From: Sporichthyaceae bacterium
GTDB lineage: Bacteria; Actinomycetota; Actinomycetes; Sporichthyales; Sporichthyaceae
Direction of reading: 5' to 3'
Assembly: GCA_036269075.1 (NCBI GenBank)
Contig: DATASX010000078.1
Span: forward strand, 15,130-79,129
DNA length: 64,000 nucleotides
The notes under the pieces are model-generated. The model worked only from the letters and a program-made list of their open reading frames with translations, was not told where the DNA came from and did no database searches. The position numbers were made by a program, and so were the translations under genes. Below are positions 1 to 64,000 of the stretch, one piece after another; position 1 is the stretch's first letter, and the number at the start of each line of letters is the position of its first letter.

Positions 1-111
1 GGCCGCGGCAGCGATGTCGCCGGTGGCCACGCGGTGGTAGCCGAGTCGATGAAACTGGTCGGCGGCTGCGGCGATGATCAACGCACGCCGGTTCCGGGGC
101 CTGGTGGTCAT
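1..111 (-). CDS. TetR-family regulator, N-terminal fragment (gene continues past left window edge)
   Basis: The reverse complement from ATG (111..109) reads MTTRPRNRRALIIAAAADQFHRLGYHRVATGDIAAAA, a typical TetR HTH N-terminus. It is divergent from the crotonase gene. It is absent from the ORF track because the window truncates it. Confidence 0.5.
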   Translation of the reverse strand, partial: MTTRPRNRRALIIAAAADQFHRLGYHRVATGDIAAAA

Positions 112-241
112 TCGCGCCCCTTCCCTTGACTGACGTCCAAACTAATGCCAATTTACATCCTGACTCAAGCCCCCGTTGGAATCTGCCTGTTCGCGGGGAG
201 TTGGGCGGAGCACTCGTTCACTTCCGGAGAGATAGGTCCCC

Positions 242-1024
242 GTGACCGGCTTGAGCGTGGAGTCACCGCAACCTGGCGTCGCGTTGGTCGTGCTGGACCG
301 GCCCGGCTGGCTCAATGCGTTCGACGAGGCGACGGTCCGGGCCTTGCCAACACTGCTCGAAGCGCTGGCCGAGGATCCGCAGGTCCGGGTTGTGGTGCTC
401 ACCGGCGCCCCCGGAGCCTTCTGCGCAGGCGGCGATCTGGCCCTGGTCGGCACGTTGCCACTGCTGGGCGCGGAGGAGTTGGAAGCCCTGCTGCTACGCG
501 GTTTCCAGGCCTCGGCCCTGCTCCACTCGATGGACAAGCCGACGATCGCGGCTGTCAACGGACCCGCGGCCGGGGGAGGGCTGGGTCTGGCACTGGCATG
601 CGATCTGCGCATCGCCGGCCGGGACGCCACGTTCGTGTCGCCGTTCATCAACATGGGTCTCGCGCCCGACTACGGGGTCACCTGGCTGCTCCCGAGGATC
701 GTCGGTCACGCGGTCGCCCTGGAGATGGCGGTGACCGGACGGCGGGTCGGCGCGGCGGAAGCGCTGACCACCGGCTTGGTCAGTCGGCTGTGCGACGACC
801 CGCTGGCGGAGGTGCTGTCGCTGGCGGGCCGGATCGCTGCGCAACCCGCCCAGGCTGTCGCGCTCACCAAGCGCCTCATGCGCGACTCCGCACCGCTGGA
901 CCTGCCCACGGCACTTGCCGCCGAGGCCAAGGTGGCGCGGGCTGCCTTGCAGAGCGAGGAATTCGCCGAGCGCTGGGCCACCTGGCGAACCGAGATAAGC
1001 GGCGTGACCGACGGGAGAAACTGA
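242..1024 (+). CDS. enoyl-CoA hydratase/isomerase (crotonase family)
   Basis: 260-aa ORF. Crotonase signature region VVVLTGAPGAFCAGGDL ... AAVNGPAAGGGLGLALACDLRIA. Its stop overlaps the next start (ATGA at 1021-1024). Confidence 0.9.
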   Translation: MTGLSVESPQPGVALVVLDRPGWLNAFDEATVRALPTLLEALAEDPQVRVVVLTGAPGAFCAGGDLALVGTLPLLGAEELEALLLRGFQASALLHSMDKPTIAAVNGPAAGGGLGLALACDLRIAGRDATFVSPFINMGLAPDYGVTWLLPRIVGHAVALEMAVTGRRVGAAEALTTGLVSRLCDDPLAEVLSLAGRIAAQPAQAVALTKRLMRDSAPLDLPTALAAEAKVARAALQSEEFAERWATWRTEISGVTDGRN

Positions 1025-2550
1025 TGCCTTCGATCTGCGACACCCTGCGCTCCACCGCTGCCCGCTGCCCAGACCGGGAGGCACTGGTCTTCGGCGTTCG
1101 GCGCCGGTCCTACCGCCAGTTGTCCGACGACGTCGAGCGCGCCGCCTCAGCGCTTGCCGCCGCAGGGACGCGGCCCGGCGATCGAGTGCTGTTGATGGCC
1201 CCGAACAGCGACGCGTTCGTCGTCGCCGCGTACGCGGCCTTGCGTGCCGGAGCAATCCTGGTGCCGGCCAATCCCCGGAACGCCCCCCCGGAGATCGCCC
1301 ACCTGATTGCGGATTCCGGCGCGACGACAGTGCTCGGGGCCCCGGAGTTCGCCGAACTGATCACGGCGGGGATCGAGCGGGCAGGTGCCCGCTCGACTGT
1401 GTTCGCCCTCGGGCCCGGGTCGCCGTTCGGTGACCTGTTCGACGAACCGGAACGCGCTGAGGTCGCTCATCGGCCCGTCGAGTCCGACGACGCCTTGCTT
1501 CTGTACACCTCGGGAACCACCGGTAAACCGAAGGGCGCCTTGTTCGACCACCACCGGACCATGTGGGTCGGAGTGAACATGGCGGGTACCTGCGGCGTGC
1601 GGGATGCGGAACGGTTACTGCACGTCGCGCCGCTTTACCACGCGGCCCAACTCTGCGCGATGCTCTGGCCCGGCACGATCTTCGGTGCCACTCACGTCGT
1701 GCTGCCCGCATTCGAACCGGTCGCGGTGGCGGATGCGCTCGCGGCCGAACGGATCTCGGTGTTCTTCGGCGTACCGACCATGTACCAATTCCTGCTTCGG
1801 CTGCCGGATCTCGCGGTGCGCGACCTCACCGCCTTGCGGGTCGGGTTGTTCGGCGCGGCCCCGATGCCCGCGGCCACCGTCAAGTCCTTGCTGGAGGCGC
1901 TGCCGGGCGTGAGCCTCTATCAGTTGTGCGGCCAGACCGAGGCAGGACCGGGCGGGATCTACGCCGGGCCGGCCGACGTCGCGGCTCGTCCGGACGCCAG
2001 TGGCCGATACGCGTTGCCGAACACCGAGGCACGGGTGATCACGCCCGAGGGTGCCGAGGTGGAGCCAGGTCAAGTCGGCGAACTCATTCTGCGGGGGGAG
2101 ACGATCATGAAGGGCTACTGGAATCAGCCCGCAGCCACCGCCGAGACCATCCGGGACGGTTGGCTGCACACCGGCGACCTCGCTCGCCTCGACGTCGATG
2201 GCTACCTCACCCTCGTCGACCGACTGAAGGATCTGGTGATCACCGGCGGTCGCAACGTCTACTCGGTCGAGGTCGAGAACGTACTGGCCGGCCACCCCGA
2301 CATCGCCGACGTAGCGGTGATCGGGGTACCGCACGAGGACTACGGCGAGAGCATCCTTGCCGTCATCGCACCCGTCGAGGACCGCGAGCCGACCCTGGAC
2401 GACATCCGTTCCTGGTGCCAGGACCAGATCGCCGGCTACAAGATCCCCCACGCCGTGGTGTTGCATCCCATCCCACGCAACCCCTCCGGGAAGATCCAGA
2501 AGCACCTGCTCCGGGCCGAGCTCGCGAATTCCGTGGCGGTGCTGTCATGA
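1024..2550 (+). CDS. acyl-CoA synthetase / AMP-dependent ligase (FadD-like)
   Basis: Internal ATG at 1024 of the 145..2550 ORF (MPSICDTLRST...). AMP-binding motif LLYTSGTTGKPKGA, and later GWLHTGDLA and a PRNPSGKIQK C-terminus. The portion upstream of 1024 overlaps the crotonase gene in another frame. Confidence 0.9.
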   Translation: MPSICDTLRSTAARCPDREALVFGVRRRSYRQLSDDVERAASALAAAGTRPGDRVLLMAPNSDAFVVAAYAALRAGAILVPANPRNAPPEIAHLIADSGATTVLGAPEFAELITAGIERAGARSTVFALGPGSPFGDLFDEPERAEVAHRPVESDDALLLYTSGTTGKPKGALFDHHRTMWVGVNMAGTCGVRDAERLLHVAPLYHAAQLCAMLWPGTIFGATHVVLPAFEPVAVADALAAERISVFFGVPTMYQFLLRLPDLAVRDLTALRVGLFGAAPMPAATVKSLLEALPGVSLYQLCGQTEAGPGGIYAGPADVAARPDASGRYALPNTEARVITPEGAEVEPGQVGELILRGETIMKGYWNQPAATAETIRDGWLHTGDLARLDVDGYLTLVDRLKDLVITGGRNVYSVEVENVLAGHPDIADVAVIGVPHEDYGESILAVIAPVEDREPTLDDIRSWCQDQIAGYKIPHAVVLHPIPRNPSGKIQKHLLRAELANSVAVLS

Positions 2551-4112
2551 CCCGCCGGTCGCTCACGGCCGCGATTGCGAGCTGCACCGCGGTGGCACTG
2601 CTCGCCGGCTGTGGTGGCTCCGCCGCCGGGACGAGCACCGTGCAAGCCGGTGCAGCCTTGGGCGCCGTGAACACCGCCGCGCCCGCGGTGGCCGCGGGTC
2701 CGACGGTGGCCGGTACCGCCGGCCACCGCACGGGCAATGCAGCGGGAGGCGCGGGCACGTCGACCGCTACCACCGCCGCCGCCCCGAGCAAGCGCGGCAC
2801 GAAGACCGGAGCCGGCAACGGCGCGAGCAGCGGCAAGACCATCGGTGGCAAGAGCAGCGACGTGCCCAGCATCGGCCAGGCGGCGGCGGGTCCCGCCGCG
2901 GCCGTCGAGCGCCTCGTCTCCAGCCACCCGATCTTCGGGGGCAGTGCAGCATGCGGGCCCGCGAGCCTGTCCGAGATCCCGATCGGAAACGTCAGCACGC
3001 TGTCCGGCGTCCTGGGCGAGGCGTTGTCGCCCGCACGGGAGGCTCTGCAGATCTTCGTCGCGGCGCAGAACGCCTGCGGTGGCCTCAACGGACACCGGAT
3101 CAAGCTTTACATCGATGACGATCAGGGCGACCCGGCGACGGCAACTGCCAAGGTCCAGAGCATGATCGAGACCAAGAAGGTGCTGGCGTTCGTCGGCAAC
3201 ACCGAGGTCCTCACGATCGACGCCGTCGTTCCGGTCATCAAGAAGTACGGGATCCCGATCATCGGCGGCGACATAGCCAGCAACACCTGGTTCACCAACC
3301 CGCTGCTCTTCCCCCAGGGCCCGCCGCCGGCTTCGGTCGCCTACGGGTACCTCAAGGGCGCCACCGAATACTTCAAGAAGACCAACGTCGGCGACCTGTG
3401 GTGCATCGAGATCCCGCGCGCCTGTGAAGAGAACGACCGTGCGTTCAGGGAACTCGCGCCCGGGTTCGGTATCACCGTGAAGCGGTCGATCGCATCGTCG
3501 ATCACGGCACCGTCGTACGTCCAGCAGTGTCTGGACCTCCAGAGCTCCGGTGTCGAAGCGTTGGCGCTGCTCGTCGACGCGGCGTCCATGGTGCGGGTGG
3601 CGCGTTCGTGCGAGCAGGTCGGGTACCACCCGAAGATCCTGCCCACCCCGCTCGGCATCGGCAACCAGAAGCAGTTCCTCACCGGGAACGCGTGGCTCGG
3701 CAACTCCTACGTGGCGCTGAACTACTTCCCCTGGTTCGCCAACGAGACCCCGGTGGAGAAGTACTGGCAGTCCGCGATGAAGAAGTACGACCCCGGCGCC
3801 GACATCGGCGCCGCGTCCAGCGCCGGTTGGACCGCCGGCGCACTGCTCGTCGCAGCCTCGGCCCTACTGAGCCCGACCAACCCGACCACCGCGGAACTGC
3901 TGGCCGGACTCTACGCATTCGGGGGCCAGAAGTGGACCGGGCTCGGCGGCCTCAGCGGGCCACGGACATTCCTTGCAGGCAAGGCCCCCCGGGTGCCCTA
4001 CTGCCTTTTCGCCGCGATCTCCAACGCAACGAACACCGGGTGGGCGAGCGCGGTCTCCACGCCGCAGTGCACCGAAAAGCTTGCGCCGTCGGATCCGCAG
4101 AACGGCCAATGA
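2547..4112 (+). CDS. lipoprotein, Leu/Ile/Val-type (type I periplasmic binding fold) ABC substrate-binding protein; orphan copy
   Basis: ATG at 2547 overlaps the previous stop (ATGA). MTRRSLTAAIASCTAVALLAGCGG gives the lipobox LLAGC, followed by a long Ala/Gly/Thr linker and then an SBP-like domain. It is paralogous by eye to the SBPs at 28540 and 60270 (GG..CH/GH..L...DD..DPA ... IGGD blocks). Confidence 0.8.
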   Translation: MTRRSLTAAIASCTAVALLAGCGGSAAGTSTVQAGAALGAVNTAAPAVAAGPTVAGTAGHRTGNAAGGAGTSTATTAAAPSKRGTKTGAGNGASSGKTIGGKSSDVPSIGQAAAGPAAAVERLVSSHPIFGGSAACGPASLSEIPIGNVSTLSGVLGEALSPAREALQIFVAAQNACGGLNGHRIKLYIDDDQGDPATATAKVQSMIETKKVLAFVGNTEVLTIDAVVPVIKKYGIPIIGGDIASNTWFTNPLLFPQGPPPASVAYGYLKGATEYFKKTNVGDLWCIEIPRACEENDRAFRELAPGFGITVKRSIASSITAPSYVQQCLDLQSSGVEALALLVDAASMVRVARSCEQVGYHPKILPTPLGIGNQKQFLTGNAWLGNSYVALNYFPWFANETPVEKYWQSAMKKYDPGADIGAASSAGWTAGALLVAASALLSPTNPTTAELLAGLYAFGGQKWTGLGGLSGPRTFLAGKAPRVPYCLFAAISNATNTGWASAVSTPQCTEKLAPSDPQNGQ

Positions 4113-4150
4113 CGCCCCGGCGCTTTGTGAGATGAGGAACTGAGGGGACG

Positions 4151-5191
4151 TCAGGACGGCACCGTGATTTTCGGCGCGACCTCCTGAGCCAGCCGGTGCA
4201 TGGACTCGTCCCACGGCTTCGAGTCGTCAAGGTAATCGTGGCCGTAGATCAGCAGGGTGCCGAAGCCGCCGGTGGAGCCCTGCCAGTCGTTGATCTTCTG
4301 GGTGACGGTCTCCGGGGACCCGGTGATCCAGACGTGCTCGGCGAGGTAGGCCGCATCGACGTCCTGGACGTTGTGCGAAGGGTCGGCCAGCAGACCCTCC
4401 ATCACGCCGAAGCGCTTGTAGGTCGGGGCCAGGTACTGCTCCCACGCCTCGCCCAGGCCGCCCTCGATCGCGAACTTCTTGGCCTCGGCGTCGGTGTCCG
4501 CGACCACGACGTCCCGCACGACGCGGTGTATGGCACGGTCGACCGGGTGGCCGTGCGCAGTCGCCGCTGCCGAGTAGACCGCCCAGTGGTTCCGCACGAA
4601 GGCGTCACCCGAGTAGATGCTGACCGGGATGTAGCCGTTGGCGCCCGCGAAGCTGATCGACGGGGAATCAGGGCTCAGCCCGGTCATCGCCATCTGGATC
4701 CGGCCGCCGGGTGGGCGGATGTCGCGGACCGGGTGGATCGGGTCCTCGTGGGGGAAGCCGTGCTTCCAGAACTGACCCTGCTCCTGGTATTCCTTGCCGG
4801 CCCAGACCTTCTCGATGATCTCGATCGCCTCGAAGAGCATCTTGTGGTTCACCGACATGTCGGTGATGCCCCGCAGCGCCGCGTCCGTGTGGTAGGCCCC
4901 GGCCGCGATGCCCAGCTGGTAGCGCCCTTCGCAGATCTGCGCCAGCCACGCCGTCTGCACTGCCAGCGTGGCCGGGTTGTGGTACGGGAGCAGGTGCGCC
5001 AGCGGCCCAAGCTTGATTCGTGAGGTCTGCACTGCCGCTGCGGCGATGACGAGTTCGGGACTGGGGATGCTCTCCCACTGCAAGGTCGCGTGCTCGCCGA
5101 CCCAGTACTCGCTGAAGCCGGCCTGGTCGGCTGTCACCGCCTGGGCGACTCCCCATTCGAAGACCTGACGCGGAGTCCGGGTCGGCTGCAT
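4151..5191 (-). CDS. LLM-class (luciferase-like) flavin-dependent oxidoreductase
   Basis: 346-aa ORF. FSEYWVGEHATLQWESIPSPELVIAAAA..TSRIKLGP is typical of the luciferase-like monooxygenase family. Divergent from the P450 gene. Confidence 0.85.
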   Translation of the reverse strand: MQPTRTPRQVFEWGVAQAVTADQAGFSEYWVGEHATLQWESIPSPELVIAAAAVQTSRIKLGPLAHLLPYHNPATLAVQTAWLAQICEGRYQLGIAAGAYHTDAALRGITDMSVNHKMLFEAIEIIEKVWAGKEYQEQGQFWKHGFPHEDPIHPVRDIRPPGGRIQMAMTGLSPDSPSISFAGANGYIPVSIYSGDAFVRNHWAVYSAAATAHGHPVDRAIHRVVRDVVVADTDAEAKKFAIEGGLGEAWEQYLAPTYKRFGVMEGLLADPSHNVQDVDAAYLAEHVWITGSPETVTQKINDWQGSTGGFGTLLIYGHDYLDDSKPWDESMHRLAQEVAPKITVPS

Positions 5192-5298
5192 GAAGGGGTC
5201 TGGAACATGCCTACGTCCACGTACCGCCTCTTTCTCCGGGTGAGACGGCTAGCCTGCCCGCGTCGATACCGATCTGTCACCCCTACCGGGAGCCGACG

Positions 5299-6558
5299 AT
5301 GCCCGCATATCGAACCGTCGATGACATCAACCTCGGCGACGTGGAGTTCTGGAAGCGGCCGATCCCCGAGATTGACCGCGCGTTCGCCGCGTTGCGGGCG
5401 GAGACCCGCCGGGGAGGCGGCATGTGCTTCCACGAGGAGATCACGCTCATGGGCGGGAACTCCCCGGGCCCGGGCTACTGGTCGGCGGTGACTCACGACG
5501 ACGTGCGGGCCGTCAACCGCGAGCAGCAGATCTTCTCCTCCGCCGGCGGAGTCATCTCCAACGACCCGGCGCCGGAGTACCTCGCGGTCGGATCGATCAT
5601 CGTCACGGACAACCCGAGGCACCACGAACTGCGCAGCCTGGTGTCGAAGGCGTTCACGCCTCGGGCGCTCGCCCGGACGGAGAACTCGATCCGAGAGCGG
5701 GCGCGGCGTCTGATCGGCGCGGCCCGCCAGACCGGCGGCTCGTGCGACTTCGTGGAGTCCTTCGCCGCGCCCCTGCCGCTGCAGGTCATCTGCGACATGC
5801 TCGGCATCCCGGAGGAGGACGAGCCCAAGGCCTTCCACTGGACCAACGTGCTGCTCGGCATCGGGGACCCGGAGATGGGCGCCGACGTCAATGCCGTCAC
5901 GACCGCCGCCACGCAGTTCATGGAGTACGCCATCGGGCTCGGCATCGCGCGGGCGGAGCATCCGGAGGACGACCTCAGCTCCGCGTTGATGCAGGCAGAG
6001 GTCGAGGGTGAGCGCCTGACCCCGTTCGACTTCGGCGCCTTCGTCGTCCTGTTGGCGATCGCCGGCAACGAGACCACCCGGCACGCCATGTCCTGGGGCA
6101 TGCACCAGTTGACCGAGCACCCCGATCAACGCGCTCTGCTCGCGGCGAACTACGAGGCGATGGCACCGCGGGCCGTCGAGGAGATCGTCCGGTGGGCCAC
6201 GCCGGTCGTGTACATGCGTCGCACCGCGCTGGCCGACACCGTCGTGGGCGACACCAAGATCTCGGCGGGGGAGAAGGTCGTCATGTGGTACTGGTCGGCC
6301 AACCGCGACGAAGCGGTCTTCGAGGATGCGGCCCGGTTCGACATCGAGCGCAAGAACGTCGCGGAGATGGTCGGCTTCGGCGGCGGCGGCACGCACTTCT
6401 GCCTGGGCGCGAGCCTGGCGCGGCGCGAACTGACCGTCATGTTCGACGAGATCCTCAAGGGTCTGCCGGACCTCCAGATCAGCGGTCCACCCACCCGCTT
6501 GCAGGGAAACTTCGTCAACGGCATCAAGTCGATGCCGTGCGAGTTCTCGGTTCGCTGA
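5299..6558 (+). CDS. cytochrome P450
   Basis: 419-aa ORF. Heme-thiolate loop FGGGGTHFCLGASLARRE, I-helix AGNETT, ExxR region. Confidence 0.95.
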   Translation: MPAYRTVDDINLGDVEFWKRPIPEIDRAFAALRAETRRGGGMCFHEEITLMGGNSPGPGYWSAVTHDDVRAVNREQQIFSSAGGVISNDPAPEYLAVGSIIVTDNPRHHELRSLVSKAFTPRALARTENSIRERARRLIGAARQTGGSCDFVESFAAPLPLQVICDMLGIPEEDEPKAFHWTNVLLGIGDPEMGADVNAVTTAATQFMEYAIGLGIARAEHPEDDLSSALMQAEVEGERLTPFDFGAFVVLLAIAGNETTRHAMSWGMHQLTEHPDQRALLAANYEAMAPRAVEEIVRWATPVVYMRRTALADTVVGDTKISAGEKVVMWYWSANRDEAVFEDAARFDIERKNVAEMVGFGGGGTHFCLGASLARRELTVMFDEILKGLPDLQISGPPTRLQGNFVNGIKSMPCEFSVR

Positions 6559-6587
6559 CCGCGAGCAGCCCCATCTCGCCGGGAGTC

Positions 6588-7001
6588 CTACGGCTTGCCC
6601 ACCACGAAGGTCCCGTTCATGTCGGGGTGCGGGTCGCAGCGGAAGAACCACCGTCCCGCCGGCAGGGCAGGAACGGAGTATGTGGTGACGCCTGGTCCAT
6701 CAACGAGATCGCCCTGGAACAACACTTTCTGGGCCGTCGGGTCGCGGTAGATCGCCACGTTGTGGGGCAGGCCGCGGTCGAGGTTCTTGAAGTCGATGGT
6801 GAAGGCCTGGCCGGCCGGGGCGGCCAGGCACTTCTTGTCGAACTTGCCGTCGAGGGCGATGACCGACAAGGCGGTGCCGTTCGGGCTGCAGGTTGCCCCG
6901 GATTGCGAGTCGGCGAACGCTGGAAAGGCGCTCAGCCCAAGCAGGCATCCGGCGGCGAGCGCCGATGCCCGCAGGGTGACGACAGTGCTGCGGCTACCCA
7001 T
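6588..7001 (-). CDS. secreted cupredoxin (amicyanin/plastocyanin-like type-1 copper protein)
   Basis: 137 aa with an N-terminal signal (..AAGCLLGLSAFPAFA). Upstream His ligand in LPHNVAIY. C-terminal loop FRCDPHPDMNGTFVV resembles the amicyanin C-x2-H-x2-M loop. Confidence 0.75.
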   Translation of the reverse strand: MGSRSTVVTLRASALAAGCLLGLSAFPAFADSQSGATCSPNGTALSVIALDGKFDKKCLAAPAGQAFTIDFKNLDRGLPHNVAIYRDPTAQKVLFQGDLVDGPGVTTYSVPALPAGRWFFRCDPHPDMNGTFVVGKP

Positions 7002-7014
7002 GTCGTTGAGCTCC

Positions 7015-7932
7015 TCAGCGCAACCGCGGGCAGTCCACCGGCGGTGCTTGAGTGAAGTCGACGGCAGTGGTCGTGTTGCCGATCACCGGCGCCGCGGGCT
7101 CGTGGGGGAGGTTGAAGTACATGCTGGTCAGCAGCATGTGATCCTGGCCGTCGTTGTACGCCAAGTGGCGATGCGCGGGGTGATAGAAGCCCTGGCCGGT
7201 GTGATAGCTCTCGCTGGTGTCGCACTTGCCGTCCCGGGCCATGACGTAGCTGATCCGCCCGCCGGTCACGATGTTCACAGCCGGAAGGTGGGAGATCCAG
7301 CCGGTGCTGAACCCGGGATAGAAGTCGACGAAGTCGGCGAACACGTCCATGCCGGGCTTGATGGTCAGGACGGCGCCACCGCCGAACATGCCGGGAACCA
7401 TCTCCGCCGATGCGGGGCTGGTCAGCGAGACCCCCGACGGGGCCGAGGCGGCAGAGAAGTCGCGGCAACCTGCAGGCGCGGCGGCGGTCGGTCCCTCGGC
7501 CAGCGGCTTCTGGGCGCCGAAGGCTTGGTTGATGAAGACGCCGAAGACCTCGAGCGCTTCCTTACCGGAGTTCTGGACCAGATACGTGCCGGCCGGTAGG
7601 ACCGATGCCTGCCCCGCGGCGTAGTCCTTGGTGCTGCACCCATCAGCTCGGCGGACCGTCAACGTGCCCTTGTTCACCGCGAGGATCGTGGCGCCGGACA
7701 GTTGCCGCCACCCGGTCGCACCGCCGGGTGCGACGGAGTACGACCCCATCGCCAGGGTGGCGCCGGGCTTGATCGGCACGGAGACGCCCTCCATGGCCTG
7801 GGCCCGGGTGAGGTCCTTGAACGCGATGGCGCCCGTCGGCGGGGTTGCCATGGCGACGTCCGTACTGAGGACGCTCATCGCCGCGACGACTGTGATGACG
7901 GCCGTCCTGACGAGGGCCGAATGTCTGCGCAT
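7015..7932 (-). CDS. secreted protein with two cupin-like beta-barrel repeats
   Basis: 305 aa with a signal peptide (MRRHSALVRTAVITVVAAMSVLSTDVAMA). Two repeats have cupin-like patterns (GGATGW.....LAVNKGTL.. and GFSTGWISH......GGRISYV). It lies 13 nt upstream of the cupredoxin gene on the same strand. Confidence 0.55.
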   Translation of the reverse strand: MRRHSALVRTAVITVVAAMSVLSTDVAMATPPTGAIAFKDLTRAQAMEGVSVPIKPGATLAMGSYSVAPGGATGWRQLSGATILAVNKGTLTVRRADGCSTKDYAAGQASVLPAGTYLVQNSGKEALEVFGVFINQAFGAQKPLAEGPTAAAPAGCRDFSAASAPSGVSLTSPASAEMVPGMFGGGAVLTIKPGMDVFADFVDFYPGFSTGWISHLPAVNIVTGGRISYVMARDGKCDTSESYHTGQGFYHPAHRHLAYNDGQDHMLLTSMYFNLPHEPAAPVIGNTTTAVDFTQAPPVDCPRLR

Positions 7933-8145
7933 GCTGTGCCTCCACGAGGAGATTCAGATTCGTCGTGCGGGCGGGGGCAGCGTTCACCGGGGCTCCAAAC
8001 CTACTCAGGAAAAACTCAGAAAACTAGTGGAGTCAGGGGCACGAAAGCCGCTTCGGCGCGAGGTCCGCACGCGAGTTGAGCATCTGATCACCATTGATCA
8101 ATCGATCGGGTTTGCCTTACAGTCCTTCCCGACCGAGGAGGACCG

Positions 8146-9357
8146 ATGGCGGTAGCCGCGCCCGAGATCACGCTGGATGCCAGCGACCCGCGCTTCTACA
8201 GCGAGCAGAACCGACCCGCCTATCTGCGCATCCATGCCACCGACCCGGTCTACTGGGTCGAGGCCGAACACACCCAGCCGTTCTGGAACATCTGCCGGCA
8301 CGACCTGATCCGCGAGGTCGGGCAGGACGGTGAACTGTTCACCACCGAGTTCGGCGTGCACCTCAACGCCGCGGCGTTCGAGGTGCGCCACGCAGCGGGG
8401 ATGATCGCGCAGCTACCGGTGGCGCTGCGCCCGGCGAACTGCCTGGACTCGGCGAGCCACCGCCGGGTGCGCGGTCCGGTCAACCAGCACTTCCGGCCGG
8501 CCGCCGCGGAGCTGTTGGAACCCGCGGTGCGGACCGAGGTCGGACGGATCCTGGACGCCGTCGCGTCCGATGCCGAGGTCGACTTCGTGCGGGTGTTCGC
8601 CACCCGGGTGCCGCTGTTGGTGACGACCCGTCTCCTCGGGGTCGGCACCGACCGGGAACATGACTTCGAGCACTGGGCGAACACCGTGCTGGAGTCCTTC
8701 GAGCCCGGCGCCACCCCGGACTTCGCCGCGCTGGGCGAGATGGTGGCGTTCTTCGCCGCCGAGGTGGGCGCTCGGCACACCGCCCCGCGCGAGGATCTGA
8801 TGACCCGTCTGATCCACACCGACCTGTCGGACGACGAGGTCGTGATGTGGTGCTGGCTGCTGCTGGTGGCCGGGTTGGAGACCACCGGCAACCTGATCGC
8901 CGCCGGCCTGGATCTGTTACTGCGTCACCCCGAGGCCATGGATGCCCTGCTCGAGCAGCCGATGTTGATCCGCCCGGCAGTCGCGGAGATGCTGCGGGTC
9001 ATCACTCCCGGCCGCTACATCCGCCGCACCGCCACCGCGGACACCGAGATCGGCGGACACCCAATCAGGGCGGGCGACGCGTTGGTCATGAACTTCACCG
9101 TGGCGAACTTCGACCCGGCGATGTTCGACGACCCGTTGTGCTTCGACATCACCCGCCGGCCCAGCGAGGCACTGGCCTTCTCCTGGGGTCCCCACAAGTG
9201 CATCGGCGCCGCGGTGGCCCTGGTCGAGACCCGGATTGCCTTCGAGGAAATGCTTTTCCGCTTTCCCGGGATCACCGCCCGTGGTCCCGCCGTGATCCGG
9301 CCCAGCCTGGCCACTGTGGTCGTCGAGTCGATGCCGGTGTCCTTCGGTGAGGTCTGA
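8146..9357 (+). CDS. cytochrome P450
   Basis: 403 aa. RBS GAGGAGGA lies 5 nt upstream of the ATG. Heme loop FSWGPHKCIGAAVA, I-helix AGLETTG. Confidence 0.9.
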   Translation: MAVAAPEITLDASDPRFYSEQNRPAYLRIHATDPVYWVEAEHTQPFWNICRHDLIREVGQDGELFTTEFGVHLNAAAFEVRHAAGMIAQLPVALRPANCLDSASHRRVRGPVNQHFRPAAAELLEPAVRTEVGRILDAVASDAEVDFVRVFATRVPLLVTTRLLGVGTDREHDFEHWANTVLESFEPGATPDFAALGEMVAFFAAEVGARHTAPREDLMTRLIHTDLSDDEVVMWCWLLLVAGLETTGNLIAAGLDLLLRHPEAMDALLEQPMLIRPAVAEMLRVITPGRYIRRTATADTEIGGHPIRAGDALVMNFTVANFDPAMFDDPLCFDITRRPSEALAFSWGPHKCIGAAVALVETRIAFEEMLFRFPGITARGPAVIRPSLATVVVESMPVSFGEV

Positions 9358-9363
9358 CCCGCC

Positions 9364-10029
9364 GTGCCGATCCTGCCCGAGGCCTCTCGCAGCCCGTCCG
9401 TGCGCGTCCAGCGCCGTCAGCAACGCACCCGCGCGCAGCTGACCCGCGCCGCCGCGACGATCATCGCGGAGAAGGGCGTCGAGGGACTGCGGCTGCGCGA
9501 GGTCACCGACGCCGCGGATGTCGGCTTCGGCTCGTTCTACAACTACTTCGAGTCCAAGGAGGGCCTGGTCGAGGCGGTGGTGCTCGACCTGATGTCCGCC
9601 TTGGCCGGCACGCTGATCGCGCACGTCTCGCAGTTCGACGATCCGGCCGAGGCGGCCGGCGCGGCGCACCGCTGGTTCGTGCGCAACGCCACCGAGGACC
9701 CGGAGACGGCGCGGCTGATGGTCAACCTGGACCAGGCCGATGTGCAGTTCCAGGAACGGATCCTGCCGTTCGGGCAGCGGCTGCTGGAATCCGGCGTGGC
9801 GGCGGGCCGGTTCGGCCCGATGCCCTCGGCGGTCACGACGCTGAGCTACGTGGTCGGCGCCACGATCGCGGTCACCCGCGCGGTGCTCGACGGGCGGCTG
9901 GGCCCGCAGGCGGAGTCGGAGACTGCGGAGGTGTTGCTGCGCGCGCTGGGCGTGGACGCCACGCAGGCACGCGAGATCGCGTACCGCGATCTGCCCAGCG
10001 TGACCCTGTCGGGCGGCAGCGACAAGTGA
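9364..10029 (+). CDS. TetR-family transcriptional regulator
   Basis: 221 aa. HTH region RAQLTRAAATIIAEKGVEGLRLREVTDAADVGFGSFYNYFESKEGL. Confidence 0.85.
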   Translation: MPILPEASRSPSVRVQRRQQRTRAQLTRAAATIIAEKGVEGLRLREVTDAADVGFGSFYNYFESKEGLVEAVVLDLMSALAGTLIAHVSQFDDPAEAAGAAHRWFVRNATEDPETARLMVNLDQADVQFQERILPFGQRLLESGVAAGRFGPMPSAVTTLSYVVGATIAVTRAVLDGRLGPQAESETAEVLLRALGVDATQAREIAYRDLPSVTLSGGSDK

Positions 10030-10054
10030 GCCACGGCGTCAGGGAGGGATACCG

Positions 10055-11290
10055 TTGATCATGACTGAGACGGGAACGTTCGTGATCGTCGGTGCCTCAC
10101 TTGCCGGGGCGAAGGCCGCGGAGGCGCTGCGCGCGGAGGGTTTCAGCGGCGAGGTTGTGCTGATCGGCGCGGAGAGCCGTCGCCCGTACGAGCGTCCGCC
10201 GCTGTCGAAGGGTTACCTGCAGGGCACGGAGGACGAGGAGAAGCTCTACGTCCACGAGGCCGGCTGGTACGCCAAGCACGACGTGGACCTGCGGCTGGGC
10301 ACGGCGGTGAGTGCGATCCACCGGGAGGCCCGTCAGGTCGAGCTCGCCGACGGCTCCCGACAGCGCTACGACAAGCTGCTGCTGGCGACGGGTTCGGTGG
10401 TGCGCCGCATCCCGAACACCGACCACGACGGGGTTTTCTACCTGCGGCTGCTCGAGGACGCGGACCGGTTGCGCGAGGCATTCACCCGGCACGGCCGCGT
10501 TGTCGTGGTCGGCGGCGGTTGGATCGGCCTGGAGGGCGCAGCAGCGGCTCGCCACCACGGGTGCGAGGTCACCTTGCTCGAACCGGAGCCGGCCCCGCTC
10601 AACCGGGTCCTCGGGCCGCAGCTCGGTGGGATGTTCGCAGACCTGCACCGCGAGCACGGCGTCGACCTGCGGCTCGGGGTCGGTCTGGCCGAGATCCGGC
10701 CCGGGCCGGTCGTGGTCACCAGCACCGGGGATGTGATCGAGGCCGACGCGGTGCTCGTCGGGGTCGGCATCAGACCGGCGACCGAACTGGCCGAGGCCGC
10801 CGGGCTGGAGGTCGACAACGGCATTCGGGTCACCGCGCAGCTGCAGACCACCCGCGATGCGGACATCTACGCCGCAGGTGACTGCATGAACGCTGATCAT
10901 CCGCTCTACGGCCGGCCGATCCGGGTGGAGCACTGGGCCAACGCCTTGAACGGCGGCCCGGCGGCGGCCCGGTCGATGCTCGGCAACCCCGCACCGTACG
11001 ACCGGGTGCCGTACTTCTACTCCGATCAGTACGACTTGGGGCTGGAGTTCTCCGGCTGGTTCGAACCCGGTGGGTACGCCGAGGTCGTCTATCGGGGCGA
11101 CCGCGCCGCGCGGGAGTTCATCGCGTTCTGGCTGGATGCAGCCGGCCGAGTGCTGGCCGGCATGAACGTCAACGTCTGGGACGTCACCGACCCGATCCAG
11201 CAACTGGTTCGCTCCCGGGCACCGGTCGACCGGCAACGGCTGATCGACCCGGAGATACCGCTCACTGATCTGACGGCGCCTCAGAATTGA
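10055..11290 (+). CDS. FAD-dependent NAD(P)H:ferredoxin reductase (putidaredoxin-reductase-like)
   Basis: 411 aa. Two Rossmann motifs (VIVGASLAGAKAA and VVVGGGWIGLEGAA) and a C-terminal reductase domain. The start may be ATG 10061 rather than TTG 10055. Confidence 0.85.
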   Translation: MIMTETGTFVIVGASLAGAKAAEALRAEGFSGEVVLIGAESRRPYERPPLSKGYLQGTEDEEKLYVHEAGWYAKHDVDLRLGTAVSAIHREARQVELADGSRQRYDKLLLATGSVVRRIPNTDHDGVFYLRLLEDADRLREAFTRHGRVVVVGGGWIGLEGAAAARHHGCEVTLLEPEPAPLNRVLGPQLGGMFADLHREHGVDLRLGVGLAEIRPGPVVVTSTGDVIEADAVLVGVGIRPATELAEAAGLEVDNGIRVTAQLQTTRDADIYAAGDCMNADHPLYGRPIRVEHWANALNGGPAAARSMLGNPAPYDRVPYFYSDQYDLGLEFSGWFEPGGYAEVVYRGDRAAREFIAFWLDAAGRVLAGMNVNVWDVTDPIQQLVRSRAPVDRQRLIDPEIPLTDLTAPQN

Positions 11291-11354
11291 TCATCGGGAG
11301 ACGTGGCGCCGGTGCCTGTCGGGCACAGGTGTGCAAGACCTAAGGAGGTCGACG

Positions 11355-11810
11355 ATGGCAACCACGTCCGAACCGGCGAGCCTCACCGCACTTGAGGCCG
11401 AGCAGACGATCACGGTGAACCTGCCACCAGTCGATCACCACGGCGAGGTGGTTGAGCGCGTCGGCGGGGATTCGATCCGAGTACGGCTGCCGTACCACCC
11501 GGATTTCATGGGCGCGGAGCCGTGGCAGAACGGTGGCGGGCGTGTGTTCTCCGGGCCGACGGTGATGGGCTTCGCGGACACCGCCATGTACTGCTGCGTC
11601 ATGGCTGCGCTGGGGCACGGCGTGATCCCGGTGATGGCCAACCTCAACATCACCTTCCTGCAACCGGCCGCTGCGGCGGACCTGATCGCGGAGGCCAGGA
11701 TCGTGCGGCACGGTCGACGGCTCTACTACCTCGAGTGCTGGCTGACCTCCGCCGGCCAGGATGAGCCCTGCGCACACGTCACCTCGACCTACCGGATCGC
11801 CGCCCGCTGA
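11355..11810 (+). CDS. PaaI/hotdog-fold thioesterase
   Basis: ATG 11355 is preceded by AAGGAGG (11342-11348). The 151-aa protein carries a hotdog pattern (GGRVFSGPTVMGFADTAMY...). Confidence 0.7.
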   Translation: MATTSEPASLTALEAEQTITVNLPPVDHHGEVVERVGGDSIRVRLPYHPDFMGAEPWQNGGGRVFSGPTVMGFADTAMYCCVMAALGHGVIPVMANLNITFLQPAAAADLIAEARIVRHGRRLYYLECWLTSAGQDEPCAHVTSTYRIAAR

Positions 11811-11839
11811 CCCGCGACGGTCCACCCGACCCGCGCCGG

Positions 11840-13012
11840 CTATTGCTGCAGGGCCCAGGCCGCGTTGCGGACTGTGGAACGGAAACCGGGGATCCGTCTC
11901 AGGCGTGGCGTGCGCGACACGTCGTTGGCGAGCATCTGCGCGGCCTGGACCTTGATGCGGGTGACCGTCGGGTCCTCGCTCGGGCGGTGGGCCGCCGCCA
12001 GCGCGACCCAGTCCGCAATGTACGCGCGCTGTACCTCGCGGACGGTACGGCTGCCGAGTTCGTCGTGCAGGTGCACGGTCTCGGTGATCAGGACGGTGAT
12101 CAGGTCGGGGTGGTCGAGCGCGAGATCGACGTAGGCGTCGGTGAGCCGCCGCAGGGCGTCCGTGGAGTCCGTGCCGTGCTCCTGCGCCAGGCGCATCGCT
12201 TCCTGGAGCTGTGCGGTGCAGCGCCGCATGGCCGCGACGAGGACGGCCTGCTTGCTCGGGAAGTAGTGGTAGATGGTGGGCCCGGCGATTCCGGCGGCGC
12301 CGCCGATGTCGTCGGTGGAGACCTCGGCGTACCCACGTTCGGCGAACAGCCGGACGGCGCAGTCCAGGATCTCGTCGGCCCGGGCGACGTCCGATGCCCG
12401 GCGCGGGCGGGCATCGCGCGGATCACCGGCGCCCGGGGGCAGCGCCAGGACGCGGGTGCCCAACTCGGCGAGCAGGTCAAGGTAGGCCGGGCGGGGCAGT
12501 TCGAGTCGGTGGAAGGAGACGCTGGAGACGGCGTCGATCGCGCACAGGCCGAGCAGTTCGACTTGTGCGGTGGACAATTCCGGACGCGCTGCCGACAGTT
12601 CGGCGGTGAGCCAGCCGGTGAGCCGCCTGCGCTTGGCCCGGATCTGGGCCGTTGCGTCGAGACCGAGGTGTCGGGACTCGCGCTGCAACAGGACGCCGAT
12701 GCTCCGGTGGTCCAGAGCTCGGGTCGCCAGTTGACGCGCGATGTCAGGCAGGTCCGCGGCCCCGGCGGCAGGCAGGTCGGCGACCAACGAGTCCAACGCG
12801 GTGCTCAGGATGTCGAACAGCAGGTCGTCCTTGCCCGACCAGTGTCGGTAGAGCGCGGACGGACCGACGTTGACTGCCGCTGCCACCTCGGCCATCGCGA
12901 CGTTGGCGAACCCGTCCCGGGCGAACAGGTCGGCGGCGGCAGCGCGCACCAGTTCGCGGCGGTTGGGTGGACGGGTGCCCGGCGCCGGGGCCGTGGCACG
13001 GGCTGGACTCAC
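11840..13012 (-). CDS. tandem (double) TetR-family regulator, Mce3R-like architecture
   Basis: 390 aa with two TetR HTH units in one chain: LFARDGFANVAMAEVAAAVNVGPSALYRHWSGKDDLL and LFAERGYAEVSTDDIGGAAGIAGPTIYHYFPSKQAVL. Confidence 0.85.
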   Translation of the reverse strand: MSPARATAPAPGTRPPNRRELVRAAAADLFARDGFANVAMAEVAAAVNVGPSALYRHWSGKDDLLFDILSTALDSLVADLPAAGAADLPDIARQLATRALDHRSIGVLLQRESRHLGLDATAQIRAKRRRLTGWLTAELSAARPELSTAQVELLGLCAIDAVSSVSFHRLELPRPAYLDLLAELGTRVLALPPGAGDPRDARPRRASDVARADEILDCAVRLFAERGYAEVSTDDIGGAAGIAGPTIYHYFPSKQAVLVAAMRRCTAQLQEAMRLAQEHGTDSTDALRRLTDAYVDLALDHPDLITVLITETVHLHDELGSRTVREVQRAYIADWVALAAAHRPSEDPTVTRIKVQAAQMLANDVSRTPRLRRIPGFRSTVRNAAWALQQ

Positions 13013-13022
13013 CGGTTCTCCT

Positions 13023-13075
13023 GCTCTAGCGAAGATTCACTTACTCTGCCATGCTAAGTGAATCACGGCTAGAGC
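13023..13075. promoter_or_regulatory. nested inverted repeat, candidate operator of the double-TetR
   Basis: GCTCTAGC (13023-13030) pairs with GCTAGAGC (13068-13075). Inside these, GATTCACTTA (13034-13043) pairs with TAAGTGAATC (13055-13064). The repeat lies in the 76-nt divergent intergenic region. Confidence 0.5.
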
Positions 13076-13088
13076 TGGAGGAGTTCGG

Positions 13089-14270
13089 ATGACGCACCAC
13101 GCACGCATTGCCGGAGTGGGGATGGTTCCGTTCGCGACCCCGAGCCGGGCGCAGAGCTACGACGTCATGGCCGCTGGTGCCCTACGGGCGGCCTTGGCTG
13201 ACGCCGGGGTGTCCTACGACGTGATCCAGCAGGCCTACGTCGGCTACGTGTACGGCGACTCGACTTGCGGGCAGAACGCGCTCTACGGGGTGGGCCTGAC
13301 CGGCATCCCGGTGGTCAACGTCAACAACAACTGCTCCACCGGCTCCTCGGCGTTGTGGCTGGCGCGGCAGGCGGTCGAGTCCGGAGCCGCGGAATGTGTG
13401 CTGGCGTTGGGTTTCGAGCAGATGCAGCGTGGGGCGTTGGGTTCGAACTGGAACGACCGGCCCTCGCCGTTCGAGCGGTTCGACGAGGTGCTCAGCAAGC
13501 TCCAGGGCGAGAGCGACGCCCCGATGGCGCCGCGGTACTTCGGCGGCGCGGGAGCGGAGTACGCGGAGCGGTACGGCATGAACACCGATGTGTTCGCCCG
13601 GATCGCGGTCAAGGCGCGTACGCATGCGGCGAACAACCCGTACTCCGTCTTCCGCGACCCGATCAGCCTCGAGGACGTGCTGGGTTCACCGAAGATCTAC
13701 GACTTCCTGACCCGGCTGCAGTGCTGCCCGCCGACCTGCGGCGCGGCCGCGGCGGTGCTGTGCACCCCGGAGTTCGCGGCCCGGCACGGGCTGCGGGCGG
13801 ACGTGGCTATCGCGGCGCAGGCGATGACCACCGACCGACCGTCCTCCTTCGAGACCGACCTGATGAAGCTGGTCGGATTCGACATGGCACAGGCGGCCGC
13901 GGACAAGGTCTACGAGGCGGCCGGCGTCGACCCGTCGGACATCAAGGTCGTCGAGCTGCACGACTGCTTCACCACCAACGAACTGCTCACCTACGAGGCG
14001 TTGCGGCTGACGCCGGAGGGCACGGCGGAGAAGTTCGTGATGGACGGCGACAACACCTACGGCGGACGCGTCGTCACCAACCCGTCGGGCGGCCTGTTGT
14101 CCAAGGGTCACCCGCTGGGCGCCACCGGACTGGCCCAGTGCGCCGAACTGGTCTGGCAGCTGCGGGGCGAGGCCGGCCCGCGCCAGGTCGACGATGTCAA
14201 CGTCGCACTGCAGCACAACCTGGGCCTTGGCGGGGCCGCGGTCGTCACGCTGTACGAAAAGGTGGCCTGA
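13089..14270 (+). CDS. SCPx-type thiolase / lipid-transfer-protein (Ltp) family
   Basis: 393 aa. Nucleophile region VNVNNNCSTGSSAL. C-terminal NPSGGLLSKGHPLGATG and LQHNLGLGGA are typical of thiolases. Confidence 0.9.
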   Translation: MTHHARIAGVGMVPFATPSRAQSYDVMAAGALRAALADAGVSYDVIQQAYVGYVYGDSTCGQNALYGVGLTGIPVVNVNNNCSTGSSALWLARQAVESGAAECVLALGFEQMQRGALGSNWNDRPSPFERFDEVLSKLQGESDAPMAPRYFGGAGAEYAERYGMNTDVFARIAVKARTHAANNPYSVFRDPISLEDVLGSPKIYDFLTRLQCCPPTCGAAAAVLCTPEFAARHGLRADVAIAAQAMTTDRPSSFETDLMKLVGFDMAQAAADKVYEAAGVDPSDIKVVELHDCFTTNELLTYEALRLTPEGTAEKFVMDGDNTYGGRVVTNPSGGLLSKGHPLGATGLAQCAELVWQLRGEAGPRQVDDVNVALQHNLGLGGAAVVTLYEKVA

Positions 14271-14271
14271 G

Positions 14272-14730
14272 ATGGCGATCAGCCCGGACGCGATCGGCAT
14301 GAGCCTGCCGCCGGTCGGCATGGACATCGAGCGAGGCCGGCTGGCCGCCTTCGCCCGCGCCACCGGTCAACGGGACCCGGTGTATTCCGACGTGGACGCG
14401 GCGAAGAACGCCGGGCACCCGGATGTGCCCGTGCCGCCGACCTTCCTGTTCGCGATCGAGCTCGAGCAGCGCGACCCGTTCGCCTGGGCCGGCCGGATCG
14501 GTATCGACCTCAAGTACGTGTTGCACGGCGAGCAGCGGTTCGACTACCACCGCGTCGCCCACGCCGGTGAGCGGCTGACCGCGACCGCCACGATCACCGA
14601 CGTCTACAGCAAACGCGGCGGCGCCTTGGATTTCGTGGTCAAGAAGACGGCGGTCACCGACGAGGCGGGCGCGGCGGTCGCCGACCTGACCTCGGTCATC
14701 GTGGTCCGCAACCCGGAGGTGGGTTCGTGA
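14272..14730 (+). CDS. MaoC-like/FAS1-type hotdog hydratase subunit (N-type)
   Basis: ATG 14272 lies 1 nt after the thiolase stop. 152 aa. Hotdog pattern LHGEQRFDYHRVAHAGERL. Confidence 0.75.
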   Translation: MAISPDAIGMSLPPVGMDIERGRLAAFARATGQRDPVYSDVDAAKNAGHPDVPVPPTFLFAIELEQRDPFAWAGRIGIDLKYVLHGEQRFDYHRVAHAGERLTATATITDVYSKRGGALDFVVKKTAVTDEAGAAVADLTSVIVVRNPEVGS

Positions 14731-15167
14731 GTGGGTTCGTGAGCGCCCCGGTCGAACTGAAGGTCGGCACCGAACTGCCCGCCCTGAAGATCTCGGCGAT
14801 CTCGCGGACCACCCTGGCGTTGTTCGCCGGAGCGTCCGGGGACACCAACCCGATCCATCTCGATCACGAACTCGCCCGCGCCGCGGGCATGGAAGACGTG
14901 TTCGCCCAGGGGATGCTCTCGATGGCCTACCTGGGCCGGTTCCTCACCGACCTGTTTCCCCCGGACCGGATCCGGTCCTACGCCGTGCGGTTCGCCGCGA
15001 TCACCCCGGTGCACGCCGAGCCGATCTGTACCGCCACCGTCACCTCGATCGCGGAGGTCGACGGCGAACAGCGCGCCACCCTGGCGCTGAACGTCAGCCT
15101 CGCCGACGGCACCACCACCCTGACCGGCGACGCGGTCGTCGCCCTGGCAAACGTAGGAGATTCGTGA
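14727..15167 (+). CDS. MaoC-family (R)-specific enoyl-CoA hydratase subunit
   Basis: GTG 14727 overlaps the previous stop (GTGA). 146 aa. Hydratase-2 motif region FAGASGDTNPIHLDHELARAAG. Confidence 0.85.
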   Translation: MSGFVSAPVELKVGTELPALKISAISRTTLALFAGASGDTNPIHLDHELARAAGMEDVFAQGMLSMAYLGRFLTDLFPPDRIRSYAVRFAAITPVHAEPICTATVTSIAEVDGEQRATLALNVSLADGTTTLTGDAVVALANVGDS

Positions 15168-15997
15168 TGGGCAAGTTGGACGGGCGCGTGGCGCTGGTGA
15201 CCGGATCCGGGCGCGGCATCGGCCGGGAGATCGCACTGAAACTGGCCGGCGACGGGGCGGCGGTCGTGGTCAACGACCTCGACGACGCGCCGGCCAAGGA
15301 GACCGTGGCCGCGATCGAGGCCACGGGCGGCCGGGCGGTCGCCTGCCCCGGGTCGGTGACTGCGGACGGTTTCGCCGAGCGCTTCATCCAAACGGCTGTC
15401 GAGGAGTTCGGCGGGGTCGACATCATCGTCAACAACGCCGGCTACACGTGGGACTCGGTCGTGCAGAAGATGACCGACGAGCAGTGGGACGCGATCCTCG
15501 ACGTGCACCTGAAGGCGCCGTTCAAGATCCTGCGCGCAGCGCAGCCGGTCATCGCGGCTGCGGCGAAGGCCGAGATCGCCGCCGCCGGGGTCGCCCGGTG
15601 CCGCAAGGTCGTGAACATCTCCTCGATCGCCGGGCTCGGCGGCAACCCGGGCCAGGCCAACTACGCCGCGGCGAAGGCCGGGGTGACCGGGCTGACCCGC
15701 ACGCTGTCCAAGGAGTGGGGCCGCTACAACGTCACCATCAACACGGTCGCCTTCGGCTGGATCAAGACCCGCCTGACCGAGGCCTCGGCCGGCGGCAACG
15801 CGACGATCGACGTCGAGGGAAAGACCATCGCCGTCGGCGTGAACCCGCAACTGCAGGCCGCGATGGAGCAGATGATCCCGCTGGGCCGCGGCGGCGAACC
15901 CCACGAGGCCGCCGGCGCGGTCTACCTGTTCTGCATCCCGGAGTCGGACTACATCTCCGGCGAGACCGTGACCTGCGGCGGTGGGATCCGGATCTAG
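15164..15997 (+). CDS. SDR-family oxidoreductase (3-hydroxyacyl-CoA / 3-oxoacyl reductase-like)
   Basis: 277 aa. TGSGRGIGREIA cofactor motif, NNAG, YAAAK catalytic motif. RBS AGGAGA upstream. The start overlaps the previous stop. Confidence 0.9.
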   Translation: MMGKLDGRVALVTGSGRGIGREIALKLAGDGAAVVVNDLDDAPAKETVAAIEATGGRAVACPGSVTADGFAERFIQTAVEEFGGVDIIVNNAGYTWDSVVQKMTDEQWDAILDVHLKAPFKILRAAQPVIAAAAKAEIAAAGVARCRKVVNISSIAGLGGNPGQANYAAAKAGVTGLTRTLSKEWGRYNVTINTVAFGWIKTRLTEASAGGNATIDVEGKTIAVGVNPQLQAAMEQMIPLGRGGEPHEAAGAVYLFCIPESDYISGETVTCGGGIRI

Positions 15998-16163
15998 CGC
16001 ACGTCCCCCAATCCCGATACGCGGTGCGGCTGCGACGGCTGGTGAGCACACTCGATACGGGTGCGACGGGAAAGCCGGCGCGACCCGCAACGCCGGTTGC
16101 GGTGGTGTTCAGGAGCCGACGGGATCGGGGTCCGGAATGCGTTGAAGCGCTGCTGGGTGATTC

Positions 16164-17171
16164 TCAGCGCCCGGCGCGGTAATCCCCGTACGGGGTGTCC
16201 CGCTCCGCGACCGCGGTCCGGAACCCTTCCGCGGCGGCGCGTTGTTGGAATCCGTAGCCCTCGCGGGTGTGCCGGGAGATGCCGTCCAGGACGGTGCTGA
16301 TCATCGTGGAGTTGGCCACGCCTGCGGCGTGCAGAGCGGAGTTCAGCGCCAGTTTCACCATCATCAACTGGTTGATCGGCGTCGCGGCGACGCGCTCGAG
16401 CAGCGCCTCGGTGCATTCGTCGAGTTTCTCGGCCGGCGGTGCCTCGACGGCCAGACCCCACTCGGCGGCGTCCTTGCCGGTGAACGCGTCGCCGGTGAAC
16501 AGCAGTCGCTTGGCCCGCTGATCACCGACCCGGTGCGCCCACATGCCGCCGGCCGGGATGCCCCAGACGCGGGTTGGCGGGTAACCCATCGTGGTGTCCG
16601 CGGCGGCGATGATCAGGTCGGCGAACAGCGCGATGTCGGTGCCGCCGGCGACGGCGAAGCCGTGCAGCTTGGCCACGGTGGGTTTGTTCGCGTGCAGCAG
16701 ACTGGCGAACCCGCGGTTGAAGCGGCTCATCATGGCGTAGTCCAGCATCGGGTCCCAGGTGCGCCCCGAGTCGTGATTACGGCCTTGCACGACCGGATCG
16801 AGGACGCTGCCCGGGTGCGGGCTCGACGCCTCGGCGCTCGCCCCGAAGCCGTCCTCGCCGAACAGCGCCAGGTCGTAGCCGCCGCAGAAACCCTTGCCGC
16901 GTCCGGCGAGGACGATCACGTGCACCCGCGGGTCCAGGTCGGCCCGTTCGACGGCGTCGGCGAGATCCAGCGGGGTGTCCCAGGTGATCGCGTTGCCGCG
17001 CTCGGGGCGGTTGAACGTGATCCGGGCGATCCGGCCGGTGACCTCGTAGGTGAGGGTGGGGTAGCTGCGTCCGGCGGCCGGTGGGGTGGTGCCGGCGAAC
17101 ACGGAGTCGGCGGCCTCGGTCCAGTTCTGCCGCCAGGCCGCCGCCGGAACCTCGGTCTCGTCGGTGCTCAT
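16164..17171 (-). CDS. enoyl-CoA hydratase (crotonase family, long form)
   Basis: 335 aa. ARITFNRPERGNAI ... VIVLAGRGKGFCGGYDL ... AKLHGFAVAGGTDIAL. Confidence 0.85.
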   Translation of the reverse strand: MSTDETEVPAAAWRQNWTEAADSVFAGTTPPAAGRSYPTLTYEVTGRIARITFNRPERGNAITWDTPLDLADAVERADLDPRVHVIVLAGRGKGFCGGYDLALFGEDGFGASAEASSPHPGSVLDPVVQGRNHDSGRTWDPMLDYAMMSRFNRGFASLLHANKPTVAKLHGFAVAGGTDIALFADLIIAAADTTMGYPPTRVWGIPAGGMWAHRVGDQRAKRLLFTGDAFTGKDAAEWGLAVEAPPAEKLDECTEALLERVAATPINQLMMVKLALNSALHAAGVANSTMISTVLDGISRHTREGYGFQQRAAAEGFRTAVAERDTPYGDYRAGR

Positions 17172-17222
17172 GCCTGGCCGCCGTTCTGCCGCGGTGCCGG
17201 ATTCCGTTCTGCGGCAGCGTAC

Positions 17223-18833
17223 TCAGGACCGTTTGGCCTTACGCAGCTTGGCCAGGTCGCCCAGCAATGTCTGCGCCGCGAGCTTGCCCGGCAGCGCGCA
17301 CACGCCACCGGTCGGGTGCGTGCCGGCTCCGGACAAATACAGGCCGGGCACCGGGGTGCGGTACTTACCGAACCCGGGCGCCGGGCGCATCGGGCCGAAG
17401 CGGGTGATCAGCGGGTCGACGTGGTAGACGTTCCCGGCCGGGGCGTTGAACCGCTTCTCCAGGTCCGGGCCGCAGAGCACGGCACGGCCGATCTCATGGG
17501 TGTCGAGACCGACGTAGTACTGCGCGGCGTCCTTGAGCACCGTCCGGCCGACCTCGTCGCGCACCTCCTCCCACGGGGTGACCGGGTTCACCGGCGGGAT
17601 GCCCGACCACAGCCAGAAGGTGTCGCCGTCGGCGGGAGCCTGGGTCGGGTCGACGCGGCTCGGCACGATCGAGCAGTGCACCGGCATCGGGTGGTACCAC
17701 TCGCCGCGGACCGTCATGTCCCACGCCGCGCTCTGCTCCTCGAGGGTTGCCCAGGCGACGAGGATGCCGGTCGGGTCGAGCTTGTCCTTACGCCACTGCC
17801 GGTGCTTCTCCATCGTGATCTTGCCGCTGGTCGCGACGTTGATCTTCAGCGACGTCGCGTGGGTCTTGCGGATCGGGATGTCCTTGGCCCGCGCCTCGAG
17901 CTTGTGGTCCAGTGTGCCCGCGGGCAGCAGGCGGGTGAGCGTGATGATCGGGTTGCAGGTGGTCATGACGCCGTCGCGGGCGCGGATCTTCTCGCCGGAC
18001 TCCAGCGTCACACCGACGAGCCGGTCGCCCTCGAGGTTCAGTTCGGCGACGGGGGAATTCACCCGCACCTCGCCACCGTGGGCGAGGAAACACTGGTGCA
18101 GCGCCTTGGGCAGCGCTCCGGTGCCGCCGACCGGCATCGCGTTGGCGACGCGCTGCACGATGCCTAGGTAGATCATCGCCCAGGCCGTCATGTCCAGCTT
18201 CAACTGGGAGAACGCCGCCATCGCTGACAGCGCGCCCTTGGGCAGCTCCGTCTCGAAGGTCGAGTCCAGGAATTCGAAGTGGGACGCGCCGACGATGTGC
18301 TTGAGCCCCCACATCTTGCGCAGGTGCGGGACCGCCTTCGCGGTCTCCTTCAGGAATTCCTTGCTGAACGGTCGCGTCGGATGCACCTTCATGTACTCGA
18401 TGACCGGGCCGATCGCGTGGTACATCGCGTTGGACATGTCCAGCCACGCTCGCGCGTCCTTCGGCGAGAAGTAGCGCAGTTCGTCGGCGGTCCTGCTCGC
18501 GTCCTTCCAGATCGCCAGCGAGCTGCCGTCGGGCGCGAGCTGGATGTGCGCCGGGTCGACGGGGATCTCGCGCAGGCCGTACTTGTGCAGCTCCAGATCC
18601 TCGGCGACGCCGGAGAGCCGGAAGATGCCGGTCAGCTGGATCGCACCTTCGTTGAACAGGTGCGCCGGGGCCTCGGGGATGATCGGGTTGGTCGCGGTCA
18701 TGCCGCCGACCTGCGAACCCGCCTCCAGGATCAGCACCTGCTTGTTCGCCTTGGCGAGGTAGCAACCGGCGGTCAGGCCGTTGTGGCCTGCGCCGACGAC
18801 GATGACGTCGGGGTTCGGGGTGAGGGTGACCAT
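17223..18833 (-). CDS. phytoene-desaturase-family NAD(P)/FAD-dependent oxidoreductase
   Basis: Internal ATG at 18833 (MVTLTPNPDVIVVGAGHNGLTAGCYLA) is preceded by AAGGAGGA. C-terminal GLYLSGAGTHPTGGV. The 5' extension of the ORF track (to 19157) is Arg-rich shadow sequence that overlaps the TetR gene. Confidence 0.85.
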   Translation of the reverse strand: MVTLTPNPDVIVVGAGHNGLTAGCYLAKANKQVLILEAGSQVGGMTATNPIIPEAPAHLFNEGAIQLTGIFRLSGVAEDLELHKYGLREIPVDPAHIQLAPDGSSLAIWKDASRTADELRYFSPKDARAWLDMSNAMYHAIGPVIEYMKVHPTRPFSKEFLKETAKAVPHLRKMWGLKHIVGASHFEFLDSTFETELPKGALSAMAAFSQLKLDMTAWAMIYLGIVQRVANAMPVGGTGALPKALHQCFLAHGGEVRVNSPVAELNLEGDRLVGVTLESGEKIRARDGVMTTCNPIITLTRLLPAGTLDHKLEARAKDIPIRKTHATSLKINVATSGKITMEKHRQWRKDKLDPTGILVAWATLEEQSAAWDMTVRGEWYHPMPVHCSIVPSRVDPTQAPADGDTFWLWSGIPPVNPVTPWEEVRDEVGRTVLKDAAQYYVGLDTHEIGRAVLCGPDLEKRFNAPAGNVYHVDPLITRFGPMRPAPGFGKYRTPVPGLYLSGAGTHPTGGVCALPGKLAAQTLLGDLAKLRKAKRS

Positions 18834-18904
18834 GGCCACACGATCCTCCTTTCTGATTGCAGAATCAAGTTTGATATCGAAATCATCTGTGCGAAACTGA
18901 TCGG

Positions 18905-19549
18905 GTGACGGAGGACTCCGACGGCCTCGGCCGACGTGAGCGGCGAAAGCTCGAGGCCCGCGCCCGGCTGCTCGCCGCCACGCGGCAGATGCTCGCCGAG
19001 CAGGGCGCTGTCGACCTGAAAATCGCGGACATCGCCAAGGCCGCCGACGTCGGCTTCGGCACCTTCTACAACCACTTCGAGTCCAAGGACGCGATTGTCG
19101 AAGCGGTCCTCGCCGACGTGCTCGCCACTGCGGCGACGGCGATCGGCTCGTTCGCACTCGAATTTGCCGACCCCGCCGAGACCGCGTCCTTCTCCTACCG
19201 CCGGTTCGTGCTGTTCGCCCGCGAGGAGCCCGAGCTCGCGGCGGTCCTCACCAAGCTCGCCGGCGCCGAGGAGCTGTTCGAGGAGTCGTTACTCCCTTAC
19301 GCGCGCAAGACGCTCGAGCGTGGCCGCGAGACCGGACGCTTCGACATCGAGGACCTGGATCTCTGCCTGACATCGGTGGCCGCGGCCGCGTTCGCCGCGA
19401 TCAAGGGCGTGCTCGCCGGCCGTTTCGGCCCCGACGCCGACGCCGTCGGGGCGGAGATGATGCTGCGCGCGTTCGGGCTGACCAAACGGGAGGCACGAAA
19501 GATCGCCCGGGGACCGCTGCCCGCTCTGGACCTGCACGTCTCCGACTGA
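18905..19549 (+). CDS. TetR-family transcriptional regulator
   Basis: 214 aa. LLAATRQMLAEQGAVDLKIADIAKAADVGFGTFYNHFESKDAI. Divergent from the flavoprotein gene. Confidence 0.85.
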   Translation: MTEDSDGLGRRERRKLEARARLLAATRQMLAEQGAVDLKIADIAKAADVGFGTFYNHFESKDAIVEAVLADVLATAATAIGSFALEFADPAETASFSYRRFVLFAREEPELAAVLTKLAGAEELFEESLLPYARKTLERGRETGRFDIEDLDLCLTSVAAAAFAAIKGVLAGRFGPDADAVGAEMMLRAFGLTKREARKIARGPLPALDLHVSD

Positions 19550-19594
19550 GGGGCACCGCCCTGGTGCGCCACTCGCACGCGACGGTGCGCCGGC

Positions 19595-20164
19595 CTAACT
19601 GATCCCGCTGATCCCGGCCAGCTGGCGGCGAACGTCGCGCACCGGTGACCCCGGATGCAGCACCCGCCGCAGAGTGGTGCCGATCATGAACGCCAGCACT
19701 GCCTCGGACCGCACCTTCCAGTCCTTGACGCGGCAGTCCTTGAGCAGCCCGGCCAGGACCTCGCGCAAGGCGACCTCGATCGCGACCGCGGGCTCCCGGC
19801 GCCCGGCCCGCACGCAGGCGATCGAGTAGTCGAACCAGAGCATCGTGCGCTCGGGCTGCTCGCCCAGTGCCAGGTGGTACCGCTCGGTCACCGCCCAGAA
19901 CCGGGCGACCGGGTCGTCGACGCCGGCCGCGGTCGCCCGCAGGTCGGCGACGAAGTCGTGCAGATGCGAGGCCATCGCCGCATCGACGATCTCCTCCATC
20001 GAGGCGAAGTAGTAGTGGATCGCGCTGCGGCTGAACGCGCTCTCCTCCGCCAGCACACGGGCGGTGCACCCGGCGAGGCCCGCGCGCAGCAGGACGTCCT
20101 TCGCGGCGGCCACGATCTGGCGCTGCTTCTCGCGCTGATTGGGGGAGACCTCGGCGATGGTCAT
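19595..20164 (-). CDS. TetR-family transcriptional regulator
   Basis: Internal ATG at 20164 (MTIAEVSPNQREKQRQIVAAAKDVLLRAGLAGCTARVLAEESAFSRSAIHYYFASMEEI). 189 aa. The rest of the 593-aa ORF is shadow sequence. Confidence 0.8.
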   Translation of the reverse strand: MTIAEVSPNQREKQRQIVAAAKDVLLRAGLAGCTARVLAEESAFSRSAIHYYFASMEEIVDAAMASHLHDFVADLRATAAGVDDPVARFWAVTERYHLALGEQPERTMLWFDYSIACVRAGRREPAVAIEVALREVLAGLLKDCRVKDWKVRSEAVLAFMIGTTLRRVLHPGSPVRDVRRQLAGISGIS

Positions 20165-20182
20165 GGGCTCAGGGTAGACGTA

Positions 20183-20220
20183 TTGGGCCAGCTGGCCCAA
20201 GATATGGGCCAAGTGGCCCA
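20183..20220. promoter_or_regulatory. two tandem palindromic operators (TGGGCCA-N2-TGGCCCA)
   Basis: TTGGGCCAGCTGGCCCAA (20183-20200) is a perfect 18-bp palindrome. TGGGCCAAGTGGCCCA (20205-20220) has 7+7 matching arms. Both lie in the 60-nt gap between the divergent TetR and LLM genes. Confidence 0.6.
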
Positions 20221-20224
20221 ACCG

Positions 20225-21430
20225 ATGGAGGCGAGCCCGGTGCGCGACGTCAAGTACGGACCCTGCGGGCACATGTTCGACCCCGATCTGAACCGCGCGA
20301 TCGGAGCGCTGTACGAGCGGCAGGGCTACGACTTCATGATCTGGTCCGACCAGATGATGCTGACGATCCCGCGCTCGCTGTGGACGCCGGACCTGGTGCC
20401 GGCCAGCGCGGTATGGGACATCGACACGTTCATGGACACCTGGCCGCTGATGACCGACGTGGCCATCCACACCACCGAGATCCAGCTCGGTACGACGGTC
20501 TTCGACGCGATCCGCCGGCCGCCGGCGAACCTGGCACAGTTGGCCCTGACGCTGGATCACTATTCGAAGGGGCGTTTCTTTCTCGCGATGGGTGCGGGCG
20601 AGGTCAAGCAGTTCACGCCCTACGGCGTCGCGCACGACAAGCCGTTCGCGCACCTCGAGGAGTCCGTGAAAATCATCAAGCTGCTGATGGACGCCGAGGG
20701 TGTCGTGAACTACGACGGTCCGATCTGGAGCCTGCGGAACGCGGTGCTGCCGCTTATGCCCTACGGCGCGAAGCGTCCGCCGATCCTCATCGCGGGTGGT
20801 CCCGGCCGCGCGGTACGGATAGCGGCGACGATCGCCGACGGCTGGATCACCTACGTGCCGACCTGCGGCAGCCCGGACTGGTACGGCGAGCAGGTCGCCG
20901 AAGCGCGCCGCCTGGCCGAGGAGTCCGGCCGCGACCCCGACGAACTGATCTTCTACCTGCTCGCGATGAACATCATCGAGACCACGCAGGAACGGGTGGA
21001 CGCGCTGGTCGCGAGCCCGATCGCCCGTTGGGACTCGGCCGCGGTCATCCCCGGCCCGCAGTGCTACCGGGACTGGGGGATGGGCGAGCACCCGATCCGC
21101 CCGGACTACGCCTATCCGGCGCACCTGATCCCGACCGACTGGTCGCGTGCCGACGCTCTCAAGATCATCGACGCGACGCCGGTGGAGGTGGTCCGGCGGG
21201 CGCGGGCCTGTGGGACCTCGCAGCAGGTGGCCGCCCAGTTGCAGCCCTACATCGACGCGATCCCCGCAGCCAACCAGTGCTGGATCAACGTCATCAACTA
21301 CGCCAGCTTCCTCGGCGGCGGCGCGTTCGGGGATCCGGACTCGCAGGTGGACCTGGTGCTGGAGACCTGCAACCATCTGCGCGAGATGAACGGGCAGCCG
21401 GTCAAGCGTTCCGCACTCGCGGCGCCCTGA
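20225..21430 (+). CDS. LLM-class (luciferase-like, possibly F420-dependent) oxidoreductase
   Basis: Internal ATG 20225 (MEASPVRDVKYGPCGH...). About 401 aa with luciferase-like features (LALTLDHYSKGRFFLAMGAGE ... ADGWI). The start is uncertain; GTG 20240 is also possible. Confidence 0.75.
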   Translation: MEASPVRDVKYGPCGHMFDPDLNRAIGALYERQGYDFMIWSDQMMLTIPRSLWTPDLVPASAVWDIDTFMDTWPLMTDVAIHTTEIQLGTTVFDAIRRPPANLAQLALTLDHYSKGRFFLAMGAGEVKQFTPYGVAHDKPFAHLEESVKIIKLLMDAEGVVNYDGPIWSLRNAVLPLMPYGAKRPPILIAGGPGRAVRIAATIADGWITYVPTCGSPDWYGEQVAEARRLAEESGRDPDELIFYLLAMNIIETTQERVDALVASPIARWDSAAVIPGPQCYRDWGMGEHPIRPDYAYPAHLIPTDWSRADALKIIDATPVEVVRRARACGTSQQVAAQLQPYIDAIPAANQCWINVINYASFLGGGAFGDPDSQVDLVLETCNHLREMNGQPVKRSALAAP

Positions 21431-21432
21431 CC

Positions 21433-22305
21433 ATGCCCAGTGCCGGGTCGTTCGACCTGCCTCAGCACCCGGACGGGCTGAGGTTTCCGCACACGTCGCA
21501 GATCGTTGTCACCTCGGTGATGGGCGCGCTGGTTCTGGTCTTCGCCTGCTACGCCGTGCGCGAGATCGTCCGGCATCGCAGCTACCTGCTCGCGCTTCTA
21601 CTGGTCGGCGGCGGAATCTCCTACCTCAACGAGCCGATCGATGACGTCCTCGGCTGCCTCTACCACCCCGTCGACGGTCAGTGGACGGTGCTGGACACCT
21701 TCGCCAAGGTGCCGCTGTGGGGCCTGGGCATCTACATCGTGTTCTTCGGCGGCATGCCCTATCTGATCCTGAAGGCCCTTGACCGCGGCGTGACGCGACG
21801 TCAGTTATGGCAGTGGGTGGGCATTCTGTTCGTGGTCGACGTAGCTGTCGAGATCCCGATCCTGGCCCGCGACATGTACGTCTACTACGCCGACCCGCCC
21901 TTCGACCTCGCCGGCTTCCCGCTCTACTGGCTGTTCATCAACGTCGGCGGACCGTTCGAGGTCGCGGTGCTCCTCTACGCGGCCCGTCACCTGTTCACCG
22001 GATGGCGCGCGGCCTACCTGCTCGCGTTGCCGATGGTGTGCAACGCCGCGGGCAGCATCGCCGTGGGCTGGCCGATCTACAGCGCGCTGAACGCGCAGGC
22101 CTCCGAACCGGTGAAGTGGGTCGCCGGCGCCGCCACGATCGCGCTCGGCTACCTGTTGCTCGACCTCACCATCACCTGGGCCGCGCGCAAGTCAGGTCAG
22201 GCAGAACCCGACCGCGACGTCGCGTACAGCGTGTTCCAGACGACGTCGGTGGCCGCGTCCAGCAGCAGTTCCGCCTCGTCGCTGTCGGCCTTGTCCACCA
22301 ACTGA
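21433..22305 (+). CDS. polytopic integral membrane protein, unknown function
   Basis: ATG 21433 lies 3 nt after the LLM stop. About 290 aa with roughly 7 hydrophobic segments. The Ser-rich tail overlaps the convergent TetR gene by about 109 nt. Confidence 0.55.
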   Translation: MPSAGSFDLPQHPDGLRFPHTSQIVVTSVMGALVLVFACYAVREIVRHRSYLLALLLVGGGISYLNEPIDDVLGCLYHPVDGQWTVLDTFAKVPLWGLGIYIVFFGGMPYLILKALDRGVTRRQLWQWVGILFVVDVAVEIPILARDMYVYYADPPFDLAGFPLYWLFINVGGPFEVAVLLYAARHLFTGWRAAYLLALPMVCNAAGSIAVGWPIYSALNAQASEPVKWVAGAATIALGYLLLDLTITWAARKSGQAEPDRDVAYSVFQTTSVAASSSSSASSLSALSTN

Positions 22306-22865
22306 TAGAGACCGCGCTCGAGCATCCAGACGATCCACTTCGCGGTGCGCACCGGGTCCAGCGTCGCGTCCGCACTGCCCTGGCTCTGCGCTTCCGCGAG
22401 GTGCACCGCCAGGCCCTCGGAGACCTGGCCCATGAGCAAGCCCTGCTGGGTGCGAACGCGCTCGTCGTAGGTGGCCACCTCGACCATCGCGCCGAAAATG
22501 ATGTGCGCGCGGCGATAGGTGTCGAAGGGCACCTGGATCCGGGCGCGCAGGTCGGCCTTGTTCCCGTCGTGCGGGAACTCCCACCAGTTGTCCCCGCTGG
22601 CGACCACGTCCGCGACCGCGTCGCCGGCCATCGCGGCCAGCAGGTCGATCTTGTCGTCGAAGTAGTTGTAGAACGCCGACCGGGACATGCCGCCGGCCTT
22701 GATGATCCGCTCGACGCTGAGGTCCCCGTAGGGCTCGCCATCGGCGGCGAGCTTCTCGATCACCGGAATCAAGTGCCGGCTCAGCTGGCGCCGCCGGTCC
22801 TCGCGGGACACGGCAAAGGGCCGGGCGGCGGGGGCATCGACGGACTTCTCAGCGGACTGGGGCAC
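22197..22865 (-). CDS. TetR-family transcriptional regulator
   Basis: 222 aa. VIEKLAADGEPYGDLSVERIIKAGGMSRSAFYNYFDDKIDLL. Confidence 0.85.
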   Translation of the reverse strand: MPQSAEKSVDAPAARPFAVSREDRRRQLSRHLIPVIEKLAADGEPYGDLSVERIIKAGGMSRSAFYNYFDDKIDLLAAMAGDAVADVVASGDNWWEFPHDGNKADLRARIQVPFDTYRRAHIIFGAMVEVATYDERVRTQQGLLMGQVSEGLAVHLAEAQSQGSADATLDPVRTAKWIVWMLERGLYQLVDKADSDEAELLLDAATDVVWNTLYATSRSGSA

Positions 22866-22900
22866 GAATCCAGGGTACCGATTTGTCCGCCGGCGTACAG

Positions 22901-22928
22901 CGTGTCTTGACAGACAGACACCGTGTCT
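22901..22928. promoter_or_regulatory. inverted/direct repeat cluster, candidate TetR operator
   Basis: CGTGTCT (22901-22907), N8, AGACAC (22916-22921), then CGTGTCT (22922-22928). The inner TGTCT-TGAC-AGACA spans 22903-22916. It lies between the divergent TetR (22865) and the flavoprotein (22934). Confidence 0.4.
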
Positions 22929-22933
22929 CCACC

Positions 22934-24295
22934 ATGGACACCATGTCCGAACAGACCGTCCCAGCGGCGGCCGACCCGGTCTTCGTCATCGGCGCGGGAC
23001 CGTCCGGGCTCGCTGCTGCCTACCGACTGCACCAGGCCGGCCGGCGCGTCGTCGTGCTGGAATCCCGCGACCGGGTGGGCGGTCAGCTGCTCACCGTCCG
23101 ACGGGACGGATTCCTCATGGAGGCCGGCACGACGATCCTCCCGGAGGCCTACGGCAGCGTCATGAAGCTGGTTCGCGACCTTGGGATGGCCGACGAGCTG
23201 ATCCCGGCCAACTCGTTGATGGGCTTCATCCGCGGGAGCCAGATGCACTACCTGCGCGCGGACAAGTTGGCGCTGGACGCGGCCCGGACCAAGCTGCTTT
23301 CGACGCGGTCCAAGCTGAAGGTGGCCAAGCTGGTCCGGGACGCGTTCCGGGTGCGCAAGCTGCTGTCCTACGAGGACCTCTCGGTCGCGGGCAAGTACGA
23401 CGTGGAGACTCCGGCGCAGTACTGCGAACGTCGCGGTCTGGACGGCGAGCTCTACGACTACCTGATCGAACCGACTGTGCGTGGTGGCGCCGGGGTTCCC
23501 GCCGAGATGATCTCGGTGGTCGAGTTCTTGTTCCTCTGGCAGAAGGTGCTCGGGACCAAGCTGTTCGCGTTCCGCGACGGCTACTCCTCGTTCCCCCAGC
23601 GGTTGGCCGCGGCACTGCCGGACGTGCGGTTGAACTGCAACGCGGTCGAGGTGGTCGAGACCGGCGACGGCGTGGAGGTCACCTATCTCGGCCCGGACGG
23701 GTTGATCACCGAACGCGCCGCGGGGGCGGTGGTGAGCTCGATGGGCAACCTGGTTCCGGACCTGGTGCCGCAGCTGGAGCCGGACCGAGCCAAGTTCCTG
23801 CGCGAGCTCAACTACACCTCGACGATGTCGATAAACCTTGCGCTGTCGCGAATCCCGCAGTGTCCCGCCTCGTTCGTCGTGGTGCCGAAGCCGGTGTCGG
23901 AGGGTCTGTTCGCGGTCATTCTCGAGCACAACAAGGCACCCGGGCGGGCGCCTGCCGGCAAGGGCCTGATCTCGCTGTTCGTCATGAACCAGTGGGCGAT
24001 CGACCGGATGGACGCGACCGACGACGAGGTTCTCGACGCCGCGCTGGCCGAGCTGGACAAGGTCCTGCCGGGCGTTCGCGCCGACGTCGAGTTCAGCCGG
24101 ATCAATCGCTGGTACCCGGTGCTGGTCTACAGCCACCCGGGTCTGTACCGGGACCTCGGCCGCTTCCATGCGGCCCGGGATCTGACCAGTCGGATCCACC
24201 TGGCGGGCTCGTACAACTCCTCCGGCAACGTCAACACCGCCACCACGGCCGGCGAGCGGGCCGCTCGTGAACTGCTGGCCGCCCTGCCGCGCTGA
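22934..24295 (+). CDS. FAD-dependent oxidoreductase (amine-oxidase/protoporphyrinogen-oxidase-like fold)
   Basis: ATG 22934 (MDTMSEQTVPAAADPVFVIGAGPSGLAAAYRLHQAGRRVVVLESRDRVGG). C-terminal HLAGSYNSSGNVNTATTAGERAA. Confidence 0.8.
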   Translation: MDTMSEQTVPAAADPVFVIGAGPSGLAAAYRLHQAGRRVVVLESRDRVGGQLLTVRRDGFLMEAGTTILPEAYGSVMKLVRDLGMADELIPANSLMGFIRGSQMHYLRADKLALDAARTKLLSTRSKLKVAKLVRDAFRVRKLLSYEDLSVAGKYDVETPAQYCERRGLDGELYDYLIEPTVRGGAGVPAEMISVVEFLFLWQKVLGTKLFAFRDGYSSFPQRLAAALPDVRLNCNAVEVVETGDGVEVTYLGPDGLITERAAGAVVSSMGNLVPDLVPQLEPDRAKFLRELNYTSTMSINLALSRIPQCPASFVVVPKPVSEGLFAVILEHNKAPGRAPAGKGLISLFVMNQWAIDRMDATDDEVLDAALAELDKVLPGVRADVEFSRINRWYPVLVYSHPGLYRDLGRFHAARDLTSRIHLAGSYNSSGNVNTATTAGERAARELLAALPR

Positions 24296-24322
24296 AGCAA
24301 CACCGTCCGGTCTGTCCGTCAG

Positions 24323-25762
24323 TTGTCCCCCGATCGAGGAGCGTGTCCGTTGGCCGGCCGCCACACCGCACGACGGCGCCGAACCTGGCGTCGCGCCGCC
24401 GTCCTGGCCGGCGCATCCGTCCTGGTCGTCAGCGCCGGTGCCGCGCTTGCCGTCGCCCCGCCGGCCCAAGCCGCGGACAACAGTTTCGACGCTGTCGCCA
24501 GCGCCTACGGCATCAACAACGGGATCTCCAACCCGTCGTTCCCGCTGAACCTGGTGCTGACCGGGTCCGGCCCGGTGTCCTCGGCTCACCTGACCAGCGT
24601 CGGTGGCTCGGACGCGTTCGCGTCGTTCCCTTATCCGGGCGACACGATCGTCGGTGCGCCCGGACTGATGTCGGGGTTGTTCGGGGTCTCGTTCCCGAAC
24701 TACCCGCTGTACGTGGCGACGAGCGCCGGTGAGGCACCTCGGTCGGCGAACTACCCGGGCATCACGCTGAACTCGCGCAGCGACGCGTTGGTCGCGGAAT
24801 CCCGCGCACTGGTCGGGACCGATGTCAGCGGTTTCGAATCCACCTCGCGGATCGAGGTGGACGGGGACCGCGGCGTCACCTCGCAGGCTCGGACGGTGTT
24901 CAAGACCCTGCAGTTCGGCGACGTGTTCACGCTGTCCGGCGTGCGGTCGCTGGCCACGGTCGTCGCCGACGGCAACACCGGAAAACTCACCCGCTCCTCG
25001 GAGATGAGCATCGGCGCGATCACCGTTCCCGGGATGCGGATCGTGATCCCGAAGCAGACGCCCGGCACGGTGCCGCTGCCGATCCCGGTGCCGGGCTTCG
25101 GCCAGGTGCAGCCGCTGAAGTTTCCGCCGATGCCGGTTCCGTCCGGCGGGCAGACGCTCGACGCGCCGGCCCTCGGCTTCACCGACGGCGTTTTCACGGC
25201 GACCTTGCCCGGGCAGTCGGGCCACGACTACGCGATCCCGTCCGGGCCGGTGCTGAAGGCTTTCGCCGACCGGGGAATGAAAGTGACGTTCCAACAGGCC
25301 GCCGACACCACGAACGGCGTCGTGGCCCCGGCCGTCACGTTCACCACCGATTTCCCGGCCCCGCCGGCGAATCCGTACTACAACGGGGCCACCCACGCGA
25401 CCTACACCCTCGGCGGATCCCTGGCCGAGGTCGCGTTCGACGTGCCCAAGCCCGTTACCGCCCTCGGCCCGGCGCCGGCGGCGGATTCCCCGACCAGCAC
25501 TGGTGCCGTGCCTGCGGCCGTCCCGATCCCGGGTGTCTTCGCACCCGGTCTGCCGTCGGTCACCGATCCTGTCCCCGCGGCCGGCCCGCCGGTTCGGACC
25601 GTGCCGGCCTCCGCGCAGCCGGCCGACCTCGTCGCGCTGCGGTCACCGCTGCTGGTGGCCGACACGCAGAACATCTACCTCGCCGTTGTCGCGGTCGCGA
25701 TTGCTGTCCTCGCGGTCGGTACCGGCCTTCGCCGTCTGGGGGTTCTCCGGCCATGGAAGTGA
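24323..25762 (+). CDS. module A protein 1: secreted, C-terminally membrane-anchored envelope protein (unknown family)
   Basis: Arg-rich n-region (ARRRRTWRR) with a hydrophobic signal ending APPAQA|AD. About 330-aa domain, then a Pro/Ala stalk, then a C-terminal TM (IYLAVVAVAIAVLAVGTGL) and a basic tail. Paralog of 55976..57424. The start is uncertain: TTG 24323, or TTG 24350 behind GAGGAG. Confidence 0.75.
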   Translation: MSPDRGACPLAGRHTARRRRTWRRAAVLAGASVLVVSAGAALAVAPPAQAADNSFDAVASAYGINNGISNPSFPLNLVLTGSGPVSSAHLTSVGGSDAFASFPYPGDTIVGAPGLMSGLFGVSFPNYPLYVATSAGEAPRSANYPGITLNSRSDALVAESRALVGTDVSGFESTSRIEVDGDRGVTSQARTVFKTLQFGDVFTLSGVRSLATVVADGNTGKLTRSSEMSIGAITVPGMRIVIPKQTPGTVPLPIPVPGFGQVQPLKFPPMPVPSGGQTLDAPALGFTDGVFTATLPGQSGHDYAIPSGPVLKAFADRGMKVTFQQAADTTNGVVAPAVTFTTDFPAPPANPYYNGATHATYTLGGSLAEVAFDVPKPVTALGPAPAADSPTSTGAVPAAVPIPGVFAPGLPSVTDPVPAAGPPVRTVPASAQPADLVALRSPLLVADTQNIYLAVVAVAIAVLAVGTGLRRLGVLRPWK

Positions 25763-26058
25763 TGACCGCGCTGCGTACGCAGTGGGACCGCACCGGTGCG
25801 ATCGTGGCTGTGATCATCGGTCTGGTCTCGCTGCTGCTGGGCTATCTGGGCGTCAGCGACACCGAGTACATCGTCAAGCAGATGCCGTACATCATCTCCA
25901 ACGGGTTGTTCGGCCTGTTCATGCTCGGCATCGGCACGGCCTTGTGGCTCTCGGCCGACCTGCGCGACGAATGGCGTGAACTGCGTGCGCTGCGCATCGC
26001 CGTCAACGAGCACGGCATCGCGGCCCGGACCGATGACGAGGGCACCGCGAGCCGATGA
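25753..26058 (+). CDS. module A protein 2: conserved 2-TM miniprotein (unknown family)
   Basis: 101 aa. LRTQWDR...GLVSLLLG (TM1), PY..SNGL.G.F.LG (TM2), SADLRDEWRELR. It overlaps the protein 1 stop within ATGGAAGTGATGA. Paralog at 57415. Confidence 0.75.
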   Translation: MEVMTALRTQWDRTGAIVAVIIGLVSLLLGYLGVSDTEYIVKQMPYIISNGLFGLFMLGIGTALWLSADLRDEWRELRALRIAVNEHGIAARTDDEGTASR

Positions 26059-26591
26059 CGACCGCTGTGCGCGAACCGCGCGTGCGCCGCGCCGCAACCC
26101 GAACCGGGGGCCCACGGGTGCCGGCCTACGTGACGGCGTCGAAACGGCGCTCCCGGGGCGAGGTGGTGCTCGGCGATCGCCCGTGGGGTCGCCGCGACCG
26201 GGACATCGCGATCGGCGGGAGCGTGCTCGGCCTGGCCGGGCTCGCGGTGTGCAGTTGGGGCGGCGCCGGTGAGGTCGACCTGGCAACCCAGATGCGTTGG
26301 CTGCTCGGGGGAATCGGCGCCGTCGTGGTCTCCGCCCTCTGCCTGGTCCACTGGCTGTTGGCGGGCTTGCGGACCGTGCGGATCGAGATGGCCCGGGTGT
26401 TCAGCACGATCACGCCGAACCGATCTGTGGTGGGTGCCGCGGCGACCGGCGGCCGGGTCGTGACCGTGGCCGGCATGGTGCGCTTCCACCGACCCGAGTG
26501 CCCGCTCGTGGCGGGCAAGGCGATCCGCGTGCTCGACCCGGCCGACGCTGCCGCCGAGGGGTTGCGTCCCTGCGGAGCGTGCGAGTCATGA
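26055..26591 (+). CDS. module A protein 3: 2-TM membrane protein with C-terminal Ada-like H/C3 metal-binding motif (unknown family)
   Basis: 178 aa. Arg-rich N-terminus, two TM segments, C-terminus VRFHRPECPLVAGKAIRVLDPADAAAEGLRPCGACES. ATGA overlaps on both sides. Paralog at 57725. Confidence 0.75.
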   Translation: MTTAVREPRVRRAATRTGGPRVPAYVTASKRRSRGEVVLGDRPWGRRDRDIAIGGSVLGLAGLAVCSWGGAGEVDLATQMRWLLGGIGAVVVSALCLVHWLLAGLRTVRIEMARVFSTITPNRSVVGAAATGGRVVTVAGMVRFHRPECPLVAGKAIRVLDPADAAAEGLRPCGACES

Positions 26592-28543
26592 ACGCCTACA
26601 TCCCCTTCATCGTCACGGGATTGATCGTCGGGTCGATCTACGGCCTGTCCGCGATGGGCCTGGTACTGACCTACAAGACCTCCGGGTTGTTCAACCTCGG
26701 CCACGGCGCGATCTGCGCTGCCGCCGCATTCGTCTTCTACGAACTGCGCCAGGTGCACGGCGTCCCGTGGGCAGTGGCAGCCGTTGTCACGGTCGTTGTC
26801 TTCGGCGCCGCGACCGGCCTGGTGCTGGAACGCCTCGCCGGTGCGCTGTCCGGGGTGACCACCACGTACAAGATCGTCGCCACCGTCGGTCTGCTGGTTG
26901 CCGTCCGCTCGATCGTGATCCTGATCTGGGGATCCGAGCAGCTCACCTTCGAGCCGTTCCTGCCACAGGGCAAGGCATTCGGGGTCTCCAACGTCTCGGT
27001 CAGCTGGGACAACGTCATCGACATGGCCCTCGGGGTCGCCGCGGCTCTCGGCCTGTCGGTCTTCTTCCGAACCTCTCGGCTGGGCGTCGCGATGCGTGGC
27101 GTCGTCGACAACCCGGCGCTGCTCGACATGGCAGGCACCGCGCCGGCGAAGGTGCGCCGGACCGCATGGATCATCGGCTCGATGTTCGCGGCCGTCTCCG
27201 GTGTGCTGTTCGCCTCGGTGACTTTCCAACTCGACGTGAACGTGCTCTCGCTGCTGGTCGTCCAGGCGTTCGGGGCCGCGGCGATCGGGCGGTTCACCTC
27301 GATCCCGATGGCCTTCGTCGGCGGCCTGACCGTCGGCCTGGTGCAGAAGTTGGTGTCCAAGGAGTTCGCCGGGGAAGTGGTGCTGCGCGGCATCGATCTG
27401 AACGTGCCGTTCATCATCCTGTTCATCGCGATGCTGGTGACTCCCAAGAGTCGCCTGCAGGAGATCGGGCGCAAGGTGAAGGATCGGGCGCCGACTGCCG
27501 GCTCGTTCAGCGTCAGGACCCGCGGCGCCGGCTACGCCGTCCTGCTGGGCGCCGCGCTACTCGTGCCACACCTGGTCGGCACTCGACTCTCGCTCTACAG
27601 CACCGGGCTGACCCAGGTGATCCTCTTCCTCTCCCTCGGCCTGCTGGTGCGGACCTCCGGACAGATTTCCTTGTGCCACGTGGGTTTCGCCGCGGTCGGT
27701 GCCGCCGCCTTCGGACACATGCTGCACGACGGCCTGCCCTGGGGCGTCGCACTGTTGCTCGGCGGCCTGTTCGCTGTCCCGGTCGGGGCGTTCATCGCGA
27801 TCCCCGCGATCCGCCTGTCCGGGCTGTTCCTCGGCCTGGCCACTCTCGGGTTCGGGATCCTGCTCGCGCAGTACGCCTACGGGCAGAGCTGGATGTTCGG
27901 GTTCGGTCGGCTGGACACCCGGCGCCCACACTTCGGCGGCCTGGACTCCGACACGCGTTACTACTACTTCGTGCTCGCCGTCGCGCTGGCCTGCGTCGTC
28001 GCCGTCGTGCTGGTGGAACGCTCCCGGCTCGGCCGACTGCTGCGCGGCCTGGCCGACTCACCGGCGGCGCTGACCTCGCTCGGGACCAACCTGAACATGA
28101 TCCGGGTGATGGTGTTCTGTCTGTCGGCGTTCCTGGCCGGGATCAGCGGGGCGATGTACGCCTCACTGTTCGGCAGCGTCAATCAGGACAGCTTCAACTA
28201 TCTGCAGTCGCTGGTTCTGCTCGCGGTACTGGCCATCTCCGGTCGCGGCACGGTGACCAGCGCGGTGCTCGGCGCCCTGTTGCTCTACGTGCTGCCCGGC
28301 TACATCGACAACCCGGACCACCTCTCGTTGCTGCAGGTCGGCTTCGGCCTGGCCGCGATCCTCGCCGCCGCGCTGTCGCAGGGCCAGTTCGCCGAGGTAG
28401 TCGGACGGGTCGCCGCGGCCGGACGACAACGAACGCTCAGCCCCTGGCGCGACCGCATGGACCCGGTGCACCAGTTGCCCCCCGAACTGCTCGTCAGCTC
28501 CGCGACCCACGAGCCTTTGCTGACCACTGGAGTACATCGATGA
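26588..28543 (+). CDS. fused LivH/LivM-type branched-chain-amino-acid-family ABC permease
   Basis: ATG 26588 (MNAYIPFIVTGLIVGSIYGLSAMGLVLTYKTSGLFNLGHGA is a LivH-like N-terminus). The second half is LivM-like (GQISLCHVGFAAVGAA..., IRLSGLFLGLATLGFG). 651 aa in a single polypeptide. Confidence 0.9.
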   Translation: MNAYIPFIVTGLIVGSIYGLSAMGLVLTYKTSGLFNLGHGAICAAAAFVFYELRQVHGVPWAVAAVVTVVVFGAATGLVLERLAGALSGVTTTYKIVATVGLLVAVRSIVILIWGSEQLTFEPFLPQGKAFGVSNVSVSWDNVIDMALGVAAALGLSVFFRTSRLGVAMRGVVDNPALLDMAGTAPAKVRRTAWIIGSMFAAVSGVLFASVTFQLDVNVLSLLVVQAFGAAAIGRFTSIPMAFVGGLTVGLVQKLVSKEFAGEVVLRGIDLNVPFIILFIAMLVTPKSRLQEIGRKVKDRAPTAGSFSVRTRGAGYAVLLGAALLVPHLVGTRLSLYSTGLTQVILFLSLGLLVRTSGQISLCHVGFAAVGAAAFGHMLHDGLPWGVALLLGGLFAVPVGAFIAIPAIRLSGLFLGLATLGFGILLAQYAYGQSWMFGFGRLDTRRPHFGGLDSDTRYYYFVLAVALACVVAVVLVERSRLGRLLRGLADSPAALTSLGTNLNMIRVMVFCLSAFLAGISGAMYASLFGSVNQDSFNYLQSLVLLAVLAISGRGTVTSAVLGALLLYVLPGYIDNPDHLSLLQVGFGLAAILAAALSQGQFAEVVGRVAAAGRQRTLSPWRDRMDPVHQLPPELLVSSATHEPLLTTGVHR

Positions 28544-30069
28544 GAACCCGTAACGGCACGGCGGTCGCGCTGGTCGCCACGAGCGCATTGCTCCTGACCG
28601 GATGCGGCAACCGCGTCTCGGAGGCCCGCATCGAGGCCGCCAACTCCGCCGTCATGAAGCTCAGTGACCAGCAGCTCAAGGACGCCGGGATCAACCCCGC
28701 CACGGCGCCGCAAACCACCGACAGTGCCGAGACCACAGCCACTGCGACCAACTCGGCCGCCGTGGCCACTGCCGCGGCGGCGCCGGTTCGCGCCGGCGCC
28801 CCGGTCACGGCAGGCGCGGCAGCCGGCGGGGTCCCCGCGGCGGCCGGGACCGGCAGCACGGCCGCCACCGTCGCCGCGGCGGGCGCGCCCAAGGCCCATA
28901 CCGTCGGCGCGGCGCTCACCACCGCGTCGGGTGCCTGCACGAGTTCGCTGCCGCCGGTGTTGCTCGGCCAGACTGGCGTGTTCAGCGGGTTCATCGGCGC
29001 CGTGGGCGCAGGCGCCCGGCCCGGGCTGCAGGTCTGGGCCAAGGACCTCAACTCCCGTGGTGGGCTGGCCTGCCACCCCGTCGAACTGATGCAGCTCGAC
29101 GACCAGTCCGACCCGGCCAAGGTCACCGCGAACGTGCTGGACCTGGTCCAGAACAAGAAGGTCGCGGCGCTGATCGACGCCTACGTCCCGATCACCGTCG
29201 GCCCGTACCGGGAAGCCGCCGCGAAGTTCAAGATGCCCACCATCGGTGGGGACAACATCGACCTGGACTGGAACAAGGATCCCTACCTGTTCCCGGTCGG
29301 GGCCTCGCCACTGGGCACCTACCTGGGCAGCATCAAGTCCGCCGCGGAGTCCGGACACTTCAAGAAGTTCGGCATCCTCTACTGCGTCGAGGCCACGATC
29401 TGCGGCGTCCTCAAGGAGTCGACGACCTCCAAGGGTGGGTTGGCCGACCAGGCCGGTGTGCAGACCGTCTACAGCGCGCCGTTCTCCTTGACGCAGCCGG
29501 ACTTCACCTCCGAGTGCCAGAACATGAAGAACGCCGGCGTGCAGTTCGCGTTCGTGGGCGGCGACGGCTCGGCGGTGTCCCGGGTGGCCCGCGCGTGCAA
29601 CAGCCTCGGCTTCAACCCGACCCTGAGCACGGTGAGCCTGGCTGCCGGATCGGCTGTCCAGAGTGACAAGTTGGTGGCCGGCGACGGGCTCTACCTCGGT
29701 TCGTTCCTCGCCCCGTTCCCGGCCGACGACACCCCTGGCCTGAAGGAGTACCACGCCGCGTTCGAGCGCTACGCGCCGACGCTCACCCTCGACGGCGCCT
29801 CGATGATCGCCTGGTGCTCCGGCAAGTTGCTGGAGGCGGCGGTGAACACTCTCGGAGCCCAGGCGCGCTCCGGCCCGCTGACCACGGCTCTGATCATGAA
29901 GGGCCTGGGCAACATCAACGGCGAGACACTCAACGGTCTCAGCCCGCCGATGACGTTCAAACCGGGTCAGCAGTTCGCGCCGGCCATCAACTGCTACGCC
30001 GTGATCGCCCTCACCGCCCGCGACGTCAAGTTCCGGGCGCCCGAGGGCACGAAGTTCCACTGCCAGTGA
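28540..30069 (+). CDS. lipoprotein substrate-binding protein (Leu/Ile/Val-type fold) with long low-complexity linker
   Basis: ATG 28540 overlaps the permease stop (ATGA). Lipobox LLLTGC. An Ala/Thr/Gly/Pro linker of about 110 aa precedes the SBP domain. Confidence 0.85.
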   Translation: MRTRNGTAVALVATSALLLTGCGNRVSEARIEAANSAVMKLSDQQLKDAGINPATAPQTTDSAETTATATNSAAVATAAAAPVRAGAPVTAGAAAGGVPAAAGTGSTAATVAAAGAPKAHTVGAALTTASGACTSSLPPVLLGQTGVFSGFIGAVGAGARPGLQVWAKDLNSRGGLACHPVELMQLDDQSDPAKVTANVLDLVQNKKVAALIDAYVPITVGPYREAAAKFKMPTIGGDNIDLDWNKDPYLFPVGASPLGTYLGSIKSAAESGHFKKFGILYCVEATICGVLKESTTSKGGLADQAGVQTVYSAPFSLTQPDFTSECQNMKNAGVQFAFVGGDGSAVSRVARACNSLGFNPTLSTVSLAAGSAVQSDKLVAGDGLYLGSFLAPFPADDTPGLKEYHAAFERYAPTLTLDGASMIAWCSGKLLEAAVNTLGAQARSGPLTTALIMKGLGNINGETLNGLSPPMTFKPGQQFAPAINCYAVIALTARDVKFRAPEGTKFHCQ

Positions 30070-30079
30070 CGGGTCGTCA

Positions 30080-30907
30080 GTGATGAGCGCGCAAACGAGA
30101 TCGAGCGACGTGGACGGCTTGGCCGTCGAGAAGCTGACGGTCCGCTTCGGCGGTCTGACGGCGGTCGACGGGCAGACGCTGACCGCTCCGCGCGGCCGGA
30201 TCACCGGGCTCATCGGGCCCAACGGTGCCGGTAAGACCACGACGTTCAATGCCTGCACGGGCGTGGTCCGGCCCAGTGCCGGTCGGGTTTCCCTGTTCGG
30301 TCAGGACATCACCACCTGGTCGCCGGACGCCCGGGCACGCAACGGCATGGGCCGAACCTTCCAACGGATGGAACTGTTCGACACCCTCACCGTGCGGGAG
30401 AACGTCCGGCTCGGCAAGGAGGCCGGTCTGGCGGGCAGCAATCCTTGGCGGGCGTTGCGATCCAGCCGTGCGCAGGCCGCGGCCGTCCGTCGCCTGGCCG
30501 ACGACGCGATGGACATGGTGGGAATCGGCGATGCGGCCAACCGGCGCCCGGCCGATCTGAGCACCGGCGCGCGCCGGTTGGTCGAACTGGCCCGCTGCAT
30601 CGCGGGCGGTTTCACGGTGATGCTGCTCGACGAACCCTCCTCGGGCCTGGACGGGACCGAGACCGAACAGTTCGGCGGGGTGCTGCGTCGCCTGGTGGCC
30701 GAGCGCAACGTGGCGATCCTGATCGTGGAGCACGACATGGAGTTGGTCATGACCACGTGCAACTACATCCACGTCCTGGACTTCGGCAGGCCGATCTTCG
30801 AGGGCACGGCGCGCGAGGTCGCGTGCTCCCCGTTGGTACGCGCCGCCTATCTGGGTACGGAGGCCGACGGCCTGGACGAACTCGCCGGCACCGGGGCGGT
30901 CGGCTGA
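30080..30907 (+). CDS. ABC transporter ATP-binding protein, LivG-like
   Basis: 275 aa. Walker A GPNGAGKTT, signature LSTGARRLVELAR, Walker B MLLDEPSSGL. Confidence 0.9.
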   Translation: MMSAQTRSSDVDGLAVEKLTVRFGGLTAVDGQTLTAPRGRITGLIGPNGAGKTTTFNACTGVVRPSAGRVSLFGQDITTWSPDARARNGMGRTFQRMELFDTLTVRENVRLGKEAGLAGSNPWRALRSSRAQAAAVRRLADDAMDMVGIGDAANRRPADLSTGARRLVELARCIAGGFTVMLLDEPSSGLDGTETEQFGGVLRRLVAERNVAILIVEHDMELVMTTCNYIHVLDFGRPIFEGTAREVACSPLVRAAYLGTEADGLDELAGTGAVG

Positions 30908-31605
30908 TGCTGAGGCTGGACTCGATCCGTGCCGGTTACGCCGGTTCCACCGTGCTGCGCGGCGTCAGTCTGCTGGTGCCCCCGTCCAGCGTGGTCGCGT
31001 TGTTGGGTCCGAACGGGGCCGGCAAGACCACGTTGCTGCGGGTGGCCTCGGGCCTGCTGCGTCCGACCTCCGGCCAGGTCCTGCTCGACGGCCGGGACGT
31101 CAGCCGGTACGCCCCGCACAAGTTGGTCGAGCGCGGGGTCTGCCACGTGCCGGAGGGCCGCGGCGTGTTCCCGTCGCTCTCGGTGCGGGAGAACCTGATC
31201 CTGCATTCCAGACCCGGCACGGAATCCGAGTCGGTGGAGAAAGCGGTGTCGGCGTTCCCGCGGCTGGGGGAGCGGCTTTCCCAACAAGCGGGCACGATGA
31301 GCGGCGGCGAGCAGCAGATGCTCGCGCTGGCGCGGGCGTATGTGCAGAACCCCCGCTTCGTGCTGCTCGACGAGGTCTCGATGGGCCTGGCCCCGAAGAT
31401 CGTCGACGAGATCTTCGACTTCCTTCGGCTGCTGGCTTCGCAGGGCGCCTCCTTGCTGCTCGTCGAGCAGTACGTGACCCGCGCGCTGGAGGCCGCCGAC
31501 TACGTCTACCTGCTCGGCCGGGGAACCGTGACCTTCTCCGGCGAGCCGGGAGAACTCGACGCCGACGCGTTGGCCGAGCAGTACATCGCGGCCGCCCACA
31601 CCTGA
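30907..31605 (+). CDS. ABC transporter ATP-binding protein, LivF-like
   Basis: ATG 30907 overlaps the LivG-like stop. Walker A GPNGAGKTT, VPEGRGVFPSLSVRENL, signature MSGGEQQMLALAR, Walker B VLLDEVSMGL. Confidence 0.9.
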   Translation: MLRLDSIRAGYAGSTVLRGVSLLVPPSSVVALLGPNGAGKTTLLRVASGLLRPTSGQVLLDGRDVSRYAPHKLVERGVCHVPEGRGVFPSLSVRENLILHSRPGTESESVEKAVSAFPRLGERLSQQAGTMSGGEQQMLALARAYVQNPRFVLLDEVSMGLAPKIVDEIFDFLRLLASQGASLLLVEQYVTRALEAADYVYLLGRGTVTFSGEPGELDADALAEQYIAAAHT

Positions 31606-31617
31606 GGAGAAGAAGGC

Positions 31618-32346
31618 ATGCACCAGATGGTGTTCCAGCGGGTCTGTGCGTGGAGCGGAATGGTCTGTGTGACCCTGTTCTTCGCGGCGTTCGGGTTCAT
31701 GCACTTCATCCCGCCGATCACCCCAGGCAGGTCGGCCGAACAGATCGCACACCACTACCAGGAGCACACCAACAGCATCCGCTTCGGCGCCCTGCTGATG
31801 CTGTTCAGCAGCATGTTCTACGCCGCCTTCACCGCAGTGGTCTCCGCTCAGATGCGCCGCATCGCGGGTATCCACCCGGCAGCGATCTACACGCAGCTCG
31901 CGGCCGGCGCGTTCGCCTGCCTGACCTTCCTGGTCCCCGGCCTGATCTTCGAGGTGGCCGCGTTCCGGCCCGACCGCGACCCGTCCCAGACCCTGCTGCT
32001 CAACGACATGGGCTGGATCTTCATGGTCATGCCGTGGATGCCGTTCCTCACGCAGAACTGGACCTTCGCCTACGCCATCCTCTCCGACAACCAGGATCGG
32101 CCGGTCTTCCCGCGCTGGCTCGCGTACTGCAACGTCTGGGCGATCATCATCTTCTCCCCTTCGGTCGCCCTGCCGTTCTTCAAGCACGGAGTCTTCGCCT
32201 GGAGCGGCCTGTTCGTGGTCTGGATCCCGGCCTTCGCGTTCATCGCCCAATTCGGCGTGAACACCGCGATGTTGCTACGTGCGATCGACCGGGAGGAGGC
32301 CGAGGTCCGGTCGACGGGGCCGGAACGCGAACTGGTCCCTGCTTAG
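31618..32346 (+). CDS. integral membrane protein, unknown function
   Basis: 242 aa with about 6 hydrophobic segments. It starts 12 nt after the LivF-like stop, behind GAGGAGAAGAAGG. Confidence 0.6.
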   Translation: MHQMVFQRVCAWSGMVCVTLFFAAFGFMHFIPPITPGRSAEQIAHHYQEHTNSIRFGALLMLFSSMFYAAFTAVVSAQMRRIAGIHPAAIYTQLAAGAFACLTFLVPGLIFEVAAFRPDRDPSQTLLLNDMGWIFMVMPWMPFLTQNWTFAYAILSDNQDRPVFPRWLAYCNVWAIIIFSPSVALPFFKHGVFAWSGLFVVWIPAFAFIAQFGVNTAMLLRAIDREEAEVRSTGPERELVPA

Positions 32347-32424
32347 GTCGACTCCCGGGGTTCTGGTGCCCCGGTTCCCGCGGGGGCTAGGGTCCGAGCA
32401 CGCCCCGCGTCCCCGGAGGTTCCG

Positions 32425-33327
32425 ATGGCCAGACGACGTGACATCGAGTTCGACAGCGACGGCACCACGCTGCGCGGGTGGTTCTACCCGGCCGCGGGCG
32501 CCTCCGGCACCGCCCCGACCGTCGTGCTGGCGCACGGGTTCTCGGCCGTCAAGGAGATGTACCTCGACAGCTATGCCGAACTGTTCGCCGACAACGGGCT
32601 GAACGCCCTGGTCTTCGACAACCGCAACTTCGGCGACAGCGACGGGACGCCTCGTCAGGAGATCGAACCGTGGGCACAGGTCCACGACTACCGGACCGCG
32701 ATCACCTACGCGACCACGCTGCCGGAGACCGACGTCAACCGGATCGGCCTCTGGGGCAGCAGCTACTCCGGCGGGCACGTGCTCGTCGTTGCCGCTATCG
32801 ACCGTCGGGTCAAGGCCGTTGTCGCCCAGGTTCCGCTGATCAGCGGCTACGAGAACGTTCGGGTCCTGGTCCGTTCCGACTTCATCGACATCTACCGCGA
32901 GCAGTTCGACGCCGAGCGGCTCTCGCGGTTCCAGGGCAACCCGCCCACGATGGTCCCGGTGGTCGCCGAGGACCCGATGGCGCCGTCCGCCCTGCCGACG
33001 TCGGACTCCTGGCAGTGGTTCACCGAGACCGGCGCCGGTCGGGCACCGAACTGGAAGAACGAGGTCACGCTGCGCACCATCGAGGCCCTCGGTGAGTACA
33101 ACCCGGTCGACTACATCGACAAGGTCAGCCCGACCCCGTTGCTCCTGCTGCCTGCCCGCAACGACGTGCTGACCCCGGCCCGGTTCGCCATTGCCGCCTA
33201 CGAGAAGGCGCTGGAGCCGAAGAAGCTGGAGATCCTGCCGGGCGGACACTTCGACGCCTACGTCAAGGGTTTCGAGGCTTCCAGCAGTCCCGCGCTGGCC
33301 TGGTTCCTGGCCCACCTCGCGCCCTGA
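32425..33327 (+). CDS. alpha/beta hydrolase
   Basis: 300 aa. VVLAHGFSAVKE, nucleophile elbow GLWGSSYSGG, C-terminal GGHFD. Confidence 0.85.
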   Translation: MARRRDIEFDSDGTTLRGWFYPAAGASGTAPTVVLAHGFSAVKEMYLDSYAELFADNGLNALVFDNRNFGDSDGTPRQEIEPWAQVHDYRTAITYATTLPETDVNRIGLWGSSYSGGHVLVVAAIDRRVKAVVAQVPLISGYENVRVLVRSDFIDIYREQFDAERLSRFQGNPPTMVPVVAEDPMAPSALPTSDSWQWFTETGAGRAPNWKNEVTLRTIEALGEYNPVDYIDKVSPTPLLLLPARNDVLTPARFAIAAYEKALEPKKLEILPGGHFDAYVKGFEASSSPALAWFLAHLAP

Positions 33328-33387
33328 GCCCCAGCGGCCGCCCGCTGCCGCCTGGACGGCGCACCGGGCAGAGAGTTTCATGGGCCT

Positions 33388-35223
33388 GTGTCGGAACCAC
33401 TTGGGGCGAGCACGGGGGTGGGGCTCTCGCCCGCCGTGTCTGCGGTGGCCGCGTTTCGTTCGGTCACGGCGGCCCTGGTGGAGGAGCAAGACCTCGATAC
33501 CGTCCTGCGCCTGATCGTCACCAAGCTGTCCGAGCTGACCGGCGCCGGCCGATGTTCGATGCATCTGCTCGACCGGGAAACCGGGTTGTTCCATGGAGCT
33601 GTTGCGCACGCGCCGAGCGACATCGACTCCAAGGTGAAAGCGCTCATCAGCGGTGGGCCGGGCGACGAGTTCACCCGCGAGATCGTGCGTACCCAACGCC
33701 CCGTCATGGTCGTGAACACGCTGGTCGATCCGCGGCCGCTGCAGGTCGCCATGCGCCGGTGGCACACGAAGTCCCTGCTCGGTGTGCCGATGATCCTCCG
33801 CGACGAGGTGATCGGCGTCCTGTGCCTGGACAACGAGGACGTCGTGCTCGAGTTCGGTGCCCACGACCAAGAACTGGCGCTGATCTTCGCCGAACTCGCC
33901 GCGACCGCGGTCAATCAGGTACAGCTGACCTCCCGGTTGCGCGCCAGCCTCGCCACCCAGGCAGGCCAGCTCTCGAGGCTCCAACAGGCCGCCCGGATGG
34001 AGAACCAGCTCACCGAGATCCTGCTCCGCGGCTGGGGAGTTCGCGGCCTTGTCGAGGCCGTGTCGCGCCTGCTGGACAAGCCGTGCTGGATCTACGACGC
34101 GAGCTTCCACTGTCTTGCCCAAGCAAACCCCGAAGGAGGAGTTGTCCGCATGCTCGACGAGGACCTGCGCCGGCAGCCGGCCGTGGCGTCGCTGCTCGAG
34201 CAACTTTCCGGGGGCCACCCGCTGACCGTGGGACCGCTTCCGCGAGCCGACCTGTTGCACCGGCTGATGGTGGCCAAGATCGCGGTCGAGGAGGAATGCC
34301 GGGGCTATGTCGTGGTCGCGGAGCATCCTGGCCGCTTCGGGCCTTTCGACGCAGCGATCGTGCGCCGTGCCGCCCACAATTTGGCGCTGGAGCGTTCGCG
34401 CGCCAGGCGCGAGGGTGACATCGAATGGCACGCCGTCGAGGCGTTCACCGGGAGCCTGATCCGAGGCGAACGGGTGGCGCTCGACTACCGCGCCCAGGGC
34501 CTCGGAATCAGTCTGGACTCTCCGCGCGTGGTGGTGCTGGTCGGCCGTCGAGACGGCGGAGAGTTCGACCTCACCCCGAAGCTGATGGCCCGCATGATGA
34601 CGGCAACCGACGCTCCATCCGCGGTCCTGGCCACGCCTTCGGGCAACGACATCGCCCTTGTCATCGAGGTACCCGGCACCCTCGACGAGCGCGCCGGATC
34701 TGCCTGGGTGCGCAAGCAGGCTGAGATTGCGTTGGACGGTATGCAGCACGCCTGCCCGGTCTTCATCGCGATCTCCACGATCGTCCGGTCGCCCGGTGAT
34801 GACGCCGCCGCGCACACTCAGGCCTGCCAGGTGTTGCAGGTCATGCGGGCCCATGTCGACTCCGATGGCGACATGGTGCTCGCGACCGGTGACCTGGGCG
34901 CCGGACGGCTCCTGCTCGCGACCGCCGACCACGACTGGGCGCAACGCTTCGCCCGCGACACCTTGGGTGCGATCCTGTCGCCGGCGCCCAAGCACGAGGA
35001 GCTGCTCGTCACCCTCAACGCGTTCCTCCAGGTCGGTCGGGGCGTGCGCCGCGCTGCGGAGCTTCTTGATGTGCATCCGAATACCGTCAGGTATCGGCTG
35101 GCCAACATCGAACGGATCACCGGTCTGGCCGTGACGACCGACGACCATGCGTATCTGACGGCCCAAATGGCGCTGCTCGTGCTGCGCCTCTCCGGTCGCC
35201 TGCCGTTGGTGCCGCTCGCCTAG
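33388..35223 (+). CDS. GAF-domain / PucR(CdaR)-family transcriptional regulator
   Basis: 611 aa. N-terminal GAF-like region (LIVTKLSELTGAGRCSMHLLD...LGVPMILRDEVIGVLCLDN). C-terminal PucR HTH (RRAAELLDVHPNTVRYRLANIERITG). Confidence 0.8.
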   Translation: MSEPLGASTGVGLSPAVSAVAAFRSVTAALVEEQDLDTVLRLIVTKLSELTGAGRCSMHLLDRETGLFHGAVAHAPSDIDSKVKALISGGPGDEFTREIVRTQRPVMVVNTLVDPRPLQVAMRRWHTKSLLGVPMILRDEVIGVLCLDNEDVVLEFGAHDQELALIFAELAATAVNQVQLTSRLRASLATQAGQLSRLQQAARMENQLTEILLRGWGVRGLVEAVSRLLDKPCWIYDASFHCLAQANPEGGVVRMLDEDLRRQPAVASLLEQLSGGHPLTVGPLPRADLLHRLMVAKIAVEEECRGYVVVAEHPGRFGPFDAAIVRRAAHNLALERSRARREGDIEWHAVEAFTGSLIRGERVALDYRAQGLGISLDSPRVVVLVGRRDGGEFDLTPKLMARMMTATDAPSAVLATPSGNDIALVIEVPGTLDERAGSAWVRKQAEIALDGMQHACPVFIAISTIVRSPGDDAAAHTQACQVLQVMRAHVDSDGDMVLATGDLGAGRLLLATADHDWAQRFARDTLGAILSPAPKHEELLVTLNAFLQVGRGVRRAAELLDVHPNTVRYRLANIERITGLAVTTDDHAYLTAQMALLVLRLSGRLPLVPLA

Positions 35224-35681
35224 GTCGGAGGTATCCGCTGGAGGCCGGCGGCGCGCCGGGCGCGATCGCTCATGCGTTGGTGCAGGTCGAACAGCAGGGC
35301 ATCCACAGCGGGATCGAGGGTGTCCGAGTTCCGCCATGCCTGTTGGATGTCATCGAGGTCGGCCTGCAGTCGTTCGTTCTCGTGGATCGACCCGGCGAGC
35401 GCGCCGTCCTGCACGCCGGGGACCGGCTGTTGCCAATCCACCCGATGGGTCGGAACCAACCCCGTCCGGGTGCCGATCTGCGCCAACGTCGCTCGCAGAT
35501 CCGCGTTGTCCTCAGCCACATAGGCCGGCATCAGGTCCCAGGTCCGCTCCAGCTGATCGAGGATGTGTATTGCCGCCTTCAGTTGGCGAGCGGCAGCCCC
35601 GGCAGGGACGGCTGGGAGAACCTGGGTGGTGAGCGCCTCGCGGGTCAGGGCGAGCAGTTCTCCGGGCGTAGGCCTCAGCAC
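35220..35681 (-). CDS. hypothetical protein (last gene of the P450-FadD operon)
   Basis: GTG at 35681 overlaps the phosphotransferase stop by 7 nt. 153 aa, all-helical-looking. The longer ORF-track N-terminus (to 35942) overlaps the upstream gene. Confidence 0.5.
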   Translation of the reverse strand: MLRPTPGELLALTREALTTQVLPAVPAGAAARQLKAAIHILDQLERTWDLMPAYVAEDNADLRATLAQIGTRTGLVPTHRVDWQQPVPGVQDGALAGSIHENERLQADLDDIQQAWRNSDTLDPAVDALLFDLHQRMSDRARRAAGLQRIPPT

Positions 35682-36685
35682 GGGTCCGCCACCTTCGATT
35701 GATCGATCCAGGACAGGCACAGATCCACGGCAGGAACGACGGTTCGGGTGCGATCCGCCAGGCGGAGGTTCATGGTCAAGCCGTCCACCACCGATCGTGC
35801 GGCCTGCAGGCTGATCACCGCGAACTTCACCTCGGCGAACACCCGGTGCCACAGCAGGGAGTCCGCGTCGACGGCGCCCCCGCCGGCAGCGACGTAGGCC
35901 TCGACGAATTCCGGCAGCGGGAGGAACCGCGCCGGGCTCCACAATGCGCGATAGGCCCAGGCAAGGTCCTCGGTCGGGTTTCCGACGTGGGCCATCTCCC
36001 AGTCCAGAACGCCGGTGATGCGCTCGCCGTCGTAAAGCACGTTTCCCACCCGAAAATCACCGTGCACCACGGCGAAGCGCTCCGGCGGGCGCTCGTGATC
36101 GGCCAGCCAATCGAAGAGCCATCCCAATGCCGGGTGCGGCTCCAGCCGGGCGGCCAGGAACTGGTCTCGCCAGTGCGCGAGGTGACTCTGCGCGCCGGGG
36201 ACCTCGGTGTGCGCCGGAGTCGCCGAATGCAGCTCAGCCGCCGCGCGGGCCAGATCCAGGGTGCGCGCGCGTCCGGTCGCCGGGTCCGCAGCCAAGTAGG
36301 ACACGGGGTCCGCGCTGCCCGTCATCCGTTGCAGCAGAACGGCGGGACCCCCCAGGAGGTGCCCGTCGAGGTCGTGCGCCCAGACGCGGGGAGCACGAAC
36401 GCCCTGCTGCGCCAGAGCGGACAGGTGGCGGACTTCCTCGGCCGGGTCGGTACGCACCTGCGAACCCGGCTGCCGGACCAGCAGGATCACCGGTTCCGCG
36501 CTCGGGACACCGCAGGCATCGACCCACTCCACCGACGCAGCCCACGCCCGCCGGGCGTTGCCGCCGAAGACCTGGACCGCATCGCTGACGCTGACGCTTC
36601 GGGCGTCCGGGTGCCACGCCCCGAACAGCTCGCCGATCCCTTCGGTGACCTGTTCGAGGCTCAACTCAACCGGCGGCGCCGTCAC
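35675..36685 (-). CDS. aminoglycoside-phosphotransferase (APH)-fold kinase family protein
   Basis: GTG 36685 overlaps the SDR stop (TAGTG). 336 aa. Catalytic loop VVHGDFRVGNVLY and GVLDWEMAHVGNP. Confidence 0.8.
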   Translation of the reverse strand: MTAPPVELSLEQVTEGIGELFGAWHPDARSVSVSDAVQVFGGNARRAWAASVEWVDACGVPSAEPVILLVRQPGSQVRTDPAEEVRHLSALAQQGVRAPRVWAHDLDGHLLGGPAVLLQRMTGSADPVSYLAADPATGRARTLDLARAAAELHSATPAHTEVPGAQSHLAHWRDQFLAARLEPHPALGWLFDWLADHERPPERFAVVHGDFRVGNVLYDGERITGVLDWEMAHVGNPTEDLAWAYRALWSPARFLPLPEFVEAYVAAGGGAVDADSLLWHRVFAEVKFAVISLQAARSVVDGLTMNLRLADRTRTVVPAVDLCLSWIDQSKVADPC

Positions 36686-37491
36686 TAGCGGACTCCCGCC
36701 GCCACCCGCATCGTCTCCCCGGTGATCGCGTCGGACTGTGGCTCGAGGAAGAACGCGATGCCCTCGCCGAGGTCGTCCGGGGTCGCCAGATCGCCGAGCG
36801 CGGTGTACTCGAGGTGGCGGTTCAGGTAGCTCTGGTCGATCCACTTGCGGACCCGGTCGGAGAGCACCAGGCCGGGGGCGATGCAGTTGGCCCGAATGCC
36901 GTTGCGACCGCCCTGCATGCTGAGGCTTTGGGTGAAGGCCACAACTGCGGCCTTCGCGGAGTTGTAGGCGGCGTTGCCGAGCTCCATCCGGTTGGCGAAC
37001 GCGGCGAGCGAGGCGACGTTGACGACCTTGCCGTAGAGCTGGGCGGTGAAGTGCTTCTCCAGCGCCCGACACATCAGGAACGCGCTGGTCACGTTCAGGG
37101 CGTACATCGCGTTCCATGACTCCAGCGAGAACGACTCGAGCGGGACGTCGTAGACCTCGCGGTCGATGTTCACCATGCCGCCGGCGACGTTGGCGATCCC
37201 GTGCACGGCGCCGAACTCGCGCAGCGCGGTGTCGGTGGCCTCGGTGGTGCCGGCCTCGGTCGTGACGTCCACCTTGCAGGTCCGCAGGGTTCCGGGCAGG
37301 TCCGCCGCCTTGTCGACCGTCTCGGCCAGCCGGCGTGAGCTCAGGTCGACGGCGAGCACCTTCGAGCCGGCCTTGAGCAGCCGCAGCGCGGCGGCCCCGC
37401 CGATACCGCCGCCGGCGCCGGTGACGATGTAGACCCGCTCGGAAAGGGGCAGCGTGAGGCGCGGTGGCGGGACGAACTCGGTCTCGGACAC
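36685..37491 (-). CDS. SDR-family oxidoreductase
   Basis: 268 aa. TGAGGGIGGAAA, NVAG, YNSAKAA. Confidence 0.9.
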   Translation of the reverse strand: MSETEFVPPPRLTLPLSERVYIVTGAGGGIGGAAALRLLKAGSKVLAVDLSSRRLAETVDKAADLPGTLRTCKVDVTTEAGTTEATDTALREFGAVHGIANVAGGMVNIDREVYDVPLESFSLESWNAMYALNVTSAFLMCRALEKHFTAQLYGKVVNVASLAAFANRMELGNAAYNSAKAAVVAFTQSLSMQGGRNGIRANCIAPGLVLSDRVRKWIDQSYLNRHLEYTALGDLATPDDLGEGIAFFLEPQSDAITGETMRVAAGVR

Positions 37492-37519
37492 GGCTGACTC
37501 CAGGAAAACTGAGGGGTGA

Positions 37520-38332
37520 TCAGATGTACGAGCGCTGCTCGAAAACCGGGGGACGCTTCTCGCGCAGGGCGTTGAGACCTTCCTGCGCCTCGGGTCCGGT
37601 GAACCCGATGATCCCGAATGCGAGAGAGGCTTCGAACGACGACCAGTTCGAGCGGATCCAGTTGTTCAGGGCCGACTTGGTCCAGCGGATCGCACCGGGC
37701 GCGCCCTTGGACAGCTTGATGGCGATCTCCAGGGCGCGGCGGTCCACCTGGTCGTCGTCGACGCAGAAGGTGACCAGGCCGATCCGTTCGGCCTCCTCGC
37801 CGCTGATCGCCTCGGAGGTCATCAGGTAGTACTTGGCCTTCGACATCCCCACCAGCAGGGGCCAGATCGCGACCGCATGGTCGTCCGCCGCGACGCCGAG
37901 CGTGGTGTGCCCGTCGACGAGCTTGGCGGTCCGGCCGGCCACCGACACGTCGGCCAGCAACGCCGCGGCGAGTCCACCGCCGGCGGCGGCGCCGCTGATC
38001 GCGGACACGATCGGCTTGTTGCACTCGAGCATGTTCAACACCAGCGCGCGGCCCTCCTTCCACATCTGCATGCGGAAGTCGTGGTCGTCGATGATGCGCT
38101 GCACCATGTCGAAGTCGCCGCCGGCGGAGAACGCGCGGCCCTTGCCGCCGAGCACCACCGCGGAGACCTCGGGGTCGGCGTCGATCAGCTTCCACACGGC
38201 ACCGAGTTCGCAGTGCATGGCGAAGTCGAACGAATTCATCGGTGGCCGGTTCATCATGACCCGCAGTACGTGCGGCTCCGGCCAGTCCAGTTCGAGGCTC
38301 TGGTAGTCGGGGTAGAGCACCTTCTCCGACAT
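37520..38332 (-). CDS. enoyl-CoA hydratase/isomerase (crotonase family)
   Basis: Internal ATG 38332 (MSEKVLYPDYQSLELDW...). VVLGGKGRAFSAGGDF ... SAISGAAAGGGLAAALLADV. Confidence 0.9.
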   Translation of the reverse strand: MSEKVLYPDYQSLELDWPEPHVLRVMMNRPPMNSFDFAMHCELGAVWKLIDADPEVSAVVLGGKGRAFSAGGDFDMVQRIIDDHDFRMQMWKEGRALVLNMLECNKPIVSAISGAAAGGGLAAALLADVSVAGRTAKLVDGHTTLGVAADDHAVAIWPLLVGMSKAKYYLMTSEAISGEEAERIGLVTFCVDDDQVDRRALEIAIKLSKGAPGAIRWTKSALNNWIRSNWSSFEASLAFGIIGFTGPEAQEGLNALREKRPPVFEQRSYI

Positions 38333-38334
38333 GG

Positions 38335-39924
38335 CTACTGGCCCTTTCCCTGCGCGAACTCCGTGCGGAGTTCGTGCTTGGCGATCTTCCCGTAGACGGC
38401 CCGGGGAAGCTCCTCGCGGATCTCCACCCGGCTGACCCGCTGGTACTTGGCCAGCTGGAGGTTGCCCCACTCCCGCAGCGTCTGCGCGTCCACTGTTCCA
38501 CCGGGGCGCAGCAGCACGACGAGCACCGGCGTCTCGCCCCACTTGTCGTGCGGTTCGCCGATGCCCGCACACTCGCTGACATCGGGATGGCGCATGAAGA
38601 CGTCCTCGATGTCGATCGCGAAGATGTTGTGGCCGCCGGACTTGATCATGTCCTTCAGCCGGCCGGAGACGTGGACGAAGCCGTCGGTGTCCATGTGCCC
38701 GACGTCGCCGGTACGCATGAACGTGCGCCCGTCCGGGGCGACCCAGGTCGTCTCCTGAGTGCGTCGCGGGTTCTTGTAGTAGCCGGTCATCATCATCAGC
38801 GCGCGGGCGACGATCTCGCCGGTCTGCCCGGCGGCCACCTCGGTCAGGTCCTCGCCGATGACGCGGATGTCGTCCAGGAACAGCGAGGTGCCGACGCTGT
38901 TCTGCTTGCCCCGGGCGGCGTCCTCGGGGGTGCGCAGGGTCGCGAAGCCCTCGGTGGCCCCGTAGACCTCGTACAGCCCGCTGCTCGGGAAGGCCGCGAC
39001 GATCTCGTCGTAGGTCCGCCTCGCCATCGGCTGACCGGCCGTCACAAGTGCGCGCAGCGAGCTGACGTCGAACGAACGCAGCTTCTCGTGCGCCAGGATC
39101 GTGATGAACTGCGTCGGTACCAGGAACGCGTGGGTGGCGCGCTCCCGTTCGACCGCGGTCAGCCAGGCCTGCGCGGAGAACGAGCGCAGGATCACCAGCG
39201 TGCCGCCGGTGTACATGACCGGCGCCATGGTGATCCACGTGCCGGACGCGTACGGCGGGGTGCCGAGGACCGCGACCGAGTACCGGTCCACCTTGAGCCC
39301 GATGCCGAATCCGTAGGGGTAAGCCATCCGGCTGGCGTGGGTGTGCTCGATGCCCTTGGGCTCGCCGGTGCTGCCGGAGGTGTAGAGGATCGTGCTGATG
39401 TCGGTGGGCGCGATGGCCACCCCGCAGGGCGTGTCCGGGGCTGCGTCGAGTTCCGCGCGCGCGGACGTCCAGCCTGCTGCGCCCGCCCCGAAGGTCAGCC
39501 ACGCCGTGATCGCCGGCAGCCGGTCCCGGATCGAGTCCAGCAGCTCCTCGGTTCCGGTGTCGGCGACTATCACCACGGCGTCGGAGTTCCCCGCCAGTCG
39601 GGCCAGTGCGTTCATGTCGAGCATGACGTTCAGCGGCACCGCGACGCAGCCCGCCTTCAGGGTGCCCCAGAACGCGATCCACGCGTCGAGCGAGGCCGGC
39701 ATGAGCAGCGCGACCTTGTCCCCGGTGCGCAGGCCGCGGGCCCGCAGGGCGTTGGCGAACCGGTTGGTCCGCGCGTGCGCCTCGCGCCAGGTGATCCGCT
39801 CGTCCTCGCAGACGACCGCGATGCGGTCGCCGTGGATCCGGGCGTTGTGCGCGAAGACGTCCGGCATCAGCAGCGCGAAGTCGAAGCTCAGCGGGGGGGT
39901 CGCGGTGCTCACCACAGCTCCCAT
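38335..39924 (-). CDS. acyl-CoA synthetase / AMP-dependent ligase
   Basis: AMP-binding motif ILYTSGSTGEPKGI, then TGDVGHMDTDGF and the C-terminal GKIAKHELR. The start is ATG 39924 or GTG 39912; the latter gives a GTGA overlap with the upstream stop. Confidence 0.9.
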   Translation of the reverse strand: MGAVVSTATPPLSFDFALLMPDVFAHNARIHGDRIAVVCEDERITWREAHARTNRFANALRARGLRTGDKVALLMPASLDAWIAFWGTLKAGCVAVPLNVMLDMNALARLAGNSDAVVIVADTGTEELLDSIRDRLPAITAWLTFGAGAAGWTSARAELDAAPDTPCGVAIAPTDISTILYTSGSTGEPKGIEHTHASRMAYPYGFGIGLKVDRYSVAVLGTPPYASGTWITMAPVMYTGGTLVILRSFSAQAWLTAVERERATHAFLVPTQFITILAHEKLRSFDVSSLRALVTAGQPMARRTYDEIVAAFPSSGLYEVYGATEGFATLRTPEDAARGKQNSVGTSLFLDDIRVIGEDLTEVAAGQTGEIVARALMMMTGYYKNPRRTQETTWVAPDGRTFMRTGDVGHMDTDGFVHVSGRLKDMIKSGGHNIFAIDIEDVFMRHPDVSECAGIGEPHDKWGETPVLVVLLRPGGTVDAQTLREWGNLQLAKYQRVSRVEIREELPRAVYGKIAKHELRTEFAQGKGQ

Positions 39925-41060
39925 CCAGGCTTGCCGGCCACGCATGCCTCGTAGGCGTCGGGCTCCAGTGGCTGCAGGATGCCGGTGGTGGTGCAGCCGT
40001 CGCGAGGCCCGCCGATCTCCCGTACCCGGCAGTGGTGCTCGTCCAGGCCGCGCAGGGCCAGCCGGGCGACCGGGTCGGTGACGTCGTACCGGTCCCACTC
40101 GACCCGAGGCGGCCCGTAGTACTCGCCGTGCTGCAGGCCGGGGAACTCGGCGCCCGGGCCGTCGGGCGTACCGCCGTAGAACCCGCAGCGCAGGTACGCG
40201 GTCTGCGTGCCGAGCCGCTCCAGGTGCAGGTGCCGCGTGGTGCCGTCGGACAGGGTCAGCCCGATCAGACCCTCGCTCAGGATCTGCGTGTCGGGCTCGA
40301 AGCGAAGCTTGCGATGCACCCGTTCGACCTTGCCGGCGCCCGGGCGGGGGTCGCCGTGCGGGTAGAGCACGGTCTTGCCCCAGATCGCCAGGTCGCCGAG
40401 GTCGATCCAGATCCCGCCCTTCCAGCCGCCGCGCCTGACGACCCCGTCGTTCAGGGCCGGCCCGCCGACGCCGCGGCCCACGCCCCAGTGTCGGTCGCGG
40501 GTGCCGCGCGCGCAGCCGGCCGGCCACTCCATGCGGGTGTCGCCGATCCGGACCCAGCCGTGAACGGCCACGAATGTCTCGAAGCCGACCGTGACCTGCC
40601 GCTCGCCGGTCTCGACCCGCGGTCCCCACACAGCGCCGTGGACGGCGCGGTGGGTGTCGGTGGTGGTGAGGTCGTAGGAGAAGCCCCAGCCGCCGTGCTC
40701 CAGGGTGTGCCGCCACTCGCGTAGGCCGGTGACGATGGTCGGGCGCAGCGGCCCGACGGTCAGGTCGGAGCGGTCGTCGCAGTCGCCGAGCCGCCCGAAG
40801 GCGCGGACGGAACGGTGGTCCCCACGCAGGTTGACCACCGCGTAGGACTCCGCCCGCCCGAGGTTCGGGTACCGACTGCCGCCGATCGCGACGACCAGGT
40901 CGCCGGTCTCGTCGTGCAGGACGTTCCAGTAGCGCTCGAAGAAACGCAGGTCCTGACTGTGCGGGGTGTCGGCCATCCCCAGGGTGCCGGGGCCGCGGTG
41001 CACGAGGTGGTCGTCGGCGGGGGACAGGCTCGCGTCGACGGCGACGCTCGGCCGGCTCAC
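39909..41060 (-). CDS. conserved hypothetical protein (about 383 aa), unknown function
   Basis: GTG 41060 overlaps the P450 stop (GTGA). Codon usage is coherent and the gene is embedded in a translationally coupled operon. I recognise no motif. An alternative start is the internal ATG at MADTPHSQ. Confidence 0.6.
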   Translation of the reverse strand: MSRPSVAVDASLSPADDHLVHRGPGTLGMADTPHSQDLRFFERYWNVLHDETGDLVVAIGGSRYPNLGRAESYAVVNLRGDHRSVRAFGRLGDCDDRSDLTVGPLRPTIVTGLREWRHTLEHGGWGFSYDLTTTDTHRAVHGAVWGPRVETGERQVTVGFETFVAVHGWVRIGDTRMEWPAGCARGTRDRHWGVGRGVGGPALNDGVVRRGGWKGGIWIDLGDLAIWGKTVLYPHGDPRPGAGKVERVHRKLRFEPDTQILSEGLIGLTLSDGTTRHLHLERLGTQTAYLRCGFYGGTPDGPGAEFPGLQHGEYYGPPRVEWDRYDVTDPVARLALRGLDEHHCRVREIGGPRDGCTTTGILQPLEPDAYEACVAGKPGWELW

Positions 41061-42298
41061 GTCAGGGACACCGGCAGCCTCGCGGGGCCACGCGCGACCA
41101 TCGAGTTGACCCACGGGATCTCCGCGAGCGGCTCGTCGATGTGCCAGTGCGGGAAGCGGCGCAGGATCTCGGCGAGCACGACCGCCGCCTCCATCCGCGC
41201 GACCGGCGCCCCGAGGCAGAAGTGCGCGCCCTTGGAGAACGCGAGGTGGGCCGCGGGGTGACCGTCGATGGCGAGTGCGTCGGGGTCGGTGAAGACGGCG
41301 GGGTCGCGGTTGGCGGCGGCGAGCAGAGCGAAGATCCGATCGCCGGCGCGCAGCCGTGCCCCGGCCACCTCGGTGTCGGCCGTGACCAGCCGGGCCGTGG
41401 CCAGCACGGGAGAGTCGTAGCGCAGGAACTCCTCGACCGCGGTCGGCATCAGCGCCGGCGCCGCGGCGAGCCGGGCCCGGGCGTCCGGGTTGGCCGTCAA
41501 CGCGATCAGCGCGTTGCTCAGCAGGTGCGCGGTGGTTTCCTGCGCACCGTTGGCGATCATCATCATCGCCGCGACGATCTCCTCGTCGGTGAGGGTGGTG
41601 CCGCCCGCCTCGCTGGTCAGCAGATGCGTGACGGTGTCGGCGCGCGGATCGGCCCGGCGTGCCGCGATCAGGTCGCGGAACAGGCCGGCCATGCAGTGCG
41701 CGCCGTGCCGGGCCTTCGTGTACTTGTCCGGCACGCCGCGCGAGCTGCCGATGAACAGCATCATCTCGTCCGACCACTGCTTGACCTCGGTGAGACGGTC
41801 GCGCGGGACGCCGAGCAGGTCCATCACCACGTAGCCGGGCAGGCGCAGCCCGACCTCGGCGTAGAAGTCGAAGGTGCCCCTTGCCGCGAGCTCGTCGAGC
41901 AGGCCGGTGGCGATCTCCACCGTTGCGTCGCGCAGCGCGTGCACGATCTTCGGGTTGATCGCCGAGGCGAGGTGGCGGCGCACCCGGGTGTGGTCCGGCG
42001 GGTCCTGGAACACGATCCACCTGGTGAGCCACTCCAACACCTCGCCTGCCGTGGTCCGGTCGGGCTCGGGCAGGTGGGCGTTGATCTGGGCCAGCCGGTT
42101 GGCGGAGAACACCTTTGGGGTCATCACGATCGTGTTGACGCTGGCCCAGTCCAGGGCGAGCCAGCCGGAGAGCGCCGGGCACCACTGGACTCCGCCCGCG
42201 GCCCGGAGCTCGGCGAAGACCGGGTACGGGTCCCGAAGCATCGCGGGGATGCTCGGGTCGTACTCGATCGCGGGCGTGGTCGACAGATGGGTGGACAC
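41057..42298 (-). CDS. cytochrome P450
   Basis: 413 aa. Heme loop FSKGAHFCLGAPVARME, I-helix ANGAQETT. Confidence 0.9.
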   Translation of the reverse strand: MSTHLSTTPAIEYDPSIPAMLRDPYPVFAELRAAGGVQWCPALSGWLALDWASVNTIVMTPKVFSANRLAQINAHLPEPDRTTAGEVLEWLTRWIVFQDPPDHTRVRRHLASAINPKIVHALRDATVEIATGLLDELAARGTFDFYAEVGLRLPGYVVMDLLGVPRDRLTEVKQWSDEMMLFIGSSRGVPDKYTKARHGAHCMAGLFRDLIAARRADPRADTVTHLLTSEAGGTTLTDEEIVAAMMMIANGAQETTAHLLSNALIALTANPDARARLAAAPALMPTAVEEFLRYDSPVLATARLVTADTEVAGARLRAGDRIFALLAAANRDPAVFTDPDALAIDGHPAAHLAFSKGAHFCLGAPVARMEAAVVLAEILRRFPHWHIDEPLAEIPWVNSMVARGPARLPVSLT

Positions 42299-42429
42299 GG
42301 CCCGAGGCTGACATGCAGGTCAGGGCCGGCGAGAACGCCGCTGCCCCAGAATCTGGAGCCGCGTACAAAGCGCGGCGAGCCGGGCGCGGGACGCAGCGCG
42401 GTGAGCTGTGTCACGGTCGTGCGGTGGCC

Positions 42430-42969
42430 ATGGAATTCAAGCGCGTCGTCACCGGTGTCGACGCCAAGGGAACGTCCATCTTCTACTCCGACGCGGCGAT
42501 GACGCCCGTGACGCTGGCGATGATGCCGGGTGCGAACTTCTACCAGGTGTGGGGCACCGAGGGAGTGCTGCGCAGTCCGGTGGTCGACCCGGCCGTGCCG
42601 AGCAAGAACTTCTTCCCCGGCCCCGGCGGGTCCCGGTTCGGCCTGCTCACCTTCCCGCCGGACGCGGATCCTGACCCGGACGCCGCGCTGCCGGACGAGG
42701 CGACGATCAATGCCCTGATCGCCGAGGCGGAGGAGAAGCTCCCGGGCCTGATCGGTGTGTTCGAGCCCGATGCTCCCGGCATGCACCAGACCGTCACGGT
42801 TGACTACCTGATGGTCGTCACGGGTGAGCTCTGGCTCGAGCTCGACGACGGTGCCGAGGTCCACCTGCCGACGGGCAGTTGCATCGTGCAGAACGGTGCC
42901 CGGCACGCCTGGCGGAACAGGAGCGGCGCCCCGGCGACGCTCGCCTACGTGAGCCTGGCGGTCGTCTGA
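42430..42969 (+). CDS. cupin-domain protein
   Basis: ATG 42430 (MEFKRVVTGVDAKG...). C-terminal cupin strands MHQTVTVDYLMVVTGELWLELDDGAEVHLPTGSCIVQNGARHAWRN. Confidence 0.7.
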   Translation: MEFKRVVTGVDAKGTSIFYSDAAMTPVTLAMMPGANFYQVWGTEGVLRSPVVDPAVPSKNFFPGPGGSRFGLLTFPPDADPDPDAALPDEATINALIAEAEEKLPGLIGVFEPDAPGMHQTVTVDYLMVVTGELWLELDDGAEVHLPTGSCIVQNGARHAWRNRSGAPATLAYVSLAVV

Positions 42970-43033
42970 GCTTGCCCATCCCGTTGCGCCGCACCGTTCT
43001 CTGCCTCGCCCGGTACCGAAGGGACAACCCGAC

Positions 43034-44662
43034 ATGTCCGTCCACCCTCAGGTCGACGCCGTCGTCGTCGGCGCCGGTTTCGCCGGCCTGCGCGCGATCC
43101 ACGAACTGCGCCGCCTCGGCCTGTCGATGCGCGTGTTCGAGGCCGGCAGCGACGTCGGCGGAACCTGGTACTGGAACCGGTACCCAGGTGCCCGCACGGA
43201 CACCGAGAGCTGGGGCTACTGCTTCTTCTTCGACAAGGAACTAGGCCTGGAGTGGGAGTGGCCGGAGCGCTTCCCGGCCCAGGCCGACGTGCAGAACTAC
43301 CTCGCGCACGCCGCCGACCGATTCGACATGCGCAAGGAGATCACATTCAACGCATGGGTCAACGGGGCGTTCTTCGACGAGGCCACCAACCTCTGGACCG
43401 TGACCACGGCGTCCGGCGAGTCCGTCACCTGCCGCTGGCTGATCACCGGCCTGGGCTGGCTCGGCGTCGCGTACCGTCCCAACCTGCCGGGCCTGGATTC
43501 CTTTGGCGGCGAGTGGTATCAGACCTCGCTGTGGCCGAAGGAGCCCGTCGAGCTCGAGGGCAAGCGCGTCGCGATCATCGGCACCGGCGCCACCGGCATC
43601 CAGGTCATCCAGACGATCGCGCCGGTGGTGGAGCACCTGACGGTCTTTCAGCGCACGCCGAACTACGTGATGCCGGGCCGCAACCACGCGCTCACCGCGG
43701 AGCAGCGGGCCGGGCTCAAGCGCGACTACGACATCATCACGGAGCAGACATTCAGCCACGTCTTCGCGTTCCCGATGGACCCGGCGAACCGGCTCGGCTC
43801 CGAGGTCACCGACGACGGGGATCTACTCCGGATCTTCGAGAAGGGCTGGGAGGACGGCGGCTTCCGCTACATCTTCACCACCGTCGACGACATGCTGGTC
43901 GACCAGCGGGTCAACGACATCGCCGCGGAGTTCGTGCGCAACAAGATCCGGGCGATCGTGAAGGACCCGGTGACAGCCGAGGTGCTGTGCCCGAAGACGC
44001 ACCCGATCGGCGGCAAGCGCCCACCGCTGGGCAACTTCTACTACGAGACCTTCAACCGACCGAACGTCACGTTGGTGGACGTGCGCCCCGACCCGGTCGC
44101 CGAGATCACCCACCGCGGGGTGAAGCTCAGCTCCGGGGCGGAGCACGAGGTCGACGTGATCATCTTCGCCACCGGGTTCGACGCGATGACCGGGCCGCTG
44201 GAGAAGATGAATGTGCACGGCGTCGGGGACCGGACGCTGGCGGAGGAGTGGGCGCAGGGTCCGAACTTGCACCTGGGGATCTCGCAGGCCGGCTTCCCGA
44301 ACATGTTCACCATCCTCGGCCCCCAGGGCCCGTTCGCCAGCCACCCGCCGGTGATCGAGAAGCAGGTCGAGTTCATCGGCAAGGTTCTCGACAAGGCCGT
44401 GGCCGAGGGCGCTGAGCGCGTCGAGTCGACCGTGGAGGCCGGCGCCGCGTGGACCGCGATGTGCGACATGATCCTGCACATGACGCTGGTGCCGAAGGGA
44501 CTGGACGACAGGCCGTGGTTCCTCGGCGCCAACATCCCGGGCAAGAAGCAGACCACGTTGGCCTATCTCGGTGGCATGGCCGGCTACTGTGCCGAGCTCG
44601 ACAAGGAGATCGGCGGCGACTTCCCCGCCTACGAGATGAGCAAGACGCCCGTACCGGCCTGA
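43034..44662 (+). CDS. type I Baeyer-Villiger (flavin-containing) monooxygenase
   Basis: 542 aa. VVVGAGFAGL, GGTWYWNRYPGARTD, fingerprint region FGGEWYQTSLWP, second Rossmann motif IIGTGATG. Confidence 0.9.
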   Translation: MSVHPQVDAVVVGAGFAGLRAIHELRRLGLSMRVFEAGSDVGGTWYWNRYPGARTDTESWGYCFFFDKELGLEWEWPERFPAQADVQNYLAHAADRFDMRKEITFNAWVNGAFFDEATNLWTVTTASGESVTCRWLITGLGWLGVAYRPNLPGLDSFGGEWYQTSLWPKEPVELEGKRVAIIGTGATGIQVIQTIAPVVEHLTVFQRTPNYVMPGRNHALTAEQRAGLKRDYDIITEQTFSHVFAFPMDPANRLGSEVTDDGDLLRIFEKGWEDGGFRYIFTTVDDMLVDQRVNDIAAEFVRNKIRAIVKDPVTAEVLCPKTHPIGGKRPPLGNFYYETFNRPNVTLVDVRPDPVAEITHRGVKLSSGAEHEVDVIIFATGFDAMTGPLEKMNVHGVGDRTLAEEWAQGPNLHLGISQAGFPNMFTILGPQGPFASHPPVIEKQVEFIGKVLDKAVAEGAERVESTVEAGAAWTAMCDMILHMTLVPKGLDDRPWFLGANIPGKKQTTLAYLGGMAGYCAELDKEIGGDFPAYEMSKTPVPA

Positions 44663-44694
44663 CCGGCGATCACCGACCCCGGACCGGCGGCCGG

Positions 44695-46434
44695 TCAGTT
44701 CTGGACGGGCATGTCGATCGTGGAGCCGTTCTTGCCGGCGTAGACCGCCATGGTGCTGTTCGGCTGCCAGGTGGGCTGGATCATCTGCAGATCGCCGCCG
44801 CTGACCGTGACGCGCAGGAGGTGGCCGGCCCGGATGTTCCAGTCCGTCGGCCAGAGCGGGACGGTGAAGTCGTAGAGCTGATTGGGGGTCAGTTGTGCCG
44901 GGTTCTCGTGGCTCAGCCGGTGGCTCGCGCGCAGCCAACCCGTGGTGATCACGTAGGAGGTACCGTCCGGGGCGACGTCCTCCATCCGCACCACGATGTT
45001 GCCGTCCGGGGCGGAGAGCGTGGCGCGGATGTGCGCGATCGGAGTGCCGACGATGACGGTGTCGGTCTTCATCGGGGTGTCCTCGAACTTGGCGCGCTGG
45101 GCGTCGAGGAGGTGCTGGTTGTTCATTGGCTCATCGGCGGAGTTGTAGGTGCCGTGTTCGGCGCAGAAGCAGCCGTTGTCGTACGGGTTCACGTTGTGCA
45201 GGATCACCACCGTCGTGTCCGCGCCCCAGCCGCCCAGCAGTGGTACCCGCGTGGTGCGGGTCGGCCAGTCGGGAAGCTCCGTCCATCGTCCGGTGAAGTG
45301 CGGCATCAGCCAACTGGTGATCCGGGCGCCCGGCCGCGGGACGTCGGCCCGGTTCATCAGGTACCGGTCGAACCAGCTGAGCATGGCGTGGGCGACGATC
45401 GGCCAGTCCGTGTCGCCGGGCAGGAAGTTCAGGTGCGCGCCGGGCAGCATCAGCAGGTGGCTGTGTGCCTTGGCGGCCAGGTAGTTGCGCACCATGCCGT
45501 CCGGGAACAGGTCGGCCCAGCCACCGATGCCCAGGATCGGGACCGTGCTGCTGCCGACCGCATTGCCGTCGACGTTCCAGGTCTTCCAGTAGGCGTCCTC
45601 GGTGGGATGCGCCCGCCACTGGTCGTTCATGGCCAGGTAGTCGGGGAGGGACGTGGCCATGGCCCCGGGTTGGTCGGCCTGAGCGGTGACGCCGGTGACC
45701 GTCGGCCACCACCGCAGCACCGTGCCTGGGGCACCGCCGGGATAGACCATCTCCCGATAGGGGTTGGCATAGGCGACGATCGGCACCGCGGCGGCCAGGT
45801 GCGGCGGATGCATCGCGACGGCCTTGTAGGTGGAGATGCCGCCGTAGGAGATGCCGACCTGGCCGATCTTCCCGGTGCTCCACGGCTGCGCGGCGGCCCA
45901 TTCGATGAGGTCGTAGTTGTCCTTGGACTCCTGCTCCGCGAACGGCCGCCAGGCGCCGGGCGTGCCGCCGGACCCGCGCGGTGAGCAGGTCAGCGTTATG
46001 TAGCCGCGTTCTGCCAACGGTTCGGGCAGGCCGGTGGTGGCGTACTGGAGCATCCGGTAGGCGAAGAAGTCGGTGACCACCACGGGGTGCTTGCCGGCCA
46101 GTGGCTGCCCGTTCTCGCCGGCCGGGCCGAGCTTGGAGCAGCGCATGGCCACCCCGTCGCGCATCGGCACCCGGATCTCCTCGGAGAGGGTCCGGTAGGG
46201 GGCGGGGCGGTCGTAGGTCAGCCACGTCGGCACCGAGCCCTGCTCGAGCAGGGACGGTGACTTCCCCCCGGCGCCGGCGGTGCCGGGCGTGGCCAGCACG
46301 GTGGCGGTGAGCGCGAGCGCCGCTGCGGCGCTGCCCCATCGTGGAATTACGGCCACCTGAGCCTCCGGACCGGACGACTCGACCGCCCTGTCCTGCGAGG
46401 GTAAACCGGCGGCGATCGGTTCGGCAGACCCCAA
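44695..46434 (-). CDS. secreted CocE/NonD-family (X-Pro dipeptidyl-peptidase S15-like) hydrolase
   Basis: About 579 aa. Signal-like AAAALALTATVLATPGTAGA. Nucleophile GISYGG. C-terminal beta-sandwich-like domain. The exact start is uncertain. Confidence 0.75.
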   Translation of the reverse strand: MGSAEPIAAGLPSQDRAVESSGPEAQVAVIPRWGSAAAALALTATVLATPGTAGAGGKSPSLLEQGSVPTWLTYDRPAPYRTLSEEIRVPMRDGVAMRCSKLGPAGENGQPLAGKHPVVVTDFFAYRMLQYATTGLPEPLAERGYITLTCSPRGSGGTPGAWRPFAEQESKDNYDLIEWAAAQPWSTGKIGQVGISYGGISTYKAVAMHPPHLAAAVPIVAYANPYREMVYPGGAPGTVLRWWPTVTGVTAQADQPGAMATSLPDYLAMNDQWRAHPTEDAYWKTWNVDGNAVGSSTVPILGIGGWADLFPDGMVRNYLAAKAHSHLLMLPGAHLNFLPGDTDWPIVAHAMLSWFDRYLMNRADVPRPGARITSWLMPHFTGRWTELPDWPTRTTRVPLLGGWGADTTVVILHNVNPYDNGCFCAEHGTYNSADEPMNNQHLLDAQRAKFEDTPMKTDTVIVGTPIAHIRATLSAPDGNIVVRMEDVAPDGTSYVITTGWLRASHRLSHENPAQLTPNQLYDFTVPLWPTDWNIRAGHLLRVTVSGGDLQMIQPTWQPNSTMAVYAGKNGSTIDMPVQN

Positions 46435-46614
46435 ACGGCACCCGACCAGCGTGTTTCGCTGCGCCGCCGCACGGACCGGACCGTCCCAGCGCCGTCCCAG
46501 GTAGGCCGGGCGGTGCAGGTCGGGCGGTCATGACCGCCATACCGGCGGAATCCGGGTCAAAGCCGCAAACATTCCGGCAAGACCGCGACCCCTGAGCGGA
46601 CCCCGCCGACCGGA

Positions 46615-46677
46615 GATTTGTCCCGGTCTGTCCGCTTTCGAACGCAGTGATTTGTCCTGGTTCGTCCCTATTTGTCC
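46615..46677. repeat. array of (G/T)ATTTGTCC / GGTyyGTCC direct repeats upstream of hydrolase paralog 1
   Basis: GATTTGTCC 46615-46623, GGTCTGTCC 46625-46633, GATTTGTCC 46649-46657, GGTTCGTCC 46659-46667, TATTTGTCC 46669-46677. Confidence 0.6.
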
Positions 46678-46749
46678 GCAAGGTCTAGTAGGTCAGGAAG
46701 ATCAGCTTTTGCGATCCGGACGCCGTTTACCGACCCCCGGCCCCGCTCT

Positions 46750-46922
46750 ACCTTCCGAATCCGTGAGTTCCTCGCGTCGGCTACGCCGGGAACCACGGAC
46801 GCTGAATTCGACTTGGCGGGCCTACCGGGCGCGTCGTCGGGGTCTGCACTCATATCCGGGCGCAGCGGGGACCCCAAATCACCCTCCGCACAAATCACTT
46901 TTGAACGACGGGAGTACAGCTG
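46750..46922 (+). promoter_or_regulatory. conserved structured 5' leader (riboswitch/attenuator-like; possible ydaO/c-di-AMP class), copy 1
   Basis: Blocks shared with 47901..48077: CCGAATCyGTG, CGTCGTCGGGGTCTGCA, GCAGCGGGGACCCCA, GGGAGTACA. GGGACCCCA (46868-46876) is complementary to TGGGGTCCC at the start codon (46924-46932). Confidence 0.4.
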
Positions 46923-47543
46923 ATGGGGTCCCAGTCCAGACGCGAGAAACGCGTGTTCCGTGACAGGGTGCTGATTGCCGCCCTCGGCCTTGCGCTGTCG
47001 GTCGGCCCGGTCGTCGGGGCGGCCGCGGGGGCCGAAGGTACCGCAGCCCCCGAAACCGTGGTCGGCATGCAGATAGCCGAGATGGCTCAGAGTTCCCAAC
47101 TCGTCGAACAGCAGGTGAGCGAGCGGTCGGCAATGCGGCCGACCCGCGCGCACACTCGACGGGTGCGGCGGGCCGCGGTCCGGCGGGCGAGACGGGCGAT
47201 CGGACGCAGACGGCACTGGCGGCACATGTGTCTGTCGTTCGTGCGAACCCGGTACCACCTGCCTCGGCGCCAGCACTCGGCGTACCGGGCCTGGCGGGCC
47301 GCGCACCACAAACACCGCCACGACCGGCGTCCGCCGGCCGGCGTCCCGGTGTTCTGGTCCGGCGGATCGCACCACCTGGGCCACGTGGCCATCTCCCTCG
47401 GTCACGGGTGGATCATCACCACCGACCTCCCGCGCACCGGCCACGTCACCCGGGTCCGCCTGTCGACCATCCACCGGCGCTGGGGATTGCACTACCTGGG
47501 TTGGACTGAGGACCTGGAGGGCTACCGGATCTACCGCCGGTGA
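46923..47543 (+). CDS. secreted, highly basic NlpC/P60-(papain)-like putative cell-wall hydrolase, paralog 1
   Basis: 206 aa with a signal peptide. Candidate catalytic Cys in WRHMCLSFVR and His in PVFWSGGSHHLGHVAISLGHG. C-terminal WGLHYLGWTEDLEGYRIYRR is identical to paralog 2. Confidence 0.65.
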   Translation: MGSQSRREKRVFRDRVLIAALGLALSVGPVVGAAAGAEGTAAPETVVGMQIAEMAQSSQLVEQQVSERSAMRPTRAHTRRVRRAAVRRARRAIGRRRHWRHMCLSFVRTRYHLPRRQHSAYRAWRAAHHKHRHDRRPPAGVPVFWSGGSHHLGHVAISLGHGWIITTDLPRTGHVTRVRLSTIHRRWGLHYLGWTEDLEGYRIYRR

Positions 47544-47574
47544 CCCGGATACCGCAGCGCCACCGCTCGACGAT

Positions 47575-47617
47575 CAGCCCCCGACCCGCACCGACGAGTC
47601 GGGGGCTGATTTTTTTC
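47575..47617 (+). terminator. rho-independent terminator
   Basis: Stem CAGCCCCCGAC (47575-47585) pairs with GTCGGGGGCTG (47598-47608), followed by ATTTTTTTC. Confidence 0.75.
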
Positions 47618-47747
47618 AGGTGCCCGAGCAGCGCCGGCGTTACACGGCACGCCGGGTCAACCGGGTGAACGGATTGTCGTTTCTGTTCGTTGCTCAGCTC
47701 CGGTGCGAGCCAAGGCCGCAAACATCACGGCAAGGAATCCGGCACGG

Positions 47748-47810
47748 GGTTTGTCCGATTGCCGCCCGATTTGTCCCGATTTGCGGAGTTTCCGGCCGGG
47801 TGGTTCGTCC
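47748..47810. repeat. TTTGTCC-type repeat array upstream of hydrolase paralog 2
   Basis: GGTTTGTCC 47748-47756, GATTTGTCC 47768-47776, GATTTGCGG 47778-47786, GGTTCGTCC 47802-47810. Confidence 0.5.
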
Positions 47811-47900
47811 GGATATGGAACGAAATGTCCGAATTGTAGGGAAGCTCCCAAGATCTGTTATTGCGATCACGCAGCGTTGACCGACCCCAATCCGGTACTT

Positions 47901-48077
47901 ACCGTCCGAATCTGTGTATCTCTCACGTCCGAATCTCGGGCCGGCGGGGAGAGCACGAGCTCTGGATCAGTTCCGACGGGCCCACAGGCCCGTCGTCGGG
48001 GTCTGCAGGCGTCGTACGCGTGCAGCGGGGACCCCATCACCCGCCGGACATCCGGTCTGAACCGAGGGAGTACAACC
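47901..48077 (+). promoter_or_regulatory. conserved structured 5' leader, copy 2
   Basis: Same blocks as copy 1. GGGACCCCAT (48028-48037) is perfectly complementary to ATGGGGTCCC (48078-48087). Upstream GGGGTCTGCA (47998-48007) can instead pair with TGCAG..ACCCC. Confidence 0.4.
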
Positions 48078-48731
48078 ATGGGGTCCCAAGCCCGAGCAGG
48101 GCGGAGCGTGGTCCGCCACAGAGTGCTCACCGCCGCGATAGGCGGGTTGTTGTCGGCCGGCGCGATCGTCGGTGTCGCCGCCCCGGGGGCACAGGCCGCC
48201 ACGGCCGCCGTCCCGGCAACCACGACGCCGCTCGCCCAGGCGCCCACGGCAGAGGTCGCGGCAGCCGCGACGCCGGTTGTGCAGGTGCCCGAACGAGTCG
48301 CGCGTCCGAGTGTGCCGAGCTACCTGCCCACCGTGGCACACACGCGACTGGTCGAGGCGATCGCGTTAGGGAGGGCCAGACGGGCCGTCGGCGCCCGAGG
48401 TGTCTGGCGGCACATGTGCCTGGGCTTCGTCCGGACGCGATTCGGGCTGCCCATTCGTCAGCACTCGGCGATCGGGGCGTGGTCCGTGTCGAGCCACAAG
48501 CACCGCTGGGACGCGCACCCGCCGGCGGGCGTCCCGGTCTTCTGGTCGGGTGGATCGCGCGGGCATGGCCACGTCGCCCTCTCGCTCGGCCACGGGATGA
48601 TCGTCAGCACCGACCTTCCGTACAACGGTCACGTCACCCGGACCACCCTGTCGGCCCCGCGCCGGCACTGGGGGCTGCACTACCTGGGTTGGACCGAGGA
48701 CCTGGAGGGCTACCGGATCTACCGGCGTTGA
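48078..48731 (+). CDS. secreted NlpC/P60-(papain)-like putative cell-wall hydrolase, paralog 2
   Basis: Internal ATG 48078 (MGSQARAGRSVVRHRVLTAAIGGLLSAGAIVGVAAPGAQA). WRHMCLGFVR ... GHGHVALSLGHG. Confidence 0.65.
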   Translation: MGSQARAGRSVVRHRVLTAAIGGLLSAGAIVGVAAPGAQAATAAVPATTTPLAQAPTAEVAAAATPVVQVPERVARPSVPSYLPTVAHTRLVEAIALGRARRAVGARGVWRHMCLGFVRTRFGLPIRQHSAIGAWSVSSHKHRWDAHPPAGVPVFWSGGSRGHGHVALSLGHGMIVSTDLPYNGHVTRTTLSAPRRHWGLHYLGWTEDLEGYRIYRR

Positions 48732-48747
48732 CCTGACGAGCACGGAA

Positions 48748-48786
48748 CAGCCCCTGACCCGGGAACGGGGGGTCAGGGGCTGTTTC
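48748..48786. terminator. hairpin terminator between convergent genes
   Basis: CAGCCCCTGACC (48748-48759) pairs with GGTCAGGGGCTG (48771-48782), followed by TTTCG. It sits between the stops at 48731 (+) and 48790 (-). Confidence 0.6.
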
Positions 48787-48789
48787 GCG

Positions 48790-51700
48790 TCAGTGCTCGG
48801 GCTGCGCCGCGAGGTCCTCGAAGGCCTGCCACATGGCCGCGTAGTTGCCCCCGGCGGCGAGCAACTCGGAATGGGTGCCGAGCTCCACGACCCGGCCGGC
48901 GCGCATCATCGCGATCCGATCGGCGGTCCGCGCGGTCTGGAGTCGGTGGGCGATGATCACGGTGGTCCGCCTGCGGGCGACGCGGTGCATGGCCGCGGTC
49001 ACCAGCGCCTCGGTCGCCAGGTCGAGGTTCGAGGTCGCCTCGTCGAGCAGCAGCACCGCCGGGTCCATCAGTTCGGCCCGGGCCAACGCGATCAGCTGCC
49101 GTTGCCCGGACGACAGGGATCGGCCGTGCCGGCTGACGGCGGAGTGGTAGCCGTCGGGTTGGGCGGCGATGAAGTCGTGGGCACCGGTCGCGCGGGCGGC
49201 GGCTTCGATCTGCGCGTCGGAGGCGTGCGGTCGGCCGTAGGCGATGTTGTCGCGGATCGTGGTGGCGAACAGGAACGCTTCCTGCGGCACGTAACCGAGT
49301 TGGGTGCGAAAGGCGTGCAGGTCCATCGACCGCAGGTCCCCGTCATCGACGGTGATGGTGCCGGTGTCCGGGTCGTAGAACCGCGCCAGCAACTTCATCA
49401 TCGTCGACTTGCCTGCCCCCGTCTCACCGACCAGGGCGAGGGTCTCGCCGGCGACCAGATGCAGGTCGATCCCGCGCAATGCCTCGGGCAGTTTGGTGGC
49501 CTGCTTCGACTCGGGGATCCGGACGTCGGCCGGGCCGCGGCGCTGTTCGTCCCGGGCGGCGGGCGGGGCGGGGTAGGAGAAGCGCACGTCGCTCGCCGCG
49601 ATCTCGCCGGCCAGTCGACCCAGGGCCACCGGGTGCTCCGGGTTCGGGGTGAGGGTCGAAAGGCCCATCAGGCCCGTGATGCGGTTGATCGAGACCCGGC
49701 TCTGCTGCCAGGAGTCGAAGACCTGCGACAGCGCCTGGATCGGGTCGAAGAACATGTCGACGTAGAGGATGAAGGCCATCAGGGCACCGGTCGTCAGCCG
49801 GCCGGAACCGATCAGTTGCACACCGACGCCGAGCACGATCGCGTCCGCGACCGCGGAAAGCAGTTGCACGAACGGGAAGTAGAGCGCGACCAGTCGCTGC
49901 GCGGCCAGCCGCGAGTCCAGGTAGTGCCGGCCGAGGGACTGGAAATGCTCGGTGGTCGCGGCCTCGTGGGCGAAGGCCTGGGCCTCGCGGACCCCGGACA
50001 GGCTCTCCTGGAATTCCGCGTTGATCACGGCGATGCGGTCGCGGGACTGCTCGTAGAGCGCGGTCGCGCGCCGCCGGAACGTCACGGTGGCGACAGCCAA
50101 CGGGACGACGACGGTCAGTGTCCACCCGCCGAGCTCGGGGTTGATGACCAGCAGCGCGACGCCCACGCCGAGGAACGTGACGAACGAGACCAGCGCCGAG
50201 ACCAGACCGTTCTCGATCAGCGACTCGAACTGGTCGACGTCGGTGGTCATCCGGGTCATGATCCGGCCGGTCATTTCGTGCTCGTAGTAGTCCAGCGACA
50301 GCCGTTGCAGTTGCGCCCAGATCCGGATCCGCAGCGCGAGCATGACCCGTTCGGCGGTGCGGCCGGTCACGAACGTCTCCGCGGCCTCGACGACCAGGTC
50401 GGCCAGCGTGATCAGCAGCAGCAGCCCGGAAACCGCGAACAGCACCGTGGTTGACGACCGGGCCACGCCGTGGTCGATGCCGATCTTGACCATGAGGGGA
50501 GTGGCCAACCCGGCCAGCGCGTCGGCCACGATCAGTGCCAGCCCGATCAGCAGCGGTCGGCGGAAGCCCAGCAGCAGCCGGAAGAGGCTGAATCCGTTGC
50601 GGGCCTGCGATTCGGCCGCCACGTCGAGGGCGGGCAGGTCGCGGATCGGCCGCAAGGCCCGCACCCGGGCGAGCAGTTCGGGGCTGGCGGCCAGGGTGCG
50701 TCCGCGCCCGATCGCGGCCCGCGGATCGACGACGCCGTCGGTGTTCTGCCTCCGGGCCCAGGCGGTGGCGGTCACGCCGACCAACCCGTTCCGGTCCGCG
50801 AGCGGCGCGGACTCCTCGTCCTCCAGACCGGACAGCAACGACCGGTAGCGGGCGCTGGTTACGGTCAGTTCCTCGTGGGTTCCGTCCTCGACGACCCGGC
50901 CGTCCTCGACGACGACGATCCGGTCGGCCAGCCCCAGCGTCGACAGACGGTGCGCGATCAGGATCGTGGTGCGGCCGGCCAGTACGGCCCGCAGTTCGTC
51001 GTGGATCACCTGCTCGGTACGGGAATCCACGGCGCTGGTCGCGTCGTCGAGAATGAGCACCGCCGGGTCGGCCAGGATCGCCCGGGCCAGCGCGACGCGT
51101 TGCCGTTGCCCGCCGGACAGTGTCAGGCCGCGCTCGCCGACCCGGGTCGCGTAACCGTCGGGGAGTTCCCGGATGAACTCGTGCGCGGCCGCGGCCCGGG
51201 CGGCGGCCTCAATCTGAGCGGTCGAGGCACCCGGACGGCCGTAGCCGATGTTGGCCTCGACGGTGTCGGAGAACAGGAAGCTGTCCTCGAAGGCGATCGC
51301 CACCCGGCTGCGCAGCCACTGCAACCGCAGCCCGCGCACGTCATGGGAGTCCAGCAGCACCCGACCGGAGTCCGGGTCGTGCAGCCGCGAGACCAACGCC
51401 GCGGCGGTGGATTTCCCACTGCCGCCGCGCCCAACCAGAGCGACCCGTTCCCCGGGCCGGATGTGCAGGTCGAAACCCTGCAGCACCGGCCGATCCGGCC
51501 CGTAGCCGAAATGGACGTCGTCGAAGGTGATCTCACCACGCAGGGTGGGCAACTCCACCGCGTCCGGCGCCTCGCGGACCTTCGGGACCAGGTCGAGCAG
51601 TTGCTGGATCCGCTCCAGGCCGGCGCGGGCGTGCTGCGCGATGGTGAGCACGCTGGCCAACTGCCGGGCCGGGTGGACGAACTGCCCGATGTAGCTGGAG

Positions 51701-52557
51701 AACGCGAGGAATGTGCCCAGGCTGATCCGGTGGTGCAGGGCCAGCCAGCCGCCCAGCGCCAGGACCGCGACCTGCGCCAGGGCCGGGATCGTCTCGAGCA
51801 GCGGTTGGTATCGCGACTGCAGTCGGACCAGGCGCATCCTGGATCCGTAGACGGTCCCGGCCGCAGCGGCGACCCGTTCGATCTCGCGGGCCTCCTGAGC
51901 GAAGGCCTTGACCACCCGGACACCGGTCACGTCGTCGACGACGATGTCGATGAGTTCGCCCTGGCGTTGCTGGGCGTCCCAGGTGGCCGGCGCGATCCGC
52001 CGCCGCATCCGGTAGGTCACAACGAACAGCCCGGGCAGCACGCTCACGCTCACGGCGGCCAGCAGGGGCGAGAGATAGATCATCACGCCCAGCGACACCA
52101 GCATCGCGACCACATTCCCGCTCAGCAGCGGGAGATAGTTCAGCAGCGACTGCACCAGCGAGACGTCGGACCCGGCGCGGGCGACGACCTGGCCGGCCGA
52201 CATGCCGTCCAGCGTCGCCAGGTCCATCGACTGCAGATGCGCCTGGATCCGGTTGCGCAGGTCGTTCTGCACGCCGAAACCGACTCGGCCACCCCGGTAG
52301 CGCCGGATGTAGGCCAACCCGAAGCTCACCACGGCCAGCGCGATCAGCGCGGTCAGCCACGGCCACAGCCGCGAGGTGCGCGCGACGATGACCTCGTCGA
52401 CGATCTGACGGGTGATCAGCGGGACCGCTGCCTGCCCCACGCTGCCGAGCACGGCGGCGCCGAGTGCGAGGCCGACGTCGTGTCGATAGGGCCGCAGGTA
52501 GGCCCAGAGTTGCCGGAGCCAACCGCCGCCCACGGCGGGCGTCGACGGCGGGTTCAC
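48790..52557 (-). CDS. fused ABC exporter (TMD-NBD-TMD-NBD in one 1255-aa chain; multidrug/lipid-exporter type)
   Basis: Two type-I exporter halves. Walker A GRGGSGKST and GETGAGKST, signatures LSGGQRQRVALAR and LSSGQRQLIALAR, Walker B ILDDATS and LLDEATS. Confidence 0.9.
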   Translation of the reverse strand: MNPPSTPAVGGGWLRQLWAYLRPYRHDVGLALGAAVLGSVGQAAVPLITRQIVDEVIVARTSRLWPWLTALIALAVVSFGLAYIRRYRGGRVGFGVQNDLRNRIQAHLQSMDLATLDGMSAGQVVARAGSDVSLVQSLLNYLPLLSGNVVAMLVSLGVMIYLSPLLAAVSVSVLPGLFVVTYRMRRRIAPATWDAQQRQGELIDIVVDDVTGVRVVKAFAQEAREIERVAAAAGTVYGSRMRLVRLQSRYQPLLETIPALAQVAVLALGGWLALHHRISLGTFLAFSSYIGQFVHPARQLASVLTIAQHARAGLERIQQLLDLVPKVREAPDAVELPTLRGEITFDDVHFGYGPDRPVLQGFDLHIRPGERVALVGRGGSGKSTAAALVSRLHDPDSGRVLLDSHDVRGLRLQWLRSRVAIAFEDSFLFSDTVEANIGYGRPGASTAQIEAAARAAAAHEFIRELPDGYATRVGERGLTLSGGQRQRVALARAILADPAVLILDDATSAVDSRTEQVIHDELRAVLAGRTTILIAHRLSTLGLADRIVVVEDGRVVEDGTHEELTVTSARYRSLLSGLEDEESAPLADRNGLVGVTATAWARRQNTDGVVDPRAAIGRGRTLAASPELLARVRALRPIRDLPALDVAAESQARNGFSLFRLLLGFRRPLLIGLALIVADALAGLATPLMVKIGIDHGVARSSTTVLFAVSGLLLLITLADLVVEAAETFVTGRTAERVMLALRIRIWAQLQRLSLDYYEHEMTGRIMTRMTTDVDQFESLIENGLVSALVSFVTFLGVGVALLVINPELGGWTLTVVVPLAVATVTFRRRATALYEQSRDRIAVINAEFQESLSGVREAQAFAHEAATTEHFQSLGRHYLDSRLAAQRLVALYFPFVQLLSAVADAIVLGVGVQLIGSGRLTTGALMAFILYVDMFFDPIQALSQVFDSWQQSRVSINRITGLMGLSTLTPNPEHPVALGRLAGEIAASDVRFSYPAPPAARDEQRRGPADVRIPESKQATKLPEALRGIDLHLVAGETLALVGETGAGKSTMMKLLARFYDPDTGTITVDDGDLRSMDLHAFRTQLGYVPQEAFLFATTIRDNIAYGRPHASDAQIEAAARATGAHDFIAAQPDGYHSAVSRHGRSLSSGQRQLIALARAELMDPAVLLLDEATSNLDLATEALVTAAMHRVARRRTTVIIAHRLQTARTADRIAMMRAGRVVELGTHSELLAAGGNYAAMWQAFEDLAAQPEH

Positions 52558-52632
52558 CTCACCATGTTAGGTAGTGCAGGCCCATGCATGCGTCGGACGC
52601 GAACGGTCGACGGGCCTGCGGGTGACGCCATG

Positions 52633-53019
52633 TCAGGTCAACCATTCCTCGTCGCTGCGGGTCGTCCGGGCCCCGAGCCAGGAGCCCAGTGCTTCGATCA
52701 ACGGGCCCGGGTTGCGCCGTGACCGGGGGAATCGACGGGCGCTGGTGAACAGCACCCGTCGCGGTGGGTCACTCGTCCGCAGGAGAGCGGCGAAGTCCCG
52801 CACGTTCTCGGTGACCACACGTCGGTCGGACTCGCGGGCCCAGCGCGCGATCTGCGGGTCGGACATGGTCGCCAGCACCGGATGACCCGCCACGGCCAAC
52901 ACGTCGAAGCCGTCGCCACGCAGGGTCTCGGCCAGTACCGGGGAGAACATCTCGTCGAGCAGGAGCGCCTCCGCGTTCGCTATGCCTTCGGTGCGCCGTG
53001 CCCGGCCCTTCGCAGTCAT
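52633..53019 (-). CDS. DUF5615/Mut7-C-like PIN-fold protein (putative toxin)
   Basis: Internal ATG 53019 overlaps the upstream stop (ATGA). 128 aa. LLLDEMFSPVLAETLRGDGFDVLAV ... RVVVTENVRDF pattern. Confidence 0.5.
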   Translation of the reverse strand: MTAKGRARRTEGIANAEALLLDEMFSPVLAETLRGDGFDVLAVAGHPVLATMSDPQIARWARESDRRVVTENVRDFAALLRTSDPPRRVLFTSARRFPRSRRNPGPLIEALGSWLGARTTRSDEEWLT

Positions 53020-53456
53020 GCCAGCAGTGCCCGGCGGCGTTCCCATTCCCGTTCGGCCTCGATCGATGCCGTCTCGGCCCGGGTGATCCAGTCCTCGATC
53101 TCGTCGGGGTGCGCGCTCCAGTAGCCGATCCCGGCCTCGACCACGGACTGCGGCACCGCGAACGTCTCGGCCGCGGCGCTCACGGCGGTCGGACCGCGTT
53201 CGTCGATCTCCCGCAGGAACCGCACCAGTTCCCACACATCGGGCCCGACCACCAGCGACGCGCGCCGGCCTGCCGGGCCGTCACGGAACACGACCCCGGG
53301 ATGCTCCGCCATTCGCAGACCCTCGTCGACGAGTCGCTGGACCAGTCCCGAAGGAGTGGCGCCTGGCGTCGCGGCGGCGTGCCGGCGCAGACCGGCCAGG
53401 ACCTCGGCCTCGAACCTGATCGACAGTGGAGCAGTCATGTAGTAAATGTAGCGCAA
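53016..53456 (-). CDS. RHH + DUF433-like protein (putative antitoxin)
   Basis: About 140 aa. N-terminal LSIRFEAEVLAGLRRHAA...LVQRLVDEGL is ribbon-helix-helix-like. It is followed by VVFRDGPAGRRASLVVGPDVWELV...AGIGYWSAHPDEI, which is DUF433-like. Confidence 0.5.
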   Translation of the reverse strand: MRYIYYMTAPLSIRFEAEVLAGLRRHAAATPGATPSGLVQRLVDEGLRMAEHPGVVFRDGPAGRRASLVVGPDVWELVRFLREIDERGPTAVSAAAETFAVPQSVVEAGIGYWSAHPDEIEDWITRAETASIEAEREWERRRALLA

Positions 53457-53465
53457 AGACTCGGT

Positions 53466-54326
53466 TCAACAAGGCGAAGTGACGCCCGCCGCGGACACCA
53501 GGACGTCAGCCTCGCGCGGGCCGGGCAACTCCGCCCCGGTCTGGACGTCGCTGCGGGTCACGGCCAACCGGCAGACCAGCACGAGGACGAGCAGCGCACA
53601 GCAGGCGGCGGTCCGGCCGTCGCCGAAGTTGAGGCCGCCGCCGTTGTGCGGCTTGCTGATCCAGTCGGAGAAGGAGGCGCCGAGCGGCCGCGTGACCACG
53701 TAGGACATCCAGAACGCCGGCACGCTGTCCAGGCCGAAGCGCCGCCAGGCCAGCGCCGGAAGCACGATCAGTAGGGCGAAGAGCACGCCGGAGGTCAGGA
53801 AGCCCAGTTTCATCGAGGCCGCGGTCAGGTCGCCCAGCGCGGTGCCGAGGGCGAAGGTGGAGAACACCGTGGCCCAGTACCAACACTCGCGCCGGCGGGT
53901 CGTGATGCTGTGCACGGACAACGTGCCCTCGCTGCGGCGCCACGACCGGAACACCACTGCCAGGACCACTGCCCACAGCAACGTGGTTCCCGCGTAGGGG
54001 ATGCCGATGTCGACGTGCAGGAAGTCGGCCATGCCGGTCCCGATCACCGCGATGGCGTAGGCGAGCAACCAGTACGCGGCAGCCCGGTAGCGACGGGTGG
54101 CGAACTGCGCCACCAGACCGAGCGCGAGCAGCAGCACCTCGATGCCGACCCCGATGACGTTGCCGTAGGTGCCCAGCCAGTCCGAGGTGACCTCGCCACC
54201 CGCGGTGGTCAGGATCTTCACCACCCAGAAGACCGCCAGCACCGCGGGCACCTTGGCCGCGATCGGTTGGCCGAACATCCGAGTTGCGCCTGTGCCCCTG
54301 TCCATCGGTTCGCTCCAGCGACTCAC
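53466..54326 (-). CDS. membrane protein, COG4705-like (repeated 'membrane-anchored' family)
   Basis: 286 aa. KVPAVLAVFWVVKILTTAGGEVTSDWL and a second repeat WYWATVFSTFALGTALGDL. About 8 TM segments. Confidence 0.65.
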   Translation of the reverse strand: MSRWSEPMDRGTGATRMFGQPIAAKVPAVLAVFWVVKILTTAGGEVTSDWLGTYGNVIGVGIEVLLLALGLVAQFATRRYRAAAYWLLAYAIAVIGTGMADFLHVDIGIPYAGTTLLWAVVLAVVFRSWRRSEGTLSVHSITTRRRECWYWATVFSTFALGTALGDLTAASMKLGFLTSGVLFALLIVLPALAWRRFGLDSVPAFWMSYVVTRPLGASFSDWISKPHNGGGLNFGDGRTAACCALLVLVLVCRLAVTRSDVQTGAELPGPREADVLVSAAGVTSPC

Positions 54327-54432
54327 GGCGGGCGCCCCCCGATGCCCGCGTCCGGATCAACCTTGGATCTTGTTCCTTTGCGTCGGCTTGGGGCCTGCTG
54401 CGACGATCCTTCGACCCGACCCGGAGGACCCG

Positions 54433-55632
54433 ATGACCGATTGGCCGGAAATCCCAGCAGGCAGCGATTTCGGTCCCACGAACCTGCCGTACGGGATCTT
54501 CACCGCCCCCGGGCACGGTCGGTCCACCCCGCGGGTCGGGGTCGCGATCGGCGAGCACGTGCTGGACCTGAGCACGTTGCGTGGCGAGCCGGAGTTCGCG
54601 TCCGCGACGCTGAACCGGTTCCTGGCCCAGGGCCCTGCCCGCTGGTCCGCGGTGCGCGACGACCTGGTCGAACTGGCGTACGGGCCGCGTCACCGGGACC
54701 AGGTGCGGCCGCACCTGATTCCCCGGGCCCAGGTGGAACTGCGCCTACCCGTCGAGATCGGGGACTACGTCGACTTCTACTCCTCGCGACACCACGCCGA
54801 GAACGTCGGGCGCATGTTCCGGCCCGACGCCGACCCGCTCACGCCGAACTGGTTGCACCTGCCGATCGGCTATCACGGCCGGTCGGGCACGATCGTGGTG
54901 TCCGGCACCGACGTGCGCCGCCCGTGCGGCCAGCGGCGCGGCGCGGCCGGGCCGGAGTTCGGCCCGAGCATCCGGCTGGACGTCGAGGCCGAGGTCGGCT
55001 TCGTGGTTGGCACGCCCTCCGCCCCCGGCGAACCGGTGGACGTGGACAGCTTCCGCGAGCACGTCTTCGGCGTGGTCCTGCTCAACGACTGGTCGGCCCG
55101 GGACATCCAGGCGTGGGAGTACCAGCCGCTGGGCCCGTTCCTGGGCAAGTCGTTCGCGACGTCGATCTCGCCGTGGGTGGTGCCGCTGGCCGCGCTGGAG
55201 GCGGCGACGGTCCCGGCCCAGGCGCAGGACCCGACTCCGTTGCCTTACTTGTGGGAGAAACGCAGCAGCGCATTGGACCTGAATCTCGAGGTGTCCTGGA
55301 ACGAAACCGTCGTGGCTCGTCCGCCGTTCGCTGCGATGTACTGGACGCCCGGCCAACAGTTGGCGCACCTGACGGTCAACGGGGCCTCGCTGCGCACCGG
55401 CGACCTCTACGCCTCCGGGACGGTCTCCGGACCGCGACCGGACCAGCGCGGCTCCTTCCTCGAGCTGACCTGGAACGGCGCCGAACCGGTCACCCTGGCG
55501 GACGGATCGACGCGCACCTTCCTCGCGGACGGCGACACGGTCTGCATCCGGGCGAGCGCGCCGGCCGTCGGCGGCGGCCGCCTCGGCTTCGGCGCGGTCT
55601 GCGGCCGGATCGTGCCGGCGCCGCAGTTATGA
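54433..55632 (+). CDS. fumarylacetoacetase (FAH family)
   Basis: ATG 54433 behind GGAGGA. MTDWPEIPAGSDFGPTNLPYGIF, DYVDFYSSRHHAENVG, LPIGYHGRSGT, and a C-terminal FAH domain. Confidence 0.9.
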   Translation: MTDWPEIPAGSDFGPTNLPYGIFTAPGHGRSTPRVGVAIGEHVLDLSTLRGEPEFASATLNRFLAQGPARWSAVRDDLVELAYGPRHRDQVRPHLIPRAQVELRLPVEIGDYVDFYSSRHHAENVGRMFRPDADPLTPNWLHLPIGYHGRSGTIVVSGTDVRRPCGQRRGAAGPEFGPSIRLDVEAEVGFVVGTPSAPGEPVDVDSFREHVFGVVLLNDWSARDIQAWEYQPLGPFLGKSFATSISPWVVPLAALEAATVPAQAQDPTPLPYLWEKRSSALDLNLEVSWNETVVARPPFAAMYWTPGQQLAHLTVNGASLRTGDLYASGTVSGPRPDQRGSFLELTWNGAEPVTLADGSTRTFLADGDTVCIRASAPAVGGGRLGFGAVCGRIVPAPQL

Positions 55633-55823
55633 GGGTCTCGCGCCGGTCCTAGGCCGCGTACGACCTGGTCTCCGATGTCACCCGCACGGGCGAGTGGAGT
55701 TCGGAGTGCAAGGAATGCTCAAGGTGGCGACGGGACTTCCGCGGTCGGTTGTCACGCTCGGCGACTTGTTGCGTCGTGAGCCTCCTGAGGTAGCTGCGAC
55801 GGTAGAAATGTCCTGAAACCGAT

Positions 55824-55844
55824 GTCTGGACACTATGTCCAGAC
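55824..55844. promoter_or_regulatory. perfect 9-3-9 palindrome (candidate operator) upstream of module B
   Basis: GTCTGGACA-CTA-TGTCCAGAC. An extra half-site TGTCCAGAC lies at 55918-55926. Confidence 0.55.
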
Positions 55845-55872
55845 GCGTCGACCACTTTGTCCTCTTTGTGTG

Positions 55873-55900
55873 TTGACTCCACATTTCCGGCCTGTAGAGT
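55873..55900 (+). promoter_or_regulatory. candidate housekeeping-sigma promoter of module B
   Basis: -35 TTGACT (55873-55878), 16-nt spacer, -10 TAGAGT (55895-55900). It sits in a locally AT-richer intergenic region about 75 nt upstream of ATG 55976. Confidence 0.4.
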
Positions 55901-55975
55901 AACCACTCGCTACAAGGTGTCCAGACAAGCGTTCTAGCCAGTCCATCCAGGTGCGGAACTCAGCTGCGGGGTGCA

Positions 55976-57424
55976 ATGTCGCGCTCAAGACGTCGGCGAT
56001 CGCCGGTCGCGAAATGGCTCGGTTCCGGGTTGGCCGCGGCCGCGGTGGTCGGGACGGGCACGTTGGTGTGGAGCCCGCCGGCAAGTGCCGATGCCGGCTC
56101 CTTCTACGAAGCGAGTGCGCGCTCCGCGGTGGCCGACGGGTACTTCACGAACTCGACCATTCCCGGTGGCGTGAAGCCCGAGGGTGGTGGCCCGGAGACC
56201 GACGTGGCGCAGTCCTCGCTGAGCAAGGGCGACGCGAACGCCTCGTTCCCGTACTTCGGCGACTATGTGCCGACCGCCCCGGGCGTCGTGTCCGGCCTGT
56301 TCGGCTTCCCGGTACCCCCCTATCCGCTGACCGCGTCGTCGACATTCGGCAGCGAACCGGGCAAGGCGAATTACCCGGGCATCGAGCTCAGCGCGGTGAG
56401 CCGGGCAAATTCGACGGTGGCCGACGGTGTGTTCGGCTCGGCGGGATCCGGCGCGGTGTCTCACTCAGAGGTTGATCAGACTGCCGACAACCAGATCACG
56501 GCCTCGGCCGTCGCGTCCTCGCCGTTGACCAACCTCGGCCCGTTGGTCAGCGTCAAGGGCCTGGAATCGACGGTCTCGGTGCTGGCGGACGCGACTGGTG
56601 CGTTGACCCGGACCTCGAATTTCTCCATCGACGAAATCTCCGTACCGGGTCTGGTGCTGCGCATTCCGGAGCGGACACCGGGATCGGTCCCGCTGCCCTT
56701 CCCGGTCCCCGTGCCAGGGGTGCCGGCTCCGCAGCCGATTCCGTTGCAGCCCTTCCCGATACCCAACGGCGGCACGACGCTGGTCGAGCCCAGGATCGGA
56801 TTCATCAACGGCTATTTCGTGGTGACGCAGCCGTTCGGCGCGGACTCGCGCAAGTACGTGGTACCCGCGGACGCGGTCGTGCAAGCGTTCAAGGCGCAAG
56901 GCGTCGCGCTGAACTACACAGCTGCGGCGCTCACCAAGAACGGCATCACCGGTGGCGTTTTCGCGATCAACTACACCTTCGCCGCTCCTCCGGACAACCC
57001 GTTCTACAAGGGCCCGACGCCGACCACATTCATCCTCGGAGCCACCTCGGCCTCGGTGCAGCGGGCGGCGCAAGCCGGCGCGGTAGTGGCAGCGGGGACA
57101 TCCGGCAATTCGGCCGTCCCGGGCGTGCTGCCCGGCGGGCCGTTGGCGCAGGCACCGGACGTGGCCAACGTCGTTGGGCCGGCGACCGCGCCCGCGGTCG
57201 GCCCGGTGCCCACGACTGTCGGTGGGATTCCTACGGTGAACTTCCAGCCGCAGCATCCCGGGGTCGTGTCACACATCAGATCCACGCTGATGGCGGCGGG
57301 CCTGCCCGCCTTCGCGGCCAGTGATTTCTCCGGCCTCTACCTGGCGCTGGTTGGTCTGGCCGGCCTCGGCCTGGTGGCCGTGACGGTTGTCGTCGCTAAG
57401 GGAGTGTCGGCGCGATGGAACTGA
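55976..57424 (+). CDS. module B protein 1: secreted, C-terminally anchored envelope protein (paralog of 24323..25762)
   Basis: 482 aa. MSRSRRRRSPVAKW... signal ending PPASA|DA. Shared blocks ASFPY.GD, APG..SGLFG, ANYPGI.L, VPG...RIP..TPG.VPLP.PVP, A.PP.NP.Y.G. Pro/Ala stalk and C-terminal TM. Confidence 0.8.
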   Translation: MSRSRRRRSPVAKWLGSGLAAAAVVGTGTLVWSPPASADAGSFYEASARSAVADGYFTNSTIPGGVKPEGGGPETDVAQSSLSKGDANASFPYFGDYVPTAPGVVSGLFGFPVPPYPLTASSTFGSEPGKANYPGIELSAVSRANSTVADGVFGSAGSGAVSHSEVDQTADNQITASAVASSPLTNLGPLVSVKGLESTVSVLADATGALTRTSNFSIDEISVPGLVLRIPERTPGSVPLPFPVPVPGVPAPQPIPLQPFPIPNGGTTLVEPRIGFINGYFVVTQPFGADSRKYVVPADAVVQAFKAQGVALNYTAAALTKNGITGGVFAINYTFAAPPDNPFYKGPTPTTFILGATSASVQRAAQAGAVVAAGTSGNSAVPGVLPGGPLAQAPDVANVVGPATAPAVGPVPTTVGGIPTVNFQPQHPGVVSHIRSTLMAAGLPAFAASDFSGLYLALVGLAGLGLVAVTVVVAKGVSARWN

Positions 57425-57738
57425 TGAACTTGCTCCGCACCCAGTGGGACCGGGCGATGGCCATCCTTTGCGCCATCGGCGGGTTGGTGTCCCTGCTCCT
57501 CGGATGGATCGGCACCAGCGGCACGGCGCACGTCGCGGCTCAACTGCCCTACCTCGTCTCCAACGGGCTGACCGGCATCTTCCTGCTCGGTGTCGCGGCG
57601 GTGCTGTGGATCAGCGCAGACCTGCGGGACGAGTGGCGTGAGCTGCGCCGCGTCGGCACCCTGCTCGACCGCGAACTGAGCGAGCGTCACAACGGTCGCC
57701 TCGCCGAGCAGGCGTCGGGCTCTCATGCCCGCGCTTGA
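57415..57738 (+). CDS. module B protein 2: conserved 2-TM miniprotein
   Basis: 107 aa. LRTQWDRAMAILCAIGGLVSLLLG...PYLVSNGLTGIFLLG...SADLRDEWRELR. It has the same ATGGAAsTGATGA overlap junction as copy A. Confidence 0.8.
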   Translation: MELMNLLRTQWDRAMAILCAIGGLVSLLLGWIGTSGTAHVAAQLPYLVSNGLTGIFLLGVAAVLWISADLRDEWRELRRVGTLLDRELSERHNGRLAEQASGSHARA

Positions 57739-58324
57739 GACGAGGACGGCTGATCTGACACGCACCGCGGACAAGCGCCGCCCGCCCGAGCCCAGTGCCA
57801 CCGGCCCGGTGAACCCGCGGCGGCGTCGGCGTTATCTCCGCGAGCCGCGGCCCTGGCGTAGCTCCGACCTGCGGCGTGCCCTCGCGCTGCTGCTGGTCGG
57901 CGCGGCCGTCTCGGTCTGGGGTTGGTTCGAGGTCAGCGGCAAGGTTCGGTTGCGCGACCAGCAGGGCTGGGCGGCGTTGGCCTACCTCGGCGCGGCGATC
58001 GCGGCATGTGGCGGGGTCTACCTGGTGACCGTCTCGATGCGTGAGGTCCGCCTCGGCCAACGCCAACTGATGTTCGACCTCGCCGATGTCATGGGATGGA
58101 ACGTCTCCGTCATCCAACGCGGCCGGCTCCGGTTGCACGCCGGCGACGAGTCGGGCGCGGCGCTCGCCGAGCACACCGACGCCGGCGTCCTGGTCACCGG
58201 CCCCGGGATGACCTTCGTGCACCGTGCCGAATGCCCGATCACCCGTGGCAAGGCCGTTTCCGGAATCAGCGCAGCGGATGCTGCGGCGCGAAGCCTCGCT
58301 CCGTGTGGGGTGTGCCGGCCGTGA
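57725..58324 (+). CDS. module B protein 3: 2-TM membrane protein with Ada-like H/C3 motif
   Basis: 199 aa. Arg-rich N-terminus, 2 TM segments, C-terminus MTFVHRAECPITRGKAVSGISAADAAARSLAPCGVCRP. Its stop overlaps the permease GTG (GTGA). Confidence 0.8.
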   Translation: MPALETRTADLTRTADKRRPPEPSATGPVNPRRRRRYLREPRPWRSSDLRRALALLLVGAAVSVWGWFEVSGKVRLRDQQGWAALAYLGAAIAACGGVYLVTVSMREVRLGQRQLMFDLADVMGWNVSVIQRGRLRLHAGDESGAALAEHTDAGVLVTGPGMTFVHRAECPITRGKAVSGISAADAAARSLAPCGVCRP

Positions 58325-60273
58325 AGGAATACCTCCCTTATCTGATCTTCGGCGTCGTCACCGGTGCCATCTACGGCATCTGCGCCATGGGTCTGGTGCT
58401 GACGTACAAGACCTCCGGTGTCTTCAACTTCGGGCACGGCGCGGTGTGCGCGCTGTCCGCCTACGCATTCTTCGACCTGCGTCAGCAGCAGGGGATCGCC
58501 TGGCCGGTGGCCGCGATCCTCGTGGTGTTCGTGATGGGTCCGATCGTCGGCCTGTTGATGGAGCGACTGGCCGCCGGGCTGGCCCCGGTGTCCACGGCGT
58601 ACAAGATCGTCGGCACGGTCGGTCTGCTCGTGTTCATCCAGGCGCTGATCGTGCTGCGCTACAGCGGGCAGGGCCGCCGCTTCGACTACTTCCTCCCGCA
58701 GAACCGGGCTTTCTCCGTCCAGGGCGTCAGCGTCACCGTCGATTCGTGCATCACCGTCGGCATCGGTGCCGCCGCTGCCGTCGGGCTGTTCCTGTTCTTC
58801 CGTTACACCCGGCTCGGCACCGCGATCCGCGGCGTGGTCGACGACCCGCAACTGCTCGACATGACGGGTGAATCGCCGACCAAGGTCCGCCGCACCGCGT
58901 GGATCATCGGCTCGATCTTCGCGTCGGCCTCGGGCATTCTCTTCGCCTCCACGCAGCAGCAGGTCGACGTCAATGTGTTGTCGATCCTCATCGTGCAGGC
59001 CTTCGGTGCGGCGACCATCGCCCTGTTCCGCAACCTGCCGATGTGCTTCGTCGGTGGGGTCATCGTCGCTCTCGCGCAAAAGTTGGTCTCGAAGGATCTC
59101 TCGTCCGGGCACGAACAACTGGCCGGCCTGGACCTCACGATCCCCTTCATCGTGTTGTTCGGCGGCCTGCTCGTGATCCCGCGGAAGTACCTGGTGGAGG
59201 TCGGCCGCCAGGTGAAGCCACGTGCGGCCAAGGCAAGTCGGCTCGCCCTGCGCGACCGACGGATTCTCATGGCCGTCATGGTCGGGGTTGCGCTCTCCAT
59301 CCCCGCGTTCTCCGGTACCCACCAGATCGCGTGGAACGTCGCGCTGACCCAGGTCGCGTTGTTCATGTCGCTGCACCTGCTGGTGCGCGTCTCGGGTCAG
59401 ATCTCGTTGGGTCAGATCGGGTTTGCCGCGATCGGCGCCTCGACGTTCGCGCACATGCTCAGCCACGGCCTGCCGTTCCTGCTCGCGCTGCTGATCGCCG
59501 GTCTGGTGTGTGTGCCGGTCTCCCTGGTGATTGCGGTTCCCGCGATCCGGCTGTCGGGTCTCTACCTCGGTCTGGCGACATTGGGCTTCGGCATCGTGCT
59601 GAACCAGTTCTTCTACGCGAAGAAGTACATGTTCGGCTTCGGCAGCGTGGAGACTCAGCGGCCCAGCTTCTGGGACATGGACCGAAGCGACACGCACTAC
59701 TACTACCTGCTGATGGCGATCGCGTTGGCCTCGGTCTGTCTCGTGCTCTGGATCGAGAGGTCCCGGCTGGGTCGCCTGCTCCGCGGGATGGCCGACGCCC
59801 CCGTGGCACTGTCGACGCTCGGGCTCGCGGTCAACGTCTCGCGGACCCTCGTGTTCTGCGTCGCAGGGTTCCTCGCCGGCATCAGCGGCGCACTGTATGC
59901 GTCGATGTTCGGCTCGGTCAGTGCGGAGAGCTACTTCTTCGTGCAATCGCTGATCGTGCTCGCCGTCCTCGCGATCTCCGGGCGCCGCACCTTCGTGTGC
60001 GCCATGGTCGCGCCGGTCCTGCTCTACGTCGTGCCGAACTACATCACCAACCCGAACTTCTTCGAGTGTCTGCAGATGTTCTTCGGCCTTGCCGCGATCG
60101 CTGCCGCGGTCGGCTCGCAGGGCGCCTTCGAGCGCTGGTTTGCAGCGACTGCAGCCCGCTATACATCCCGTCGCGTCGGTCCGGCCTCCGTCCGGGTCGA
60201 GGACTATCTCGAGCAGAAGGCCGGGGGCGCCGTGGCTGCCCTCGACCGCGAGCCGGTTGGAGCTTCCCGATGA
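58321..60273 (+). CDS. fused LivH/LivM-type ABC permease (paralog of 26588..28543)
   Basis: GTG 58321 (VKEYLPYLIFGVVTGAIYGICAMGLVLTYKTSGVFNFGHGA). The second half carries GQISLGQIGFAAIGAS and IRLSGLYLGLATLGFG. Confidence 0.9.
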   Translation: MKEYLPYLIFGVVTGAIYGICAMGLVLTYKTSGVFNFGHGAVCALSAYAFFDLRQQQGIAWPVAAILVVFVMGPIVGLLMERLAAGLAPVSTAYKIVGTVGLLVFIQALIVLRYSGQGRRFDYFLPQNRAFSVQGVSVTVDSCITVGIGAAAAVGLFLFFRYTRLGTAIRGVVDDPQLLDMTGESPTKVRRTAWIIGSIFASASGILFASTQQQVDVNVLSILIVQAFGAATIALFRNLPMCFVGGVIVALAQKLVSKDLSSGHEQLAGLDLTIPFIVLFGGLLVIPRKYLVEVGRQVKPRAAKASRLALRDRRILMAVMVGVALSIPAFSGTHQIAWNVALTQVALFMSLHLLVRVSGQISLGQIGFAAIGASTFAHMLSHGLPFLLALLIAGLVCVPVSLVIAVPAIRLSGLYLGLATLGFGIVLNQFFYAKKYMFGFGSVETQRPSFWDMDRSDTHYYYLLMAIALASVCLVLWIERSRLGRLLRGMADAPVALSTLGLAVNVSRTLVFCVAGFLAGISGALYASMFGSVSAESYFFVQSLIVLAVLAISGRRTFVCAMVAPVLLYVVPNYITNPNFFECLQMFFGLAAIAAAVGSQGAFERWFAATAARYTSRRVGPASVRVEDYLEQKAGGAVAALDREPVGASR

Positions 60274-61850
60274 CCAGCAACCCCCGCACGGGCGCAATGC
60301 CGCGCCGCATCGCTGCGGTCGCAGGCCTGATGGCCCTCGTGATTCCGCTGTCGGCCTGCGGCACCCGGGAGTCGAGCGACCAGATCGCGGCGGCCGATGG
60401 CTCCGCCATTCATCAGGTCGCGGCGGCGGACAGCGGGGCGACGGCGGGTACGAACACCGGCGCTCCGACCGGCGCCACCACGGACACCGGCGCGGTGGCC
60501 GCAGCGCCCGTTGCGGCCACCGGTGGCACGGCCGCCGCGCCCGCTGCCGGCGCGGCCACAACGACCACGCAGGCCGTGAGCGCCAAGGGCCCGACCGCCG
60601 GCGGAACGACTACGGCCGGCGGTACGACCGCCGGTACCAAGGCAAGCAGCGCGAAGAGCAGTGCCGCCGTCTCGACCGGCGGCGCAACCGTCCCGACCGG
60701 GGCGGATGCCCCCTGCACGAAAGCGCTCGGCCCGGTGGTGATCGGGCAGACCTCGCCGTCCTCGGGCATCATCGGCGCCTCGACATTCAACATGCGGGCG
60801 GGCCTCGCGCTGTGGGCTCGGGCCATCAACGCTGCGGGCGGCGTGCAGTGCCACCCGGTGCAGCTGTACCAGATGGACGACGCCGCCGACCCCGCCCGCG
60901 TCACGTCCAACCTCGATGACCTGGTGAACAACAAGCATGCGATCGCGATTGTCGGCGCCGGGGTGCCCACCACCTTCGCCGCGGCGAAGCGGTTCGCCGA
61001 GCAGAACAAGGTGCCCTTCGTGGGCGGGGACATGATCGAGGCCGGCTGGTTCTCCAGCCCGTGGATCTTCCCCCAGGGCGGCGGTCCGCTGGCGGCCTAC
61101 GCCGGTGCAACGAAGGAAGCGGCGGAGAAGGCCGGCACCAAGAAGGTGGGCCTGATCTACTGCGTCGAGGCCGCGATCTGCGGCACCATCAACGAGAACT
61201 TCGAGGCGATGGCCAAGGCCTCGGGCCTCGAGGTGGTGCTGCGCAAGGTCTCCTCGATCACCTCGCCGGACTACACCGCCGAGTGCCAAGCGCTCAAGGC
61301 CGCCGGTGCCCAGGCAGTTTTCGTGGCGCTGGAGGGATCGGGTGACGCCCGCTTCGCCCGCTCGTGCCTCTCGCTGGGTTACGCACCGCCCGCGGCCACC
61401 TCAGCCCTGTCGGTGAGTGCCGAGGCCGCGCTCGACCCGAACTTCCGCAAGCTGGGAGTCTTCCTCGGCACCGGCAACGCGCCCTATCAGGCCGACGACA
61501 CCCCAGGGGGCCGGTTGTTCACGGCGGCCTACGACACGTTCGCGCCGGGCTCGTCCATCGACCAGAACACCATCAGCCAGTGGACCTCGGGCAAGCTGTT
61601 CGAAAAGGCCGTCGCGAACGTCTTCCAGGAGGCGCGCAGCGGCCCGATCACCCGGGAAATGGTGTTGGAGGGTCTCTGGAAGATGAAGAACGAGAAGCTC
61701 AACGGACTCACGCCGGGCGTCACGTTCAACGAGAACGCGCCGCCCAAACAGAACGACTGCTACGCGCTGCTCAACCTGACGCCCACGGGCTACACCGCGC
61801 CCAAGGGCTCGAAGTTCGACTGCTTCGCCGGCCTGCCCAAAGGCTTCTAG
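60270..61850 (+). CDS. lipoprotein substrate-binding protein with long low-complexity linker (paralog of 28540..30069)
   Basis: ATG 60270 overlaps the permease stop (ATGA). Lipobox PLSAC. An Ala/Thr/Gly linker of about 120 aa precedes the SBP domain. Confidence 0.85.
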   Translation: MTSNPRTGAMPRRIAAVAGLMALVIPLSACGTRESSDQIAAADGSAIHQVAAADSGATAGTNTGAPTGATTDTGAVAAAPVAATGGTAAAPAAGAATTTTQAVSAKGPTAGGTTTAGGTTAGTKASSAKSSAAVSTGGATVPTGADAPCTKALGPVVIGQTSPSSGIIGASTFNMRAGLALWARAINAAGGVQCHPVQLYQMDDAADPARVTSNLDDLVNNKHAIAIVGAGVPTTFAAAKRFAEQNKVPFVGGDMIEAGWFSSPWIFPQGGGPLAAYAGATKEAAEKAGTKKVGLIYCVEAAICGTINENFEAMAKASGLEVVLRKVSSITSPDYTAECQALKAAGAQAVFVALEGSGDARFARSCLSLGYAPPAATSALSVSAEAALDPNFRKLGVFLGTGNAPYQADDTPGGRLFTAAYDTFAPGSSIDQNTISQWTSGKLFEKAVANVFQEARSGPITREMVLEGLWKMKNEKLNGLTPGVTFNENAPPKQNDCYALLNLTPTGYTAPKGSKFDCFAGLPKGF

Positions 61851-62531
61851 GTGTCAGCGGCACCGGTGGAAACCCCCACGCCCCGTCAGATAAGACGGCC
61901 GTCGGCGGTCATCCGGGATCTGTTGCTCAACAGCGCGCGACAGTTGTTCGCGGCCAAGGGCTACGCCGGTGCCAGCACACGGCAGATCGCGGAAGAGGCC
62001 GGGGTGCGGGAAGCACTGATCTTCCGGCACTTCGGCAACAAAGCAGGCCTGTTCCGGGCTGCTGTGATCGACCCGTTCCGCGCCATCATCGAAGGTTTCG
62101 TGGACGACTGGGAGGCCGGCCACGAGTCCAACACCATGAGCACCCATGAGATCACCGGCGCCTGGATCACCTCGCTGCACGCGCTGATGCGGCAGCACCG
62201 TGAGTTGGTCATCGCACTGATCACGGCGAACGACTTCGACGAGGAGACCGAGCCCGGCACCCTGCCGATCACCGACGCCTTCGCCGGGCCGATCCGGCGG
62301 CTGGAGAAATTCACCCGTCGGGAGATGGCCGGCCGCGGGTTGGCCACCGATCCCGTCATCGGGGTGCGTGCCACCTTCGGGATGGTGCTGGCCATGGCTG
62401 TGCTCGACGACTGGTTCTTCGCCGGGGTGGCGCGACGCCCCGGCACCGAGGCGGTGACCCGGGAGATGACCGACATGATCGTCTTCGGCATCGCGGGGAA
62501 GACAGTCGCTCACTCCGGAGGGCGGGGTTGA
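61851..62531 (+). CDS. TetR-family transcriptional regulator embedded in the module B operon
   Basis: GTG 61851 lies immediately after the SBP stop. LLNSARQLFAAKGYAGASTRQIAEEAGVREALIFRHFGNKAGLF. Confidence 0.85.
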   Translation: MSAAPVETPTPRQIRRPSAVIRDLLLNSARQLFAAKGYAGASTRQIAEEAGVREALIFRHFGNKAGLFRAAVIDPFRAIIEGFVDDWEAGHESNTMSTHEITGAWITSLHALMRQHRELVIALITANDFDEETEPGTLPITDAFAGPIRRLEKFTRREMAGRGLATDPVIGVRATFGMVLAMAVLDDWFFAGVARRPGTEAVTREMTDMIVFGIAGKTVAHSGGRG

Positions 62532-63232
62532 TGTTCGAACTCAAGGGCGTCCACGCGGGCTACGCGGGCACGACCGTACTGCGCGGCGTCGACCTGGTGG
62601 TGCCCGACGGTGCGGTCGTCGCCCTGCTCGGCGCCAACGGTGCGGGCAAGACCACCCTGCTGCGCTGTGCCTCCGGGCTCATTCACGCCACCGAGGGCTC
62701 CATGAGCCTCGACGGCGAGGACGTCACCCGCAAGGCCCCGCACCAGTTGGTGAAGCGTGGCATCTGCCACGTGCCCGAGGGCCGCGGTATTTTCCCCAGC
62801 CTGACGGTGCGGGACAACTTGGTGCTGCAATCCCCGCGGGGCAAGGAAAACGAATCGATCGAGAAGGCCTGCTCGGCGTTCAAACGCCTGGGCGAGCGAC
62901 TGAATCAGCCCTGCGGCACCATGTCCGGCGGCGAGCAGCAGATGGTCGCCCTGGCCCGTACCTATGTGCAGAACCCCAAGGTCGCCCTGCTCGACGAGGT
63001 CTCCATGGGCCTGGCTCCGAAGATCGTTGACGAGATCTTCGAGTTCCTCGGCCTTCTGCGCGACCAGGGATCCAGCCTGTTGCTGGTCGAGCAGTACGTG
63101 ACGCGCGCGCTGGACGTCGCCGACTACGTGTACCTGCTCAACAAGGGTGAGGTCGTTTTCGTGGGCCAGCCCAGTGAGTTGGACGAGGCTGACGTCTTCA
63201 ACCAGTACGTGGGCGCCGACATCGGCCACTGA
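62531..63232 (+). CDS. ABC transporter ATP-binding protein, LivF-like (paralog of 30907..31605)
   Basis: The ATG overlaps the TetR stop by 1 nt (TGATG). Walker A GANGAGKTT, VPEGRGIFPSLTVRDNL, MSGGEQQMVALAR, ALLDEVSMGL. Confidence 0.9.
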   Translation: MFELKGVHAGYAGTTVLRGVDLVVPDGAVVALLGANGAGKTTLLRCASGLIHATEGSMSLDGEDVTRKAPHQLVKRGICHVPEGRGIFPSLTVRDNLVLQSPRGKENESIEKACSAFKRLGERLNQPCGTMSGGEQQMVALARTYVQNPKVALLDEVSMGLAPKIVDEIFEFLGLLRDQGSSLLLVEQYVTRALDVADYVYLLNKGEVVFVGQPSELDEADVFNQYVGADIGH

Positions 63233-63243
63233 CGAGCGACACG

Positions 63244-64000
63244 TCAGCTCTTCGCCGTGCTCGAGTCCCCTCGCGTGGTCTTGTAGGCGTCCGCGGTCTC
63301 GACGCTCTCCCAGAGCCGGTGCTCCTCGAGGGCGTGGTTGCCCTTGCCCTTGCGATCCTCACGGGCGAAGACCTTCAGCATCGTCTTCGCGGCGTTCTGG
63401 CCGGGCATGCCGCTGATCCCGGCGACCGGGTGAGTGCCGGACCCGGTGAGGAACAGCCCTGGGATTGGCGTCGAGTAACCGGCGAAGCCGACGGCAGGCT
63501 TGTTCGGTCCGAACCGGGTGATCAGCGGGTCGGTGTGGTAGACCGACCCGTCCATGGCGAAGAAGCGCTCCTCGATGTCCGGCAGCATCCGGACGCGACT
63601 GTAGATGTTCAGTTCTTCGAGGCCCTCGTAGTAGTGGTCGCTCTGGCTGATGATCGTCTCGGCGGCCTGCTTCTTCGCAGCTTCCCACCCCATGTGCGGG
63701 TCGTTGGGGGTCAGCCCGGACCAGAACCAGAAGACATCGCCGCCGGGCGGGGCGAAGTGCGAGTTCGACGCCAGTGCGGTCGAGATCTGCGCGAGGCCGG
63801 GAATGTGCTGCGGCATCTCGCCGCGCTTGCAGGCGATCTGCGCTGCCTTCACCTGCTCGTAATTGTGGTAGCCATTCGCCGGCAGGCGCGGGTCGAGATT
63901 GTCCTTGCGCTTGGCCTTGATCTTGTCCATCCGGATCTGACCCTTGGTCAGCACGTCGAGTTTCATGTCGGCGAAGCCGCGCGATCGGGTCGGGATGTTC
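63244..64000 (-). CDS. phytoene-desaturase-family flavoprotein, C-terminal part (gene continues past right edge)
   Basis: Paralog of 17223..18833 (VYHTDPLITRFGPNKPAVGFAGYSTPIPGLFLTGSGTHPVAGI versus VYHVDPLITRFGPMRPAPGFGKYRTPVPGLYLSGAGTHPTGGV). The reading frame stays open upstream of Met 63966 to the window end. Confidence 0.8.
   Translation of the reverse strand, partial: NIPTRSRGFADMKLDVLTKGQIRMDKIKAKRKDNLDPRLPANGYHNYEQVKAAQIACKRGEMPQHIPGLAQISTALASNSHFAPPGGDVFWFWSGLTPNDPHMGWEAAKKQAAETIISQSDHYYEGLEELNIYSRVRMLPDIEERFFAMDGSVYHTDPLITRFGPNKPAVGFAGYSTPIPGLFLTGSGTHPVAGISGMPGQNAAKTMLKVFAREDRKGKGNHALEEHRLWESVETADAYKTTRGDSSTAKS

Follow-up and report, generated by a model that had tools for sequence, protein, structure and literature searches.

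The window analysed here, a 64,000-nucleotide stretch of a Sporichthyaceae bacterium contig, carries two copies of a gene cassette which defines a distinct subfamily of the HAAT-type (LivHMGF-like) binding-protein-dependent ABC importers. The cassette encodes a fused LivH–LivM permease, the ATPases LivG and LivF, a binding protein (a lipoprotein whose disordered tether spans about 100 amino acids), and a trio of membrane proteins, here called P1, P2 and P3. Judging from profile searches, none of the three scores above a curated threshold of Pfam or NCBIfam, yet all three families are widespread. The package made of the trio and the importer recurs across three phyla, which suggests that the trio probably consists of unrecognised transporter parts. 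We propose that P1, P2 and P3 are dedicated accessory subunits of the importer, with a probability of approximately 0.6; this is an inference from genomes only, there is no evidence of physical association, and the biochemical role of the three proteins is not established. Full-text searches of the literature returned no description of the trio.

The copy that is the main subject of this work (copy b, positions 55976 to 63232) consists of seven genes, with a promoter-like site in front of the first.

55873..55900, + strand: promoter-like site (TTGACT, 16-nt spacer, TAGAGT), upstream of P1b
55976..57424, + strand: P1b, 482 aa; signal peptide, all-beta ectodomain, disordered linker, C-terminal membrane helix
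57415..57738, + strand: P2b, 107 aa; two-helix membrane hairpin
57725..58324, + strand: P3b, 199 aa; two-helix hairpin and cytoplasmic C-terminal domain
58321..60273, + strand: fused LivH–LivM-type permease of copy b, 650 aa, about 15 hydrophobic helices; BPD_transp_2
60270..61850, + strand: lipoprotein substrate-binding protein of copy b; Peripla_BP_6, long low-complexity tether
61851..62531, + strand: TetR-family regulator, inserted in copy b; an open reading frame of the window
62528..63232, + strand: LivF/UrtE-like ABC ATPase, the sole ATPase gene of the copy b cassette

The lengths of P1b, P2b and P3b given in the first-pass annotation match the list of open reading frames. The promoter-like site (one match, against a mean of 0.0 in the shuffled region) is no more than a consensus match, and is consistent with an operon that starts at P1b. 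No riboswitch or leader RNA was matched in Rfam anywhere in the window. The regulator is identified from its syntenic orthologues in loci L081 and L082, in which Pfam TetR_N is recorded. There is no LivG gene near copy b, and none in the 98% orthologue L081 either.

The permease of copy b matches Pfam BPD_transp_2 (PF02653) twice (E 1.5e-52) and NCBIfam LivH/UrtB and LivM/UrtC at residues 5–283 and 286–587, respectively. It meets the criterion for a HAAT membrane component, that is, a BPD_transp_2 protein with a LivH-like and a LivM-like half. The binding protein contains a Peripla_BP_6 domain (PF13458, residues 155–490, E 5.8e-43) and meets the corresponding criterion (LivJ/Peripla_BP_6 type); the closest solved relatives are HAAT-family binding proteins for amino acids or amides and those of the branched-chain-amino-acid type. 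Its low-complexity tether, between the lipobox cysteine and the binding domain, is about 120 amino acids long, and the length ranges from 83 to 147 across taxa.

Classical HAAT systems (TC 3.A.1.4; LivJ/K-HMGF, BraCDEFG, UrtABCDE) have only five canonical parts. The cassette resembles them by the LivH/UrtB and LivM/UrtC halves of its permease, its Peripla_BP_6 protein and the LivG/LivF type of its ATPases; of the two different ATPases expected of a HAAT system, copy a and 68 of 80 related loci have both, copy b only the LivF-like one. It departs from them in that a single protein combines both halves of the permease, the binding protein is a lipoprotein whose disordered tether measures 83–147 residues, three extra membrane proteins are always present, and no NCBIfam equivalog cut-off for Liv or Urt proteins is reached (for example, LivM scores 95 against 366, UrtB 66 against 250). 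No relative of a HAAT permease of this type was found among PDB sequences.

The trio, the permease and the binding protein are also encoded in copy a, 31.6 kb upstream.

24323..25762, + strand: P1a, paralogue of P1b (P1 HMM, E 1e-115); the start codon (TTG at 24323) is uncertain
25753..26058, + strand: P2a, paralogue of P2b
26055..26591, + strand: P3a, paralogue of P3b
26588..28543, + strand: fused LivH–LivM-type permease of copy a
28540..30069, + strand: long-tether lipoprotein binding protein of copy a
30080..30907, + strand: LivG-type ATPase of copy a; Pfam ABC_tran and BCA_ABC_TP_C, NCBIfam LivG (E 1.5e-57)
30904..31605, + strand: LivF-type ATPase of copy a, from Pfam and NCBIfam profiles; 70% identical to the copy b ATPase

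The first-pass annotation had claimed that the order trio, permease, binding protein occurs twice, and that the two copies diverged long ago; both claims hold. The amino-acid identity between copies is 38% for P1, 58% for P2 and 36% for P3, as expected of old paralogues, and 54% for the permease and 41% for the binding protein. The similarity is far past chance (tblastn E 4e-58, 1e-31 and 7e-12 for P1, P2 and P3), and all the conserved sequence blocks that had been quoted are present in the alignment of the copies. The junction of P1 and P2 is likewise precisely the one quoted, namely ATGGAAGTGATGA for copy a and ATGGAACTGATGA for copy b; the stop of P1 and the start of P2 overlap by 10 nt in both, and all the window junctions looked at are overlaps. 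The claim of a five-gene unit needs to be amended: the five genes are indeed found in both copies, but the unit is larger, since it extends to the ATPase genes (LivG and LivF in copy a, only the LivF-like gene in copy b, along with TetR).

The distribution of the cassette was surveyed in reference genomes (one per species) with the P2 profile alone, which detects 161 sites in Actinomycetota, Chloroflexota and Dormibacterota. Eighty loci were retrieved. In about 75 of these, from the three phyla, P2, P3 and the permease gene are adjacent, the permease directly following P3, and both LivG and LivF are present in 68 of the 80. P1 was found by HMM in every cassette whose contig is long enough, either before P2 or after the LivF/ATPase genes. 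We had considered a variant of the cassette devoid of P1, which we rejected: P1 was found after LivF, and the remaining loci end before that position. The conserved core is P2–P3–permease, the two ATPase genes belong to the unit, and the gene for the binding protein is not found at a fixed place. In 48 of 54 loci the stop codon of P1 and the start codon of P2 overlap, and the start of the permease overlaps the stop of P3 (ATGA, GTGA or TTGA) in 53 of 61; in copy b, it is the GTG start of the permease that overlaps the TGA stop of P3b. An apparent fusion of P3 with the permease in locus L001 is an indel artefact of a long-read metagenome-assembled genome (MAG). P2 is absent from plasmid records. 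Cultivable bacteria with the cassette include Sporichthya polymorpha, Streptomyces jeddahensis and Haloechinothrix halophila, and more than 1000 cassettes can be retrieved from metagenomes.

Finding the trio mostly away from ABC transporters would have contradicted the idea of a single unit. The order P2, P3, fused permease is kept in almost all loci; the one exception is locus L018, in which an orphan P2–P3 pair is not followed by a permease. The trio is therefore not one that occurs apart from ABC transporters.

A Sporichthyaceae genome contributes up to six of the retrieved loci, and each cassette has its own diverged trio (within-genome identity of 35–48% for P1 and 26–39% for P3, in the cassettes that could be analysed). 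The four proteins P1, P2, P3 and permease have correlated distance matrices (Mantel p<=0.001), and their nearest neighbours agree wherever close relatives exist. Catabolic enzymes and TetR or IclR regulators are encoded next to the cassettes, which fits the role of an importer, as in HAAT systems. Amine oxidases, fumarylacetoacetase and acyl-CoA enzymes are among the flanking products, and hint at amines, amides and aromatic or aliphatic acids as classes of ligand. An amine oxidase was considered as a fixed partner and rejected, since it is found only in close relatives.

Regarding the small proteins of the trio, P2 has 308 homologues. The cytoplasmic motifs of P2b, QWDR and W-x2-ADLRDEWRE, and its loop motif G-x-S...Q-x-PY are invariant or nearly so. 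P2 has no Pfam or NCBIfam match at the cut-off; DUF6518 is weakly matched in 7 of 28 members, with a best E of 2.8e-4. When the P2 profile was compared with PDB sequences, the only matches, to BRIL fusions, were noise resulting from a chance stretch that resembles ADLEDNWETL. P3b begins with a basic N-terminal segment in the cytoplasm, followed by a two-helix hairpin and then a C-terminal domain, also cytoplasmic. The hairpins of P2 and P3 are homologous (hhalign of the profiles gives a probability of 96.5% and E 7.8e-10, and HMM cross-matches agree), and the hydropathy and charge pattern fits cytoplasmic ends.

The C-terminal domain of P3 ends in PCxxCxP and carries a motif H-x3-C-x23-C-x2-C, whose residues H166, C170, C194 and C197 (P3b numbering) are invariant; 61 of the 68 P3 candidates have it. 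Residues 159–199 match Pfam DUF6233 weakly (E 1.3e-4). The score, 22.4 bits, lies below the cut-off (27.6 bits), and a match at E<=0.01 is seen in no more than 4 of the 30 members, so that by this criterion P3 does not belong to the family. The only match of the P3 profile among PDB sequences is a weak one, to a small subunit of the supercomplex from C. glutamicum. The structure model of P3, built from two input sequences, is of low confidence, and its fold matches only generic helical hairpins. The motif is in register with the four zinc ligands of E. coli Ada (Cys38, Cys42, Cys69 and Cys72, C-x3-C-x26-C-x2-C), a weak resemblance (hhalign E 5e-4, probability 31%, with a provisional Ada sequence). 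Unlike in Ada, the first putative ligand is a histidine and the domain is fused to a membrane hairpin; a role in metal binding is suggested by the sequence alone. Ada_Zn_binding (PF02805) is not reported among the Pfam matches of P3.

These conserved features could be taken to mean that the trio is a regulatory or sensing module, not involved in transport as such: P2 and P3 would signal or control the importer's state, with the cytoplasmic His-Cys3 domain of P3 as the switch, possibly through trans-inhibition, redox or metal sensing, or sequestration of a regulator. The striking invariance of the P2 cytoplasmic motifs and of the metal-type ligands of P3 is in favour of this idea, as is, weakly, the in-register alignment with Ada, in whose zinc site a Cys ligand is chemically reactive. 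The cassettes also usually adjoin genes for TetR, IclR or PucR regulators; however, these belong to different families and are often absent, and therefore there is no fixed regulator partner. In addition, family profile searches detect no DNA-binding or kinase domain in P3, and the hypothesis leaves P1 and its extracellular tether unexplained. We consider it unlikely, while noting that it overlaps with the proposal of accessory subunits and does not exclude it.

P1b consists of a signal peptide, an all-beta ectodomain of about 330 residues, a disordered linker rich in Pro, Gly and Ala (residues 370–439) and a membrane helix (residues 452–478). The profile search returned 1212 clusters at 50% identity, 964 of which have E<=1e-10; deepening the alignment by a profile word-index search added only three proteins. 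Residues within the membrane helix and adjoining it are conserved (Y455, G476, V477). The only invariant or nearly invariant residues are Pro, Gly, Ala, Tyr and Val, and the ectodomain appears from the alignment to be devoid of conserved residues of the catalytic type. P1 has no Pfam or NCBIfam match, whether in the window copies, 27 diverse members or 10 distant representatives, and its profile matches no PDB sequence. Export by the Tat pathway was rejected because the twin-arginine pattern is inconsistent (15 of 27 members, even with a loose pattern). Likewise, long P1 homologues that could have been Rosetta-stone fusions merely have longer linkers.

The AF2 model of P1 has a mean pLDDT of 73.9, and mostly above 85 in the core (residues 41–365). 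The best Foldseek matches (E about 4e-4) are the outer-membrane beta-barrels OmpF, OpcA and Pla, with which the model shares long up-and-down antiparallel strands. We rejected the conclusion that P1 is such a barrel, since there is no real superposition (TM-scores of 0.07–0.17, rmsd of 17–27 Å); P1 is also unlike outer-membrane barrels in being tethered to the cytoplasmic membrane by a helix. Searches of the PDB and viral libraries with the model returned only beta-barrels of this sort, and the predicted fold is probably new. As there is no informative structural match, any role proposed for the ectodomain is guesswork.

It may also be that the trio is a separate envelope module, merely co-transcribed with an importer whose regulation it shares. 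P1 would be a surface protein (ligand-scavenging, wall-associated or adhesive, for example), anchored or exported by P2 and P3; it does have its own signal peptide, tether and anchor, and in some cassettes its gene lies at the opposite end of the operon. The mirror-tree correlations point in the same direction: they are higher within the trio (0.77–0.83) than with the permease, for which they are moderate (r 0.38–0.62). The existence of the orphan P2–P3 pair is a further argument. On the other hand, P2–P3 is almost never apart from the permease gene in three phyla, with the stop/start overlap described above, and every paralogous transporter keeps its own trio, which is unlikely to be needed for a generic envelope function. 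This possibility has, in our opinion, only a small chance of being correct. If the trio consists of accessory subunits, the movable position of P1 fits a looser partnership than that of P2–P3.

Another hypothesis is that P1, P2 and P3 are assembly factors, chaperones for the insertion or the stability of the fused permease and its 15 or so helices, which remain outside the working complex. Small hairpin membrane proteins whose translation is coupled directly upstream of the permease gene would suit that function. In locus L023, however, a related fused permease, 47% identical to that of copy a, is preceded directly by an acyl-CoA dehydrogenase gene and not by P2–P3, and therefore the hairpins are not required by every fused HAAT permease. 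Nor would a simple insertion helper be expected to show cognate-specific divergence, invariant charged motifs in the cytoplasm and a tethered ectodomain as large as some 330 residues. We regard this hypothesis as very improbable.

As to the reality of the genes, the comparison of the two copies is uninformative with respect to dN/dS: synonymous sites are saturated (dS about 1, no usable YN00 estimate). For that reason, selection was evaluated on orthologues, by comparing the window with the syntenic orthologue L082 (83% identity, NG86 method). The dN/dS values are 0.19 for P1, 0.14 for P2 and 0.33 for P3, and 0.12, 0.21 and 0.09 for the permease, the binding protein and the ATPase, respectively. 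The trio (0.14–0.33) is thus akin to the transporter genes (0.09–0.21) and far from the value of 1, in agreement with the purifying selection that had been inferred for the whole unit. Frame disruptions, also looked for in orthologues, occur only in long-read MAGs with evident indel errors. High-GC DNA does yield many long spurious open frames, and dozens of those listed here overlap true genes, but the idea that the trio consists of chance frames, and that the copies resemble each other as duplicated non-coding or mis-framed sequence, is refuted by a GC3 of 0.82–0.86 in the claimed frames, dN/dS far under 1, hundreds to more than 1000 homologues whose invariant residues are kept across phyla, and the confident AF2 core of P1. 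These sequence comparisons establish that P1b, P2b and P3b are real, selected genes, belonging to a second, anciently diverged paralogue of the cassette.

We therefore return to the proposal that P1, P2 and P3 are accessory subunits. P2 and P3 would be paralogous hairpins, probably with both ends in the cytoplasm, and within the membrane the permease would be packed against these hairpins and the conserved helix at the C-terminus of P1. The QWDR and ADLRDEWRE motifs of P2, like the His-Cys3 domain of P3, would lie on the side of the ATPases and might there tune coupling or activity. As for the ectodomain of P1, its flexible tether is about as long as the one carried by the binding protein; the domain would work outside the membrane, probably in docking or hand-over that involves the tethered binding protein, or the ligand of the latter, inside the wall. 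The substrates are inferred to differ among cassettes, since the binding proteins have diverged and the catabolic neighbours are varied. The moderate co-variation with the permease, the orphan pair of L018, the permease of L023, the movable position of P1 and the lack of LivG in copy b count against the trio being subunits.

Functional analogies, without homology, exist in other transporters. In the lipopolysaccharide exporter LptB2FGC, the helix of LptC inserts between transporter helices and tunes ATPase activity. Like P1, LptC is a one-helix accessory protein with an all-beta domain outside the membrane, encoded with an ABC transporter. There is no sequence or fold match between the two, though, and the anchor of P1 is C-terminal, after a long disordered linker; unlike the Lpt system, the cassette includes a binding protein and has the appearance of an importer. 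Most of the bacteria that carry it are thought to have a single membrane. DctQ of TRAP transporters and TctB of TTT systems are, like P2 and P3, small and poorly conserved helical membrane proteins that are always encoded beside the large permease of a binding-protein-dependent uptake system. They belong to another transporter class, however, and show no detected homology to the proteins described here; conservation is far stronger in P2 than in those subunits, and a metal-type domain is a feature of P3.

A more far-reaching version of the proposal can be put forward only tentatively, and we rather doubt it as a whole: the cassette may encode a previously unrecognised importer holo-complex which requires two hairpins, one of them with a cytoplasmic zinc domain, and a tethered ectodomain of new fold, the tethers of P1 and of the binding protein forming a wall-spanning device for capture and hand-over. 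This complex would occur in Actinomycetota, Chloroflexota and Dormibacterota, and gene duplication would have multiplied it, to as many as six of the retrieved loci per Sporichthyaceae genome, each copy being tuned to a different catabolic substrate.

In a standard binding-protein-dependent ABC importer, two membrane domains, two ATPases and a binding protein suffice, while the Lpt, Mla and Mce systems have obligatory extra parts. If the trio is obligatory, the class of binding-protein-dependent ABC importers can also have extra dedicated parts, and the cassette offers an entry point to the HAAT mechanism. Three large unannotated families gain a context, and P1 would add a fold that is probably new. 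Last, the many paralogous cassettes beside catabolic genes suggest a modular uptake platform, which could account for the ability of Sporichthyaceae and related soil bacteria to scavenge organic substrates of many kinds.

Copy b, the second cassette under study, contains five ORFs whose order recurs in copy a, the first cassette. P1, P2 and P3 (the trio) are unnamed membrane proteins encoded ahead of a fused LivH–LivM permease and a lipoprotein binding protein; the three trio ORFs of copy b are those of the first-pass annotation.

24323-30069, + strand: copy a, gene order identical to that of copy b
55976-57424, + strand: P1b, 482 aa
57415-57738, + strand: P2b, 107 aa
57725-58324, + strand: P3b, 199 aa
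58321-60273, + strand: copy-b permease, 650 aa, two BPD_transp_2 (LivH/LivM-type) halves
60270-61850, + strand: copy-b binding protein, a lipoprotein, Peripla_BP_6

The two copies have diverged to 36–58% amino-acid identity across the five gene pairs (P1 38%, P2 58%, P3 36%, permease 54%, binding protein 41%), with tblastn E-values from 7e-12 to 4e-58. All the sequence blocks that the first-pass annotation had quoted as conserved are located in the alignment of the two copies, as is the P1/P2 junction, an unusual 10-nt overlap (ATGGAA[G/C]TGATGA) present in both. The top-scoring relatives of P1b that carry a species name come from Sporichthya polymorpha and S. brevicatena, where they are annotated as hypothetical proteins.

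The window, DNA of a member of the Sporichthyaceae, has a base composition of 66–73% GC, and GC3 in the claimed frames is 0.82–0.86. The dN/dS of copy a versus copy b is saturated and uninformative. The orthologue test used two syntenic contigs, L081 (98% identical) and L082 (83% identical). The comparison of the copy-b genes with L082 by the NG86 method gives dN/dS values of 0.19 for P1, 0.14 for P2, 0.33 for P3, 0.12 for the permease, 0.21 for the binding protein, 0.16 for the TetR gene and 0.09 for the ATPase. The values for trio and transporter are well under 1, which bears out the earlier claim that the unit is under purifying selection; since the range of the trio (0.14–0.33) compares with that of the transporter genes (0.09–0.21), the constraint on the trio is about as strong. 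We consider it established that the trio genes are real and selected. Frameshifts inside cassette genes were seen in loci from long-read MAGs of the MFD series, L001 (10313-11020), L012, L015, L077 and L080; in L001, the C-terminal part of P3 is scrambled, and its frame continues into that of the permease. Such frameshifts have the look of indels introduced in assembly rather than of pseudogenes or gene fusions.

A single-sequence word-index search with P1b returns only about 50 relatives, all from Sporichthyaceae or metagenomes; a P1 profile, searched against 1.84 billion cluster representatives, gives 1212 matches (964 at E ≤ 1e-10), nearly all of 390–500 aa. P2 has 308 relatives, and scanning one genome per species with a P2 profile gave 161 sites, from which 80 loci were fetched from about 48 genomes. 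They come from Sporichthyaceae (as many as six of the fetched loci in one genome), six Streptomyces species, Actinophytocola, Haloechinothrix, Frankiales, Pseudonocardiaceae and Acidimicrobiia and, outside Actinomycetota, from one Chloroflexota MAG, two Dormibacterota MAGs and one MAG labelled Burkholderiales. The latter locus (L064, CAZCVW010000140.1, binned as "uncultured Burkholderiales") has P2, P3, the permease and both ATPase genes, the proteins being 45–65% identical to actinobacterial ones; the contig was probably mis-binned, and the case is unlikely to be a genuine proteobacterial occurrence.

Linkage of the trio to an ABC transporter holds in nearly all loci found with P2: tblastn with the window proteins places P2, P3 and the fused permease in this order on one strand in about 75 of the 80, and both LivG and LivF are found in 68, usually immediately 3' of the permease. 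In 48 of 54 loci P2 starts before the end of the P1 stop, and in 53 of 61 the start codon of the permease overlaps the stop of P3; P2 and P3 are translationally coupled to the permease. Nine loci seemed to form a P1-less variant in which a binding-protein gene replaces P1, a candidate that we rejected, for HMM searches put P1 after LivF (L011, L017, L032, L035, L044, L050, L057, L058, L062, L070 and L078). In the few leftover loci without a detected P1, the sequence stops short of that position. There are two layouts, [SBP]-P1-P2-P3-permease-LivG-LivF-[SBP] and SBP-P2-P3-permease-LivG-LivF-P1, where SBP is the binding protein, and P1, P2 and P3 are all present in every cassette where this is testable. 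The cassette is ancient and spread over several phyla, and the trio is universal in it.

As for exceptions, an orphan P2–P3 pair (L018, 10001-10898) is followed by unrelated genes and no permease. A few kb upstream of the pair is another cassette (L018, 967-6584), which has a LivF-type ATPase gene between P1 and the permease, and a further cassette (L028, same contig) lies about 15 kb upstream; cassettes are therefore clustered in tandem in that genome, as in the window. Conversely, the fused permease of L023 (3-1511, − strand), 47% identical to that of copy a, has an acyl-CoA dehydrogenase gene upstream instead of P2–P3. It is a natural case of a related permease without an adjoining hairpin pair, the remaining operon being beyond the locus edge.

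Across 42 cassettes, the distance matrices of P1, P2, P3 and permease are all positively correlated (Mantel p ≤ 0.001), with r of 0.77–0.83 within the trio and 0.38–0.62 between trio and permease, and their nearest neighbours agree wherever a close relative exists. The cassettes evolve as units. Paralogous cassettes within a genome each have their own diverged trio (P1 35–48%, P3 26–39% identity), which argues for cognate, cassette-specific partnerships and against one common helper shared between transporters.

The AlphaFold2 model of P1 (mean pLDDT 73.9) has a core, residues 41–365, mostly above 85 and almost wholly made of long antiparallel strands, together with a signal peptide, a disordered region (370–439) and a C-terminal membrane helix (452–478). 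The linker varies in length, up to about 190 aa. In 27 diverse members, only Pro, Gly, Ala, Tyr and Val residues, apart from the start Met, are invariant or nearly so, and there is thus no sign of an enzyme; Y455, G476 and V477 are conserved in and after the membrane helix. Foldseek against the PDB returns outer-membrane barrels only (TM-scores 0.07–0.17), no match was found in the viral set, and a P1 profile search of PDB sequences found none. Judging from this model, the P1 fold appears to be new, or at least unmatched in the libraries searched. Across taxa, the binding domain of the binding proteins is separated from the lipobox Cys by a low-complexity tether of 83–147 aa.

P2 has two hydrophobic helices, flanked at both ends by basic residues, and invariant residues before helix 1 (Q10, W11, D12, R13), around the short outer loop (G30, G33, Q43, P45, S49) and after helix 2 (W65, A68, D69, R71, D72, W74, R75). 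The PDB matches of its profile to BRIL (cytochrome b562), the fusion partner in GPCR structures, are spurious and caused by the invariant motif ADLRDEWRELR; searches with the P2 family should expect this false positive. P3 begins with a basic region that has a conserved Trp, followed by a two-helix hairpin, a further basic stretch and a linker that varies, and ends in a C-terminal domain of about 40 aa in which H166, C170, C194 and C197 are invariant. Of 68 candidate P3 ORFs, 61 contain this His-Cys3 motif. It can be aligned in register with the four zinc-binding residues of E. coli Ada, although the match is weak. Pfam gives only DUF6233, below threshold, for P3. The hairpins of P2 and P3 match in profile–profile comparison (probability 96.5%, E 7.8e-10) and the P3 HMM also matches nearly all P2 ORFs; at the level of sequence profiles, P2 and P3 are established as paralogues with homologous hairpins. 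The P3 profile also has a weak match (E 0.037) to 7qhm_J, a 112-aa "hypothetical membrane protein" subunit of the Corynebacterium glutamicum bcc-aa3 supercomplex; this chain recurs among the non-significant fold matches of the P3 model (7qhm_J and 7q21_K). The likeness may be accidental, or it may hint that hairpins of this kind are widely used as an accessory-subunit module in actinobacteria.

The surroundings of the two cassettes include the following features.

17232-17849, − strand: third stretch resembling an amine oxidase (42% identity with that of copy b)
22883-24295, + strand: flavin amine oxidase upstream of copy a
30080-30907: LivG-type gene of copy a, the only one in the window
55873-55900: promoter-like site ahead of P1b
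62528-63232: LivF-like gene, the sole ATPase gene of copy b
63244-64000, − strand: flavin amine oxidase, convergent, downstream of copy b

Copy a also neighbours LivF and genes for an unknown membrane protein, an alpha/beta hydrolase and a PucR-type regulator; copy b has a fumarylacetoacetase gene upstream and a TetR gene downstream. An Rfam search of the window found no element. A LivG near copy b is also absent from L081; the more distant orthologues L001, L003 and L006 have LivG and LivF divergently upstream. It may be that copy b borrows LivG from elsewhere or uses a LivF homodimer. The amine oxidase genes accompany cassettes in close relatives only (3 and 2 of the 80 loci), and are therefore a hint at the substrates of these two cassettes, not at the function of the trio.

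The 242-aa polytopic membrane protein after the copy-a LivF (31618-32346, + strand) belongs to no Pfam or NCBIfam family; 11 of the 80 loci have a homologue (24–46% identity) close to a cassette, and L005 and L070 have two each. A third binding protein of HAAT type (the LivHMGF/Urt-type ABC importer family), an orphan lipoprotein of 521 aa (2547-4112, + strand), is 30–33% identical to those of copies a and b and has a low-complexity tether of about 130 aa. It has no adjoining permease or trio, and lies among enoyl-CoA hydratase-like, acyl-CoA-synthetase-like and luciferase-like genes.

In a set of 47 diverse cassettes, the closest genes outside the cassette are mostly catabolic (acyl-CoA, aldehyde and short-chain dehydrogenases, luciferase-like monooxygenases, enoyl-CoA hydratases, GMC oxidoreductases, P450s) or regulatory (TetR in 11 of 134, also IclR). 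Such surroundings are consistent with the import of diverse organic compounds for catabolism, and no one pathway is constant among them.

Full-text literature searches yielded no description of a trio–importer system, and a search of PDB sequences no relative of the HAAT permease. We infer that the trio proteins are dedicated accessory subunits of the importer. The membrane complex would include their five extra helices, P2 and P3 would turn their cytoplasmic parts towards the ATPases, and the tethered P1 ectodomain would act together with the binding protein, likewise tethered, or with its ligand. This mechanism is inferential: it is not excluded that the trio is a regulatory module, a separately acting envelope module or a set of assembly factors. 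The reading of trio and transporter as a real functional unit is supported, and the system is a HAAT-type ABC importer with three unannotated extra proteins, which are apparently obligatory.

What the first reader, a model, noticed from the sequence alone, without database searches (positions are those of the whole stretch)
57725..58324. P3b carries the same H-x3-C-x23-C-x2-C motif with identical spacing
The P3b C-terminus is MTFVHRAECPITRGKAVSGISAADAAARSLAPCGVCRP. The H, the three C residues, the 23-residue spacer, a Gly-Lys after the first Cys and the AADAAA segment are all retained, although the rest of P3 has diverged strongly. The N-terminal tails differ in length and sequence but are Arg-rich in both copies. 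This pinpoints the C-terminal motif and the 2-TM core as the selected parts.
Basis: seen in the sequence. Interest (0 to 1): 0.7.

Follow-up and report, generated by a model that had tools for sequence, protein, structure and literature searches.

The report
Zinc-finger membrane partner of ABC importer
The motif is real: it is an Ada-type zinc finger (His replacing one Cys) on the cytoplasmic end of a small two-helix membrane protein, which with two other uncharacterised genes always sits directly in front of a Liv-type ABC nutrient importer, suggesting an undescribed accessory module.

Summary
P3b (57725-58324, +, 199 aa) ends in H-x3-C-x23-C-x2-C. Its paralogue P3a (26055-26591) has the same ligands and spacing at only 31% overall identity. 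These are the only two such matches in all six frames (0.07 expected).

The ligands are universal in the family: 60/60 complete close homologues, 145/145 distant representatives, and 73/83 P3 genes beside P2 in other genomes. The ten exceptions examined or classifiable are contig ends or frameshifted assemblies. The spacing is not fixed: it ranges from 17 to 24, with 23 the mode.

The module is a divergent ADA_N-like (N-Ada type) zinc finger, with His at the position of Ada's Cys38. It is predicted to be cytoplasmic. The 2-TM hairpin of P3 is homologous to P2 (hhalign 97.8%).

P1-P2-P3 form a conserved, translationally coupled trio in front of a fused LivH-LivM permease, with a binding protein and ATPases nearby. 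This arrangement occurs across Actinomycetota and in some Chloroflexota and Dormibacterota MAGs. None of the three proteins reaches the threshold of any Pfam or NCBIfam family, and I found no paper on the trio.

My best reading is that P2 and P3 are accessory membrane subunits of this importer class and that the zinc finger is a structural or regulatory cytoplasmic module. Zinc binding, physical association and function are inferred, not shown.

The parts
57725..58324 (+). P3b, 199 aa. It has an Arg-rich cytoplasmic N-tail (residues 1-49), a 2-TM helical hairpin (about 50-104), a cytoplasmic helix extension (105-125), a low-confidence linker (126-155) and a C-terminal zinc module (156-199).
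   Evidence: ORF and sequence. The start is supported by the conserved N-terminus MPAVET in homologues. AF2 model: helices 46-72 and 76-123, then a beta-beta-beta-alpha C-terminal domain. Charge distribution: K+R averages 7.7 in the N-tail, 1.0 in the loop and 4.2 after TM2.
58220..58315 (+). H166-x3-C170-x23-C194-x2-C197, the putative HCCC zinc site of an ADA_N-like module.
   Evidence: Homology chain to N-Ada.
57415..57738 (+). P2b, 107 aa, a 2-TM hairpin protein with invariant QWDR and (W)ISADLRDEWRE(L) motifs. It overlaps the P1b stop by 10 nt and the P3b start by 14 nt.
   Evidence: The hairpin is homologous to that of P3 (hhalign 97.8%, E 1e-12).
55976..57424 (+). P1b, 482 aa. It has an Arg-rich signal peptide, a large extracytoplasmic part with a Pro-rich linker, and a C-terminal TM anchor. 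It matches no known family.
58321..60273 (+). Fused LivH-LivM-type permease (650 aa). Its GTG start overlaps the P3b stop (GTGA).
   Evidence: By homology to copy a, which hits Pfam BPD_transp_2. Alignment to E. coli LivH 8-300 and LivM 110-390. The overlap is read from the sequence.
60270..61850 (+). Lipoprotein solute-binding protein (Peripla_BP_6) with a long low-complexity tether. Its ATG overlaps the permease stop.
61851..62531 (+). TetR-family regulator downstream of cluster b.
   Evidence: The same position is occupied in L001 and L002.
62528..63232 (+). ABC ATPase (LivF-like) downstream of the TetR gene.
26055..26591 (+). P3a, 178 aa, the paralogue with the same motif (H at 26487, last Cys at 26582).
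25753..26058 (+). P2a, 101 aa.
24323..25762 (+). P1a, 479 aa.
26588..31605 (+). The rest of cluster a: fused permease (26588-28543), binding protein (28540-30069), and two ABC ATPases (30080-30907 and about 30900-31605).

Best explanation
P3b is a small cytoplasmic-membrane protein. Its Arg-rich N-tail and its C-terminus both face the cytoplasm. Two transmembrane helices form a hairpin that is homologous to the hairpin of the upstream protein P2. The second helix continues about 20 residues into the cytoplasm. After a flexible linker the protein ends in a roughly 45-residue ADA_N-like zinc finger, in which His166, Cys170, Cys194 and Cys197 are expected to hold one structural Zn(II). His occupies the position of Ada's Cys38, which I recall as the methyl acceptor, so methyl-transfer chemistry is unlikely.

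P1 (an exported, C-terminally anchored protein), P2 and P3 are made by translational coupling together with a fused LivH-LivM permease. Most likely P2 and P3 pair through their related hairpins and dock onto the permease as accessory subunits of this subclass of HAAT-type ABC importers. That would place the zinc finger at the cytoplasmic face near the ATPases, as a structural or regulatory docking module. The neighbouring catabolic genes suggest the cargo is organic acids or other hydrophobic compounds.

Shown: the motif, its family-wide conservation, the homology links, the gene order and the overlapping stop and start codons. Inferred: the topology (positive-inside rule), zinc binding, physical association with the transporter, and any regulatory role.
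For: Motif and selection. Four of the five invariant columns in 46 diverse sequences are the ligands. The motif is present in 60/60 complete close homologues, in 145/145 listed representatives, and in 73/83 genomic neighbours of P2. The family has 1561 50%-identity clusters at E<=1e-3.

Identity of the module.
- The P3 C-terminus aligns to tandem-repeat proteins P0261/P0319 at 98.2%, E 6e-14.
- P0261 passes Pfam's thresholds for Ada_Zn_binding (54.5 bits against 23) and DUF6233 (42.7 against 27.6).
- Those repeats align to E. coli Ada 1-92 at 88.6%.
- P3 aligns directly to Ada at 44%, with H166/C170/C194/C197 on Cys38/42/69/72.
- The only Foldseek PDB hit of the domain model is N-Ada 1u8b.
- P3b has a sub-threshold DUF6233 hit.
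- ADA_N-like domains at the C-termini of Gram-positive membrane proteins have been described (PMC12353581).

Topology. P2/P3 hairpin homology.

Link to the transporter.
- The order P2, P3, permease holds in nearly all of 80 loci from many taxa.
- The P3 stop overlaps the permease start by 4 nt in 56/77 loci.
- Pairwise-identity matrices correlate: P3-permease 0.79, P2-P3 0.75.
Against: - There is no experimental or structural evidence for zinc binding or for a P2-P3-permease complex.
- Gene linkage and coupling also fit an assembly factor or a regulator.
- P3b itself does not reach any Pfam threshold. The direct hhalign to Ada is only 44%, and the Foldseek hit is not significant on its own (E 1.9, TM 0.41).
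- P3 is the fastest-evolving member of the unit (mean identity 0.29, against 0.47 for the permease), which is unusual for a tightly packed core subunit.
- In L022, P2-P3 lie 4 kb from the permease rather than abutting it.
- The ten P3 genes without an intact motif were only partly inspected. L005 was read directly and is a frameshifted assembly. The rest were classed as contig ends or fragmented ORFs from their coordinates.
Confidence: 0.5

Rival explanations
1. P3 is a membrane-tethered nucleic-acid-binding regulator, in the style of ToxR or CadC. The N-Ada-like finger and the Arg-rich tail would bind DNA (or mRNA) at the membrane and control expression of the transporter operon, with P1 and P2 acting as sensing partners.
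For: The closest characterised relative of the module, N-Ada, binds the DNA backbone (1u8b is the only structural hit). The N-tail carries 13 Arg in 50 residues. An invariant Lys follows the first Cys.
Against: P3 has no HTH or other sequence-specific DNA-binding domain, whereas Ada needs its adjacent HTH (PMC12353581). Dedicated regulators (TetR, AraC, PucR types) sit beside the clusters. The 4-nt stop/start overlap with the permease in 56/77 loci points to stoichiometric co-production. ADA_N-like domains also occur in secreted and ribosomal proteins, so DNA binding is not a given. The poly-Arg tail is not conserved outside Sporichthyaceae.
Confidence: 0.12
2. P1-P2-P3 are biogenesis or assembly factors and not part of the working machine. 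For example, they could insert or stabilise the permease, or position the long-tethered lipoprotein binding protein in the cell envelope. The zinc finger would be a purely structural cap.
For: The same synteny and coupling as above. P1 and the binding protein both carry long low-complexity tethers. P3 evolves faster than the permease.
Against: Nothing in the computations separates this from a stable subunit. The extreme conservation of the P2 cytoplasmic motifs (QWDR, ADLRDEWRE) suggests a persistent specific interface.
Confidence: 0.2
3. The HCCC site is a thiol or zinc redox switch, as in zinc-containing anti-sigma factors or Hsp33. It would gate uptake in response to oxidative stress or zinc status.
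For: His plus three Cys on a cytoplasmic domain, with the ligands absolutely conserved. The comparison with ZAS and Hsp33 switches rests on my own knowledge.
Against: The ligand order and spacing differ from the ZAS H-x3-C-x2-C motif. No sigma factor is nearby. No data bear on redox behaviour. This is a sub-case of the best explanation rather than an alternative to it.
Confidence: 0.08
4. The shared motif is only residual similarity between two recent paralogues and has no functional meaning.
For: The two copies are paralogues, so some shared residues are expected.
Against: The ligands are invariant in hundreds of sequences down to about 25% identity, while the rest of the protein diverges. 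P3b has only 4 Cys in all, and 3 of them are in the motif.
Confidence: 0.02

Closest known systems
N-terminal zinc domain of E. coli Ada (N-Ada; Pfam Ada_Zn_binding PF02805; PDB 1adn, 1eyf, 1u8b)
   Same: Same ligand pattern: X-x3-C, a spacer of roughly 20-26 residues, then C-x2-C. Same secondary-structure order (strand, loop, strand, helix, CxxC). The consensus ...A..aG..PC..C.P is similar. It is the only structural hit and the best PDB sequence hit of the repeat relatives.
   Different: His replaces Cys38. The spacer is 23 rather than 26. The domain is C-terminal, not N-terminal. There is no adjoining HTH or methyltransferase domain. It is attached to a membrane hairpin. P3b does not reach the Pfam threshold.
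ADA_N-like domains of Gram-positive proteins (ECOD X-group; e.g. M. tuberculosis ArfC, C. difficile ComEC and Cwp27, C. acnes RplD), PMC12353581
   Same: A small Ada-like finger at the C-terminal end of otherwise unrelated proteins, including a small membrane protein. Function is unknown.
   Different: The P3 architecture (2-TM hairpin paralogous to P2, fixed position in an ABC importer operon) is not among the architectures listed in that paper. P3 keeps an intact ligand set, whereas ArfC and RplD have degraded sites. I did not compare P3 directly with those sequences.
Pfam DUF6233 (PF19746)
   Same: This is the best Pfam match of the P3b C-terminus (residues 159-199 against profile 11-54 of 59). 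Two close P3 homologues carry a precomputed PF19746 hit. The repeat relative P0261 passes its threshold.
   Different: P3b scores 22.4 bits, below the 27.6 cut-off. Only 7 of 46 family members hit it even at E<=0.1. The model covers only the finger, not the hairpin.
LivHMGF/J-type (HAAT family) ABC importers
   Same: The adjacent genes are standard components: BPD_transp_2 permease, Peripla_BP_6 binding protein, and two ABC_tran ATPases, one with BCA_ABC_TP_C.
   Different: The permease is a LivH-LivM fusion lacking the N-terminal roughly 100 residues of LivM. Three extra conserved genes precede it. The E. coli liv operon has no counterpart in its annotation.
Small accessory membrane proteins of actinobacterial Mce lipid/steroid importers (Mam/Mas, LucA; from my own knowledge)
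   Same: An analogy only: small membrane proteins encoded with, and needed for, an ABC-type importer of hydrophobic substrates in Actinobacteria. Both occur as multiple paralogous operons per genome.
   Different: No sequence relationship was tested or found, and the transporter family is different.

Membership tests
Ada_Zn_binding (PF02805) / ADA_N-like | Four zinc ligands arranged C-x3-C ... C-x2-C | tested here: inconclusive
   Ligand positions align one to one with Ada Cys38/42/69/72. However, the first ligand is His in all 145 listed distant representatives and in every motif found in the 60 close homologues and 73 genomic neighbours, and the spacer is 17-24 rather than 26.
Ada_Zn_binding (PF02805) / ADA_N-like | Score at or above Pfam's gathering threshold | tested here: not met
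   P3b and P3a have no PF02805 hit at E<=1. The link is only transitive: P0261 scores 54.5 bits, and P3 aligns to the P0261 repeats at 98.2%.
Ada_Zn_binding (PF02805) / ADA_N-like | N-Ada fold (beta-sheet with the CxxC at the start of a short C-terminal helix) | tested here: inconclusive
   The core of the domain model has pLDDT about 90 and the order strand-strand-strand-helix. The sole Foldseek PDB hit is 1u8b_A, but with E 1.9 and TM 0.41.
Ada_Zn_binding (PF02805) / ADA_N-like | Nucleophilic Cys that accepts a methyl group from DNA phosphotriesters (Cys38, from my own knowledge; the ECOD paper names Cys69) | tested here: inconclusive
   His166 aligns with Cys38, so by the Cys38 assignment the acceptor is absent. 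By the paper's Cys69 assignment the equivalent residue (C194) is retained. The chemistry cannot be tested with these tools.
Ada_Zn_binding (PF02805) / ADA_N-like | Actual zinc binding and DNA binding | not testable with these tools
   This needs metal analysis and binding assays.
DUF6233 (PF19746) | Score at or above the gathering threshold of 27.6 bits | tested here: not met
   P3b scores 22.4 bits, E 1.3e-4. Of 46 members, 7 have sub-threshold hits and none reaches the cut-off.
ZAS-type anti-sigma factor zinc motif | Contiguous H-x3-C-x2-C on an anti-sigma domain, with a partner ECF sigma gene adjacent | tested here: not met
   In P3 the C-x2-C is 17-24 residues from the H-x3-C. There is no anti-sigma Pfam hit. 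No sigma gene is listed in the neighbourhoods.
HAAT (Liv-type) ABC importer operon | BPD_transp_2 permease, Peripla_BP_6 binding protein and two ABC ATPases encoded together | tested here: met
   Both window clusters and the related loci. P1, P2 and P3 are not themselves members of any of these component families.
P3 family (defined here) | PW before TM1, a 2-TM hairpin with Q...W at the loop/TM2 border, a C-terminal H-x3-C-x(17-24)-C-x2-C, and a gene position between P2 and the fused permease | tested here: met

The most novel reading that the evidence does not exclude
P1, P2 and P3 are obligatory extra subunits that define a previously unrecognised architecture of Liv-type ABC importers in Actinomycetota, with spill-over into Chloroflexota and Dormibacterota. 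The architecture would comprise an exported, tail-anchored P1 working with the tethered binding protein in the wall zone, a P2/P3 hairpin heterodimer packed against the fused permease, and an Ada-like HCCC zinc finger that couples a cytoplasmic signal (zinc, redox state or ATPase state) to uptake of hydrophobic catabolic substrates. Functionally this would be a counterpart of the accessory-protein-dependent Mce systems.
Probability: 0.3. Interest if true: 0.75.

Novelty: new variant of a known kind. Interest (0 to 1): 0.55.

Why it matters
ABC importers of the Liv/HAAT type are usually described as five-component machines. Here a large, multi-phylum subclass is always encoded with three additional conserved membrane or envelope proteins. 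The subclass has at least 1561 P3 clusters at 50% identity and several paralogous operons per genome in Sporichthyaceae. None of the three proteins reaches the threshold of any Pfam or NCBIfam family.

If these proteins are subunits, structural and mechanistic models of this transporter class in Actinomycetota are incomplete. These operons lie in catabolic gene islands rich in P450, thiolase, enoyl-CoA hydratase and ChsH2-like genes.

The finding also gives the recently defined but functionally blank ADA_N-like zinc-finger group a well-defined genomic setting. The setting has a large family and an intact ligand set, which makes the domain's function experimentally approachable.

Tried and rejected
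1. A fold search with the whole P3b model returned only generic helical hairpins (AhlB, AcrA, ExbB, all E>0.7). I discarded it as uninformative.
2. A profile of nine P3 C-termini against PDB sequences gave only chance hits.
3. I tested whether P2/P3 replace, in trans, the N-terminal roughly 100 residues that the fused permease lacks relative to E. coli LivM. The permease does lack that segment, but P2 shows no similarity to LivM (hhalign 0.4%). The idea is unsupported.
4. P1 has no Pfam, NCBIfam or PDB-sequence match, even with a 5-sequence profile. I could not model it usefully because only window sequences are allowed as input.
6. The search for related loci with A3 failed for lack of a conserved stretch, so I used P2 as the probe instead.
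7. Apparent counter-examples: L005 is a frameshifted long-read assembly that still encodes P3. L022 has P2-P3 4 kb from its permease.
8. Literature searches for DUF6233 and for Ada-like domains combined with ABC-transporter terms found nothing on this system. Only the ECOD paper was relevant.
9. P2 has no plasmid-borne copy in PLSDB.

Full report
**1. The observation**

The ORF at 57725-58324 (+) encodes a 199-aa protein. It ends ...GPGMTFVHRAECPITRGKAVSGISAADAAARSLAPCGVCRP*. Counting gives H166-x3-C170-x23-C194-x2-C197.

A regular-expression scan of all six frames finds this pattern at only one other place, 26487-26582. That is the C-terminus of a 178-aa ORF at 26055-26591, called P3a here...FHRPECPLVAGKAIRVLDPADAAAEGLRPCGACES*. 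In 200 first-order Markov simulations of the window the pattern occurs 0.07 times on average and never more than once.

The two proteins are 31% identical. Both have 13 Arg in their first 50 residues. P3b has only four Cys, three of them in the motif.

**2. Two paralogous gene clusters**

Each P3 lies in the same gene string.
- P1 is about 480 aa, with a signal peptide and a C-terminal TM anchor. The copies are at 24323-25762 and 55976-57424 and are 38% identical.
- P2 is about 100 aa with two TM helices. The copies are at 25753-26058 and 57415-57738 and are 63% identical.
- P3 follows P2.
- Next comes a 650-aa fused permease (BPD_transp_2).
- Then a lipoprotein binding protein (Peripla_BP_6).
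- Then ABC ATPases. In cluster a they follow directly. In cluster b a TetR gene and one ATPase follow.

Adjacent genes overlap by 4-14 nt. The P3b stop and the permease start form GTGA.

The window is 69% G+C. Its close homologues come from Sporichthyaceae, including Sporichthya polymorpha, S. brevicatena and MAGs.

**3. Conservation of the motif**

All 60 complete close homologues carry the motif. The spacer is 23 in 55, 20 in two and 19 in three.

A profile search of 1.84 billion cluster representatives finds 1561 proteins at E<=1e-3 and 595 at E<=1e-10. Nearly all of those listed are 140-210 aa and match across both the hairpin and the C-terminus. All 145 short proteins among the listed hits have H-x3-C-x(17-24)-C-x2-C within a few residues of the C-terminus. 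The first ligand is always His. The spacer is 23 in 92 of them.

In an alignment of 46 diverse members (mean column identity 31%) the only invariant columns are W44, H166, C170, C194 and C197. P43, G59, Q79, W82, V157, G175 and K176 are at least 90% conserved.

So the ligands, the Gly-Lys after the first Cys, and a few hairpin residues are under strong selection. The exact spacing is not.

**4. What the motif is**

P3b has one Pfam hit, sub-threshold, to DUF6233 (22.4 bits; cut-off 27.6; residues 159-199). Two close homologues carry a precomputed DUF6233 hit. Only 7 of 46 family members hit it at E<=0.1, and none reaches the cut-off.

The profile search also pulled out two long proteins, P0261 (899 aa) and P0319 (772 aa). 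Each matches the P3 C-terminal module eight or nine times. Their repeats also have H-x3-C-x23-C-x2-C. P0261 passes Pfam's thresholds for both Ada_Zn_binding (54.5 bits) and DUF6233 (42.7 bits).

The homology chain runs as follows.
- P3 C-termini against these repeats: 98.2% probability, E 6e-14.
- The repeats against E. coli Ada residues 1-92: 88.6%.
- P3 against Ada directly: 44%. This alignment places H166, C170, C194 and C197 on Ada Cys38, Cys42, Cys69 and Cys72, with three extra residues in Ada.
- The best PDB sequence hits of the repeat profile are the N-Ada entries 1adn, 1u8b, 1zgw and 1wpk, at E 0.2-0.4.

An AlphaFold model of the isolated domain has a core pLDDT of about 90 and the order strand-strand-strand-helix. 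It has exactly one Foldseek hit in the PDB, the N-Ada/DNA complex 1u8b (E 1.9, TM 0.41, 52 columns, 23% identity).

No single step is conclusive. They all point the same way: the module is a divergent ADA_N-like zinc finger with His at the Cys38 position.

A 2025 ECOD curation paper defines this wider group. It describes small Ada-like fingers, mostly at C-termini, in Gram-positive proteins including the M. tuberculosis membrane protein ArfC. It states that their function is unknown (PMC12353581).

**5. The rest of P3, and P2**

The full-length model (mean pLDDT 74.5) has two long helices at 46-72 and 76-123, with pLDDT above 90 through the hairpin. A low-confidence linker and the finger follow.

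Across the family, K+R averages 7.7 in the N-tail, 1.0 in the inter-helix loop and 4.2 just after TM2. By the positive-inside rule both ends, and therefore the finger, are cytoplasmic. This is an inference.

The P2 family is more conserved than P3, with invariant QWDR and ADLRDEWR motifs at the two cytoplasmic membrane borders. The P2 hairpin is homologous to the P3 hairpin (hhalign 97.8%, E 1e-12, 78 columns). P3 is therefore a P2-like hairpin that carries an added zinc finger. This suggests, but does not show, that the two proteins pair.

**6. Genomic association**

I used the P2 motif as a probe against one genome per GTDB species. It gave 161 confirmed loci, of which 80 were fetched. They come from Sporichthyaceae, Frankiales, a few Streptomyces, Actinophytocola, Haloechinothrix, other Pseudonocardiaceae, Mycobacteriales MAGs and Acidimicrobiia. 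There are also Chloroflexota and Dormibacterota MAGs, and one MAG labelled Burkholderiales. Several genomes hold six or more loci.

HMM scans of these loci show the order P2, P3, fused permease almost everywhere. P1 lies directly upstream or, in one subgroup, a weak P1-like gene follows the ATPases. A binding protein and two ATPases lie nearby.

Of 83 P2 genes, 73 have an intact P3 with the motif next to them. The rest are at contig ends or in fragmented ORFs. I read L005 directly and it is a frameshifted assembly. L022 has P2-P3 4 kb from its permease.

The permease start overlaps the P3 stop by 4 nt in 56 of 77 loci.

Pairwise-identity matrices of P2, P3 and the permease correlate: 0.75 for P2-P3, 0.79 for P3-permease and 0.67 for P2-permease. 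The partial correlation of P2-P3 given the permease is 0.47. The unit is therefore inherited and duplicated as a whole. Shared phylogeny alone could produce much of this correlation.

The flanking genes differ between loci. Some carry P450, MaoC, enoyl-CoA hydratase and ChsH2-like/thiolase genes. Another carries GCV_T and folate genes. So the trio goes with the transporter architecture and not with one substrate.

**7. Mechanism**

The best-supported reading is that P2 and P3 are accessory membrane subunits of this importer subclass, or at least tightly co-assembled partners. The zinc finger would then sit on the cytoplasmic face. Whether it is purely structural, docks on the ATPases, senses redox or zinc status, or binds nucleic acid cannot be decided from sequence.

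The regulator rival is weakened by three points: P3 has no sequence-specific DNA-binding domain, dedicated regulators lie next door, and P3 is translationally coupled to the permease. The assembly-factor rival cannot be separated from the subunit model without biochemistry.

**8. Comparison with known systems, and novelty**

At the domain level this is a new member of the ADA_N-like group, and of the DUF6233 relatives, with an intact HCCC site. At the system level the transporter parts are ordinary HAAT components. The exceptions are the LivH-LivM fusion, which lacks LivM's N-terminal roughly 100 residues, and the three extra genes. The E. coli liv operon has no counterpart for those genes, and no Pfam or NCBIfam family covers them.

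The literature searches I could run found no description of this trio. That library lacks most subscription-journal papers.

I rate it a new variant of a known kind and of moderate interest. Its meaning is an Ada-like zinc finger on a conserved, uncharacterised ABC-importer accessory protein.

Noticed in passing
P0261 (899 aa) and P0319 (772 aa): These proteins consist of 8-9 tandem copies of the same H-x3-C-x23-C-x2-C module (consensus VWVVDGxPxYHRxGCxxLxGxxxxxIPxxQAxEDGFxPCxxCxP), separated by Ala/Pro-rich linkers. P0319 starts with hydrophobic segments. Their function is unknown, and they bridge P3 to Pfam Ada_Zn_binding and DUF6233.
   Followed up: partly
window 57415-57738 and 25753-26058 (P2b, P2a): The P2 family has a near-invariant cytoplasmic signature (QWDR ... 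W-I/L-S-A-D-L-R-D-E-W-R-E-L) over at least 308 clusters and matches no Pfam or NCBIfam model. Its conservation is far higher than that of P3 or P1 and is unexplained.
   Followed up: partly
window 55976-57424 and 24323-25762 (P1b, P1a): P1 is an exported, tail-anchored protein of about 480 aa with conserved FPYPGD, YPL and NYPGI motifs, a Pro-rich central linker and an Arg-rich (possibly twin-arginine) signal peptide. It has no detectable relatives in Pfam, NCBIfam or PDB sequences.
   Followed up: partly
window 1-23000 and 36000-47000: The window is a catabolic island. It holds three P450s (5194-6558, 8098-9357, 41057-42319), luciferase-like monooxygenases (4151-5248, 19649-21430), a thiolase (13062-14270), an enoyl-CoA hydratase (236-1024), an FMO/BVMO-like flavoprotein (42953-44662), ferredoxin-reductase-like (10004-11290) and SDR (36685-37665) genes, and several TetR regulators.
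   Followed up: no
window ~2970-4112 (within ORF 1527-4112, +): There is a third Peripla_BP_6 binding-protein gene with no P1-P3 or permease next to it, that is, an orphan binding protein.
   Followed up: no
window 48790-52566 (-): A 1258-aa single-polypeptide ABC exporter with two ABC_membrane and two ABC_tran domains.
   Followed up: no
window 53466-54326 (-): A membrane protein with three DUF347 repeats lies just upstream of a fumarylacetoacetase gene (54169-55632). These occupy the place where related genomes (L001) have the two divergent ABC ATPases of cluster b.
   Followed up: no
L005, L019, L039, L041, L081, L084: In these MAG contigs the P3 and permease genes are broken into several frames. 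For L005 I confirmed by reading the ORFs that this is a frameshift. For the others it is inferred from the fragmented HMM hits. Assembly errors are likely, but pseudogenisation is not excluded.
   Followed up: partly
L015, L021, L036, L048, L054, L061, L062, L066, L074: This subgroup of clusters has the order binding protein, P2, P3, permease, two ATPases, then a weak P1-like gene (HMM scores 30-54). P1 has moved to the end of the operon and has diverged strongly.
   Followed up: no
L068 (CAZCVW010000140.1): One P2-P3-permease locus sits in a MAG labelled Burkholderiales, outside the otherwise Gram-positive and Chloroflexota-type range. This could be a binning error or horizontal transfer.
   Followed up: no
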